A DNA stretch of 47,009 bases from a bacterium (lineage in GTDB: Bacteria > Fidelibacterota > Marinisomatia > Marinisomatales > JAHJCW01), in assembly GCA_030606865.1 (NCBI GenBank), contig JAUWFQ010000002.1, positions 1 to 47,009 on the forward strand, written 5' to 3'. Position numbers and translations under genes: made by a program. The first letter of the stretch is position 1. Each line of letters starts with the position of its first letter. The notes below the pieces were generated by a model. It searched no databases, had not been told where the DNA came from, and was given only the letters and a program-made list of their open reading frames with translations. Positions 1 to 47,009 of the stretch are shown piece after piece.

Positions 1-221
1 AAAGCGGCAAGATTAATTATCACATCGGGATTATAATTTGATAATGTACTTTTAATTTGTTCAAAATTAGTGATATCAAGCACAGCAAATGGAATATTTA
101 AAGTATTAATATTATGAACATTGATATCAGTAGCAAGCAGCTCATATTTTTCGTATAATTGATTAAGAACGGAATTTCCTAATTGTCCTGAAGCACCAGT
201 TATCAATATTCTCTTTGGCAT
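1..221 (-). CDS. rfbD: dTDP-4-dehydrorhamnose reductase, N-terminal fragment; the gene continues past the left edge of the window
   Basis: Not in the ORF track. My own reverse-strand translation from the ATG at 221-219 gives MPKRILITGASGQLGNSVLNQLYEKYELLATDINVHNINTLNIPFAVLDITNFEQIKSTLSNYNPDVIINLAA. This has a GxxGxxG Rossmann start and the LDIT...PDVIINLAA block typical of RmlD/RfbD. Confidence 0.75.
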   Translation of the reverse strand, partial: MPKRILITGASGQLGNSVLNQLYEKYELLATDINVHNINTLNIPFAVLDITNFEQIKSTLSNYNPDVIINLAA

Positions 222-227
222 AAATTT

Positions 228-1223
228 TTATTTCACAGTAAATGAATGTGCAATAATATCCAATTTTCTCATAAAAGTAGCTTTATTCTTACTCGGGATA
301 AATACCAACATATTCAAATTGTATGTTCGGTCTGTAACACCGTCATACCAAGTATAGTTAATGAACGGTCCGCCTCTTGCTTCATCAATTGATTCCCAAA
401 TACCAACTGATTTCCATGCTGTCCAATTACTGAAAATAACTTGTTCCATTTGATATTTATAATCATTGTACCTTATATTTTTATAGTATTCTTGCGGAAA
501 CCGATTAGAATAATCAACAGCCATAATTGAGTCTTTAACAATTAATCCATCCTCCCAATGAATAGAAAACCACTGGTAAGGCAATTCTCTTCCTAACCAA
601 ACAAAATTACTATCAGGTAATTCTCTTATCACTTCCCAACCCCACGGTATTTGTATTCCCCATCCATATTTCTGCTTAAATTCTTTTGATAACTTTTTTA
701 ACCGGTCATTTCCGAATAAATATTTTTTCTGTTTTTCGATAAATATTTTATCAAAATATGATTTTATCCATTCAGATTTTTCTAAAAGAACAGTATTAAT
801 ATCACTGATCGTTTTTCCGCTAATTATCATAAATAATTGGTCACGTCCAAATTGGTCTTCAGAGAATATAATTTGCTTATTGCCGCTAATCGTTTCATTA
901 AATAATTCCTCGCCTAAAAGCGATATAACTAATTTTGTACCAGAATTCAATTCATTGGTACCAATTGAACCAATTATCAAATTTGTTTGACGTTTCAATT
1001 CGTTAAATCCAATCGGATCAGCATAATTTAATTTATAAATAGGTTCCGGTTGCGGTGTAAATAACGTATCTGAGAATATTTGTGTTAAAGCATTGTTAAT
1101 GCTACTTCTATCTTCTTTAGACACAATAACAATTATCTCATCAGCCGCACCAATTGCTTCTCGCTTCGTACTGCAGCTAATAACCAGTAATGCTACAACA
1201 ATAAAATAAATATAGTGTTTCAT
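228..1223 (-). CDS. Lipoprotein of unknown function, possibly DUF4837-like
   Basis: The ORF 228..1235 opens with TTG. The ATG at 1223 gives MKHYIYFIVVALLVISCS, a signal peptide with a lipobox Cys. I recognised no catalytic motif. The family guess rests on size and lipoprotein character only. Confidence 0.6.
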   Translation of the reverse strand: MKHYIYFIVVALLVISCSTKREAIGAADEIIVIVSKEDRSSINNALTQIFSDTLFTPQPEPIYKLNYADPIGFNELKRQTNLIIGSIGTNELNSGTKLVISLLGEELFNETISGNKQIIFSEDQFGRDQLFMIISGKTISDINTVLLEKSEWIKSYFDKIFIEKQKKYLFGNDRLKKLSKEFKQKYGWGIQIPWGWEVIRELPDSNFVWLGRELPYQWFSIHWEDGLIVKDSIMAVDYSNRFPQEYYKNIRYNDYKYQMEQVIFSNWTAWKSVGIWESIDEARGGPFINYTWYDGVTDRTYNLNMLVFIPSKNKATFMRKLDIIAHSFTVK

Positions 1224-1406
1224 GATACTTCTCAAACTAGTTTGATTTATAATAAGATTATAAAATTAAACTTAATAAATTATACTTACAACGGTGATAT
1301 ATAGTTAGCATCACATGGATCAGATATAACCGATGCTATTTAATATAAATTATATTATTTCAGATTTCTAGTAAAATGCAGCTACTTCTTATAAATCTAT
1401 TATTGA

Positions 1407-1556
1407 TTAAAATAATGTATAAATAAAAGGCGCAGCAGCTGTACCACCACCAATAACTATCAATAAACCAAAAAGAAGTAAGACGAATATTATTGGTAAC
1501 AGCCAATATTTTTTTCGGTGTTTTACGAATCCCCAAATATCCTTTAAAAATTCCAT
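1407..1556 (-). CDS. 49-aa single-pass membrane protein, DUF5989/SxtK-like
   Basis: Absent from the ORF track. My translation runs from the ATG at 1556-1554 to the TAA at 1409-1407 and gives MEFLKDIWGFVKHRKKYWLLPIIFVLLLFGLLIVIGGGTAAAPFIYTLF. It has a basic patch followed by one TM helix and lies directly downstream of the carbamoyltransferase. Confidence 0.6.
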   Translation of the reverse strand: MEFLKDIWGFVKHRKKYWLLPIIFVLLLFGLLIVIGGGTAAAPFIYTLF

Positions 1557-1606
1557 ATTAAACCTATATTTATTAGTTTGTAAAATTTACTATAATCAAT
1601 ATAATA

Positions 1607-3481
1607 TCAATCAAGTTTAAATTTTTCTTCCCAATTTTCTTTTTCTTGCCAAGATGGTTGATCATTTTTCTTTAATAAATAATTACCAAGCACAAGATAA
1701 TCCATTTCAGTGCGCATAAAACATCGATATCCATCTTCAGGAGTACATACAATCGGTTCACCTCGTACATTAAAACTTGTATTCACGATTATGCCATATC
1801 CAGTTAATTTTTTAAATTCATTTATTACCTGCCAGTATTTTGGATTAGTATTTTTATTCACACTTTGAAGACGGCCTGAATAATCAACATGAGTAATGGC
1901 TGGTACATCTGAACCTAATTGATATAAACGATCAAGAAGTTGTAAACTGTCATAATTCTTAGGTCTAGGTATTCTCCTACTCTCTTTAATGGGAACGACT
2001 AAAAGCATGTATGGACTTGGTCGATCAAGTTCGAAATATTCTCCAATATCTTCTTCCAAAACGGACGGCGCAAACGGTCTAAACCCTTCACGATATTTTA
2101 TTTTCAGGTTCATTTTTTTCTGCATTTTGGGATTTCGTGCGTCTCCTATGATACTTCTATTACCTAATGCTCTCGGACCATATTCCATACGACCTTGGAA
2201 CCACCCAATTACATTACCTTTATCAATCAAACTTGCAATATCTTTGGAAAGCTTATTAAAATCATCATAATATGAATAATTAGCATCAAATTTAGATAGA
2301 ACAGCTTGAATTTGTTTTTCTCCAAACTCCGGTCCGAGATATGCACCCATCATAGAATCAGAATTCTTTTTAAAGTTCCTTTGTTTATCTGTTCCAATAT
2401 ACCAAGATGCTAATGCTGCACCAACCGCTCCTCCTGCATCACCTGCAGCCGGCTGAATCCAAATATCCTTAAATAATCCACTTTGCAATAATTTACCGTT
2501 TGCTACACTATTTAAAGCAACACCACCCGCCATAACTAGATAGTCTTTTTTAGTAAGCTCTTTTGCAGTTTTTGCTAATCGTAAAACGATGTCTTCTGTA
2601 ACTTGCTGTATTGCCAGAGCCATATTCATATATTCCTGAGTAATATCTGTTTCACTTTTGCGAGGAGGAATACCGAATAATTCTTCCCATTTTTTATTAT
2701 TACACATTTTAAGACCAGTGGCAAAATTAAAATATTTCATATTGAGAAGAATTGATCCATCTTCTCTAACATCAATTAATTCTTTATAAATTAATTCTTT
2801 AAATTGTTGAGTTTGCTCAGAATTGGGGATACCGTAAGGAGCTAAGCCCATCAATTTATATTCTCCGCTATTTACTCGGAATCCGGTATAATATGTAAAC
2901 GCAGAGTATAATAATCCAACAGAATGAGGGAAATGAAGTTCTTTTAGGATAGTAATTTGACTACCGATTCCATAACCGATAGTTGATGTAGCCCATTCAC
3001 CTACTCCATCAATAGTTAAAATTGCAGCTTCCTTAAATGGAGATGGATAAAATGCGCTAGCGGCATGAGATAAATGATGTTCAGGGAAATGCAGTGGAAT
3101 TTTTGATTTATTACTGGGATTTGTTAATAATTCTGAAAATTTGTTATTCAACATTCTTCTCATAAATAATTTTTCTTTTATCCAAACCGGAATTGCTGTC
3201 ACAAAACTTGCTAAACCTTTTGGCGCGAAAGCATGATAAGTTTCCAGTAATCTCTCAAACTTAATTAATGGTTTATCATAGAAAGAAATAATTGTTAAAT
3301 CTTCAAAATCTATTCCTGCTTCTTTTAATACATATTTTACTGCATTAGTTGGAAATGACATATCATGTTTGATTCTGGTGAATCGTTCTTCATGTGCGGC
3401 AGCTAATATTTCACCGTCTCTAATAATCGCAGCTGCGCTATCGTGATAGTAAGCTGATATTCCTAAAATATATTCTGACAT
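1607..3481 (-). CDS. Carbamoyltransferase, NodU/CmcH family
   Basis: 624 aa. N-terminal ILGISAYYHDSAAAIIRDGEILAAAHEERFTRIKHD, the PEHHLSHAASAF His motif, and a C-terminal YrdC/Kae1-like half. The architecture is classic for NodU/CmcH/SxtI-type O-carbamoyltransferases. Confidence 0.9.
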   Translation of the reverse strand: MSEYILGISAYYHDSAAAIIRDGEILAAAHEERFTRIKHDMSFPTNAVKYVLKEAGIDFEDLTIISFYDKPLIKFERLLETYHAFAPKGLASFVTAIPVWIKEKLFMRRMLNNKFSELLTNPSNKSKIPLHFPEHHLSHAASAFYPSPFKEAAILTIDGVGEWATSTIGYGIGSQITILKELHFPHSVGLLYSAFTYYTGFRVNSGEYKLMGLAPYGIPNSEQTQQFKELIYKELIDVREDGSILLNMKYFNFATGLKMCNNKKWEELFGIPPRKSETDITQEYMNMALAIQQVTEDIVLRLAKTAKELTKKDYLVMAGGVALNSVANGKLLQSGLFKDIWIQPAAGDAGGAVGAALASWYIGTDKQRNFKKNSDSMMGAYLGPEFGEKQIQAVLSKFDANYSYYDDFNKLSKDIASLIDKGNVIGWFQGRMEYGPRALGNRSIIGDARNPKMQKKMNLKIKYREGFRPFAPSVLEEDIGEYFELDRPSPYMLLVVPIKESRRIPRPKNYDSLQLLDRLYQLGSDVPAITHVDYSGRLQSVNKNTNPKYWQVINEFKKLTGYGIIVNTSFNVRGEPIVCTPEDGYRCFMRTEMDYLVLGNYLLKKNDQPSWQEKENWEEKFKLD

Positions 3482-3489
3482 ATTTTATC

Positions 3490-3894
3490 TTAAAATGGTT
3501 TTATTATATCTTTACGTGTGTAGGTGTGATTTTTATTTATCAAGACAGAACTTTTTGATACTTTAAATTGTCTTAATTGTAAATTATCTTTTCCAAACAA
3601 TCTTCGAAATAATCCAAAGGGTACGATTAATAGTATAAATATAACTGACAAAACAATCTTTGAAATAAAAAATCCAAGCAAGTTTGATAGGCTATACCAA
3701 AATATTGCAACCGGATATAATAACTTAGGAATTAACATCGTAAACAATATAATAGGGATTGTTAATTTGAAAAATAGTACATCTTTCGTAATTAGTCCTA
3801 TTATAAGGAATAATAAGGTTAACGCTAATCCGGTATCTTTCTTTTGTTGTTCTGTTATATGATCGGGTATTATTTTTTTCTTATCTTCTATCAT
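3490..3894 (-). CDS. SxtJ-like small membrane protein
   Basis: 134 aa with three or four hydrophobic helices and the tail PFGLFRRLFGKDNLQL. This matches my memory of the SxtJ-family pattern. It ends 8 nt upstream of the carbamoyltransferase start. Confidence 0.55.
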   Translation of the reverse strand: MIEDKKKIIPDHITEQQKKDTGLALTLLFLIIGLITKDVLFFKLTIPIILFTMLIPKLLYPVAIFWYSLSNLLGFFISKIVLSVIFILLIVPFGLFRRLFGKDNLQLRQFKVSKSSVLINKNHTYTRKDIIKPF

Positions 3895-3922
3895 TATATT
3901 ATTCTTAGTATTCGTTTGTATT

Positions 3923-4014
<92 letters not shown>

Positions 4015-4089
4015 TTATAATTATTGTTAAAAACCAACCGGCGAAATTACTTCTCAGTAATACTAAGTTCAAGTTGATAAAACACATTT

Positions 4090-5184
4090 TTAAGATATAA
4101 CAAATTGCTTCCCGCCTATTTGCATAATTGCACCTTTTAATTCCAAAGATAGTAATATTCCCAGCAAAGATGTTACACCGATCCCTGATTTTTCACTTAG
4201 TAAATCAATATGTATCGGATCATTTGATAAATGTTTAAATACTTTCTGTTCTTCATTCGTTAAATCCAATTTAATATTTTGTTGGACCGGTGTAATTGGA
4301 TTAAAAAGTTGATTTTTAATATTATCAATAACTTGTTCACCATTTTGGACAGGTATCGCTCCGTTACGGATTAATCTAATACACCCTAAACTTTGTTTAT
4401 CATCAATTCGTCCGGGTACAGCAAATATTTCTCTATTTTGATCAACTGCATTTAACGCTGTAAGAATAGCACCACTTTTATTTCCGGCTTCTACAACAAC
4501 AGTAGCATGACATAATCCGCTAATTATTCGATTCCTTTTCGGAAAATTGCTCGCTTCAGGTTTTGTCCCAACCGGAAATTCACTTACTATTGTTCCTTTT
4601 TCCAAAATATTTTCAAATAATTTTCGATTTTCAGAAGGGTAAATTATATCTATTCCACTACCTAAAACAGCTATTGTACGTTGCATATTCTGCACGGTAG
4701 CAGTATGTGCATAAGTGTCTATCCCACGAGCCAATCCACTGACTATCACAATATTTTTACTTGAAAGCTCAGTTGCTAATTTTATTGTTACCCGTTTGCC
4801 ATATTGTGTTGCGGATCTTGTACCTACTATAGCTACTGCATCTTCTTTTGCATTTAACGGTTTACCAATTGAAAAAAGTAATACCGGCGGGTCATATATT
4901 TTTTTTAATAATTGTGGATATTCTTTATCCCATAAAGTAAATATTGTAATACCCTGTGAAATAGTTTTCTCAGCTAACTTTTTACCAATTTCAAAATTTT
5001 TGAAGGACCGTATTGCCTTTGCTGATTTCTGGTCAATTCCTTCTACACTGCAAAGTTCCTGTTCCGTTAATGAAAAAATATTTTCAGGTATATTAAATTT
5101 TGAAACAAGATTCCGTACTTTTTGAGGACCAACTTTCGGAACATTTAGCAAATTGAATATCGCTGCAATTTGATCAATTTTCAT
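4090..5184 (-). CDS. dprA: DNA-processing protein DprA (Smf)
   Basis: 364 aa. Rossmann-like core IAIVGTRSATQYGK...VSGLARGIDTYAH...AVLGSGIDIIYP and a C-terminal winged-helix-like tail. Confidence 0.9.
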   Translation of the reverse strand: MKIDQIAAIFNLLNVPKVGPQKVRNLVSKFNIPENIFSLTEQELCSVEGIDQKSAKAIRSFKNFEIGKKLAEKTISQGITIFTLWDKEYPQLLKKIYDPPVLLFSIGKPLNAKEDAVAIVGTRSATQYGKRVTIKLATELSSKNIVIVSGLARGIDTYAHTATVQNMQRTIAVLGSGIDIIYPSENRKLFENILEKGTIVSEFPVGTKPEASNFPKRNRIISGLCHATVVVEAGNKSGAILTALNAVDQNREIFAVPGRIDDKQSLGCIRLIRNGAIPVQNGEQVIDNIKNQLFNPITPVQQNIKLDLTNEEQKVFKHLSNDPIHIDLLSEKSGIGVTSLLGILLSLELKGAIMQIGGKQFVIS

Positions 5185-6151
5185 TCAATTTCTTATCAAT
5201 TAGCTTAATTAATTTATCAATTCCATAACCTGTAACTGCTGATATATCAATATAATTACCCATTTCAATTGGCCATTCAATTCGTGATTCATCATTAATG
5301 ATTATATCAAATTTAGACCTCACAATAATGGAGGGTTTTTCTTTTAATGATGAATTATGTGCATATAGCTCCTCTCTTAATATTTTTAATGTATTTAATG
5401 GCTCCTCGTTTTGAGAATCAATTAAAAATAGCAACAATCTATTTCTTTCTATGTGCTTTAAGAACTGATGTCCTAAACCTTTCCCTTCACTTGCACCTTC
5501 AATAATTCCCGGTATATCTGCCATCACAAATGATTTAAAATTGCCAACCTTAACTATACCTAAATATGGTTGTAATGTAGTAAAGGGATAATCTGCGATT
5601 TTCGGTGTCGCCGATGTAATCCTCGCAAGCAAAGTTGATTTTCCTGCATTCGGTAAACCGACTAAACCTACATCAGCTAATACTTTTAACTCTAAATTAA
5701 AGGTACCTTTCTCACCTGGCATTCCCGGCTGTGCAATTCTTGGAGTTTGATTTGTTGCTGATTTAAAATTTACATTACCTCTACCACCAATTCCGCCTTT
5801 ACATGAAATATATGTGTCATCATCGTCAACTAAATCGGCTAAAACTTTATCACTTTCAGAATCTTTGATTATGGTCCCGGGAGGCACACGAATTAATAAA
5901 TCAGCGCCGTTCTTTCCTGTTCTTTCGCTTTTCCCACCAGGTTCACCATGTTGTGCTCTATAAATTCGGTTGTATCGAACATCTTGTAATGTATACAGAT
6001 TAGCATCAACTATAAAAACAATATCACCACCTTTTCCACCATTACCACCATCCGGTCCACCTTTTGGCACAAATTTTTCCCGTCTAAACGATATCCTTCC
6101 TGCACCGCCCTTGCCTGAATAACAAGTAACCTTTGTATAGTCTATAAACAT
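5174..6151 (-). CDS. obg: GTPase Obg/CgtA
   Basis: Glycine-rich Obg fold SGKGGAGRISFRREKFVPKGGPDGGNGGKGGDI, G1 motif GLPNAGKST and G3 motif DIPGIIEGA. Confidence 0.95.
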   Translation of the reverse strand: MFIDYTKVTCYSGKGGAGRISFRREKFVPKGGPDGGNGGKGGDIVFIVDANLYTLQDVRYNRIYRAQHGEPGGKSERTGKNGADLLIRVPPGTIIKDSESDKVLADLVDDDDTYISCKGGIGGRGNVNFKSATNQTPRIAQPGMPGEKGTFNLELKVLADVGLVGLPNAGKSTLLARITSATPKIADYPFTTLQPYLGIVKVGNFKSFVMADIPGIIEGASEGKGLGHQFLKHIERNRLLLFLIDSQNEEPLNTLKILREELYAHNSSLKEKPSIIVRSKFDIIINDESRIEWPIEMGNYIDISAVTGYGIDKLIKLIDKKLNEN

Positions 6152-6159
6152 AATTTAAT

Positions 6160-6177
6160 AAAGGCTACAGTGCCTTT
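6160..6177. terminator. Short GC-containing hairpin between icd and obg, a possible weak or bidirectional terminator
   Basis: AAAGGC-tacagt-GCCTTT lies in the 35-nt icd-obg spacer. The T-run follows it on the plus strand (TTTTTAATAA). On the coding (minus) strand only ATTAAATT follows, so it is at best a leaky terminator. Confidence 0.3.
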
Positions 6178-6186
6178 TTTAATAAT

Positions 6187-7428
6187 TTACAAATTCGTTA
6201 TTATTGCATCGGCAAAACCGGAAGTTGATACTTTTGTCGCACCTTCCATTTGCCGTTCTAAATCATAAGTTACTGTTTTTTGGTTGATTGTACGCTGAAT
6301 TGCATCAACAATCATATCTGCAGCCTTTTGCCATCCAATATGCTCAAGCATCATTACACCGGATAGTATTATAGAACCGGGATTAACTTTATTTTGACCG
6401 GCATATTTTGGAGCTGTGCCATGTGTAGCTTCAAATAGCGCAACCTCATCAGACATATTGGCACCGGGGGCTAATCCAAGACCACCAACTTGTGCAGCAC
6501 ATGCGTCAGAAATATAATCACCGTTTAAATTAGTTGTTGCAAGAACATCATATTCTTCCGGTCTAAGCAATATTTGCTGAAACATTGAATCTGCAATTCT
6601 GTCTTTTATCACAATTTTCCCATTCGCTTTACCATCATATTTATCCCAAAGATCAGCCTCTGTTACAACTTGTGAAGAAAAATCGCTTTTAGCGACTTCA
6701 TAGCCCCAATCACGGAATGCACCTTCTGTATATTTTTGTATATTTCCTTTATGAACGAGTGTGACAGATGAACGATTTTGGTCCACCGCAAATTGAATAG
6801 CTTTTTTTACTAATCTTTTACTACCGAATGGACTAATTGGTTTAATTCCAATACCTGACAAATCTCTAATATTTTTACCAAAGTTATCTCTAATATATTC
6901 AATTAGTTTTTTTGATTCTTTTGATCCACTTTTCCACTCGATTCCAGCATATACATCTTCGGTATTTTCACGATATATCACTACATTTAATTTACCCGGA
7001 TCATTTACCGGACTAGGCACTCCTTCAAAGTATCTAACCGGTCTAATGCAAGCAAATAAATCTAATATTTGCCGTAATGATACATTCAAACTTCTTATCC
7101 CACCACCAACCGGCGTAGTTAGTGGTCCTTTAATTGCAACAGAAAAATCTTTTATTATTTGCGGAGTTTCTTCCGGTAACCATTCACCTGATAGTTCATG
7201 CGCTTTCTCTCCGGCAAATATTTCCATCCATTCAATTTTGTTAGTGTTATTAAACGCTTTTTGCACTGCTACGTCAAATACTCTAACCGCCGCTGACCAA
7301 ATATCCGGTCCAATTCCATCGCCACGGATGAATGGTATAATTGGATTATTTGGTACTTCAAGTATTCCATTAATATATTTAATTATTTCACCGTTATCCG
7401 GTACTTTAACTAATTTATAATCAGTCAT
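6187..7428 (-). CDS. icd: NADP-dependent isocitrate dehydrogenase, prokaryotic homodimeric type
   Basis: 413 aa. Contains [23 protein letters not shown] and the signature [25 protein letters not shown]. Confidence 0.95.
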
Positions 7429-7678
7429 TTTTATCCTTTTTTGTCTTAGTTTCTTTGGATTTTATCGGTTTTTTAAGGACTTTCGGCGAATCTGATTTTC
7501 TCTTATAATCGGTTAAATAATATCCGCTTCCTTTAAATATTAAACCTGTTCCACCACTTATTAACCGACGTACTCTTCCGCTACAATTCGGACATACACG
7601 AATTGGTTCATCAGACATTGATTGAAAATGTTCAAATTTATAATTACAGTCAGTACAAATGTAATCGTAGGTAGGCAC
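7421..7678 (-). CDS. FmdB-family zinc-ribbon protein with a Lys-rich tail
   Basis: Starts [34 protein letters not shown], a CxxC...CxxC pattern. It overlaps the icd start by 8 nt. Confidence 0.8.
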
Positions 7679-7684
7679 AATAAT

Positions 7685-8161
7685 TTATTTATTTTTATTA
7701 TTCAAACACTCTTCAACACTTTTCGGAACATAAATAGAAATATCTCCGTGAAGTCTCGATACATTTTTTATTACCGTAGAATTTATATGGATATATTTCT
7801 CATCTGGCATCATAAGTAGCGTAACGATTTCAGGATTTAAGTGGAAATTCATCAATGCCATCTGGAATTCAAATTCAAGATCACTAACATGCCTCAATCC
7901 ACGGATTAGAGCTACAGCCTTCTTGCGTTTTGCGAAATTAACAATCAAATCCGAAGTCGAATTAACAGTGATATTATTTATATGTTCTGTCGCTCTTTCG
8001 ATCATTATAATGCGTTCTTTAACAGTAAACATCGATGATTTTTGATCATTATCAGCGACAACAAAAATTAATTTATCAAATAACGTCGCTGCCCGTTCAG
8101 CGATATTTATATGTCCGTTGTGAATAGGATCAAATGTTCCGGGATATATTATTGTTTTCAT
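7685..8161 (-). CDS. coaD: Pantetheine-phosphate adenylyltransferase
   Basis: Contains MKTIIYPGTFDPIHNGHINI, the (T/H)xGH nucleotidyltransferase motif. I prefer the ATG at 8161, which overlaps the rsmD stop by 1 nt, over the ORF-track start at 8173. Confidence 0.9.
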   Translation of the reverse strand: MKTIIYPGTFDPIHNGHINIAERAATLFDKLIFVVADNDQKSSMFTVKERIIMIERATEHINNITVNSTSDLIVNFAKRKKAVALIRGLRHVSDLEFEFQMALMNFHLNPEIVTLLMMPDEKYIHINSTVIKNVSRLHGDISIYVPKSVEECLNNKNK

Positions 8162-8667
8162 TATTTTCTCCAAAAGGAAAGTCTTGTACTTCCATAAATT
8201 CTTTCACTATCAGCATGAATATGCTCATCTTTCGTGGATGTTTCCAATACTAACGTTCCATCCATATTGAGTATCTTTAAGCATAATTCAATTAATAAAT
8301 TTAAATCTTTTTGACCATATGGTGGGTCAACCAATATTAAATCAGCTGAGTGTTTTTCAATAAGAAATTTGTATACATCATTTTTTCTAATGATACATTT
8401 TTGTTGATCAAATTTTAAACAATTCTTATACAACAATTGCACTAAATATTTATTCGTTTCAACAAAGATAACGCTTTTTGCCATCCTGCTAAGTGCTTCA
8501 AATCCTAATATTCCGGATCCTGCAAATAAATCAATTACTGTTTTATTGCTTAAATCACCGAGAATGTCAAAAAGACTTTTGCGTACTTTCGATTGAGTAG
8601 GACGGTATTCATATTTAGCCGAAGTTTGGATGCTAACACCCTTATATCTACCGGCTAATATCTGCAT
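8161..8667 (-). CDS. rsmD: 16S rRNA (guanine966-N2)-methyltransferase RsmD
   Basis: SAM-binding loop DLFAGSGILGFEALSR and the DPPY motif (LILVDPPYGQ). Confidence 0.85.
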   Translation of the reverse strand: MQILAGRYKGVSIQTSAKYEYRPTQSKVRKSLFDILGDLSNKTVIDLFAGSGILGFEALSRMAKSVIFVETNKYLVQLLYKNCLKFDQQKCIIRKNDVYKFLIEKHSADLILVDPPYGQKDLNLLIELCLKILNMDGTLVLETSTKDEHIHADSERIYGSTRLSFWRK

Positions 8668-8677
8668 TTATTATACT

Positions 8678-10549
8678 TTATAATGGTTCAAATACAGCTA
8701 TGTAGAATATGCCACTATAATTATTAGTGGGAGGTGTATTGGCGATTTCAATCTTTCTAACAATTACATTATCGCCAATAAATTTTAGATATTGAATCGT
8801 CAAATCAATTTGTGATAATGAATCAACTTCAAAAATAATCGGATTATAGTTTGTACCATTTTCACTAATCATATCTAATTGTCGAAGCTTATTTATTCCT
8901 AAGGAAGATTGTAGTTGATTTACGACGTCAAATAAATTTATCCAAATATTAGATTTAATATCGGGTAACGATGTAATATTAAAATCAATCTGCTGTTTAA
9001 TTCCCCCACAACAATCGATTGGTTCAATAGAATAAAAAGTCGGTTCAAAATTTGGAATATCTAAAGAATCTTTACCGATAAATTCAATTGAACCTGAGGT
9101 ATTAATAATTTTAAATGATATTAAACTATCAGGCGAAACAATAGATGTAAGTGTTGAATACGTATTTATAAGTGTCGCAGATTGATTAAACTGTTGATCG
9201 AAGAAAATTAAGCCATCTGACTTATCATTTGATTGAGTCAAACCAACTTTTTCCTTTATATCCGATAATAAATCCGCGCCATTTTCGGTGTAAAATATGT
9301 AGTAACCCAATAAACTAAGTAATATAATTAGTAAAAAAGGTGATATATTTACTTTTTTATACTTATTTTTATCTTTTGCAATCTTCTTTTTCTGGGGTTT
9401 CTTTTTATCAACTCTGTCTTTCTTGGCCTGCTTTTTATTAGCTCTGTCTTTCTCGGCTTGCTCTTTCTCAGCCTTTTTTTTATCGGCTCTGTCTATCTTA
9501 GCTTGCTTTTTATCGGCTCTATCTTTCTTAGCTTGCTTTTTATCAGCTCTCTCTTTCCGAATTTTTAAATCGACAGTTGTCTTAGGTTTTTTATCAGACA
9601 GTTCTTCTATAATATTAAGTCTCTTCCCTTCTAGATCAAATGAAAGTTTACCAATTCCTTCATATCGCCGATTTTGTATTTGTGTTGGATTGAAAAAGTC
9701 CACCAAGTTATCAAAGGAAAAATCACGGATCATAATTGAGAGTGCATTTAATGATATAAATGATACATCTTCCGGTATATCATCAATTTTTACTTCTATT
9801 CCTTCAAAGGGTATTATTCGCTTATGTCTGAATTGACGTAAATGTGTATTTTTTGCATCAGCGAGAAGATCAATAGTAACAAATTCTCTTGCTTCGCTAG
9901 GAAAACTAAATAAATTTGCTTGTTCTTCTTTTTCTCCAATTCCAATTGTAACATTTGGTTGACCGGCAAGGAATCGTAATTTACCTTCGCTATATCCATC
10001 GCGACCACGATAAAAGAATTTTATAAATGAATCATCATCAGTCATATAAATCGGATTACGATATTCCCTATTTTCCAAATAAACAGTACTAACTGGACCT
10101 GCCCAAATTGGCTTACCACCTTGGTTAGTGATAATAGCTTTAATTTCAGTTACAAGGAATGACGGGCATGTTATACTATGTAAAACATTAGGATTTGGTG
10201 AATCAATTTCGGTAAATGTTGTATAATAATTACCTAACTCACCCCATTTTTGTTTTGTTTCCCACTGGATATAATCCCAGATTTCACGTTTTGTTAAGGA
10301 TTCATCACTTGTGAACTTATCATGATATAGTAATTCATCATCTATCGCTATAGCGACTTGGTTTCCTTGCATAGGAAACGTATCTAATGCTTCTTTTAGA
10401 ACAGTACGAATGGCATTTTGAGATTTTAGTACTTCCTTAATAGGTTTTGATAGAGCTATATACTTTAAATCTTTTAGTACAAATTTATTCTTAATAGATG
10501 ACCATTCACCAAATAAAATATGGGTGTCAGTAATTATTAGACTATTCAT
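8678..10549 (-). CDS. Fusion protein: PilM-like cytoplasmic domain, Lys-rich repeat linker, one TM helix and a periplasmic domain
   Basis: 623 aa. Residues 1-290 follow the PilM-like pattern (VAIAIDDELLYHDKFTSDESLTKREIWDYIQWETKQ...VLHSITCPSFLVTEIKAII). Residues 318-400 are a K/R/D/A repeat. The TM helix ISPFLLIILLSLLGYYIFY is at about residues 402-420. A roughly 200-aa extracytoplasmic C-terminus follows. The domain calls are my pattern reading, not a search. Confidence 0.5.
   Translation of the reverse strand: MNSLIITDTHILFGEWSSIKNKFVLKDLKYIALSKPIKEVLKSQNAIRTVLKEALDTFPMQGNQVAIAIDDELLYHDKFTSDESLTKREIWDYIQWETKQKWGELGNYYTTFTEIDSPNPNVLHSITCPSFLVTEIKAIITNQGGKPIWAGPVSTVYLENREYRNPIYMTDDDSFIKFFYRGRDGYSEGKLRFLAGQPNVTIGIGEKEEQANLFSFPSEAREFVTIDLLADAKNTHLRQFRHKRIIPFEGIEVKIDDIPEDVSFISLNALSIMIRDFSFDNLVDFFNPTQIQNRRYEGIGKLSFDLEGKRLNIIEELSDKKPKTTVDLKIRKERADKKQAKKDRADKKQAKIDRADKKKAEKEQAEKDRANKKQAKKDRVDKKKPQKKKIAKDKNKYKKVNISPFLLIILLSLLGYYIFYTENGADLLSDIKEKVGLTQSNDKSDGLIFFDQQFNQSATLINTYSTLTSIVSPDSLISFKIINTSGSIEFIGKDSLDIPNFEPTFYSIEPIDCCGGIKQQIDFNITSLPDIKSNIWINLFDVVNQLQSSLGINKLRQLDMISENGTNYNPIIFEVDSLSQIDLTIQYLKFIGDNVIVRKIEIANTPPTNNYSGIFYIAVFEPL
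9405..9560 (-). repeat. In-frame 30-bp tandem repeat, about five copies with one irregular 16-nt interruption
   Basis: Plus-strand units ttatcRgctctRtctWtcttRgcYtgcttt lie at 9405-9434, 9435-9464, 9480-9509 and 9510-9539, with a partial unit at 9540-9560. They encode DRADKKQAKK-type decapeptides. Confidence 0.85.
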
Positions 10550-10580
10550 ATCAATTAGTATTATTTATCTTAGTTGTTAA

Positions 10581-11330
10581 TTAATCCCAACTGGCAACAC
10601 CGTCTTCAATATATCCTTGGTTATCAGCCTTGAAGGAGAATACTAAATATTTACGTTTTTTATATGTTTCTTCGATAGGGCTTTCTACACGGAAACCATC
10701 TTCCTTGAAAGTTAATTTAAACGGTTTATTTATAATAGGACAGAAGAATTGTGTGGAATCCGGTCGATACCTATCATAATACGAATCGACTGCTACGATT
10801 TCTAATGGTTCTTCGCTAATCACACCTCTAAATGCAGGATCCTCTTGCAAATTAGCGACTTCTTTTTTTTGCACAAATATTGTGTCATTCCTTGACAATT
10901 CTTCTGAATACATAATAACTGTAGAGGTAGTATCCATTGTCGTATCACGTTTGAATATATGGAAGCCAAAAGTTGTATCGAACTCTACTCCAAATCCTAG
11001 CGGTACATTAACGTCTATTATGCTGCCTAATAAATTTAATTTTTGTTCACCAACATAATTAGAATCAGCAGTAACCGAATCGGCCACAGCATTAATTATA
11101 TGCATTGCCTCATATCCATTTTGATGATATTCATTTGTTAATTGAGCATAAAATCGTTCGATATCATATATATTTTGCATACGTGAATGACTTAGTTCTT
11201 CAAAATGGTCTTCATCTGCCCAAATCGCTACTGGTACATAAATTGCGATTATTAAAAATACAATCGCTAATACGATTAGTAATTCAATCCAATCTGTTTT
11301 GTGTTGAACTTTTTTATCCATGTCTTTCAA
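10581..11330 (-). CDS. Membrane-anchored protein with a pilin-like N-terminal helix and no canonical prepilin cleavage site
   Basis: The N-terminus is MKDMDKKVQHKTDWIELLIVLAIVFLIIAIYVPVAIW. The IELLIVLAIV segment resembles the class III signal helix, including a Glu at the +5-equivalent position. The G/F cleavage motif is absent. Confidence 0.4.
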   Translation of the reverse strand: MKDMDKKVQHKTDWIELLIVLAIVFLIIAIYVPVAIWADEDHFEELSHSRMQNIYDIERFYAQLTNEYHQNGYEAMHIINAVADSVTADSNYVGEQKLNLLGSIIDVNVPLGFGVEFDTTFGFHIFKRDTTMDTTSTVIMYSEELSRNDTIFVQKKEVANLQEDPAFRGVISEEPLEIVAVDSYYDRYRPDSTQFFCPIINKPFKLTFKEDGFRVESPIEETYKKRKYLVFSFKADNQGYIEDGVASWD

Positions 11331-11336
11331 TTCCTA

Positions 11337-11885
11337 TTATATGGTTATAAATGGTTCTAACCTGGCTAATGTTTTTGGTCCAATTCCCTTAACTTTTTCT
11401 AAATCTTTTATTGATATAAAAGTACCCAATTCATTTCTAAGTTGAATAATTCTCCCTGCTTTCACTTCGCCAATATATGGTAGCGTCATAAAATCTTCTT
11501 TACTGGCGATGTTAATATTAATTATTTCTAATGGATTTTGCTTAATCTTTTTTTTATTTGATTTAGTTTTATTCGCCACAATATCTGTGGTTACTTTTTG
11601 AACTGATTTTGAATCGATATTACTATTATTATTACCAATTTTACTCTTTGTATTTATTACCGTAGCATTTGCTAACTGAGATCGTTCTTTTATTATATTG
11701 TTATGTTTCTCAATAATATTATCTTTTTCAATTTCTTTAATATATGACGGTAAATTATTTTGCGCTAATAGAATTTCAGGTGTCCTTAACAAATTATGTC
11801 TAAAAATGCCAATTACGGAACCTATTAAAACAGTACTCAATAAAAAAATAGTCAAGTTTTTTTCTTGAGAAGTCAGTAAAGGCAT
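11337..11885 (-). CDS. comEA: ComEA-family helix-hairpin-helix DNA-binding protein
   Basis: An N-terminal TM helix and a C-terminal tandem HhH: INIASKEDFMTLPYIGEVKAGRIIQLRNELGTFISIKDLEKVKGIGPKTLARLEPFI. Confidence 0.85.
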   Translation of the reverse strand: MPLLTSQEKNLTIFLLSTVLIGSVIGIFRHNLLRTPEILLAQNNLPSYIKEIEKDNIIEKHNNIIKERSQLANATVINTKSKIGNNNSNIDSKSVQKVTTDIVANKTKSNKKKIKQNPLEIININIASKEDFMTLPYIGEVKAGRIIQLRNELGTFISIKDLEKVKGIGPKTLARLEPFITI

Positions 11886-13018
11886 TATAATTCCATTTTA
11901 TTGAAAGACGGGTTTTTTGATCCCGAAATTTTATCTAATTCATTATATAGGTTCTTTTCTTGCTTAGATAATGAAGTAGGAATTTCAACTATTATTCTAA
12001 TTAATTGATCACCACGATAATTACTTCGGAGACGTGGTAAACCTTTACCACGCATTCGCAAAACCTGTCCTGATTGCATTCCTTTAGGAATTTTTAGACT
12101 GGCTTTGCCATCAATTGTTGGTACTGTTATAGAATCACCTAATACAGCTTGAGCGATCTCAATATGAGCTTCCAATATAATGTCTGTTCCATTTCTAACA
12201 AAATATTCATGTGGTTTTTCTTCGAAAAATACCAGTAAATCACCAGGTTGGATTCCTTTACCTCCTTTATTCCCTTGCCTATCAAGTGTCATGTAATTAC
12301 CGTTTTCAACACCCTTCGGAACTTTTACTTTAATTGATACAGTTTCTCTTCTAATACCACTACCATTACAAGATGAACAAGGATTCTCAATAAATTCCCC
12401 TGATCCATGACAAAGGGGACAATCAGTCACAACTACAGATTGCCCAAAAAAAGATTGCCTCACTTGTCTTACTTGACCACTGCCATTACACTGTTTACAT
12501 TGAGTAGGGTGCGTACCTTGCTTAGCTCCACTTCCATCGCAAGTTTTACAGGTTTCATTGCGTTTTATTTTTATAGTTTTTTCTGTACCGTTTAAAATAT
12601 CAATAAATTCCAATTGTAGCGATACTCGCAAATCCTTAGCTTTGCGATACCCACTACGAGCTGATTGAGTGGTACCACCACCCATTCCAAAAATATCTTC
12701 AAATGGATGACGGCCACCAAATATGCTACCGAATTGGCTGAATATATCCTCCATCGAGAAATGCATGCCATCGAATCCTTGTCCCCCCATATCACCCATT
12801 CCAACTCCCGCATGACCAAATTGATCATATTTTGCGCGCTTATTATCATCATTTAAAGCTGCATAAGCTTCTGCGGCTTCCTTGAATTTTTGCTCAGCTT
12901 CTTTATTATCGGGGTTGCGGTCAGGATGGTATTTCTTCGCAATATTGCGATATGCACGCTTTAATTCATCCTTAGAAGCGCCTTTGTCGACGCCTAATAT
13001 TTCGTATAAATCTCTCAT
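11885..13018 (-). CDS. dnaJ: Molecular chaperone DnaJ
   Basis: J domain DLYEILGV...KYHPDRNP. Four CxxCxGxG zinc-finger repeats: CKTCDGSG, CKQCNGSG, CPLCHGSG and CSSCNGSG. Confidence 0.97.
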   Translation of the reverse strand: MRDLYEILGVDKGASKDELKRAYRNIAKKYHPDRNPDNKEAEQKFKEAAEAYAALNDDNKRAKYDQFGHAGVGMGDMGGQGFDGMHFSMEDIFSQFGSIFGGRHPFEDIFGMGGGTTQSARSGYRKAKDLRVSLQLEFIDILNGTEKTIKIKRNETCKTCDGSGAKQGTHPTQCKQCNGSGQVRQVRQSFFGQSVVVTDCPLCHGSGEFIENPCSSCNGSGIRRETVSIKVKVPKGVENGNYMTLDRQGNKGGKGIQPGDLLVFFEEKPHEYFVRNGTDIILEAHIEIAQAVLGDSITVPTIDGKASLKIPKGMQSGQVLRMRGKGLPRLRSNYRGDQLIRIIVEIPTSLSKQEKNLYNELDKISGSKNPSFNKMEL

Positions 13019-13569
13019 TTCTTATTTACAATAACCTTAGCGTGACGCAATACATGATCTTTATATTTATAACCTTTTTCAAATACTTCCAAAATTTCAT
13101 TATCCTTTTTTCCCTTTTCAGTCTTAACCATCATCGCATCGTGCAAATCGATATCAAGGAAATCACCGGGTTTGCCAATTGGTTGAACCTGCCATTTTGT
13201 AAAATATTTTTCAATTTTTGCGATAATTAATTTCATACCATCATTTATAATTACATCATCCTTCTTAGTTTCACTTTTGACCACGTTCACGACTCTCTCT
13301 AAATCATCTACTATTGGTAACAAATCTTTTAGAATCCCTTCTCCTTCATATTCAAACATTCGCAACATTTCTTTATCGCGTCGTTTTCTAAAATTCTCGA
13401 ATTCAGCCTTTAATCGCAGTCTTTTATCTTTAAGTTCAGCAACTTGATTTGTTAATTCTAGGATTTTCTTTTTATCACCCGACAATCTAGGCTTTGTACT
13501 TTTCTTTTTTGTTGGTTCTCCGGCAATTGGTGAACCATTTTTTGGCGTGCTTTTCTTCTCAACAGACAT
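13015..13569 (-). CDS. grpE: Nucleotide exchange factor GrpE
   Basis: Coiled-coil LKDKRLRLKAEFENFRKRRDKE and a C-terminal beta domain VFEKGYKYKDHVLRHAKVIV. The likely start is MSVEKKS at 13569; the ORF-track start is 13587. There is an ATGA overlap with dnaJ. Confidence 0.93.
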   Translation of the reverse strand: MSVEKKSTPKNGSPIAGEPTKKKSTKPRLSGDKKKILELTNQVAELKDKRLRLKAEFENFRKRRDKEMLRMFEYEGEGILKDLLPIVDDLERVVNVVKSETKKDDVIINDGMKLIIAKIEKYFTKWQVQPIGKPGDFLDIDLHDAMMVKTEKGKKDNEILEVFEKGYKYKDHVLRHAKVIVNKK

Positions 13570-14590
13570 TAGGCATAATCTCCACAAATTCTTTTAAAAT
13601 TCTAATTATATTTTTATATGGAATGCGAGTTGGTCCAAATATGCCAAGTTTCCCGGTGATTGAATCACTTTCAAAACTAGCGGCAATTATGGAACAATGA
13701 TTTAATAAATCATTTTCACTCTCATTTCCGATTATTGTAAGCATATTTTGCTTTAAAATTTTATTGGATAAAATATGCTTTATATGTTTTTCATCCAGAC
13801 CTGAAATTGTTTTTTGTAATATTTCATATTCCTGAAATTCAGGATGACTTAATAACCCTTGATAGGATGACACATACAATTGATTATTTCTATTCAATTG
13901 GAATGGAAGTTGCGGGTGATGAAAAATTATCTGAATAATTTCATGTTGTGGCACATTATAATTTTTCAATAAATCAGATATTGAAGCTTGTATTTCATCG
14001 ACACTAAGTCCAATTAATCTTTCACGTAATATTCGGTTTACAATAGTTATATCATTTGGACTAACTGAAATATTAAGGTTTAATACAAGTGATTTCAGCA
14101 ATCCAGATTTTAATGCAATAACCATCATTAATCTATCAGATGACAATGATACTAGTTCAATTTCTGTTAATATACTTTTTCGTACTTCAGAGATTATCAC
14201 AACTCCAAATAAACCGCTCACTTTAGCTAGCATTAGAGCTGTATCTTGCATTAATTCATCGACATTGGCGGATACATTTAACAGTTGTTCTCTAATATTT
14301 TCGAACAACCCTGTTTCCATTTCATCATGATTGATGACATTATCTACATAATAACGATAACCTAAATCAGTCGGAACACGCCCCGATGATGTATAAGCAT
14401 GACTTAGGAATCCAAAATATTCCAACCTTGCCAAAATATTTCTAATTGTGGCAGGACTGAAAGGAATATTATACTTTACTTTAATATTATTTGATGCAAC
14501 CGGACGGTTTTCTACAATATAATCTTCAATTACAATACGTAAGATATTGCTTTCCCTTTCATTCAAATGAGTATATTTTAGTTTATCCAT
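13559..14590 (-). CDS. hrcA: Heat-inducible transcription repressor HrcA
   Basis: N-terminal winged helix LNERESNILRIVIEDYIVENRPVASNNI. Size is 343 aa and it sits directly upstream of grpE-dnaJ. Confidence 0.9.
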   Translation of the reverse strand: MDKLKYTHLNERESNILRIVIEDYIVENRPVASNNIKVKYNIPFSPATIRNILARLEYFGFLSHAYTSSGRVPTDLGYRYYVDNVINHDEMETGLFENIREQLLNVSANVDELMQDTALMLAKVSGLFGVVIISEVRKSILTEIELVSLSSDRLMMVIALKSGLLKSLVLNLNISVSPNDITIVNRILRERLIGLSVDEIQASISDLLKNYNVPQHEIIQIIFHHPQLPFQLNRNNQLYVSSYQGLLSHPEFQEYEILQKTISGLDEKHIKHILSNKILKQNMLTIIGNESENDLLNHCSIIAASFESDSITGKLGIFGPTRIPYKNIIRILKEFVEIMPNVC

Positions 14591-14635
14591 AACCTTAAAT
14601 TTAGAGCATTTAAAAATTGACTGTCAATATTGAGT

Positions 14636-15502
14636 TTATTTTAGTAGAACTCTTATTCCTCTGTAACTTCCTATCAAACCAATTAAAATCGCAATTGCCA
14701 TCAACCAAACCATACCATATATATTAAATAATATTTTGAATGAGAATAAATCTGCAAAATATGCATTTGCGCTTCTCACTGCGACAAATAATACTATAAT
14801 CGCTAATAGCGAACCTAAAATTCCGTCTAAAATACCTTCAATAATGAATGGAGTTTTTATAAACATTTTTGTAGCACCAATGGATTTTAAATTCTGAATA
14901 AGGTCTCGTTTAGCATAGACAGATAGTTTTACTGTATTTGAAATCACAATTATAGTAATTACTAACAATCCAATGGCAATATATGATATTATTTTAACGA
15001 TGGTTTTATAAAAGTATTCTACTCGTCTGATTAAAGTCCCTTCATAGACCACTTCATTAACATTTGAAATTTTTTCCAAATTAGTAATTAATGGTTCAAC
15101 ATCAACTTCCGAATTACCATGTTTGTCTATATTTATCACAGCGCTGTTAGGAAGCGGATTGTACCCTAATATATCAATCAGATTTTCATCAAATTGATCT
15201 TGATATATCTTTAATGCATCTTCTTTTGTAACTATAGCAATGGATTGCACGCCATCTAATTCTTTTATTTGATCTACTATTAGCTGTGCGTCCTCATTAT
15301 TCACATGATCTTCAAAGAACACTTCAATTCTATATTCTGATCTGACGTAATCTATTAACTGGTGGGAATTCTGTTGGACTATTATGAAGATACCAATTAT
15401 CAATAAAGAAAAAAATACTGATCCAATGGCTGTAAAGGTTGTTAACTTATGTCTCCATAGATTTCTTATCCCTTCATACAATAGATAAATCAGTTTACTC
15501 AT
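14636..15502 (-). CDS. ftsX: Cell-division ABC transporter permease-like protein FtsX
   Basis: N-terminal EGIRNLWRHKLTTFTAIGSVFFSLLIIG, a periplasmic domain and three C-terminal TM helices. It overlaps ftsE by 4 nt. Confidence 0.9.
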   Translation of the reverse strand: MSKLIYLLYEGIRNLWRHKLTTFTAIGSVFFSLLIIGIFIIVQQNSHQLIDYVRSEYRIEVFFEDHVNNEDAQLIVDQIKELDGVQSIAIVTKEDALKIYQDQFDENLIDILGYNPLPNSAVINIDKHGNSEVDVEPLITNLEKISNVNEVVYEGTLIRRVEYFYKTIVKIISYIAIGLLVITIIVISNTVKLSVYAKRDLIQNLKSIGATKMFIKTPFIIEGILDGILGSLLAIIVLFVAVRSANAYFADLFSFKILFNIYGMVWLMAIAILIGLIGSYRGIRVLLK

Positions 15503-16152
15503 CTGCTTTGTATAATTCCATTTTTAATTTCAATAAAACGGTGACCTAATTCTTTAATTAATCTATAATTGTGAGAAGCCATTAAAACCGCAGTTCCTTT
15601 TCTATTAATTCGTTCTAATAATCTGATTATCTGCAATGCAGTTGAAGGATCCAAATTCCCTGTTGGTTCATCTGCTAGAATAATATCAGGATCTTTTACA
15701 AGTCCTCGCGCAATACATGCTCTTTGTTGTTCTCCACCAGATAATTCCCATGGATATTCATACGCTTTATCTTCGAGACCAACTTCTATTAAAATTGCTA
15801 TCACTCTATCTCGAATTTCTTTTTTATTATAACCAACTATGTGAAGCGGTAATGCAACATTTTCAAATAAATTTCGATCATTCAACAAATTGAAATTCTG
15901 GAAAATCATTCCAATATCACGTCTTAAGTGCGGAATTTTACGTTTTCTAATTTTTTTTGACGAATATCGATTTACATTAACTTCACCTTTATCCGGTAAT
16001 AAATCCATATAAATCAATCGAATAATAGTTGTTTTTCCCGCTCCTGAAGGTCCGATTAGAAAGGAAAACTCGCCGGGTAATATCCTAAAATGGACATTAA
16101 AAACGCCCATTCCATTTGGATAAGTATATGTTACATTATTAAAACCAATCAT
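15499..16152 (-). CDS. ftsE: Cell-division ATP-binding protein FtsE
   Basis: Walker A GPSGAGKTT, ABC signature LSGGEQQR and Walker B IILADEPTGNLD. Confidence 0.93.
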   Translation of the reverse strand: MIGFNNVTYTYPNGMGVFNVHFRILPGEFSFLIGPSGAGKTTIIRLIYMDLLPDKGEVNVNRYSSKKIRKRKIPHLRRDIGMIFQNFNLLNDRNLFENVALPLHIVGYNKKEIRDRVIAILIEVGLEDKAYEYPWELSGGEQQRACIARGLVKDPDIILADEPTGNLDPSTALQIIRLLERINRKGTAVLMASHNYRLIKELGHRFIEIKNGIIQSR

Positions 16153-16176
16153 TATAATTACATTGAATTTATGTTA

Positions 16177-17100
16177 CTATCTTAAGAATAAACCGTAAAT
16201 AAATGCAAAATATGCTGTAATTAAGAGAAACGAATAAATTCTAGAAATAGGTTGTTTTACTAGTCCTAATGGTATGAGTATTAGTCCAAAGGCAATCATG
16301 ATAGGAATTTCAAAAGTCATGATTTCTTGCGGACTAATTATCGGTTTTACAAAACCGACAATACCAATCACTGATAAAATATTAAATAAATTTGACCCAA
16401 TTATATTACCAACTGAAATAGCGTGTTCCTTGCGAAACGATGCAACGAAACAAGTTGATAACTCCGGCAGGGACGTTCCGAGTGCCACAACCGACATACC
16501 AATTACCACTTCACTCACACCTAATATACTTGCAAGTTCTATAGCTCCTTTAACAAATAGATCTGCTCCAAGATACAATCCGATAATTCCAAGTACAAAT
16601 AGTATCAATGCTTTACCGGTTTTTCCAATGGGTGTTACCGATTCAACATCCTGCTCTCGCTTAAATCTTATACACGACCAAGTATAGAGAACTATTCCTA
16701 TGAATAATGCAATTCCTTCAACTCTAGAAATAACTCCATCATATAGAAACACAACAAAAACAAAGCAAACAAATAAATATATGTACAAATCTCGTTTTAT
16801 ACGTTGGAAATGAATAGCCATGGGAAAAATTAATGAAGTAAACCCGAGTACTAATCCGACATTTGCAATATTAGAACCAACGATGTTTCCAATAGCAATG
16901 GCCGATGCATCGGTTAATACTGCATTCATGCTGATAACTAATTCTGGCAATGACGTTCCAAAAGCAACTACAGTTAATCCAATTACAAAAGATGATATTT
17001 TTAAACGATTTGCAAAAAAGACAGCACTTTTTACTAACCAATCTGCTCCAAAAAATAGAAAGGCACCGCCGATAATTAAATAAAGAAGACTAATGAGCAT
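16177..17100 (-). CDS. Ca2+/Na+ antiporter, CaCA/YrbG family
   Basis: 307 aa and polytopic. It has the two alpha-repeat motifs GTSLPELVISM and GTSLPELSTCF. Confidence 0.9.
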   Translation of the reverse strand: MLISLLYLIIGGAFLFFGADWLVKSAVFFANRLKISSFVIGLTVVAFGTSLPELVISMNAVLTDASAIAIGNIVGSNIANVGLVLGFTSLIFPMAIHFQRIKRDLYIYLFVCFVFVVFLYDGVISRVEGIALFIGIVLYTWSCIRFKREQDVESVTPIGKTGKALILFVLGIIGLYLGADLFVKGAIELASILGVSEVVIGMSVVALGTSLPELSTCFVASFRKEHAISVGNIIGSNLFNILSVIGIVGFVKPIISPQEIMTFEIPIMIAFGLILIPLGLVKQPISRIYSFLLITAYFAFIYGLFLR

Positions 17101-17684
17101 TAGATATACAGTGAATTCTTATTTATGAATTCCCAAACAGGTTGTGTCACCATATATCGTATAGTTTTATTTTCCTTCCATCTTTTACGAATCTGAGTAG
17201 CTGATAATTCAAATCGTGGAATATTTGCGAATTGAATTTTACTTAAAATCCAACTTGGAACAGAACTTGGTTTAAATCCGGGACGAATTGCTACAATAAC
17301 TTGACATTCTTCCAATATTTTTAATGGTTCATGCCATTTATGAAAAGTTTTAAGAATATCACTACCAATTAAAAAATACAATTCATCTCGTTTAAGTTTT
17401 TGTTCCTTTTTAATATGTCTAATTGTATCAATAGAGTAGGAAATCCCCCCTCTCTTAATCTCAGCATCTGATATTTCAAAATGGGGATTTCCCTCAACAG
17501 CAATTTCCAACATTTTCAATCTTTTATCAATCGAAGAAGTATTATTGTCAGATTTATGTGGATTTTTAAGAGCTAGAACAAAAATAAGTTTATCAAATTT
17601 CTCTTCTTCGCAAATCGTTTGAGCAATTAATAAATGTCCTATATGAGGAGGATCAAATGTACCGCCAAATATACATTTTTTCAT
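17100..17684 (-). CDS. nadD: Nicotinate-nucleotide adenylyltransferase
   Basis: Contains IFGGTFDPPHIGHLLIAQ. Size is 194 aa. Confidence 0.9.
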   Translation of the reverse strand: MKKCIFGGTFDPPHIGHLLIAQTICEEEKFDKLIFVLALKNPHKSDNNTSSIDKRLKMLEIAVEGNPHFEISDAEIKRGGISYSIDTIRHIKKEQKLKRDELYFLIGSDILKTFHKWHEPLKILEECQVIVAIRPGFKPSSVPSWILSKIQFANIPRFELSATQIRKRWKENKTIRYMVTQPVWEFINKNSLYI

Positions 17685-18466
17685 TTGTTTCCGTCCGATT
17701 CTGCTGATTTAATATATTCAAGAGATTTCGCTTTTAAAGCAGATGATGAAATTTTGCCCTCATTAGATTTGTAATAATTTTCTGCTTCTTCTACTTTTTT
17801 CATTAACGAATATGACCGAATTATTCCAACATGTGCTTCTTCTGCAAGATCAGTGTCGTAGTATTGTCCTAATAAATCTTCGAAGGCTACTATAGCAGAA
17901 TCATAAGCATGTAGTTTTATGTACAATAATGCTGTTTCTAATATTTTTTCGGCCAATTTATTACGAAGCTTCTTAATTGTTTTATTTGCTTTATCACGAT
18001 ATTCTGAATCAGGATACTCATCAATGAATTCCTGGAGTTTTTGTAATGCCTTATGTGTATTACTTTGATCATGATAATAATTTGGAGATTCGGCAACATA
18101 TGCCTCACAAATCCGCCATCTACATTTTTCAACATATGGACTATATTTCATTTTACGAGTTAATCGTTCGTATTCATTAATTGCTATAATATATTCCTTG
18201 TTCTTAAAATATGATTCTGCCAAATAAAATTGTGCATCATCGCCCCACTCGGTGTGTGAACCACTTAATACAATGATTTGGAATTCCTGTTGCGCATTAT
18301 AATACTTCTTATTCTCAAGAAATTCTTGTCCGCGTTTATATCGCTCTTCAAGCGGTAATTTCTCAACCGGGTTTTTTCCAGCGCAATTAACGATTATTCC
18401 TAAACTAATTACGATTAATATAAAATTAATTATTCGTATTTTGGTCATTCTCTTTACAAATTCCAT
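17681..18466 (-). CDS. bamD: Outer-membrane protein assembly factor BamD (YfiO-like TPR lipoprotein)
   Basis: Signal peptide with lipobox (LGIIVNCAG). TPR-like helices with YYNAQQEFQ...AQFYLAESYFKNKEY...YPDSEYRDKA, typical of BamD. An alternative ATG lies at 18448. Confidence 0.8.
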   Translation of the reverse strand: MEFVKRMTKIRIINFILIVISLGIIVNCAGKNPVEKLPLEERYKRGQEFLENKKYYNAQQEFQIIVLSGSHTEWGDDAQFYLAESYFKNKEYIIAINEYERLTRKMKYSPYVEKCRWRICEAYVAESPNYYHDQSNTHKALQKLQEFIDEYPDSEYRDKANKTIKKLRNKLAEKILETALLYIKLHAYDSAIVAFEDLLGQYYDTDLAEEAHVGIIRSYSLMKKVEEAENYYKSNEGKISSSALKAKSLEYIKSAESDGNK

Positions 18467-19347
18467 TGAACCGATATTCCTTTGATTACATAATTTGATT
18501 CTGATCCTATAGATACGTCTAACTTATAAGATAGTTCTTTGTTTTTATTGGCATTCCATAATGCGTCTAATGCGCTAAATATATGGTTAAATAGTAATGC
18601 GCTAGCGGCAAACTTAGCATTTTTATAAAGAATATTGCTATCATTACGTAAATTTAAATAATGCTGTTTATTGGGGGTCATTACTATTAATTCATCTTCT
18701 CCATTCTTGATCTTCTTTCGTACTATTTCCCAATTTGATATTGCATCATCCCAACCGGCTACAAATTGATCATATTTACCGATCCCTTCATAAAAATCCC
18801 AATCTCTTAATTCAACATATTCAATATTAGGATTTTCCAATAATATTTCGGAGGATTCATATTTTCCATTTATGATAATAGTAATGTGGTGACTTCCATC
18901 AATCCGTACATCATTAACATTGGGGAATCCATTTGATTTTATATCGCTTAGCAAGATTGCGCTACCATTTACCCAACTATTCATATTCCAATGCTCATCA
19001 GCCCAATTTTCATATTCTTTAGTAATATCATCTGCTTTATTTGTCCAAGAGATGTATCCTACTATACCCGCAACTTCAACACTGGCAAATAAAGCTGTTT
19101 TCCACCATGGGGAACGATTTAAATATTGTCCAAATCCGGGTATGACTAATGAAGCCATCATCGGTTTTAGCGGAGATGGCTTACTATTAATATCTAATGA
19201 ATCCGAGAATATTGAATTGTTAACAAGATTTGTTAAATCTATTTTTGTCGCAAAACGATTATCTAGATTTTTTAATAAATCCTCTCCACATACAATAGTA
19301 GAAATTATTATGAATATTGCAATTATTTTCCGCAAATTAAAATCCAA
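18454..19347 (-). CDS. DUF5683-like membrane protein with an extra C-terminal domain
   Basis: Contains SLVIPGFGQYLNRSPWWKTALFASVEVAGIVGYISW, matching the PG(L/F)GQ.YN...WK motif I associate with DUF5683. TTG start. It overlaps both neighbours. Confidence 0.5.
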   Translation of the reverse strand: MDFNLRKIIAIFIIISTIVCGEDLLKNLDNRFATKIDLTNLVNNSIFSDSLDINSKPSPLKPMMASLVIPGFGQYLNRSPWWKTALFASVEVAGIVGYISWTNKADDITKEYENWADEHWNMNSWVNGSAILLSDIKSNGFPNVNDVRIDGSHHITIIINGKYESSEILLENPNIEYVELRDWDFYEGIGKYDQFVAGWDDAISNWEIVRKKIKNGEDELIVMTPNKQHYLNLRNDSNILYKNAKFAASALLFNHIFSALDALWNANKNKELSYKLDVSIGSESNYVIKGISVQWNL

Positions 19348-22264
19348 ATAATAAAGTTAGATAATATCGATTCTCATCACCGTAGTTTATTTCGTCACCG
19401 TTGCTGAATTTAGTAAAAGTTGTTAAGCCATGGTGAACTTCAAAACCTAATGCTGTTGGATAATTATAAAACGAAAATCCATTGAATCGCAATTGAAGAC
19501 CTACAGACTGTTTCATATTAAATTCATCAGTCCAGGTATCACCAAATTGATATTCAATGCCAATTGTGGAATTTTGCCATATCATCCAACCTAACGGTAT
19601 GTGCTCTTGCCTAAACATCGGAATCCGCAAGGTAACTTCCGAAAAAACAGAATTTGTTCCTTCAAAGCTATAATATGGGTAGCCTTGAATACCATCCATA
19701 CCGCCTCCAAAATAGTTGAAAAATGACTCAACCGAAGAATTAGATAACCAACCACTTTTCGCAGTAAAATTCAAAGTCCATCTTTTTGATGGTAAAATAG
19801 TAGTGTGAAAAGAACCCATTGCATCAATTTTTAAATAATTATTCGGAGCAAATTCTTCAACTAGTGTTCCGGAATTTGATAAATTTAGTCCCTCAATAAA
19901 ATCATTCATTTCATAAGAGATATTTACTTTGAATTTATAGCCCTTCGAAGGATTAATATTTCGATCAACGGTTACTTTTATATTATCCCAACCGAATTTA
20001 ACACCTGTTAATAAACCGCGATAATAATCATAAGCATATCCAACCTCAGAACTTACATTACTAATACTTTCTTTAATGTATGCTCGATATCTTTGCCATT
20101 GCGCATAAATATCAATTGCATCATTACCAAAAAAGGGTAATTGCAGTCCAGCTCGCATTAAAACAAAGCGAAATTTTAATCTGTCATCAATATCGTAAAC
20201 CGAATATTTAGATTGTTCAACAGTATTCCGTGTAGCATACATAAACTCAGTATAAACAGTTGGATATAATTTTCGATAAGCTAAATTAAAAGAAAAATCT
20301 ATATCTTTATCAAAATTAACGGTTACTCCCCCACTCAAAGACAACTTTTCCAATATTTCACTCGAATAAAAATAGAATCCCGGTTTAATGGTACCATAAT
20401 CAATCATTAAGCGTGGCATCATAAACATTTTTGCAAAATTATCATGGTATTTTTCAGCAATACTTTCGTCCGGATTGTTTATAGGTGGTTTGTATTCTGA
20501 ATTACCAAGATTAGAATAAGCCGTTGAATTAACTACTTTCGGAGTATCTATTATTGCAATCTTATATCCACCTTCTTGATACAATGAAAATAATATTTTA
20601 CCATCCTCGCTTACATTGGGCATAAATGCACCACCTTTTACATTGGTATAAGTTTTTACACCTAAAGTATCGTATTGTGAAATATTATAAATTCCGTCTA
20701 TATCTGTAGAAAAAAGTAATCTTCCGTCATTTGTAATACAAACATCTCTTTGGTCATTATCAACTGTAGAAATAATATCAGTAACATTATAGTTATCTAA
20801 TGATAGTGTGGCAATATTTCTGAAGTGATGAACTGTATAATCAAATAGTAAGCTTTTTTCATTTTCATTAAAAACTAAATTATGTAGTATTCTTGAGTCA
20901 TTGAAAACTTTAATCCTTTCCGTTTTTTCCGATTCCAATGAATAAATAAAAATGCTCTGCTTTCCGCTGTCCATAGCGATGTATGCAATTGAATTTAAAT
21001 ATTCGATAAAAACCGGTGACACTGCCCGAGCCAATTTTGTCAACCTTATTTCCTTATCTTCTTTAATATTATAAACATACAGATCGTAATAGCGATACCC
21101 TTTCCAGCCCCTCAAAGTTGGTTTCTTACTGTAATATAAAATGCTGTCTCCGGCTCCCCACGTTGGCGCTGAATGTACACCCGAAGTAATTTTTTTATCT
21201 TCTTTGGAAACAAAATCGTAAATATAAAGATCTGTCTGACTAAAATAATCATTTATTTTGTTGGAAATGTAGGCGTATCGACTTCCATCATTTGACCATT
21301 TTGGATATAAATTCGTCGTACCTTTTTCTTGTAATATTTTTATATAATTATCATCTTCAATGATTGATTTTGTAGAGTTTCGATATTTTTCAATTAATTC
21401 ATTCGAATATTGCTCAAATAATTCTTTTCCGCCAATTCCCGTTGTATTTTTAATAACTTTATCTATGGAATATTGAAATGGATTCGATAGTTCTTTCATT
21501 AATGATCGTAACGTTTCTTCTCCGAATTTTTCAGCAATATAATTAACAAATGCATAGCCGGAATTATATACCGATTCATTTCCAATTCCACATTTTCCAA
21601 AGGTCTTGATCTCCTCAAAAGATATCAAATTATCATTCAATGCTTGATCTCTTAGAATCATATCACGATGAGAATCCCAATGGTCCCAATCGGCATTAGG
21701 ATACATATGTTGTGCGGTACCTTCCGCTAACCAAGGCGGAACCACAGCCGCCGGTATTGGATAACTAACCACTGTATTGGGATAACCATACAATACATTT
21801 TTATGCGTCTCGTTTTCATAGCCAATCCATTGGAAAAAAGCTCCGGGAATTGATGTGCCGGCTTTTATAGCTTTTTGGATAGAAATTATATGAGTAAACT
21901 CATGAGTTAAAACATTTTCCAACCATTTATGGCTGCCACGCAAAACGATGTCCAAAGGTGTAGCCCAAATTACAATCTTATTATCATAATAATAGGCAAC
22001 GCCATTGGCAACATCCTCCGTGTCTATAAAAATTATATGTGTCTTTTCCTTTGGCTCATATTGATATAGTTCCGTAATAAGTGGATAAACATATTCTAGA
22101 ATTCCAGCTGCTTCACGAGCTAATATTTCCGTATCAGAATAAAAATGTATTTTAAAGTGCTCGGTTTCTATTGTTTGCCACTTAATCTCAGGGTGATTAT
22201 ATTGATCTTGAGAACTTAAATTAATCGGTAAAATAAATAATAACAATATAAAGTAATACTTCAA
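19337..22264 (-). CDS. Tri-domain outer-membrane protein: MA-clan metallopeptidase, PD40/TolB-like beta-propeller and Omp85-family beta-barrel
   Basis: 975 aa. Signal peptide. HEFTH at residues 121-125 (nt 21890-21904) with downstream WLAEGTAQH. PD40-like repeats (YPKWSNDGSRYAYIS, SAPTWGAGDSILYYS, PNVSEDGKILFSLY). The C-terminus has FGGGMDGIQGYPYYSFEGTNSVFSEVTLRIPMF...VGLQLRF...YYLTLLFGF, which ends in Phe. TTG start in a TTGA overlap with the upstream stop. Confidence 0.7.
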   Translation of the reverse strand: MKYYFILLLFILPINLSSQDQYNHPEIKWQTIETEHFKIHFYSDTEILAREAAGILEYVYPLITELYQYEPKEKTHIIFIDTEDVANGVAYYYDNKIVIWATPLDIVLRGSHKWLENVLTHEFTHIISIQKAIKAGTSIPGAFFQWIGYENETHKNVLYGYPNTVVSYPIPAAVVPPWLAEGTAQHMYPNADWDHWDSHRDMILRDQALNDNLISFEEIKTFGKCGIGNESVYNSGYAFVNYIAEKFGEETLRSLMKELSNPFQYSIDKVIKNTTGIGGKELFEQYSNELIEKYRNSTKSIIEDDNYIKILQEKGTTNLYPKWSNDGSRYAYISNKINDYFSQTDLYIYDFVSKEDKKITSGVHSAPTWGAGDSILYYSKKPTLRGWKGYRYYDLYVYNIKEDKEIRLTKLARAVSPVFIEYLNSIAYIAMDSGKQSIFIYSLESEKTERIKVFNDSRILHNLVFNENEKSLLFDYTVHHFRNIATLSLDNYNVTDIISTVDNDQRDVCITNDGRLLFSTDIDGIYNISQYDTLGVKTYTNVKGGAFMPNVSEDGKILFSLYQEGGYKIAIIDTPKVVNSTAYSNLGNSEYKPPINNPDESIAEKYHDNFAKMFMMPRLMIDYGTIKPGFYFYSSEILEKLSLSGGVTVNFDKDIDFSFNLAYRKLYPTVYTEFMYATRNTVEQSKYSVYDIDDRLKFRFVLMRAGLQLPFFGNDAIDIYAQWQRYRAYIKESISNVSSEVGYAYDYYRGLLTGVKFGWDNIKVTVDRNINPSKGYKFKVNISYEMNDFIEGLNLSNSGTLVEEFAPNNYLKIDAMGSFHTTILPSKRWTLNFTAKSGWLSNSSVESFFNYFGGGMDGIQGYPYYSFEGTNSVFSEVTLRIPMFRQEHIPLGWMIWQNSTIGIEYQFGDTWTDEFNMKQSVGLQLRFNGFSFYNYPTALGFEVHHGLTTFTKFSNGDEINYGDENRYYLTLLFGF

Positions 22265-25044
22265 TGAATCACGCCTACTTTTAATATTGTTGATTCTTTA
22301 CGATTATGATTCGTTGCTGTGATCTTAATTAGATAAACACCGGATTCAATATTACTCACATCCCAAACTACTTCAAATATTTCGTTTTGTTCGTTTATTT
22401 CGTTGTGAATCTCATCAACAAAATACCCTGCTGCATCATATATTTTAAAATTAATCTTTTCAGCTGAATAATTGAATACTCTAATTTTTGCATTTCCATC
22501 TCTCACCGGATTTGGATAAACATACGTACGCTTTTTATCAATTAGTCCATTACCACTTATCACTTCTTTGACATAATCAATTTCAATTATATTAGAATTA
22601 ATTTCATCAGAATAATACATTGACCATTCATTCCCACGATTATTTTTAGCTTCATCAAAAGACCAAATTGTTGATTCGGTAACTATAATATTTCGATTAT
22701 TATATTCACTAAGCATACGTAATCTACTATTTTTTGGATTAGCTAATTTGTATTGCAATTCTCCAATATTATTAAGGATTATTATCTCCCCCTCGCTATT
22801 CTGAAAAACTATTTCCGGCTTTTCGTCTCCAATAGTGTTTTTAGCAAGAATTGGTGGGATCGCTGCTATATCAACCGGGAATCCCGTTGAGTAAGTATAA
22901 TTTTGATTGAAAGCGTATAGCTTTCCGTAGTTATCTACAGCTAATACATCAATCCGTCCGTCCAAATCCAAATCTATTGCTGATATATATTGAAACTCAA
23001 TTTCATTGAAAGCAAGCGGTTGATCACCAATAATTATACCACTATCACGTGCAATGTTGACTGAAATACTTGACTTCAAATTACCATTTTTGATAAAAAT
23101 ATATGATGGACCATAACCGGTAATAACTTGATTACCTTTAAACTGTCCGGTTAAAAATGGAATTAATTCCCAATCATCATATAATATAGTTTCATGGTCT
23201 ACAACCAAATTATTTTCGTATTTGAACCAAACCATCTTTAGTGAGTCACCCAAATCAGACAATACAACCAAGTTCTTTTTATAACCGGTATTAGTTAATA
23301 CAAATAAATTTCTATCCGAAGGTAATTCGTAAAATTCCATCTTATCAATATTATCAGTAGCCGACCACCATAGTTTCTTACCATTACCGATAATTTCTCT
23401 ATTCCCATTTCCTGTAATATCAGTATGATAAAGTATATGCAAGGAAGTATCAGGAAAACCCGAAAGTGTTAAATCATTTGAGATCGTAATCTGCATTTTA
23501 TCTGATGCATATCCAATATTTCCAATATTTAAATTTGATATTGCTCCAGCGTTGGAATTCGTATTCGGGTGAGTCATTGAATTAAACTCAATTGGATTAC
23601 CTTTGATCTGTGAATTGACTTCATCATATTCCGGATTGCCTTGATACCACATATCGAACGGTTCACCTATTGATGGATTTCTGAACAGCGCCGTGCTGAT
23701 GTATCCAATATCTTGGGGACCGCCTGCCTCCTCTAAATCAATTCCCTTGTATTTCGGATCATTATTAATTGAATTTAATTGAATATTGTCGGAAATTATT
23801 GATTCATCAATATGCCAAATTAACAATCCAGATCCCGGTAAGCCGATATCGTAATTGGGTACTGAAATAATGACACCATTCTCATCTCTAATAACTCCAA
23901 CCGAGTCAAAAATAATTTCAATAATATTGGGGATAGTATCCATTTCCTCATAAATAACTCGCCTGACTGAATCAATATCAACATTTGACCTGAACCAATT
24001 GGTTCTATTTTCTATTAAAAAGTACTCATCGTCATCTATATCTACTTTTAGTGTTTTTCTTATTGGTCTTGCTTCAATTTCTACAATATTATCCGGAGTT
24101 ATTTTATCCGGTTCCTCCCACTCAAAGAATACTCGATTCCAAGCCATAGGCGGTGCTGGAATTAATCCCTGCCCGTTATTAGATCCATGGTCCATCAAAC
24201 CAAATACACCTATGCCACTTTCACCTGTATCTGTATTCCACAACGGCGGTAAACCGATGGCTTGTCCAACTAACATAGCAAATGTTCCGGTTAATCCATA
24301 TTGATAATTGCAAACATTTTGAATACCACTTTTCTCAAATTGTTCTACCATTTCAGGAAATAAAACATGATTTTGTGTTTCAGGTAGTATAATGCCACTT
24401 TTAATATATGTATCACCCACATTAATTCCAGCATTCCCAATATGCTTACGTATCATTGAATAATCAATATAGGTCGATGGTATATCTTCAGGAGTAGTAT
24501 CAATTTCAAATGCAAAATCCTGACTAACCCCTGCATGGAATACTACAACTACATCATAATTACTGAATATTATATTATCAGATGAATCTGCAGTTGTTAC
24601 AGCGTCTGAAAATAATTCTACGATTCGTTTTTCGTGTTTAAAATCTCTTTCTTCTTGACCTAAATCACTTAAAAAGGGATGGTAATAGGACATAGAATCC
24701 GGCATAGTGTAAACCAATTCAGGATCAGTTGGGAAAATATCTGATCTTTCAAGATCGATTCCAAAATGTCCATTAGAAACTGAACGGAAATAACTATCAA
24801 GTGCTTTTAATTGCGATTCAAAGTACGATTTATCATGCGGAGGAGGATCAACAGTATAATCCCCACAATAATCTGCATCAATAGTTAATAGAAATTTACC
24901 GTTTCCGGTTGTTCCCTCATGATTGTCAACTTTAAAATCTACACGTAAAGCTAATACCTTTAAATTGTGTTCGATTGCCCCCCATAATAAAGAAACGGTC
25001 GTTAACAAGACAATCATAAACATCTTGCTAAAACGACCGTACAT
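22261..25044 (-). CDS. T9SS-sorted M6 (immune inhibitor A)-like protein with a degenerate active site and FG-GAP-like repeats
   Basis: 927 aa. Signal peptide. VVVFHAGVSQDF, then GTFAMLVGQAIGLPPLWNTD...GLMDHGSNNG where M6 enzymes carry HExxHxxGLPD.Y. FG-GAP-like DLDLDGRIDVLAVDNYGKLYAF. C-terminal sorting domain. Confidence 0.7.
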   Translation of the reverse strand: MYGRFSKMFMIVLLTTVSLLWGAIEHNLKVLALRVDFKVDNHEGTTGNGKFLLTIDADYCGDYTVDPPPHDKSYFESQLKALDSYFRSVSNGHFGIDLERSDIFPTDPELVYTMPDSMSYYHPFLSDLGQEERDFKHEKRIVELFSDAVTTADSSDNIIFSNYDVVVVFHAGVSQDFAFEIDTTPEDIPSTYIDYSMIRKHIGNAGINVGDTYIKSGIILPETQNHVLFPEMVEQFEKSGIQNVCNYQYGLTGTFAMLVGQAIGLPPLWNTDTGESGIGVFGLMDHGSNNGQGLIPAPPMAWNRVFFEWEEPDKITPDNIVEIEARPIRKTLKVDIDDDEYFLIENRTNWFRSNVDIDSVRRVIYEEMDTIPNIIEIIFDSVGVIRDENGVIISVPNYDIGLPGSGLLIWHIDESIISDNIQLNSINNDPKYKGIDLEEAGGPQDIGYISTALFRNPSIGEPFDMWYQGNPEYDEVNSQIKGNPIEFNSMTHPNTNSNAGAISNLNIGNIGYASDKMQITISNDLTLSGFPDTSLHILYHTDITGNGNREIIGNGKKLWWSATDNIDKMEFYELPSDRNLFVLTNTGYKKNLVVLSDLGDSLKMVWFKYENNLVVDHETILYDDWELIPFLTGQFKGNQVITGYGPSYIFIKNGNLKSSISVNIARDSGIIIGDQPLAFNEIEFQYISAIDLDLDGRIDVLAVDNYGKLYAFNQNYTYSTGFPVDIAAIPPILAKNTIGDEKPEIVFQNSEGEIIILNNIGELQYKLANPKNSRLRMLSEYNNRNIIVTESTIWSFDEAKNNRGNEWSMYYSDEINSNIIEIDYVKEVISGNGLIDKKRTYVYPNPVRDGNAKIRVFNYSAEKINFKIYDAAGYFVDEIHNEINEQNEIFEVVWDVSNIESGVYLIKITATNHNRKESTILKVGVIH
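22264..22533 (-). other. Type IX secretion C-terminal sorting domain (CTD), final ~90 aa of the 927-aa protein
   Basis: The final 90 aa are KRTYVYPNPVRDGNAKIRVFNYSAEKINFKIYDAAGYFVDEI...WDVSNIESGVYLIKITATNHNRKESTILKVGVIH. They carry the YPNP...G.Y....K... pattern of type A CTDs. Confidence 0.8.
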
Positions 25045-25075
25045 TTTAATAATTAATTATATCTATATTTATATT

Positions 25076-26407
25076 TTAAAAAGCCCAGTTAAGGGAAAAA
25101 CGCATTGTATTTTCTAGCGGATGACCCGGTTCACCAAAAGTATAACCAAAATCAAATCCATATCCACCATAACGTAAACCAACACCCATTGTTGGGTTAA
25201 ATAATTTACCGTTATAATCGTAAATATATCCTAATCGAATAGCAAATACATTTGCATACCAATATTCTAAGCCAACATTATGAACAATTTGCCTAAGCTC
25301 ATTTTTAATCGAACGAGCATCTCCGCTTCCAACTTCCTTTTGTCCATATTCGTTATATTCCCCCCCATCAGATTCAACCATTTCTCCTTCATCAATATCA
25401 ATTTTACCATTACCGTTATTATCCACCCAATTCCAGCCACCGATTATGCCATCGGCAAGATTACCGGGAGAAGCCATATCAATATCACCACCTAAGAACC
25501 AATCATCAAACCAGGAAGTGAATAATGCCAAATATAGTGGATCGGTATGGGCGGTTTCCTGTTTTCCGTCATTATTATAAAATGAGTTTTTGGTGGTTTC
25601 ATTCCCATCTTCGTCGTATCCGCCGATAATGCCATCACCATCCCAATCCATATCAGGATATGAAGCAACTAATAGTTTATTAATATCCCAAACAACTGAA
25701 AGTTTATTATATTCAGAATTAAGCACCTGATAATTAAAGCCTAATGTAAAATTAGTTGGTTGCGGATCACCTTGGGCACGATCTATGAACCAAACTTTTG
25801 GTCCTATATTAGTAATTGTAGTTCCCAAAGTTAGATTTTGAAAAAGGAATTCCTTCTTCATATAACCCAAATCAAAACCAAAATCAGTTGAACTTCCTTT
25901 ACCTTCCTCCGCACCGGCACCCTGATCAGTCAAATGTTGATACGATACTTTTGCATTTATACCAAAAGCAGATTTTTCATTGATTTTTGTACTATACGAT
26001 AAATTTAAGGCAAACATATAGCTTGAAAATTTTCCCAACTCCTCTCCGATTTCACTAGTACGAGTTTGCTCGCCAAGATTTAAATAAATTAAATGTCCAC
26101 CGACAGTTCCGATATTAGGGATTGATTTGCGCATAGCAAAAAAATCATAAGCCATATCATCAGCGAGGTTTGGAAGCCAATTAACATGCATTAATGCCAG
26201 TTCGGTTCCTTCTAAGAATCCCAAACCTGCCGGATTCCAATAACTTGCATAGGCATCGTCGGCTACAGCGGTATGGGCTTCACCCATTCCTCCTGCACGA
26301 GCACTCGGTGCAATTAATAAAAATATTGAACCGGCTTCACTTTGAGCAAAACCAATTGAGGTAATTACGAAAATTGTTGTTAAACTAACGACAATAAAAC
26401 GCTTCAT
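25076..26407 (-). CDS. porV: PorV/PorQ-family T9SS outer-membrane beta-barrel with a long acidic insertion
   Basis: Signal peptide followed by GSIFLLIAPSARAGGMGEAHTAVADDAYASYWNPAGLGFL, the family-defining N-terminal block. C-terminal FSLNWAF. The insertion at about residues 250-365 is rich in D/G/N. Confidence 0.8.
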   Translation of the reverse strand: MKRFIVVSLTTIFVITSIGFAQSEAGSIFLLIAPSARAGGMGEAHTAVADDAYASYWNPAGLGFLEGTELALMHVNWLPNLADDMAYDFFAMRKSIPNIGTVGGHLIYLNLGEQTRTSEIGEELGKFSSYMFALNLSYSTKINEKSAFGINAKVSYQHLTDQGAGAEEGKGSSTDFGFDLGYMKKEFLFQNLTLGTTITNIGPKVWFIDRAQGDPQPTNFTLGFNYQVLNSEYNKLSVVWDINKLLVASYPDMDWDGDGIIGGYDEDGNETTKNSFYNNDGKQETAHTDPLYLALFTSWFDDWFLGGDIDMASPGNLADGIIGGWNWVDNNGNGKIDIDEGEMVESDGGEYNEYGQKEVGSGDARSIKNELRQIVHNVGLEYWYANVFAIRLGYIYDYNGKLFNPTMGVGLRYGGYGFDFGYTFGEPGHPLENTMRFSLNWAF

Positions 26408-26413
26408 ACGGCA

Positions 26414-26419
26414 CTCCTT
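26414..26419 (-). promoter_or_regulatory. Shine-Dalgarno sequence for porV
   Basis: The minus strand reads AAGGAG-TGCCGT-ATG, giving a 6-nt spacer to the start codon. Confidence 0.6.
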
Positions 26420-26503
26420 AAAAAATGATATTTAGTTTCTATTAAACTTATTGTTAAAAAATAGTAGCGTTTTAAGTATAGATATGTCCTATTTAATTAA
26501 ACA

Positions 26504-26532
26504 AATATATTAATATTAATAATGCTGTGCAA
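26504..26532 (-). promoter_or_regulatory. Candidate sigma70-type promoter for porV
   Basis: The minus strand reads TTGCAC-17 nt-TATATT in the 134-nt gap upstream of porV. AT-rich DNA gives many chance -10-like hexamers, so this is weak. Confidence 0.3.
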
Positions 26533-26541
26533 GTACGATTA

Positions 26542-28356
26542 TTAGTCGATAAAACCTAAGGAAATTATTGGGATATAAGTAATAGCTAATACTGCTAATA
26601 ACCTTACAACAAAAAATGGTAAGGTTGAACGGTACACTTTTAACATCGGTTTATCAAACCGATAAGCTGATAAAAATAAATTCATACCAACCGGCGGAGT
26701 AATAAATCCAAGCTCTAAATTGGCAATGAAAATAATTGCCATGTGTACAGGATGTATACCAAAATAGTCTCCTAGCGGGGCAAGCAATGGTACGAATACA
26801 ATAATCGCAGAAAATATATCCATTAGACTTCCCACCAAAAGCAATAAAATATTTAACATTAATAAAAATACATATTTTGATGAGATTGCTGTTTTTACCC
26901 ATGCTAATAGTTTTAACGGTATTTGTGCGTCTACCAAGTAGCTGGTTAAACCCATTGCTACTCCTAATATGATCAATACACCACCAATCAGAGCAGTACA
27001 ATCAATTACTATTTTAGATATGTTTTTCCATTTGAAATCTTTATAGATGTATATTTCAATTATAAGTACATAAATCACCAATGCTGCTGCAGTTTCAACT
27101 AATGTCATGTAACCTGTAAATATACCCAATAGGATAAAAATTGGAATTAATATTTCCCAAATCGATTCCTTAGTTGAAGAAAATACTTTTTTCCAATTAA
27201 AAGGTATCCGTTCTATTTTTTGTACTTTGCCTTGATAAACAGCCCAAATACCAATTAGGACAATTAGCAAAGTACCCGGTATAAATCCAGCTACAAATGC
27301 ATCCTTAACGGATACACCTGCCGAAACACTATAAATAATTAATGGCAAACTTGGTGGGAATAACAGACCCAATGAACCAGCTACAGTTATTAATCCCAAT
27401 GAGAACATTTCTGAATATCCCTCTTTCCTTAGCATTGGATACAGAAGTCCACCAAGCGCCAAAATTGTCACGCCCGATCCACCGGTCATTGCTGTAAAAA
27501 ATCCACTTAAAATCACGACAATTATCGGAGTACCGCCTGGAATCCAAGAAAATGCAGATTTAAAAAAAGACATCATCCTACGGGAAGCCCCGCTTTCTGC
27601 CAACACAAAGCCAACTAATGTAAAAAGTGGAATGGTCGGTAAAGAAGGAGAAACTACAATACGATAAGTCTCAGCAGGAATAGCAGTAATTGGTGTGAAA
27701 TCCTTCCAAAATAGTAATACTGCAATTCCTCCCAAACCTATAAAAATCGGCATTCCGTATACTAAAGAAACAAGAATTAAAGTACCAAAAATCCATATAG
27801 TCCATCCTAGTTCCTGTAGAAATCCTGCGTAACTTATTACAAACCAAAAAAGTGTTACTATAAGTATAACACCTCTATAAAATTTTGAATTACTACTCAA
27901 ATATATAAGTTGAATAGCAATAACTGCAAAACCAATTGGCATAATTATCTGCGCTACCCATCGTGGAATTCCAGGGACCACAGGCACTGAATACTGAAAC
28001 TCTATCTTTATTAATTCTATACTTGCAATCATTAACGAAATAACAATAATAACGGAAGCAGTTCGTGCGATAAATTTCCCAATATTGTATGAGCGATCGT
28101 GAGTGAATAGTGGCTTACTTGTAAGGGACAATAATTTATTATTCTGCGATGCTATCATAGCACCAATAAATGCTACCCAAAGAGTTAAATGTTGTGTCCA
28201 AATTGGAGCACCCGGAATAATAGAAACGTTAAATAGACGAGCCAGAGCTTCAAAAACAGGTACAAGTACAATTCCGGCAAAAACAAACAGGGCGATAATT
28301 GACTCGCCCTGTTCCAACCACCTTAATAATAATTTTTTATCTTTAATTCCCGTCAT
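26542..28356 (-). CDS. TRAP transporter fused small/large permease (DctQ-DctM type)
   Basis: 604 aa and polytopic. An N-terminal four-helix DctQ-like segment of about 170 aa is followed by a DctM-like 12-TM body. It overlaps the binding-protein gene by 14 nt. Confidence 0.85.
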   Translation of the reverse strand: MTGIKDKKLLLRWLEQGESIIALFVFAGIVLVPVFEALARLFNVSIIPGAPIWTQHLTLWVAFIGAMIASQNNKLLSLTSKPLFTHDRSYNIGKFIARTASVIIVISLMIASIELIKIEFQYSVPVVPGIPRWVAQIIMPIGFAVIAIQLIYLSSNSKFYRGVILIVTLFWFVISYAGFLQELGWTIWIFGTLILVSLVYGMPIFIGLGGIAVLLFWKDFTPITAIPAETYRIVVSPSLPTIPLFTLVGFVLAESGASRRMMSFFKSAFSWIPGGTPIIVVILSGFFTAMTGGSGVTILALGGLLYPMLRKEGYSEMFSLGLITVAGSLGLLFPPSLPLIIYSVSAGVSVKDAFVAGFIPGTLLIVLIGIWAVYQGKVQKIERIPFNWKKVFSSTKESIWEILIPIFILLGIFTGYMTLVETAAALVIYVLIIEIYIYKDFKWKNISKIVIDCTALIGGVLIILGVAMGLTSYLVDAQIPLKLLAWVKTAISSKYVFLLMLNILLLLVGSLMDIFSAIIVFVPLLAPLGDYFGIHPVHMAIIFIANLELGFITPPVGMNLFLSAYRFDKPMLKVYRSTLPFFVVRLLAVLAITYIPIISLGFID

Positions 28357-29362
28357 TTTTGGATTTCGAATCTAACAAATCCTTTTCTTTTTTTAATGCA
28401 ACGACTTTATCAAATATATCAGCCGGGACATAAGAACCACGTATGTCCGGATACCATTCTTCTACATATTCTTTCCAATATTGTAAATCTTCTTCTGTCA
28501 ATTCATGCACCTTGAGACCATATTGTTTCATCACTTCAATTGATTCCCCATCCTTGTATCTTCCGGATTTTCTCTGTTCTTTATCTATTTCTACAATAAT
28601 CTCTAACATTTTTTCATGATATTTAGGATCAATTTTTTCCCATATTCTTTTATCGATAACAATACCGCCGGTCAATAATCCCCACCGCATATCTAACATG
28701 TGATTTGCAATTCCAAACCATTGGCTAGCTAAGGCCACCATCGGATTTGTTCCGATAGCATTAATTAATCCGGTTTGGAGACCTGATAATATATCTATAG
28801 ATGCTAATTGGACAGCATTAAATCCTCCTCTTTTCCACAACTGTAATGTTCGAAAATCACCTGCCCAATTGAATATCTTCCTACCTTTTAAATCTTCAGG
28901 AAGTTTCATAGGGTCTTTGGTAAACCAATGTACCCAACCAATATCAGTCCAGGTGAGTAGTTTAAATCCGCTTTTTTCAATTCCTGCAATTAAATCATCT
29001 TCTAATCTCTCTCTTATCCAATCTACATCATCCCAATCATCAAAAAGCAGCGGAATTATTAGCGCATAAATATCTTGATTAAGTTCTGATAATCCCTCAG
29101 TAGTTATGGCTGCAGCATGAATTTGTCCTATCCTAATTTTTCGTATCATATCACGTTCATCACCCACAACTCCCCCGGGATATATTCTCAACTCAACAGT
29201 TCCATCAGTAGCCTCTTTCCACTTTTGTCCCATTTCTACAAGCATACCGTGCCATTCTGTTTCTTCAGGTGCAAGAGTTGCCATTTTAATTATTATTTTT
29301 TTTCCCATCAATTGAGTTGCAAACACAAATATTAATATAATTTTTATAGCATTTTTATACAT
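28343..29362 (-). CDS. TRAP transporter periplasmic solute-binding protein (DctP/TatP type)
   Basis: 339 aa with a signal peptide. Contains KMATLAPEETEWHGMLVEMGQKWKEATDGTVELRIYPGG, typical of the DctP family. Confidence 0.85.
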   Translation of the reverse strand: MYKNAIKIILIFVFATQLMGKKIIIKMATLAPEETEWHGMLVEMGQKWKEATDGTVELRIYPGGVVGDERDMIRKIRIGQIHAAAITTEGLSELNQDIYALIIPLLFDDWDDVDWIRERLEDDLIAGIEKSGFKLLTWTDIGWVHWFTKDPMKLPEDLKGRKIFNWAGDFRTLQLWKRGGFNAVQLASIDILSGLQTGLINAIGTNPMVALASQWFGIANHMLDMRWGLLTGGIVIDKRIWEKIDPKYHEKMLEIIVEIDKEQRKSGRYKDGESIEVMKQYGLKVHELTEEDLQYWKEYVEEWYPDIRGSYVPADIFDKVVALKKEKDLLDSKSKNDGN

Positions 29363-29375
29363 TCATCATCTCCGA

Positions 29376-30329
29376 TTAGTAAAATAATTCATCAATTCGT
29401 CCCATTAACCATTTCGCACGCGATTTTGCCATAGTGTTTGTTAATCGTAATTCCTTAGCACTTTCTACATTAAAGTTTAAAACATAATTAAGGTTTTCAA
29501 TAAATTCATCTTTATTTTGATTTTTAATACAAACTGATTCAGCAAATCTTACATAAACACTGCAGTCTTCACCTGAAGATGCTTGTACTGCTTTAGTAAA
29601 ATAATCCCGAGCCACTTGCTCTCTATTGACTACTGCATCAGGTCTGCTCATAGTAAAAGAAATCATCGCACTATAGAGTGCTCCACTATTCCAAGATCCA
29701 TCTATTTCCATACTTTTTTCAAGCAACCAACCGATTTTTGGTAGATCAACCACATAGATTGGATTACCTTGGCTCGATGAAATTAAACCACCTAAAGCAG
29801 CAGAAATCCAATAAAGATAAGCGATATCTTCTTCCACAAAAGGATTCTTATCAATTTCACGCTTCTCCCACCAATTTGTAAACACAGGATATTTTAATTC
29901 CATGCCATGTAACCCATATTGCATAGCGCGCTTGAACAATTTGTTAGCACGCTCATATACTTCGGTACCGGCTTTATAATTGTTTATACTTAATTTTTCT
30001 GCATCTTCCATTAAAAATCCATAAGCATACATCGTAAAACTTGATAATGCAGTTAAAAGCATTTCACGATTGTCAGGATCTTGTTTTAGAAGAATTTCAA
30101 TTATCTTCAAATTGAAAGGAAATGCTTCTTTAACTAATTGCGGGTCATCATCAGTTAAATAAACATATTCGATTGAATCAAAAACACCGTCAAATTGTTT
30201 CAATAATAACTTTTTCGGTGAACAACCGATAACAAAAATGACCATTCCAAAAAGAATGGCCATTTTAATAATTCTTTTAACGTGACTATTCATAGTCCAT
30301 TTTTTTTGATGCATATTTACAATAATCAA
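29376..30329 (-). CDS. TatT-like helical-repeat lipoprotein, the TRAP-associated T component
   Basis: Lipobox VIGCS, all-helical TPR-like sequence, and position immediately upstream of the DctP/DctQM genes. That is the same order as the Treponema pallidum tatT-tatP-tatQM locus. The true start may be an internal Met (M6 or M13). Confidence 0.6.
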
Positions 30330-31624
30330 TCTCTTAATTCATCGTATAGTGGAAAACTGCTACATAACTCTTGAACTGAGTTTTTAATATTTTCAATTAA
30401 TGATTCATTTTCATGATCATTAATCACACTATCAATATATTTAACAATTTCCCGCATTTCAGCGATGCCCATTCCACGCGTTGTAATTGCCGGTGTACCG
30501 ATGCGTATTCCACTTGTTACAAACGGGCTGCGTTTGTCAAATGGTACCATATTTTTATTAACGGTAATCCCTGCTTTTTCAAGTGCTTTTTCAGCGGCTT
30601 TCCCTGTAATATTCTTATTAGTTAAATCAATTAACATCACATGTGTATCTGTTCCACCTGATATTAAATGATAATCAAGTGACATAAACTCTTCAGCCAT
30701 CGTCTTGGCATTTTTAACTATAAACTTTGTATATTCTTTAAAATCCGGTTTCAGAGCTTCACCAAACGCTACCGCTTTTGCAGCGATAATATGCATCAAC
30801 GGACCACCTTGAATTCCCGGCATTACCATAGAATCAATTAATTCTGAGATATTTTTCACTCTTCCCGACTTAGGAGCGACTTTTCCCCAAGGATTCTCAG
30901 GATCTTTACCCATCATTATCATTCCACCGCGTGGACCTCTCAATGTCTTATGTGTTGTAGTTGTAATAACATCACAATATGGCATCGGAGAAGGATGAAT
31001 TCCTGTAGCAACTAAACCAGCAGGATGAGCAATATCAGCCATTAAAAATGCGCCAACTTCATCGGCAACTTGTCGGAATTGCTCAAATTCAATGAATCTT
31101 GGATAGGCACTCCCACCACATATAATCAATTTTGGTAGATGTTCTTTTGCTAATTTCATTAAATTATTAAAATCAACTCGACCATTTTCCTTATCAACTT
31201 GATAGGAAATCACATTATATAAACGACCTGAAAAATTTACCGGACTTCCATGTGTTAAATGTCCGCCATGAGCAAGATCCAAGCCCATTATTGTATCACC
31301 AACATTCACAAAAGTCATTAATGCTGCCATATTTGCTTGAGACCCTGAATGTGGCTGTACGTTAGCATATTCAGCGTTGAATAGCTTTTTAGCTCTATCA
31401 CGAGCTAAATCTTCGGCTTCATCCACATGTTCGCATCCACCATAATATCTTTTACCGGGATAACCTTCGGCATATTTATTAGTCATTACTCCACCGGCTG
31501 TTTCAAGTACTGAGTAACTAACAAAGTTTTCGGAAGCTATTAATTCTAAAGTATTGTGCTCCCTGCTTTCTTCCCGCCCTATTATCTCAAATAGTTCGGG
31601 ATCTGTTTGTTTTAAATGCGACAA
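30326..31624 (-). CDS. glyA: Serine hydroxymethyltransferase
   Basis: Contains ELIASENF and the PLP-lysine block [17 protein letters not shown] start preceded by AGGAGG (nt 31629-31634). Confidence 0.97.
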
Positions 31625-31635
31625 GGCCCCTCCTA

Positions 31636-32916
31636 TTACCAGCTTGAATCTTTATATAGTCTTTCAGTTACCCAATTGTAACAAGCTGTTTTCACTGTAG
31701 CGTAACCTATAGCTTTTTGACTTGCATCCAACATGAACCAATCACTTTTTGTAAATAATACCTCATTATCTCTTAACCAGTTTTTAGAACCGGAAACATT
31801 TCGGTATCCTTTACTTTCTGCTTGACTATAATATTTATATGCTAAACGCGCAACGATGCGGTCATCGCATGATACTTCAAGAGTACGGCAGGTATGGAAA
31901 GCTTTGTAATATACATCGCCTTTGGCGCCTAATGCTTCACCGGAAGATTTTGATCCTCTTATTGCTTTATCTGCCCAATAGATAGCTTTGCCGAAATTCT
32001 CTAGTTCAGAATTAACTTCACAAATTCTAATAGCAGTTTGGTAATCGCGTGAATCGAGTTCGTAAACTGATTCCAAAGATGTAGATGCATTTGCAAAATC
32101 TTCATTTAAGATATATGCGTCACCGAGTTTACTAAAAATAACTTTATTCTTAGGCTCTTTTCTACTCACAGCTTTTAATACATCAATAGCTTCATTAACG
32201 CGGTCATTTTGCAGATATGCATCCGCCAATTGAATACCATTTGAACCAGTTGGATTATTATTATATTTGTCTAAATAAAGTTCAAGTGGATCTTTCCCTG
32301 TTCTTTCAAAGGCAGTAGTTAAATCAGCAATAGCCGCTTCATTGGTTGGATCAATTTTTATTAATTTTTGTAAAACTCGGATTTGCTCTTCATACCTGCC
32401 TTCTTTGCGATAAAGTGACGCTAATTCCGTCATTACTCTAATATTATTAGGATCAAGTTCATCAAGTATTCGCTCGTATTCCACGATCTCCTGATCAGTC
32501 TTTCCCTGTCGCTTGTAGGCATAGGCTAAACGTACTCTGAGATCAATGTTGTTAGGAATTTTCTCTACCCCTTTAAGTAAAACATATTCTGAGCTATCAT
32601 ATTTACCCATTTGCTCATAAGCAATACCATAGTATTGATAAATTTCTTCCGGTGGTGCAAAGGTTGCATCCCATTCATCACAACCCAAATCAACAACTTC
32701 ATTGTAAACACGTACGGTTGATTCCCAATCGCGAGCGTGGTAATATTCTGCTGCACTACTCATTAATCGCGGACAGCGAACATTTCTAACACTATCAATT
32801 CTAGCTTTTTCAGCTAAATCTTCTGCGGATGGACCACTTGGTGGAACACACATACTAATAATTAAAGCTGATAATGCTACTAAAAATAATTTAAATGACA
32901 CTCCTTTTTTGTCCAT
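31636..32916 (-). CDS. TPR-repeat lipoprotein
   Basis: The likely start is [23 protein letters not shown] at 32916, a TGATG overlap with the upstream stop. It has multiple TPR-like units ([43 protein letters not shown]). Confidence 0.75.
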
Positions 32917-34187
32917 CACTGAGCTCTCCTTTTTACAAACCAAATATCTCCTACTGTGATTCCAATACTAAATTTTTGAATATTTTCATCACCAATTTCA
33001 AATAATCCTTCTCTTTTGCCAATAGAATATGCAAAATCAATCTGATTTTTTGTAACGCCAAAGTTAAAACTAAGTCCCATTGAAACACCATACTCTTTTA
33101 TATTTTTTTCAGAATTCAATAGTTTAATATTATTAGAGTATGCACCAGCTTTAAAGTTCATCCTATCAAGGAAATTTTTAGGTATTCTTGGTGTGAATTT
33201 TATAATTCCGATATTAAAATGATCTATTGATTTTATTTGATCATTTAAGGTTGAATATTTTGTCCCTATTTTTTCTTTATCCTCCCATCTAGAATATTCA
33301 CCAAGTAAGCTTATTCCTTTTTGTATAGCATAGTCAAATCCAAATTGATATTCATGCGGTGCAGATACGTTCTCTGTGTTTAAAACCAATGGATCTGTTG
33401 AATTTGATAGCTTCGGAAAATCAGAATTATCTTGTTCGCCTGAATCGTTGGAATCTTCAAATGGTTTATAATAATAAGATTTAACAGAAATTGCGTTCAA
33501 AGGCAATCCCCATCCAAAATATAAATTAAGCGGAACATTCCACTTAGATAAGATATCGCTATTTATATAAAACTTTGCCAAACTGCCCGAGTAAACATGT
33601 CTTTGCTGAGAATAATAATCTAAATCAGCAATTGAAAAAATCGTTTGTTGACGGGCTGACCCATATAAAAAATCAAAGGTAACACCGGCGTTCAAATTAT
33701 TTGAAACATTGCTGGCAAATGAAATATTAAATGCTGTAATTCCACCAAAACTGCTATACGAATGATTAATTGTTAAAGTATCGCCAAAAGCGATATAATC
33801 ATTCTCATCGCTTCCATCTAATATTAAATACTGATTAAAATACGGATGAATTCCAAGACCAAAAGCATATTTATTTTTAATCGGAACGATAAACTGAGCA
33901 TATCCAAGGTTTGAATTACCATTAATAATATCATTTAAGACAATCTTTTGCTCAACCTGATAAGTCCCGGTGAAATAAGTAAAATTTAAATTTTTCCAAG
34001 TTGATGGATTTTGCAGTGAAACATCATTCTTAAACGTTGGTAATAACCCGATTGATGATATCCCCAATGAAGCTGCATCATATATATCTATTTTTTTTCC
34101 AATTCCGTATCCATTTAATAAACTTTGACTAAATAAAGTTGAGCACAGAAATACCGCTAAAATAATAATTTTATTAAAGTTTGACAT
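32916..34187 (-). CDS. Predicted outer-membrane beta-barrel protein of unknown function
   Basis: Signal peptide MSNFNKIIILAVFLCSTLFSQ from the ATG at 34187. A PorV/FadL-like N-terminal block (DAASLGISSIGLL...SLQNPSTW). Alternating hydrophobic strands run throughout. Confidence 0.5.
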   Translation of the reverse strand: MSNFNKIIILAVFLCSTLFSQSLLNGYGIGKKIDIYDAASLGISSIGLLPTFKNDVSLQNPSTWKNLNFTYFTGTYQVEQKIVLNDIINGNSNLGYAQFIVPIKNKYAFGLGIHPYFNQYLILDGSDENDYIAFGDTLTINHSYSSFGGITAFNISFASNVSNNLNAGVTFDFLYGSARQQTIFSIADLDYYSQQRHVYSGSLAKFYINSDILSKWNVPLNLYFGWGLPLNAISVKSYYYKPFEDSNDSGEQDNSDFPKLSNSTDPLVLNTENVSAPHEYQFGFDYAIQKGISLLGEYSRWEDKEKIGTKYSTLNDQIKSIDHFNIGIIKFTPRIPKNFLDRMNFKAGAYSNNIKLLNSEKNIKEYGVSMGLSFNFGVTKNQIDFAYSIGKREGLFEIGDENIQKFSIGITVGDIWFVKRRAQ

Positions 34188-35397
34188 ATACAATCTTAAG
34201 ATATGGGTTATTATCTGAATTATTTTGATCAAATATTAAATTTGCAGACTGAAACGGATCACTGGAAGAACTACCATATAATTTGAGTCCAAAATTATTA
34301 TAACTACTGGTATTCACACCCTGCAAAAATGATCTGATTTCCATTTTCATTTGATTGGCTTCAAAAATACCGGTCATCAGGACATCCGGTTCTATTGAAT
34401 ATTCGTCTTCATCTATTTCCCAATAATTTGAAATATTAACAGAATCTTCAAGTATTGCAGCTTTGATTTCAAAATTATCTAATGATATTTCCGGAATTGA
34501 ATTGAAAATCAATTCTGCTGATTTAATTACCATAATAACTGTTGAATCTATCGGTATCTCACTTAAATCAAATTGGATTATTGATTTTAGTCCGGTTGCT
34601 CTGCCAATCGATATACTATTCATATCACTCTCTGTAACTTCGCGTGGTTCTACGATTGTCATATCTTTCAACGGAAAAAAGACACTATGCAATGTATCCT
34701 CGCTAACTCTGTAGTATACATTAATTATCGGAAAATCCGCTGTTTCGCGACTTCGAATTGATACAATATCATCAATTGGATCAATGTTCTTTAACATAAA
34801 TGTTCTATTTTGAGTGTCAGTAGTATCTGCTATAAAACTAATAACATCATCTTTATTTTCAATTGTAAAACACAATTTTGGATAAATTGATTCAGTAGAA
34901 TCAGGTACTTCCTGAGTAAAGATGCTTTGTCCAATCGAAACTGCGTTAACCACATCAGTTTCGTTAATATTTAAATAATGACTCTCCGTTTCACTAAAGA
35001 CTGAATCTCCACCTTCAGGGAAATAGTATAATTCAAATTGACTATTTGTAAGTAAGGTATCATCTGTTGCTGTGAAAGTGAAAACCAAACTATCAATGGT
35101 AACAGTTGAATCAAGTAAACTATAGTTTCGTACAATACCACTTAATGATAATGAAGAAAATTGAACGAGGGAAAATAAATTATCAAAACCATCAGCGCTA
35201 CCAAAATATATTCCATTTGTACTGCCCATTAACGGTGGTGCTAAATATGTACCACCTTCTATAGATCTTACCGTTATTGTATCAAGGTCTAAGTTTGAGT
35301 CTGATAAATTGTAAGGAATTGGATTTTCGGTACAGCTGAAAAATATTACGATAGACGTAATTATGACTATTATAGTAATAAGACGATTGTTATTCAT
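34174..35397 (-). CDS. Lipoprotein, possibly DUF4270-like
   Basis: Signal peptide with Cys (IVIFFSCT) and a beta-rich sequence. The family guess rests mainly on its position just downstream of a half-size GlgA-like gene, a pairing I recall from Bacteroidetes genomes. Confidence 0.45.
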   Translation of the reverse strand: MNNNRLITIIVIITSIVIFFSCTENPIPYNLSDSNLDLDTITVRSIEGGTYLAPPLMGSTNGIYFGSADGFDNLFSLVQFSSLSLSGIVRNYSLLDSTVTIDSLVFTFTATDDTLLTNSQFELYYFPEGGDSVFSETESHYLNINETDVVNAVSIGQSIFTQEVPDSTESIYPKLCFTIENKDDVISFIADTTDTQNRTFMLKNIDPIDDIVSIRSRETADFPIINVYYRVSEDTLHSVFFPLKDMTIVEPREVTESDMNSISIGRATGLKSIIQFDLSEIPIDSTVIMVIKSAELIFNSIPEISLDNFEIKAAILEDSVNISNYWEIDEDEYSIEPDVLMTGIFEANQMKMEIRSFLQGVNTSSYNNFGLKLYGSSSSDPFQSANLIFDQNNSDNNPYLKIVYVKL

Positions 35398-35424
35398 AAG
35401 ATTATTTGAAGTTACTACGAGCTA

Positions 35425-36252
35425 TTAAGCGGAAAGTTTCTCAATAACTTCGTTAATCTTTGTTGCTACCTCTGAATAATCCGGATATTCTGTATAATCA
35501 ATATCAATAATATGGATTTTCGATTTATTTTTCTTTATACCATCAATTTTAAGTAATTCTTTACTCATATCATTACCAGGTTGATTAAGCAGAATAATCG
35601 CATCAGCGTATTCTGCTGATATACTATAAGCATTAATTACTTTTTTGTCTAAAGATTTTGGAATTTCAATTCCAGCTTTCTTATATGCATCGCGACTAAA
35701 TTTGGGATAATTATCAAGCCAGTGTATCAACTGCACCGTTTTAATATTTTTATAAAACTCACCACCTTCAAATTTTTGCTTATATAAAACAGGAATTAGT
35801 GCTGATTGCCATCCATTGCAAAGTATTACATCAGGACTCCAAAAAAGATGAGGTAATGTTGCTAAAACAGAATTACTGAAAAATGCTGAACGAACATCAT
35901 TGTCAGTTAGAATACGACCATTTTTAGATTTATAAAGCAAATTAGATAACGGTTTAAACCACTCTGTGTGTTCAAGAAAATACACTTGCACTCTTGTCTT
36001 TGGTATAAAAGCGCTTTTAGCTGAAGTGCTAATTTCTTCACCATCAAATTGAAAAGGTATATTTCGCAATCTAATTACCTCGCGGAGAATATATTTCCTT
36101 TCACTAATAAAACCGTATTTAGGAGCTATTGTGCGAATATCATGATGCATTTCTTGCAGTTTTAACGGAATATTTACCGAAAAATCGCCTAAGGGCGATA
36201 CACTCGCAAAAGGTGTCATTTCAGTTGTTACATAGAATAATTTTTTTGACAT
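35425..36252 (-). CDS. Half-size glycogen/starch synthase homolog, GT5 N-terminal domain only
   Basis: Contains LFYVTTEMTPFASVSPLGDFSVNIPLKLQEMHHDIRTIAPKYG, matching the GlgA N-terminus. At 275 aa it lacks the C-terminal GT-B half. Confidence 0.75.
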   Translation of the reverse strand: MSKKLFYVTTEMTPFASVSPLGDFSVNIPLKLQEMHHDIRTIAPKYGFISERKYILREVIRLRNIPFQFDGEEISTSAKSAFIPKTRVQVYFLEHTEWFKPLSNLLYKSKNGRILTDNDVRSAFFSNSVLATLPHLFWSPDVILCNGWQSALIPVLYKQKFEGGEFYKNIKTVQLIHWLDNYPKFSRDAYKKAGIEIPKSLDKKVINAYSISAEYADAIILLNQPGNDMSKELLKIDGIKKNKSKIHIIDIDYTEYPDYSEVATKINEVIEKLSA

Positions 36253-36393
36253 ATAATTTATCTTTAAATTTTTAATAGTTATTTCTCACATGACATATTT
36301 ACACACAATACCCAACAACATAAATTGGAAATTAATACATCAAATGAGAGGGTCGAATTTACAATTTTATTAATTCATCTACAATATATTACA

Positions 36394-37605
36394 TCAATCA
36401 GACCAATGCGATGCAAAATTAAGAACTATTCCTATCATCATGAATGAAGATACTAAAAACGACCCTCCATACGATATAAACGGCAACGGTAAGCCTTTTA
36501 CCGGAATTAATCCGACAGTCATAGCTGAATTAACAAATACTTGCGCTAATAAGATAGATGCAATACCAATTAGTATAATACTCGTAAATCGATCTTTAAC
36601 GATATATGCAAATTGGATAATCTTGTAAATAATAAAAGCATACAATAAAAAAATTGCTAATATGGCAATGAAACCAAATTCCTCGCCGATTACTGATAAT
36701 ATAAAATCAGTTTCTTGAACCGGTAAAAATTTCAATTGTGTTTGCGTTCCTAGCATCCAACCTTTTCCAAATAATCCACCCGAGCCGATAGCAGTCTGAC
36801 TTTGTATTATTTGATAAGCCGCACCTAATGGATCAAGTTCAGGATTAAATAAAGTTAGTATTCGCTTTTGCTGATATGGATGGAGAATGTTCCAAATTAC
36901 TGGCGCAAAAAGTCCCAAAAATATATTTCCGAAAAATACGGTAACACCTTCCCATATTTTAGGTTTCGACAATAAAATTATAACTACTAATACAATGCCC
37001 CACAATGTAAAGGAAATATTATGAAATGCTGTCAATATGCTAAAAATTGGTGCAATTAGTATAAATAGATGATAAGGACGGGCTTTGACCCAAAAAAGTA
37101 TTGGCAGGATGGGCGCTATCATAATTATCGCAGTACCTAAGTCGGGTTGACTAAATACAATAAATGCTGGTAAAAGGATAATCAAAATAGGTATTGTAAA
37201 TGATAACATATTATCCATTTTTATATTTCTATCCGATAAATATCTTGCAAGAAAAATAATAGAAATCCATTTAGCATATTCCGAAGGTTGAACGCCAATC
37301 GAACCAATATGTATCCAACGATTTGCAGATATAGATGAACTGATAAATGATGGTACAATGATTGCAATTGTGGCTAATATATATATAATTATACTATACT
37401 TATGATATAACTTAATAGGAATATTGAACATAACAATCAGTGCAATAATTCCAAATATCAAGAATATTAATTGTTTAAAGAATGAAGATGAATAAAATTG
37501 CATATTTTGGTGAAGTGAAATACTATATAGTGCCATCAAGCTAATAATAATTAAAAACACAATCGGTATTATTATTATATATACTTTTGTAGTTTTATTC
37601 CGCAT
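36394..37605 (-). CDS. rodA: Peptidoglycan glycosyltransferase RodA (SEDS family)
   Basis: Polytopic, with C-terminal PVKGLPLPFISYGGSFLVSSFMMIGIV. The ORF-track N-terminus (to 37707) runs 113 nt into mrdA. An ATG at 37605 (MRNKTTKVY) or at 37614 is more plausible. Confidence 0.9.
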   Translation of the reverse strand: MRNKTTKVYIIIIPIVFLIIISLMALYSISLHQNMQFYSSSFFKQLIFLIFGIIALIVMFNIPIKLYHKYSIIIYILATIAIIVPSFISSSISANRWIHIGSIGVQPSEYAKWISIIFLARYLSDRNIKMDNMLSFTIPILIILLPAFIVFSQPDLGTAIIMIAPILPILFWVKARPYHLFILIAPIFSILTAFHNISFTLWGIVLVVIILLSKPKIWEGVTVFFGNIFLGLFAPVIWNILHPYQQKRILTLFNPELDPLGAAYQIIQSQTAIGSGGLFGKGWMLGTQTQLKFLPVQETDFILSVIGEEFGFIAILAIFLLYAFIIYKIIQFAYIVKDRFTSIILIGIASILLAQVFVNSAMTVGLIPVKGLPLPFISYGGSFLVSSFMMIGIVLNFASHWSD

Positions 37606-39382
37606 TGATAACATTTTTATTGTTATTCTCCATATTAAAATCTTCATAAATATACGATAATATTTCACGTGCAATTGGAGCCGCTTCATCACCGCCATGT
37701 CCGACATTTTCTAACAAAATAACAAACGAACGCTTTATATCGTCTTTCACCGCATAACCGATAAACAATGCGTGTGGTTCACCATGTGGATTTTCTGCTG
37801 TACCGGTTTTACCCGCCACCTTTAAACCATCAATATGTGGATTAGCTAACTGACCGGTTCCTTTTTTATCGTTGACAATTTGAAAAAGTAAACCGTTTAA
37901 TCTATCCCATGTGTTTTTCGATATATTTTCAATTTTTACATTTTTTACTCTGGAAGATTCTATAAAGTGCGGTTGTTTTGTAAAACCATTTGTAAAAAAT
38001 AAATTTATATATGTTAGTAATTGTATAGGAGTTACTAATGTTTCACCCTGACCAATTGCAATATTCAATTTTAGTCCTTGGGTCCACCCTTTTTCTCCAT
38101 ATCGTAAATTAAAATATTTTTCATCAGGAACATTACCAAAACTTTCCGATGGTAAATCTATTCCTGTTTTTCCTCCAAATCCAAACTGTCTGCAAAATTC
38201 AGCCCAATCATTTAGAGGTATATTTTGGATAGCATTAAAAAAATACACATTACAAGATTGTATTAAAGCTTTATCCAAATTAACGTAACCGTGGCCAGCT
38301 TCATTCCAGCATTTAAATGTGCGGTTTCCAAATCGATATTTACCTGAACAATAAAATTGTTTGTCAGGACTAATAACTTTGTGTTCCAGTATATAAGCTA
38401 ATGCAATCATTTTAATAGTTGATCCCGGAGGATATAAACCATGAGTTATTCGATTTAATAATGGTTTATCAGGATCATTCAATATTTGATTCCAATCATC
38501 AGACAAAGTAGCTCCGGTAAATAAATCCGGTGAATAATTTGGTGAATTAACGAAACTCAAAATTTCTCCGGTTGTGGGTTCTCCCACAATTACACAACCA
38601 CGTTTACCTACCATTAAATCTTCAATAAATCTTTGGAGTTCTGAATCTATAGTAGTTACCAAATCTTTACCCGGCTTAGGTACAATTCTATTCCTACCGG
38701 CTATCTCGCCGATAATCCTACCATAAGCATCTACTGCTTTATACTCAACGCCTTTTTGATCTCGTAGGTAACCTTCGTATGATTTTTCTAATCCGCTCCA
38801 TCCAATCAAATCTCCATAATTATATTCATTAGAACTGGAAATATTTTTAATATTGATTCTATCAACTTCAACTACATAACCAAGGAAATGCGATCCATTC
38901 ATATTAGAAGCATAATGTCTCTCTTGAATTTGTTTATAATCGATGCCCGGCAAATCGAGCTTATGCTCTTCTAATCGAGAAATTTGCTCAAATGTTAAAT
39001 CCTTGATTAAACGTACCGGTGTGAAATATCCATAGTAATATTTTTTATAATTTTCAGATAGTAATGTAGAGTCACAATTTAATAATTGGCTTATAATTGA
39101 AATCGTACTGTCAATATTACCAATAACATTCGGTAAAGCAATTAACACATAAGTAGGCGCGTTATCAACAATAATTTCTCCATTCCTATCGAGGATTGAG
39201 CCTCTTGGGGCATGTAGACTTTCAGCTCTAATACTATTAATATTGGCTTTCTCTTTGTACTGATTATGTCGAACAACTTGTAATTGAAAAAACTTTGTTA
39301 TTAAAATACTAAATATAATTAAAACTAGTACATTTAACGTTATATATCGTCGTATAGACGTTTCATTACTGGTTTTTAACAT
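37595..39382 (-). CDS. mrdA: Penicillin-binding protein 2 (elongasome transpeptidase)
   Basis: SxxK (PGSTIKM), SxN (QSCNVYF) and KTG (AGKTGTAE) motifs, with an N-terminal TM anchor. Confidence 0.93.
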   Translation of the reverse strand: MLKTSNETSIRRYITLNVLVLIIFSILITKFFQLQVVRHNQYKEKANINSIRAESLHAPRGSILDRNGEIIVDNAPTYVLIALPNVIGNIDSTISIISQLLNCDSTLLSENYKKYYYGYFTPVRLIKDLTFEQISRLEEHKLDLPGIDYKQIQERHYASNMNGSHFLGYVVEVDRINIKNISSSNEYNYGDLIGWSGLEKSYEGYLRDQKGVEYKAVDAYGRIIGEIAGRNRIVPKPGKDLVTTIDSELQRFIEDLMVGKRGCVIVGEPTTGEILSFVNSPNYSPDLFTGATLSDDWNQILNDPDKPLLNRITHGLYPPGSTIKMIALAYILEHKVISPDKQFYCSGKYRFGNRTFKCWNEAGHGYVNLDKALIQSCNVYFFNAIQNIPLNDWAEFCRQFGFGGKTGIDLPSESFGNVPDEKYFNLRYGEKGWTQGLKLNIAIGQGETLVTPIQLLTYINLFFTNGFTKQPHFIESSRVKNVKIENISKNTWDRLNGLLFQIVNDKKGTGQLANPHIDGLKVAGKTGTAENPHGEPHALFIGYAVKDDIKRSFVILLENVGHGGDEAAPIAREILSYIYEDFNMENNNKNVINAE

Positions 39383-39383
39383 T

Positions 39384-39851
39384 TTAAGTCCGTCGCAATG
39401 GTACTATAAATTGAAGTATTGCTAAAATAGATAATGTGTATAAGGAAGTTTTTAACCACGTTAAAAGAAATATCTTTAAATCATTATAAAATAAAAAATC
39501 ATAGTTGAAGTATGTATAAATTAAAAAACTGCTAAATATTATTAAAAAGCATGAAACATTAAAAAAGGCAGGAACCATTTTGTAATGTTGGGTTTTTAAA
39601 AAACCACCCGCATATCCAACAATTGAATATATTAACGATAACAAACCGACTGTCAACCCACCGTCAAAAATACTTGTTATAATTCCTATACTAAATCCTG
39701 CTAATACTCCTTTAAAACTTCCATAGTTAACCGCAAAATACAGAACAAAGATTATTAAAAAATCAGGACGAACACCACCAATTGATAAAAGATTCGAAAG
39801 GAATATTTGCATTAATAATACAATAATAAAAATTAAACCATATTTTTTCAT
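39384..39851 (-). CDS. mreD: Rod shape-determining protein MreD
   Basis: 155 aa with 4-5 TM helices. N-terminal GGVRPDFLIIFVLYF. It lies between mreC and mrdA. Confidence 0.85.
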   Translation of the reverse strand: MKKYGLIFIIVLLMQIFLSNLLSIGGVRPDFLIIFVLYFAVNYGSFKGVLAGFSIGIITSIFDGGLTVGLLSLIYSIVGYAGGFLKTQHYKMVPAFFNVSCFLIIFSSFLIYTYFNYDFLFYNDLKIFLLTWLKTSLYTLSILAILQFIVPLRRT

Positions 39852-40648
39852 TAATATGTTTCCTCATTTATTATAACAAAAACAAAAATAAGGGAACTTA
39901 AATTGTCTTCAATCCGTATCGATACAATCTTTTGAAATTGACTTCGATTATGAGTTACGCTAGTTACAATACCAATAGGTAAATCAGCCGGAAATATATC
40001 ACTTAATCCTGAAGTAATAACCCTATCACCAACATTTATTTCTGAATTTTTATATACTTCCCGAACATCACATATATTATTTGTCCGCCATCTTAAAATA
40101 CCGGTCGCCGCGCTTGGTAAAAATCGGACACCGATACGAAAATCCGGATCACTAATTAGTTGAACGATCGATGACTTTTTCTTTACAACGGATATTTTAC
40201 CGATGATTCCGGAAGGAGTAAGAACAGGGTTGTTTTTTTTAACTCCCGCGTCTGATCCAACATCAATAGTCATTGAAAGTAAATTTGATGTCAACCCCAT
40301 ATTTGTGACTTTTGCGGGAATTATTTCAATTGTGGTTTCTCTCTTGAAATTTAATAATTCCTTGAGTTTTACATTTTCAGCTTCATATTCAAGCAATGTT
40401 TCTTTTTCAAGTGACAGAAACATTAATCGCTCACGCAATATGTCATTTTCCTGAGCCGCATTGGCAAGTATATTAAATCTTATAAACGGCGATTTAATAT
40501 ACGTTGTTATTTTATTTACAGTTAGACGAAATTGTGTTAATTGGTTTGAATCGCTGTTATAAATAAAAATAAAAGAAATAATTACAGATAAAATAAATGT
40601 AAAGTGATGCTTATTTTTTTGAATTATTACTAAAAGTTTAGCAAGCAT
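39851..40648 (-). CDS. mreC: Rod shape-determining protein MreC
   Basis: TM anchor, coiled-coil ENDILRERLMFLSLEKETLLEYEAENVKLKELL, and a beta domain with GIIGKISVV...GDRVITSGL. Confidence 0.9.
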   Translation of the reverse strand: MLAKLLVIIQKNKHHFTFILSVIISFIFIYNSDSNQLTQFRLTVNKITTYIKSPFIRFNILANAAQENDILRERLMFLSLEKETLLEYEAENVKLKELLNFKRETTIEIIPAKVTNMGLTSNLLSMTIDVGSDAGVKKNNPVLTPSGIIGKISVVKKKSSIVQLISDPDFRIGVRFLPSAATGILRWRTNNICDVREVYKNSEINVGDRVITSGLSDIFPADLPIGIVTSVTHNRSQFQKIVSIRIEDNLSSLIFVFVIINEETY

Positions 40649-41677
40649 TTACATCAAAATAGCCTCATATTTGTCTAAATTTTCGAGTACTATACCAGTC
40701 CCTTGTACAACTGCTAATATAGCATTTTCAGAAACGTTTACTGGAACTTTAGTTCTCTCACGAATAATTTGATCTAATCCTCTTAACAATGAACCACCAC
40801 CGGTTAAAATAATTCCCCTATCAATAATATCGGATGCAAGCTCTGGCGGAGTTTGTTCAAATGCTCTTCTTATCGCTTCAACAATATTATTTACTGAATC
40901 TTTCAAAGCTTGTCGGATTTCATCCGATGAGACGTCGACAACTTTTGGAATTCCTGAAACAAGATCTCTTCCTTTTACTGATATCGTTTCCGCTTTCATT
41001 CGCATCGCTGAACCAACAGTTATCTTAATAGCTTCTCCGGTAGGGATTCCAATATCAAGCTTATGTTCATTTTTAAACCATTGTACAATTGCATCATCCA
41101 TTTCATCACCGGCAATTCTGATTGTTTCTTTAGAAACTACTCCGTTTAGTGCTATTACAGCAACCTCTGTAGTACCGCCTCCAACATCAACAATAATATT
41201 TCCGACCGGTCTACTGATATCCAATCCAATTCCTATTGCTGCTGCCATAGGTTCTTCAATTAAGTACACCTCTCTTGCATTTGCTCTTTCACCGGAATCT
41301 CTCACTGCTCGCCTTTCAACTTCTGTCACACCTGATGGAACACATATTACCATCTTTGGTCTAGCTAATCTGTTTAGATTTATCTTTCTAATAAATCCCT
41401 GCAGCATTTCATCTGTCATATTGAAATTGGCGATAACGCCATCTTGCAAAGGCCGTATAGTTTCTAATCCACGATGTGTTTTACCCATCATCGCTTTAGC
41501 GTCATTACCAACAGCAATCACCTTATCATCATGAATGGAACGCGCTACAATTGATGGTTCATTGATTACAATTCCCTGTCCGCTAAGATAAATTAAAGTA
41601 TTGGCTGTTCCCAAATCGATAGCAATATCACCGGAAACCCAATTAAAAACATTAGAAATTTTGTCAAATATATTCAT
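40649..41677 (-). CDS. mreB: Rod shape-determining actin homolog MreB
   Basis: Contains DIAIDLGTANTLIY, IIVDVGGGTTEVAVI and GIILTGGGSLLRGLD. Confidence 0.97.
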   Translation of the reverse strand: MNIFDKISNVFNWVSGDIAIDLGTANTLIYLSGQGIVINEPSIVARSIHDDKVIAVGNDAKAMMGKTHRGLETIRPLQDGVIANFNMTDEMLQGFIRKINLNRLARPKMVICVPSGVTEVERRAVRDSGERANAREVYLIEEPMAAAIGIGLDISRPVGNIIVDVGGGTTEVAVIALNGVVSKETIRIAGDEMDDAIVQWFKNEHKLDIGIPTGEAIKITVGSAMRMKAETISVKGRDLVSGIPKVVDVSSDEIRQALKDSVNNIVEAIRRAFEQTPPELASDIIDRGIILTGGGSLLRGLDQIIRERTKVPVNVSENAILAVVQGTGIVLENLDKYEAILM

Positions 41678-41780
41678 TTAAAATGTTCAAATTTGTAATA
41701 ATATCATAAAATACAGACTGTTAAGTTAGTGAAATTAAAACTGATTCTGATAATTAATAAAATGAAATTGAGTAATTATT

Positions 41781-42842
41781 TTAATCAACTTCTATTCTAC
41801 TTTGGTCACCTAATATAAACCTATGTGACGACTGGTCTTTATTATTACCGATTATTTGTACATCATTTCCCAATAATGAACCGGTAATTTTATCTGTAAC
41901 ATTTTTTATTTTGCTATCGCTCATAATTATAGAATAACCAACTTCGCTATTAATAATTTCACAACGCCTTCCAATGGAAGTATGGGGTGTAATATGTGCG
42001 TTTTCAATAATGGAGTCATCGCCAATTATAACGGGTCCATCAATTTTTGAGTCAATTATTTTTACATTTTTACCAGTTTGTAAATTACCGGATACTTCAG
42101 TATTAGTTATTATTCCATCTCTACTATCGTCTATATTATCAAGTACTAAGCGGTTTGCTTCCAATAAATCAGAAGGTTTACCAGTATCTTTCCACCAACC
42201 GGTTATTTCTGAGTAACTAATATGATAACCTTTATCTAATAAATACTGATGTGCATCTGAAATCTCTAACTCGCCTCGCGCTGAAGGTTTGATATTATTA
42301 ACCGCTTCAAAAATATTATTATCATATAAATAGATACCGGTAACTGCCAAATTACTTTTTGGAACACTTGGTTTTTCTTCGATTCCTATAATTTTGTTAT
42401 CCTTAATTTCTGCTACACCAAAGCGATTTGGATCCGGTACTTTACTTAGTGCAAGATGACAATTAGAATTCGCATTTTTGAATTCTGTAACAAATCTACT
42501 AACTCCCCCGACTAAAATATTATCACCCAAATAAAAAATAAAAGGATCATCTCCTACAAAATTCTCAGATATTTTAACAACATGAGCTAATCCAAGCGGT
42601 GCATCCTGCGGGATATAAGTAATTTTAATATTCCGACTACTACCATCTCCGAATTCAGATCTAATGGAATCATCCCCTACATTAATTATTATTGCAACAT
42701 CAATAATATTGGCTTGACGGACATATTCTAATGCATAATCCAACATTAACTTGTTAGCAATTGGTATCAAATGTTTATTTTGAGTATGAGTTATTGGCCT
42801 TAGCCGTGTCCCGTGACCTCCGGCAGTAATAAGTGCTTTCAT
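41781..42842 (-). CDS. rmlA: Glucose-1-phosphate thymidylyltransferase, long form with a left-handed beta-helix tail
   Basis: Contains MKALITAGGHGTRLRPITHTQNKHLIPI, and the C-terminal third has hexapeptide repeats. SD GAGGAG at 42849-42854. ATGA overlap with the upstream gene. Sugar specificity is inferred only. Confidence 0.8.
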   Translation of the reverse strand: MKALITAGGHGTRLRPITHTQNKHLIPIANKLMLDYALEYVRQANIIDVAIIINVGDDSIRSEFGDGSSRNIKITYIPQDAPLGLAHVVKISENFVGDDPFIFYLGDNILVGGVSRFVTEFKNANSNCHLALSKVPDPNRFGVAEIKDNKIIGIEEKPSVPKSNLAVTGIYLYDNNIFEAVNNIKPSARGELEISDAHQYLLDKGYHISYSEITGWWKDTGKPSDLLEANRLVLDNIDDSRDGIITNTEVSGNLQTGKNVKIIDSKIDGPVIIGDDSIIENAHITPHTSIGRRCEIINSEVGYSIIMSDSKIKNVTDKITGSLLGNDVQIIGNNKDQSSHRFILGDQSRIEVD

Positions 42843-43366
42843 TTTTTTCTCCTCATACCATCTTTAGACAATTTATCAGCTGCCGCATTTTGCTCTCGTG
42901 GAATATAAGTTATAGACCAAGAACTGAAATTTTTAAACAGACTAATTGCTTTACTATGGAGTACTTGCATACGCTCATTTTTAACTTTGTAATTACCGTT
43001 TATCTGTTTTACAATCAACTCGCTATCTGCAAATATGTTGATATTAAATATATTTAGATTATGTGATTCTTCAAGTCCTTTGATTAATGCTTTATACTCT
43101 GCTTCATTATTGGTTGCGCTTCCAATAAATTCTGAAAAACTGAATAATTCATCACCGTTGCGATAAAATACACCACCAATTCCCGCTGTTTTTGTGTGCA
43201 AATCCGCTGCACCATCAACATATAATTTTACAGATGCACTATCATCTAAACGTTCGCTAATATTGCGAAGTATATAAATATCAATATTCTTAATACTATT
43301 AAGTACTTTTGATTGAAGTACTTTTTTTAATTCTGAGAGTTCGGCTTTGGATAATTTTAAAATCAC
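42839..43366 (-). CDS. RNase HI-family protein with an N-terminal extension of about 45 aa
   Basis: DEDD pattern: LYVDGAA, NNEAEYKALIKGLE, IFADSELIV and EQNAAADKLSK. GTG start at 43366. Confidence 0.8.
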   Translation of the reverse strand: MILKLSKAELSELKKVLQSKVLNSIKNIDIYILRNISERLDDSASVKLYVDGAADLHTKTAGIGGVFYRNGDELFSFSEFIGSATNNEAEYKALIKGLEESHNLNIFNINIFADSELIVKQINGNYKVKNERMQVLHSKAISLFKNFSSWSITYIPREQNAAADKLSKDGMRRKK

Positions 43367-43482
43367 AAGTTGGAATTTATTGGATTTTGTTCAATATTAA
43401 AATCGGAATTGTAATTTTGGGAAATTAGGGAATCCATCTACTCCGACCGCTTGCAGATACGATGGACAAGTTAGGGAACTTG

Positions 43483-43839
43483 TTATTTGGAATATGTTTT
43501 TTGGAACTTATCATTATTACTCCATTTTTTATGTATATCGATTTGCTCTAGTATGTCTTCATCGGAAATTTTAAATCGTAACAAATTTCTAAGATGTACT
43601 TTTTGGAGTACATAAAAGCTTATAATACTGATGATTACAAGGAATATTCCTGATAAAGTTGTCCCAAATAAAAAATCTTTTATTGATAAAATAATAAAAA
43701 CCAGTGGAAAAAATATTCTACTCCATTTATCTTTATTGCTCACTTTCTTCAGATCCGCTCTTATTCCTTTCAGTGTCGGTTTTTTCATCATCTCGTAACC
43801 AACAAATTGTAAAATAGGATGTTTTAAAAATGGATTCAT
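43483..43839 (-). CDS. Small two-TM membrane protein of unknown function
   Basis: 118 aa. Two hydrophobic helices (WSRIFFPLVFIILSI and LSGIFLVIISIISFYVL) are flanked by basic segments. No motif recognised. Confidence 0.6.
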   Translation of the reverse strand: MNPFLKHPILQFVGYEMMKKPTLKGIRADLKKVSNKDKWSRIFFPLVFIILSIKDFLFGTTLSGIFLVIISIISFYVLQKVHLRNLLRFKISDEDILEQIDIHKKWSNNDKFQKTYSK

Positions 43840-43850
43840 AAAATTACTCC

Positions 43851-44639
43851 TTATTTAATAAATGGATTTGCACCATTTTGTACATGACACTCTTCCCAAT
43901 AATAGCACCAATTACATAAAATAGATTCCTTAGCGGGAAACTCTCCTCCACTATTCATTTGCGAACGAATTTTATCAATTTGTTTCTTTATACTAATGGA
44001 TAAATCTCTCAATTGTTTTTCAGTCCGCACAGATTCAACTTTTATTCCATGTTGCAAAAAATGCCAAACTAATTTTACGGATTTAATCTCTTTATCTTTA
44101 CTCATTAACCCTATTTGATAAAGCGCCAACTGATTATCCTTATCCGCTTGACTTTGAGTTAGCGCACGTTTGCCCGATTTATAATCATGAATTTCCCAAT
44201 TACCATCTCCATCATGATCCAACCTGTCAACAATTCCTTTAATTACATATTTACCATCTTTGTCAATTGCAAAGTTTAATTCAATTTCGTTGCCAACTAG
44301 AGGTTCTTCAAATGGAGAGTATTTTCTATAATATCGGGCAATACAATCTTCACCTAAGCTCTTGTAATAATTTGTTGATTTTTCAGTCCGTACGATACCG
44401 ATACGATTATGCCACTTATCTTGCCAATTTGAATTGTATTTATCAACTACATGATCAAAAAAAGGAATACATCCATCTAATACTTCATTATACAAATACT
44501 CTAACGCTTCATGAACTCTTTTTCCCATGAATGCTTCAATGCTTTCATCGGGTTTCCGAATATTATCAATATATCTGATTTTGAATTGGGCAGGACATTT
44601 CTTATACGTTTCTAAACTGCTGTAGGAAAATCTTTTCAT
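43851..44639 (-). CDS. PD-(D/E)XK nuclease, Cas4/AddB-like with a four-Cys cluster
   Basis: SYSSLETYKKCPAQF supplies the first Cys. GIVDRLD...WEIHDYKSGK carries the D...ExK core. QLALYQ is the QxxxY motif. C-terminal CNWCYYWEEC is a CX2CX5C pattern. Confidence 0.8.
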   Translation of the reverse strand: MKRFSYSSLETYKKCPAQFKIRYIDNIRKPDESIEAFMGKRVHEALEYLYNEVLDGCIPFFDHVVDKYNSNWQDKWHNRIGIVRTEKSTNYYKSLGEDCIARYYRKYSPFEEPLVGNEIELNFAIDKDGKYVIKGIVDRLDHDGDGNWEIHDYKSGKRALTQSQADKDNQLALYQIGLMSKDKEIKSVKLVWHFLQHGIKVESVRTEKQLRDLSISIKKQIDKIRSQMNSGGEFPAKESILCNWCYYWEECHVQNGANPFIK

Positions 44640-44653
44640 GTATTTTGTTTAAT

Positions 44654-45907
44654 CTACCTTTGATAGCCAAGGAATGGCGTTGATAAACGATAATGCCCAA
44701 AATTGTCACCGACAAAAATAAATGATTCCTGAATTCTATAATAGTGCCATGTCTCATAGGGTTCTTGTCTTTGTTGTACCATAAACCTATCAATTTCATC
44801 AGGAGGACCAAAAATTATGTATATCATTCCCATGTCAGTTTCCCAACCGTCAATAAAGCTGTCAAAGTGTATATTTGCATATGCAACACGTTTGTAATAT
44901 TCATTCATTAATTCATTTACTACTGTGTCCGGTGTCGGATCACGACGTTTCCATAATTTTTTAAACAATTCTTCTATTTTTTTAGTCGATACTTTCTTTA
45001 TTTCCCGTCGCTCTTTTGAATCAAGTATATACCGCATTTGCTGTAAAGCCTCATCAAGATTTGATATCAAATGCGATATACCCGCTTTGCGTATTACTAT
45101 CTTTTTAGTTTTTTCTGTAGAATATTTATCCTGTACTAATTCAGTTTTTACTTTAATACTAATTCCTTTGATATTCTCTTTTGGGAGAATTACTATTTGT
45201 TTGAATATTCCTGTTTGTGACGTATCAGTAATTATCTTTTCAAATAGTATTTTTCCATCCTTATCCAAAAATTGTGTATTCAAAGTATATTTACTCGGTA
45301 ATACTTTACCGGATAGGTAAAAAGTCAAACCATCATCAATATCAAAGGTGCTATTGTGTAACGCAGGGATCATTCCATCACCAAAACCCCAATTCCCTTC
45401 AGATTTATCCAATAATATTGGTGTATGCAGATAATGGTTTTTATCGTAATCAGACAGATTCAATTTTATTTTATTTTCTCCGCTATTTTTTGTATCAAGA
45501 TCCAATAAACTGGCAACCACTGTGTATTTTCCTGATGGTACCTTGAACGAAATCATTAATGTTTTATTTTTCGTAATTGAATTAGTGGAATTATAATCGT
45601 TTACGATAATGGAATCTTGCCAAACTTCCCTTCCGATTTGCTTTCCTTTTTTTGTTTGCAAAACAATCACTGCTTCATAACGTGCAATAAAAGTTGTATC
45701 AATTTTGATATATTGTAGCGTAAAATTTGGTATACGCATATAAATTAATACTTCCAAAGAATCACCAACGTTTGCAGTTCGTGTAAAAGCAGATAATGAA
45801 AATTTTTCTATATTTTTCTTTGGAATTTGTTGACGTTGTGCTAAAGTTATATTTGCATTGAATATGATCAATAAACCAAACCATAAAATTGTATTAATTT
45901 TTCTCAT
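44654..45907 (-). CDS. GWxTD-domain protein
   Basis: Signal peptide MRKINTILWFGLLIIFNANITLAQ from the ATG at 45907, an ATGA overlap with the upstream stop. An alternative ATG lies at 45922. The C-terminal domain has WKRRDPTPDT...EYYKRV..AN..F.....GWETDMGMIYIIFGPPDEI. Confidence 0.8.
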   Translation of the reverse strand: MRKINTILWFGLLIIFNANITLAQRQQIPKKNIEKFSLSAFTRTANVGDSLEVLIYMRIPNFTLQYIKIDTTFIARYEAVIVLQTKKGKQIGREVWQDSIIVNDYNSTNSITKNKTLMISFKVPSGKYTVVASLLDLDTKNSGENKIKLNLSDYDKNHYLHTPILLDKSEGNWGFGDGMIPALHNSTFDIDDGLTFYLSGKVLPSKYTLNTQFLDKDGKILFEKIITDTSQTGIFKQIVILPKENIKGISIKVKTELVQDKYSTEKTKKIVIRKAGISHLISNLDEALQQMRYILDSKERREIKKVSTKKIEELFKKLWKRRDPTPDTVVNELMNEYYKRVAYANIHFDSFIDGWETDMGMIYIIFGPPDEIDRFMVQQRQEPYETWHYYRIQESFIFVGDNFGHYRLSTPFLGYQR

Positions 45908-47009
45908 AAGTTTTTCTTCCATAAATATTTGATTAGACCTTTGTCACTACCAATCAATAAAGTATTACCCTGAATATACATATCCTGCACTGAGCCAATA
46001 AAAGGATAATCGTATAATTGTGAATATCCATCATTAAGGTTAATTTGCCAAATACCATTATCAGTACCGATAAAAGAATATCCGTTTGCGATCACCAAAT
46101 TATTTACTTTACTACCCGCATAAGCTGATGGTTCCACTATCACAGTCCAATATTCATCTTGAATATTATAATTTAATATCCCAACCGGAGTAGAAACGTA
46201 GATTCCTTCATCATTTTGATATAAGTCGGTAAACTTGGTAAAAATATTTTTTCTCTTTTTTATTAAATTTGTATTTCCAAATTTTTTAAAATCAGTTAAC
46301 AAATTGTTTTTTGGATCATATATTAATAAATAACTATCCGTAGCAATCCATAAATTTCCATTAATAATTTCGAGGTCATTTATTCTTCGCAAACTCAATA
46401 AATTTCCAAAATCTATTTGTTCAGCACGCTTGCTGATTGTTGATATTTTCACCAATCCTCTCGTTGTACCGACCCAAATTGAAGATGTATCTTCAATCAT
46501 TGAAGTAATCATTCCATTAGGAATACCATTAGCTTCTGTGATTTCTCGCCAATAGTCTTTCTTTCTATTGTATATTGAAATCGCTGAGTTACCTCCAAAC
46601 CATATTTCCTTATCTGTTTCTAATATGGAGTAAAATGGTTGCGATCTTAAATTAATTGAATTTTCATAATCGATATGTTGAAAATAATTTTGGCGAAAAT
46701 TGTATTTGGTGATTCCTTTTGCATTAAAATTATTGCGTCCAGCAATCCATAAATCATTAGGTTTTGTAAATGCAGTAACATCCGTGTTATTCAATCCAAT
46801 ACTAAACGGATAAAATGTTTCCATTTGTCCATCACCATTAAGAATCGTACCGTTTTCCATACCAATATATACTTCGCTATTTTTACCAAAGTAAAAAGTA
46901 GTCGGTAAAACAATTTTGCCAAACGGATCAATAAACTGATTATAATTCATTATCCATCCGTCCATTATAATATAATTTTTTAAACTATTTGGTATATCCA
47001 AATATTGTT
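45904..47009 (-). CDS. Beta-propeller repeat protein (two-component-regulator-propeller-like); the N-terminus probably lies beyond the right edge
   Basis: Repeated units: LWIAGRNNFNAKGITKYN, IWFGGNSAISIYNRKKDYW, IWVGTTRGLVKIS, LWIATDSYLLIYDPKNN and LLIGSDKGLIKY. The M in the ORF track is a TTG, and the frame stays open to nt 47009. Confidence 0.65.
   Translation of the reverse strand, partial: QYLDIPNSLKNYIIMDGWIMNYNQFIDPFGKIVLPTTFYFGKNSEVYIGMENGTILNGDGQMETFYPFSIGLNNTDVTAFTKPNDLWIAGRNNFNAKGITKYNFRQNYFQHIDYENSINLRSQPFYSILETDKEIWFGGNSAISIYNRKKDYWREITEANGIPNGMITSMIEDTSSIWVGTTRGLVKISTISKRAEQIDFGNLLSLRRINDLEIINGNLWIATDSYLLIYDPKNNLLTDFKKFGNTNLIKKRKNIFTKFTDLYQNDEGIYVSTPVGILNYNIQDEYWTVIVEPSAYAGSKVNNLVIANGYSFIGTDNGIWQINLNDGYSQLYDYPFIGSVQDMYIQGNTLLIGSDKGLIKYLWKKNL

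What the first reader, a model, noticed from the sequence alone, without database searches (positions are those of the whole stretch)
17681..26407. Overlap-coupled outer-membrane module linking PorV, a T9SS cargo, a protease-bearing Omp85 barrel, a DUF5683-like protein and BamD
Five consecutive minus-strand genes are packed with almost no spacing. porV is followed after 31 nt by the CTD-tagged 927-aa gene. The next junctions are a TTGA overlap (22261-22264), an 11-nt overlap (19337-19347), a 13-nt overlap (18454-18466) and an ATGA-type overlap into nadD (17681-17684). The only sizeable upstream gap (26408-26541) holds a plausible promoter and a strong SD for porV.

Established knowledge: PorV is the T9SS shuttle that binds CTD cargo, and BamD is the essential lipoprotein partner of Omp85/BamA.

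Inference: this layout suggests one unit in which a T9SS-exported, catalytically dead M6-like binding protein works with an outer-membrane barrel that carries its own active metalloprotease and propeller. The function could be surface protein or peptide capture, or envelope quality control. I do not know of a described system with this composition.
Basis: partly seen in the sequence, partly recalled or inferred. Interest (0 to 1): 0.7.

Follow-up and report, generated by a model that had tools for sequence, protein, structure and literature searches.

The report
Conserved T9SS-linked outer-membrane gene cluster
Four of these five tightly packed genes (PorV, a secreted dead protease, an outer-membrane barrel carrying a live zinc protease, and a small unknown protein) stay together across several related bacterial phyla, usually beside the type IX secretion gene porU, so they form a real but uncharacterised outer-membrane module; BamD is only a local neighbour.

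Summary
The coordinates, overlaps and domain calls hold. The genes are PorV, a CTD-tagged M6-like protein with no HExxH, a 975-aa protein, a DUF5683-like protein, BamD and NadD. The 975-aa protein has an HExxH+E zincin domain, a six-bladed TolB-like propeller and a POTRA-less 16-strand Omp85 barrel.

The tight packing is not informative. All 41 ORFs in the window are on the minus strand, and 19 of 40 junctions overlap.

Within Marinimicrobia the five-gene order is kept in 53 of 53 loci. The unrelated flanks (TRAP transporter, nadD, Na/Ca exchanger, ftsEX) are kept equally well (40 of 40).

The useful test lies outside the phylum. In 7 of 7 loci from Ignavibacteriales, Calditrichia, KSB1, Balneolales and other Bacteroidota, porV–M6i–MA/propeller/Omp85 persists with different flanks. 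The DUF5683-like gene follows in all six contigs that continue. porU lies directly upstream in five. BamD is absent from all seven.

The real unit is therefore a four-gene, T9SS-linked module that is widespread in the FCB superphylum. Its parts are catalogued (NCBIfam NF052323; "WD40-Omp85", 2014), but I found no description of the system. Its function is inferred, not shown.

The parts
26408..26541 (-). Intergenic gap upstream of porV. It holds AAGGAG (26414-26419) 6 nt before the ATG and one TAnnTTTG match (26502-26509). It is the likely start of the transcription unit, but this is not shown.
   Evidence: Sequence read. Promoter-type motifs are not enriched over shuffles. A gap at this position recurs in Marinimicrobia loci (coordinates).
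25076..26407 (-). PorV-family outer-membrane barrel (443 aa) with a signal peptide. It carries an Asp-rich insertion of about 110 aa (aa ~250-365) that PorV from other phyla lacks.
   Evidence: NF033709 PorV_fam scores 258.6 bits (cut-off 90). The T9SS_OM_PorV equivalog scores 197 (cut-off 250) and is split in two. Pfam PorV scores 93 bits. F. johnsoniae PorV 6h3i_F matches at E 3.3e-30, and no other solved chain, including those of the F. johnsoniae BAM entries, matched at E<=1. Syntenic orthologues in L081 and L083 pass the equivalog cut-off.
22261..25044 (-). T9SS type-A CTD cargo (927 aa). It has an N-terminal M6-like domain with the HExxH motif lost, a C-terminal half whose relatives show FG-GAP or beta-propeller hits, and a Por_Secre_tail at aa 842-915.
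   Evidence: NF052323 T9SSA_dep_M6i scores 413 bits (cut-off 600). TIGR04183 scores 35.7 (cut-off 23). Pfam Por_Secre_tail scores 42.8 (cut-off 27). None of six orthologues from six lineages has HExxH. Syntenic orthologues score 812-858 bits on NF052323.
19337..22264 (-). 975-aa outer-membrane protein. It has a signal peptide, an MA-clan zincin domain (aa ~30-300; H121, E122, H125, E181), a six-bladed TolB-like propeller (aa ~305-575), a linker, and a POTRA-less 16-strand Omp85-type barrel (aa ~614-975). The L6 motif is GIQGYPYYS and the C-terminus is LLFGF.
   Evidence: The AlphaFold model has pLDDT 83.4 and pTM 0.81. For the barrel-only model, all 50 listed Foldseek hits are Omp85 barrels; F. 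johnsoniae BamA 9n2d_A gives E 1e-7 and TMq 0.59. The full-length homologue P0348 hits Pfam Omp85 at 44.1 bits (cut-off 24). Catalytic and L6 motifs are conserved across phyla.
21365..22177 (-). Sub-part of the 975-aa gene: the zinc metallopeptidase domain with HEFTH and WLAEGTAQ.
20540..21352 (-). Sub-part of the 975-aa gene: the six-bladed PD40/TolB-like beta-propeller.
   Evidence: About 24 strands lie between aa 308 and 572. TolB structures top the full-length Foldseek search. TIGR02800 matches aa 309-495.
19340..20425 (-). Sub-part of the 975-aa gene: the Omp85-type beta-barrel.
18454..19347 (-). DUF5683-like protein (297 aa). It has an N-terminal signal or anchor and the conserved motifs SLxIPGxGQ, YExIGKY, GWxD and NHxxSAxDA. 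It is the fourth member of the conserved core. Its fold is unknown.
   Evidence: Pfam DUF5683 scores 29.5 (cut-off 26.7). 10 of 12 cross-phylum orthologues match it. Alignment A4 shows the invariant residues. tblastn finds the orthologue directly downstream in L081-L084, and Pfam annotation finds it in L090 and L091.
17681..18466 (-). BamD (261 aa, TPR lipoprotein). It is a genuine BamD but only a lineage-specific neighbour, not part of the conserved core.
   Evidence: TIGR03302 scores 141 bits (cut-off 81.4). Rhodothermus BamD 3qky matches at E 2.9e-35 and F. johnsoniae BamD 9n2d_F at 1.1e-19. It is absent from all seven out-of-phylum module loci.

Best explanation
This is the Marinimicrobia copy of an outer-membrane gene cluster conserved in part of the FCB superphylum: (porU)-porV-[CTD-tagged inactive M6-like protein]-[MA zincin + TolB-like propeller + POTRA-less Omp85 barrel]-[DUF5683-like protein]. 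In Marinimicrobia porU is no longer adjacent. bamD-nadD lies downstream only because of phylum-wide synteny.

Shown:
- The four genes travel together across phyla with different flanks.
- The M6-like protein has lost its catalytic motif everywhere examined.
- The 975-aa protein keeps HExxH+E everywhere examined.
- Its C-terminus is an Omp85-type barrel.

Inferred mechanism:
- The M6-like pseudoprotease is exported by the T9SS, handed to PorV through its CTD, and held at the cell surface as a binding protein. This would resemble PorU and PorZ, which are held on PorV and PorQ.
- The 975-aa protein sits in the outer membrane. By Omp85 topology it holds a propeller-gated zinc peptidase on the periplasmic face.
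- The DUF5683-like protein is a membrane-associated partner.
- Together they act as a T9SS accessory station for cargo processing, attachment or quality control, rather than as a nutrient trap or a core BAM component.

My confidence that the four-gene unit is real is about 0.9. My confidence that it is functionally tied to the T9SS is about 0.5. The figure given below is for the statement as a whole.
For: - Gene order porV-M6i-MA/propeller/Omp85 holds in 7 of 7 non-Marinimicrobia FCB loci with unrelated flanks: L081 Ignavibacteriales, L082 Calditrichia, L083 and L091 Bacteroidota MAGs, L084 KSB1, L085 Balneolales, L090. The DUF5683-like gene follows in the six whose contigs continue (L085 ends first). 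porU (Peptidase_C25) lies directly upstream in 5 of them.
- tblastn with the window's own proteins confirms orthology for L081-L085.
- The neighbours in L081 and L083 pass NCBI's curated cut-offs for T9SS PorV (266, 253; cut-off 250) and for the 'T9SS-dependent M6-like inactivated metalloprotease' (812, 858; cut-off 600).
- No HExxH occurs in any of six M6-like orthologues. HExxH, the downstream AEG Glu and the L6 motif are kept in the 975-aa family (invariant columns).
- Omp85 barrel: the listed Foldseek hits are all BamA, TamA or Sam50, and homologue P0348 hits Pfam Omp85.
- The family is large. 1064 cluster representatives at 50% identity match at E<=1e-30.
- The enzyme domain fused N-terminally to the Omp85 barrel in PlpD is periplasmic (PMC11116518).
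Against: - No experiment or expression data were available. Co-transcription, complex formation, topology and protease activity are all untested.
- More distant homologues of the 975-aa protein have no porV, M6-like or DUF5683 neighbours. These are Chitinivibrionales, Krumholzibacteria, a 'Deltaproteobacteria' MAG, Ca. Alcyoniella and Kofleriaceae. The architecture therefore does not strictly depend on the T9SS.
- If the protease is periplasmic and the M6-like protein extracellular, they cannot touch directly. Any cooperation must pass through the barrel loops or through PorV.
- The window's own PorV and M6-like proteins fall below NCBI's equivalog cut-offs.
- No other T9SS core gene is in the window.
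Confidence: 0.55

Rival explanations
1. A BAM-like auxiliary machine for outer-membrane protein biogenesis or quality control. The Omp85 barrel (975-aa protein), a FadL-like barrel (PorV), a large surface protein (M6-like) and BamD would mirror the Bacteroidota BAM complex: BamA + FadL-like BamG + surface canopy BamH/M + BamD. The fused zincin would act like BepA and degrade stalled substrates such as the huge T9SS barrel SprA.
For: - The composition parallels the F. johnsoniae BAM structure (PMC12611786).
- The barrel's best structural match is F. johnsoniae BamA.
- BamD lies two genes downstream in all Marinimicrobia loci.
- A BamG-like gene is in the same window at 32916-34232.
- Heinz & Lithgow likened WD40-Omp85 proteins to a BamA-BamB fusion.
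Against: - BamD is not adjacent in any of the seven out-of-phylum module loci.
- The FadL-like partner is a bona fide PorV, not BamG.
- A separate BamG-like gene exists in the window, which points to a separate canonical BAM.
- The barrel has no POTRA domains.
- The similarity to BepA is not significant (E about 1, around the HExxH helix only).
Confidence: 0.2
2. A nutrient-acquisition device. The surface pseudoprotease captures proteins or peptides. The barrel passes them inward. The attached propeller-gated peptidase trims them in the periplasm for uptake.
For: - A protease next to a propeller is the oligopeptidase-type layout. Precomputed Tricorn, DPP-IV and S9 propeller hits occur on homologues.
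- The M6-like protein has lost catalysis but keeps its fold, which suits a binding role.
- A TRAP transporter lies immediately upstream in Marinimicrobia.
Against: - The TRAP genes are not linked to the module outside Marinimicrobia.
- From my own knowledge, not tested here: no Omp85 barrel is known to import substrates, and loop L6 normally occupies the lumen. The L6 motif is conserved in this family.
- In every locus examined the gene appears once and in a fixed position, which looks more like a housekeeping gene than a nutrient-uptake gene.
- The recurrent partner is porU, a secretion and attachment gene.
Confidence: 0.15
3. There is no joint function. The M6-like protein is just a common T9SS cargo encoded next to porV. 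The Omp85-protease and the DUF5683-like protein are an unrelated pair that has remained adjacent by descent.
For: - Marinimicrobia show that long stretches of unrelated genes can stay collinear. Eleven genes are collinear in 40 of 40 loci.
- Distant homologues of the 975-aa protein occur without the other genes.
Against: - The same four genes stay together, in the same order and strand, in lineages from different phyla and classes. Everything around them differs.
Confidence: 0.1

Closest known systems
WD40-Omp85 subfamily of the Omp85/TpsB superfamily (Heinz & Lithgow 2014, PMC4104836)
   Same: It has an Omp85 barrel whose N-terminal part is a TolB-like beta-propeller instead of POTRA domains. 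The subfamily was defined by sequence only.
   Different: In the passages I searched, that paper mentions neither the zinc-peptidase domain ahead of the propeller nor a T9SS gene context. The term 'peptidase' does not occur in its text. I could not confirm that its members are the same proteins, because its Table S3 was not consulted.
T9SS attachment complex PorU-PorV-PorQ-PorZ of Porphyromonas gingivalis (my own knowledge of the literature). PorV as the CTD-binding shuttle is described in PMC10994853.
   Same: PorV is present here, and porU is adjacent in other phyla. A large CTD-bearing, propeller-containing surface protein is encoded next to a FadL-like barrel, like the PorZ/PorQ and PorU/PorV pairs.
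   Different: No NCBIfam or Pfam match to PorZ was found for the M6-like protein, and the PorQ model scores only 62 bits on the PorV-like protein. The attachment complex has no Omp85 protein, no metallopeptidase and no DUF5683 protein.
Bacteroidota BAM complex BamA-BamD-BamG-BamH(-BamM-BamP) (Liu et al. 2025, PMC12611786)
   Same: It combines an Omp85 barrel, a FadL-family barrel, a large surface-exposed protein and BamD. F. johnsoniae BamA is the best structural match for the barrel.
   Different: The FadL-like protein here is PorV, not BamG. The surface protein is a T9SS cargo rather than a lipoprotein. The barrel lacks POTRA domains and carries a protease. BamD is not linked outside Marinimicrobia. 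A separate BamG-like gene lies elsewhere in the window.
PlpD / patatin-like Omp85 proteins (PMC11116518)
   Same: An enzyme domain is fused N-terminally to an Omp85 barrel and was shown to stay in the periplasm. This is the precedent for the topology proposed here.
   Different: PlpD carries a lipase and keeps one POTRA domain. Here there is a zincin plus a propeller and no POTRA. I know of no T9SS link for PlpD.
NCBIfam NF052323, 'T9SS-dependent M6-like inactivated metalloprotease'
   Same: The 927-aa protein aligns over aa 24-522, carries a type-A CTD and lacks HExxH. Its syntenic orthologues are full members of the family.
   Different: The window protein scores 413 bits against a cut-off of 600, because its C-terminal half has diverged. 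The family is an annotation model, and I found no functional study of it.
BepA, the BAM-associated M48 zinc protease with a TPR domain (my own knowledge; PDB entries named 'Beta-barrel assembly-enhancing protease')
   Same: It is a periplasmic HExxH zincin joined to a protein-interaction domain and working at an Omp85 machine.
   Different: The sequence match is not significant (E 1.1-1.4, around the HExxH helix only). It belongs to a different peptidase family and is a separate soluble protein, not fused to a barrel.

Membership tests
Omp85 superfamily (975-aa protein, C-terminal domain) | Sequence match to the Omp85 barrel profile (Pfam PF01103) | tested here: inconclusive
   The window protein has no PF01103 hit at E<=0.01. 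Its full-length homologue P0348 scores 44.1 bits (cut-off 24) over aa 649-937. Several other homologues carry precomputed PF01103 hits. A profile of the barrel against PDB sequences gives only TamA at E 1.6, over the L6 region.
Omp85 superfamily (975-aa protein, C-terminal domain) | 16-stranded barrel fold like BamA, TamA or Sam50 | tested here: met
   For the barrel-only model (pLDDT 72), all 50 listed Foldseek hits are Omp85 barrels. 9n2d_A gives E 1e-7 and TMq 0.59. DSSP gives 16 long strands plus a short hairpin that I assign to loop 8. The strand count therefore involves that interpretive step.
Omp85 superfamily (975-aa protein, C-terminal domain) | Conserved (V/I/L)RG(Y/F) motif in loop 6 between strands 11 and 12 | tested here: met
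   GIQGY lies at aa ~859-863 between strands 11 and 12. Orthologues have GMRGY, GLKGY or GLRGY. G858, G861 and Y862 are invariant. In the window's clade Arg is replaced by Gln.
Omp85 superfamily (975-aa protein) | [quoted passage not shown] | tested here: not met
   There is no POTRA hit. The model shows the propeller joined to strand 1 by a linker of about 40 residues. This matches the non-POTRA WD40-Omp85 group, so the protein is an atypical member.
MA-clan zinc metallopeptidase (975-aa protein, N-terminal domain) | HExxH plus a downstream Glu ligand, and a profile match | tested here: met
   H121, E122, H125 and E181 are invariant in 40 Marinimicrobia sequences and in 15 cross-phylum sequences. 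Pfam Peptidase_MA_2 scores 30.3, just under the cut-off of 32.4, for the window protein. Homologues P0266, P0284 and P0373 score above the cut-off. Catalytic activity was not tested.
PorV (T9SS shuttle) | Match to curated PorV models and to the solved PorV structure | tested here: met
   PorV_fam scores 258.6 (cut-off 90). The equivalog scores 197 (cut-off 250), split by an insertion of about 110 aa. F. johnsoniae PorV 6h3i_F matches at E 3.3e-30. Syntenic orthologues pass the equivalog cut-off. CTD binding was not tested.
BamG (Bacteroidota BAM subunit), considered for the PorV-like gene | Closer to BamG than to PorV | tested here: not met
   The PorV-like protein gives no BamG hit in NCBIfam or PDB. 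A different window gene (32916-34232) matches NF053685 BamG at 120 bits. It also matches chain 9hiv_F ('Outer membrane protein') at E 9e-6.
NF052323 T9SS-dependent M6-like inactivated metalloprotease | Score above the curated cut-off (600 bits) | tested here: not met
   The score is 413 bits, and only aa 24-522 align. The syntenic orthologues in L081 and L083 score 812 and 858.
NF052323 T9SS-dependent M6-like inactivated metalloprotease | M6-like fold with the HExxH motif lost, plus a type-A T9SS sorting domain | tested here: met
   No HExxH is present. The motif position reads AMLVGQAIGLPPLW where orthologues have xxxxGxxLGLPDLF. Por_Secre_tail scores 42.8 (cut-off 27) and TIGR04183 scores 35.7 (cut-off 23).
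BamD | Match to curated BamD models and to solved BamD structures | tested here: met
   TIGR03302 scores 141 (cut-off 81.4). Pfam YfiO scores 82.9 (cut-off 25). 3qky matches at E 2.9e-35 and 9n2d_F at E 1.1e-19. Whether it is the genome's only BamD, and whether a canonical POTRA-bearing BamA exists elsewhere, cannot be tested from this window.
DUF5683 | Pfam PF18935 match | tested here: met
   The score is 29.5 (cut-off 26.7), but only profile positions 2-62 of 151 align. 10 of 12 cross-phylum orthologues match.
   The test is met for porV, the M6-like gene and the Omp85-protease gene in 7 of 7 out-of-phylum loci with different flanks. The DUF5683-like gene follows in the six loci whose contigs continue. 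The test is not met for bamD, which is absent from all seven. Within the phylum the test has no power, because eleven genes are collinear in 40 of 40 loci.
Functional operon or module | Co-transcription and physical interaction | not testable with these tools
   No metatranscriptome or multimer-prediction tool was available.

The most novel reading that the evidence does not exclude
The four proteins, together with PorU, form a previously unrecognised outer-membrane machine built on the same plan as the Bacteroidota BAM complex. It would have an Omp85 barrel flanked by a FadL-type barrel (PorV), which holds a T9SS-delivered pseudoprotease as a surface canopy. A propeller-gated zinc protease would sit on the periplasmic side in place of POTRA domains. 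It would be a dedicated station in non-Bacteroidia FCB phyla that couples T9SS export to membrane attachment or to proteolytic quality control of cargo or of giant barrels such as SprA.
Probability: 0.15. Interest if true: 0.85.

Novelty: new variant of a known kind. Interest (0 to 1): 0.58.

Why it matters
The T9SS and the BAM complex have been dissected almost only in Bacteroidia and Flavobacteriia. The module found here (porV, a dead M6-like cargo, a protease-bearing POTRA-less Omp85 and a DUF5683 protein, usually preceded by porU) occurs in Marinimicrobia, Ignavibacteriales, Calditrichia, KSB1, Balneolales and other Bacteroidota MAGs. It therefore points to three conserved, unstudied proteins that probably work with the secretion and attachment machinery in much of the FCB superphylum, including very abundant ocean bacteria.

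It would also be the first functional context for the 'WD40-Omp85' branch of the Omp85 superfamily, and an example of an Omp85 barrel used to anchor a protease. The prediction can be tested directly in any cultivable member of these lineages that carries the cluster.

Tried and rejected
- **PorV-like gene as BamG.** Both are FadL-like. Rejected because it matches PorV models and the PorV structure. A different window gene is the BamG-like one.
- **Tight packing as evidence of coupling.** Rejected because overlaps are the norm in the window.
- **Promoter evidence.** Sigma-70 and TAnnTTTG scans are at chance level. No terminator-like site lies between the genes.
- **Within-phylum synteny as a test.** All 80 GTDB loci are Marinimicrobia-type contigs that also keep the unrelated flanks, so the test has no power.
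- **Full-length Foldseek.** It was swamped by propeller hits, so I modelled the barrel alone.
- **PDB sequence searches.** The 975-aa protein, its N-terminal domain profile, the M6-like protein and the DUF5683 profile gave nothing significant.
- **First two homology searches.** The 975-aa and 927-aa queries listed only Marinimicrobia relatives. I reached other phyla through the representative search and by re-querying with P0348.
- **Literature searches.** Queries on PorV2, DUF5683, T9SS with Omp85, T9SS with M6, and Marinimicrobia with T9SS found no description of the module.
- **Rfam and tRNA scans.** They found nothing in the region.

Full report
**1. Observation**

The junction sequences read as described:
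- a 31-nt gap after porV;
- a TTGA overlap at 22261-22264;
- an 11-nt overlap at 19337-19347;
- a 13-nt overlap at 18454-18466, which disappears if bamD starts at its second ATG;
- an ATGA overlap at 17681-17684.

AAGGAG lies 6 nt before the porV ATG.

The packing says little. All 41 ORFs of at least 120 aa in the window are on the minus strand, 19 of 40 junctions overlap, and 32 of 40 are 35 nt or less. Promoter-like motifs are at chance level: sigma-70-type sites number 70 against 73.3 expected, and TAnnTTTG occurs 77 times against 70.9 expected. The rest of the window is housekeeping: obg, dprA, icd, dnaJ, hrcA, ftsEX, a Na/Ca exchanger, a TRAP transporter, glyA, and mreB, PBP2 and rodA. 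Close relatives are Marinimicrobia, also called Neomarinimicrobiota or Fidelibacterota.

**2. The proteins**

- **PorV-like protein (443 aa).**
  - It matches NF033709 PorV_fam at 258.6 bits and Pfam PorV at 93 bits.
  - It matches the solved F. johnsoniae PorV at E 3.3e-30.
  - It falls under the PorV equivalog cut-off (197 against 250) because an Asp-rich insertion of about 110 aa splits the match.
- **927-aa protein.**
  - It matches NF052323, 'T9SS-dependent M6-like inactivated metalloprotease', at 413 bits (cut-off 600). Only the N-terminal 500 residues align.
  - It ends in a type-A T9SS sorting domain.
  - Neither it nor five orthologues from other lineages contains HExxH. The motif position reads AMLVGQAIGLPPLW.
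- **975-aa protein.**
  - It modelled well, with pLDDT 83.4 and pTM 0.81.
  - It has a signal peptide and a helical zincin domain with H121, E122, H125 and E181. These residues are invariant in 40 relatives and in 15 cross-phylum sequences.
  - A six-bladed TolB-like propeller follows, then a linker and a C-terminal barrel.
- **297-aa protein.** It matches DUF5683 at 29.5 bits (cut-off 26.7). It has cross-phylum orthologues with invariant motifs and no solved relative.
- **BamD.** It is unambiguous: TIGR03302 scores 141 bits and 3qky matches at E 2.9e-35.

**3. Is the barrel an Omp85?**

The window protein itself has no Pfam Omp85 hit. Three other lines of evidence agree.
- I modelled the barrel alone (pLDDT 72). 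All 50 listed Foldseek hits in the PDB are Omp85 barrels: F. johnsoniae BamA at E 1e-7 and TMq 0.59, TamA, E. coli BamA and Sam50.
- A distant homologue that aligns over its full length, P0348, hits Pfam Omp85 at 44.1 bits. Several others carry precomputed PF01103 hits.
- Loop 6 between strands 11 and 12 carries G-(I/M/L)-(Q/R/K)-G-Y-P-(Y/F)-Y. This is the Omp85 (V/I)RG(Y/F) motif. The protein ends in LLFGF.

There is no POTRA domain. This architecture was named 'WD40-Omp85' by Heinz & Lithgow in 2014. They worked from sequence alone, and the term 'peptidase' does not occur in their text.

**4. Is it a module?**

Within Marinimicrobia the answer looks strongly positive, but the test has no power. 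In 53 of 53 loci that hold all five genes the order is kept. So is the order of eleven genes, including the TRAP transporter, nadD, the Na/Ca exchanger and ftsEX, in 40 of 40 loci.

I therefore went outside the phylum. The representative search shows a large family, with 1064 representatives at E<=1e-30. Re-querying with P0348 gave members in Ignavibacteriales, KSB1, Calditrichia, Bacteroidota including Balneolales, Krumholzibacteria, Chitinivibrionales, Fibrobacteria and some Myxococcota.

The gene contexts are as follows.
- **Module present.** In seven loci the order is porV, a CTD-tagged protein of about 1000-1100 aa, sometimes a small gene of about 220 aa, then the MA/propeller/Omp85 gene. 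The loci are L081 Ignavibacteriales, L082 Calditrichia, L083 and L091 Bacteroidota MAGs, L084 KSB1, L085 Balneolales and L090. A DUF5683-like gene follows in the six loci that continue; contig L085 ends first. The flanks differ in every locus.
- **porU.** It lies directly upstream in five of the seven.
- **Orthology.** tblastn with the window's own proteins confirms orthology and finds no bamD or nadD in L081-L085. In L081 and L083 the neighbours pass NCBI's cut-offs for PorV and for NF052323.
- **Module absent.** More distant homologues (23-28% identity) have none of these neighbours. They come from Chitinivibrionales, Krumholzibacteria, a 'Deltaproteobacteria' MAG, Ca. Alcyoniella and Kofleriaceae.

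The conserved unit is therefore four genes plus porU. BamD is a lineage-specific neighbour.

**5. How it probably works**

Shown:
- the linkage across phyla;
- the consistent loss of catalytic residues in the M6-like protein;
- the consistent retention of catalytic residues in the 975-aa protein;
- the Omp85 fold.

Established knowledge:
- PorV binds the CTD of T9SS cargo and shuttles it from the translocon.
- PorU and PorZ stay on the surface bound to PorV and PorQ.
- The N-terminal domains of Omp85 proteins are periplasmic. This was recently shown even for the enzyme domain of PlpD (PMC11116518).

Inference:
- The M6-like pseudoprotease is exported by the T9SS and retained at the surface as a binding protein.
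- The 975-aa protein anchors a propeller-gated zinc peptidase at the periplasmic face of the outer membrane.
- The DUF5683-like protein is a membrane-associated partner. It has an N-terminal signal or anchor and two moderately hydrophobic helices.
- Together they form a T9SS accessory station for processing, attachment or quality control.

I rate the existence of the unit at about 0.9 and its T9SS-related function at about 0.5.

**6. Rival explanations**

- **BAM-like auxiliary machine (0.2).** The composition (Omp85 barrel, FadL-type barrel, large surface protein, BamD) echoes the F. johnsoniae BAM complex of Liu et al. 2025. The window also encodes a BamG-like protein at 32916-34232. Against this: BamD is unlinked outside the phylum, the FadL-like partner is a true PorV, and the resemblance to BepA is not significant.
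- **Surface capture and periplasmic trimming of peptides for nutrition (0.15).** It fits the oligopeptidase-like layout. It does not fit the recurring porU partner or what is known of Omp85 barrels.
- **Mere inherited adjacency (0.1).** This is unlikely, because every flank differs while the four genes persist.

**7. Novelty**

The parts are catalogued: PorV, NF052323, WD40-Omp85, DUF5683 and BamD. I found no paper describing the cluster or any function for the Omp85-protease. I class it as a new variant of a known kind, namely a T9SS-associated outer-membrane module built around an atypical Omp85. Interest is moderate to high. Expression, topology, protein interactions, protease activity and the presence of a canonical BamA elsewhere in this genome all remain untested.

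Noticed in passing
window 32916-34232 (-), with 34174-35397 (-) just upstream: The 438-aa ORF matches NCBIfam NF053685 'BamG family beta-barrel-assembly machinery protein' at 120 bits (cut-off 250) over the full profile. It also matches PDB chain 9hiv_F ('Outer membrane protein') at E 9e-6. Another chain of the same entry, 9hiv_D, matched the window's BamD. The overlapping upstream 407-aa ORF has only a sub-threshold DNRLRE-domain hit (27.8 bits; cut-off 34) and could be a BamH counterpart, but this is unproven. This suggests Marinimicrobia have a Bacteroidota-type BAM that is separate from the module studied here.
   Followed up: partly
window ~25313-25660 (-), PorV aa ~250-365: PorV carries an Asp/Gly-rich insertion of about 110 aa with repeats such as DWDGDGIIGGYDEDGNE and DNNGNGKIDIDEGE. 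These look like calcium-binding loops. PorV hits are full length (about 445-460 aa) across Marinimicrobia, whereas PorV in the other phyla is 352-389 aa and aligns in two pieces around the insertion.
   Followed up: partly
L081 8338-8997 and L090 8325-8990: In two non-Marinimicrobia loci a small gene of about 220 aa sits between the M6-like gene and the Omp85-protease gene. It has a FlgD_ig-type Ig domain in L081. The window has no such gene.
   Followed up: no
whole window: All 41 ORFs of at least 120 aa are on the minus strand. GC skew is negative in every 2-kb bin. About 96% of the window is coding at roughly 32% GC. This is a streamlined genome with extreme strand bias over 47 kb.
   Followed up: partly
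L049 (contig labelled Winogradskyella sp.) and P0094 (labelled Flavobacteriaceae bacterium TMED184): These records carry a 48%-identical copy of the 975-aa protein. L049 also has the full Marinimicrobia-type gene order. They are probably misbinned Marinimicrobia contigs, not Flavobacteriia.
   Followed up: no
window 44654-45922 (-) and 43851-44639 (-): One ORF is a GWxTD-domain protein (TIGR04514, 122 bits). Next to it is a protein with a sub-threshold Cas4-like nuclease hit (37.5 bits; cut-off 65). No CRISPR context was seen.
   Followed up: no
window 8678-10549 (-), 10581-11330 (-), 45904-47001 (-): Three sizeable ORFs (623, 249 and 365 aa) have no significant Pfam or NCBIfam match.
   Followed up: no
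window 22204-22210 (-); the equivalent N-termini in L081, L083, L084: The predicted signal-peptide ends of the 975-aa family are followed by Gln (LSS-QDQ, SA-QEY, AA-QDD, QA-QLV). This recalls the Bacteroidetes 'Q-rule' for signal peptidase I substrates. The abstract of PMC5837995, seen, says that rule does not hold across the whole FCB group.
   Followed up: no
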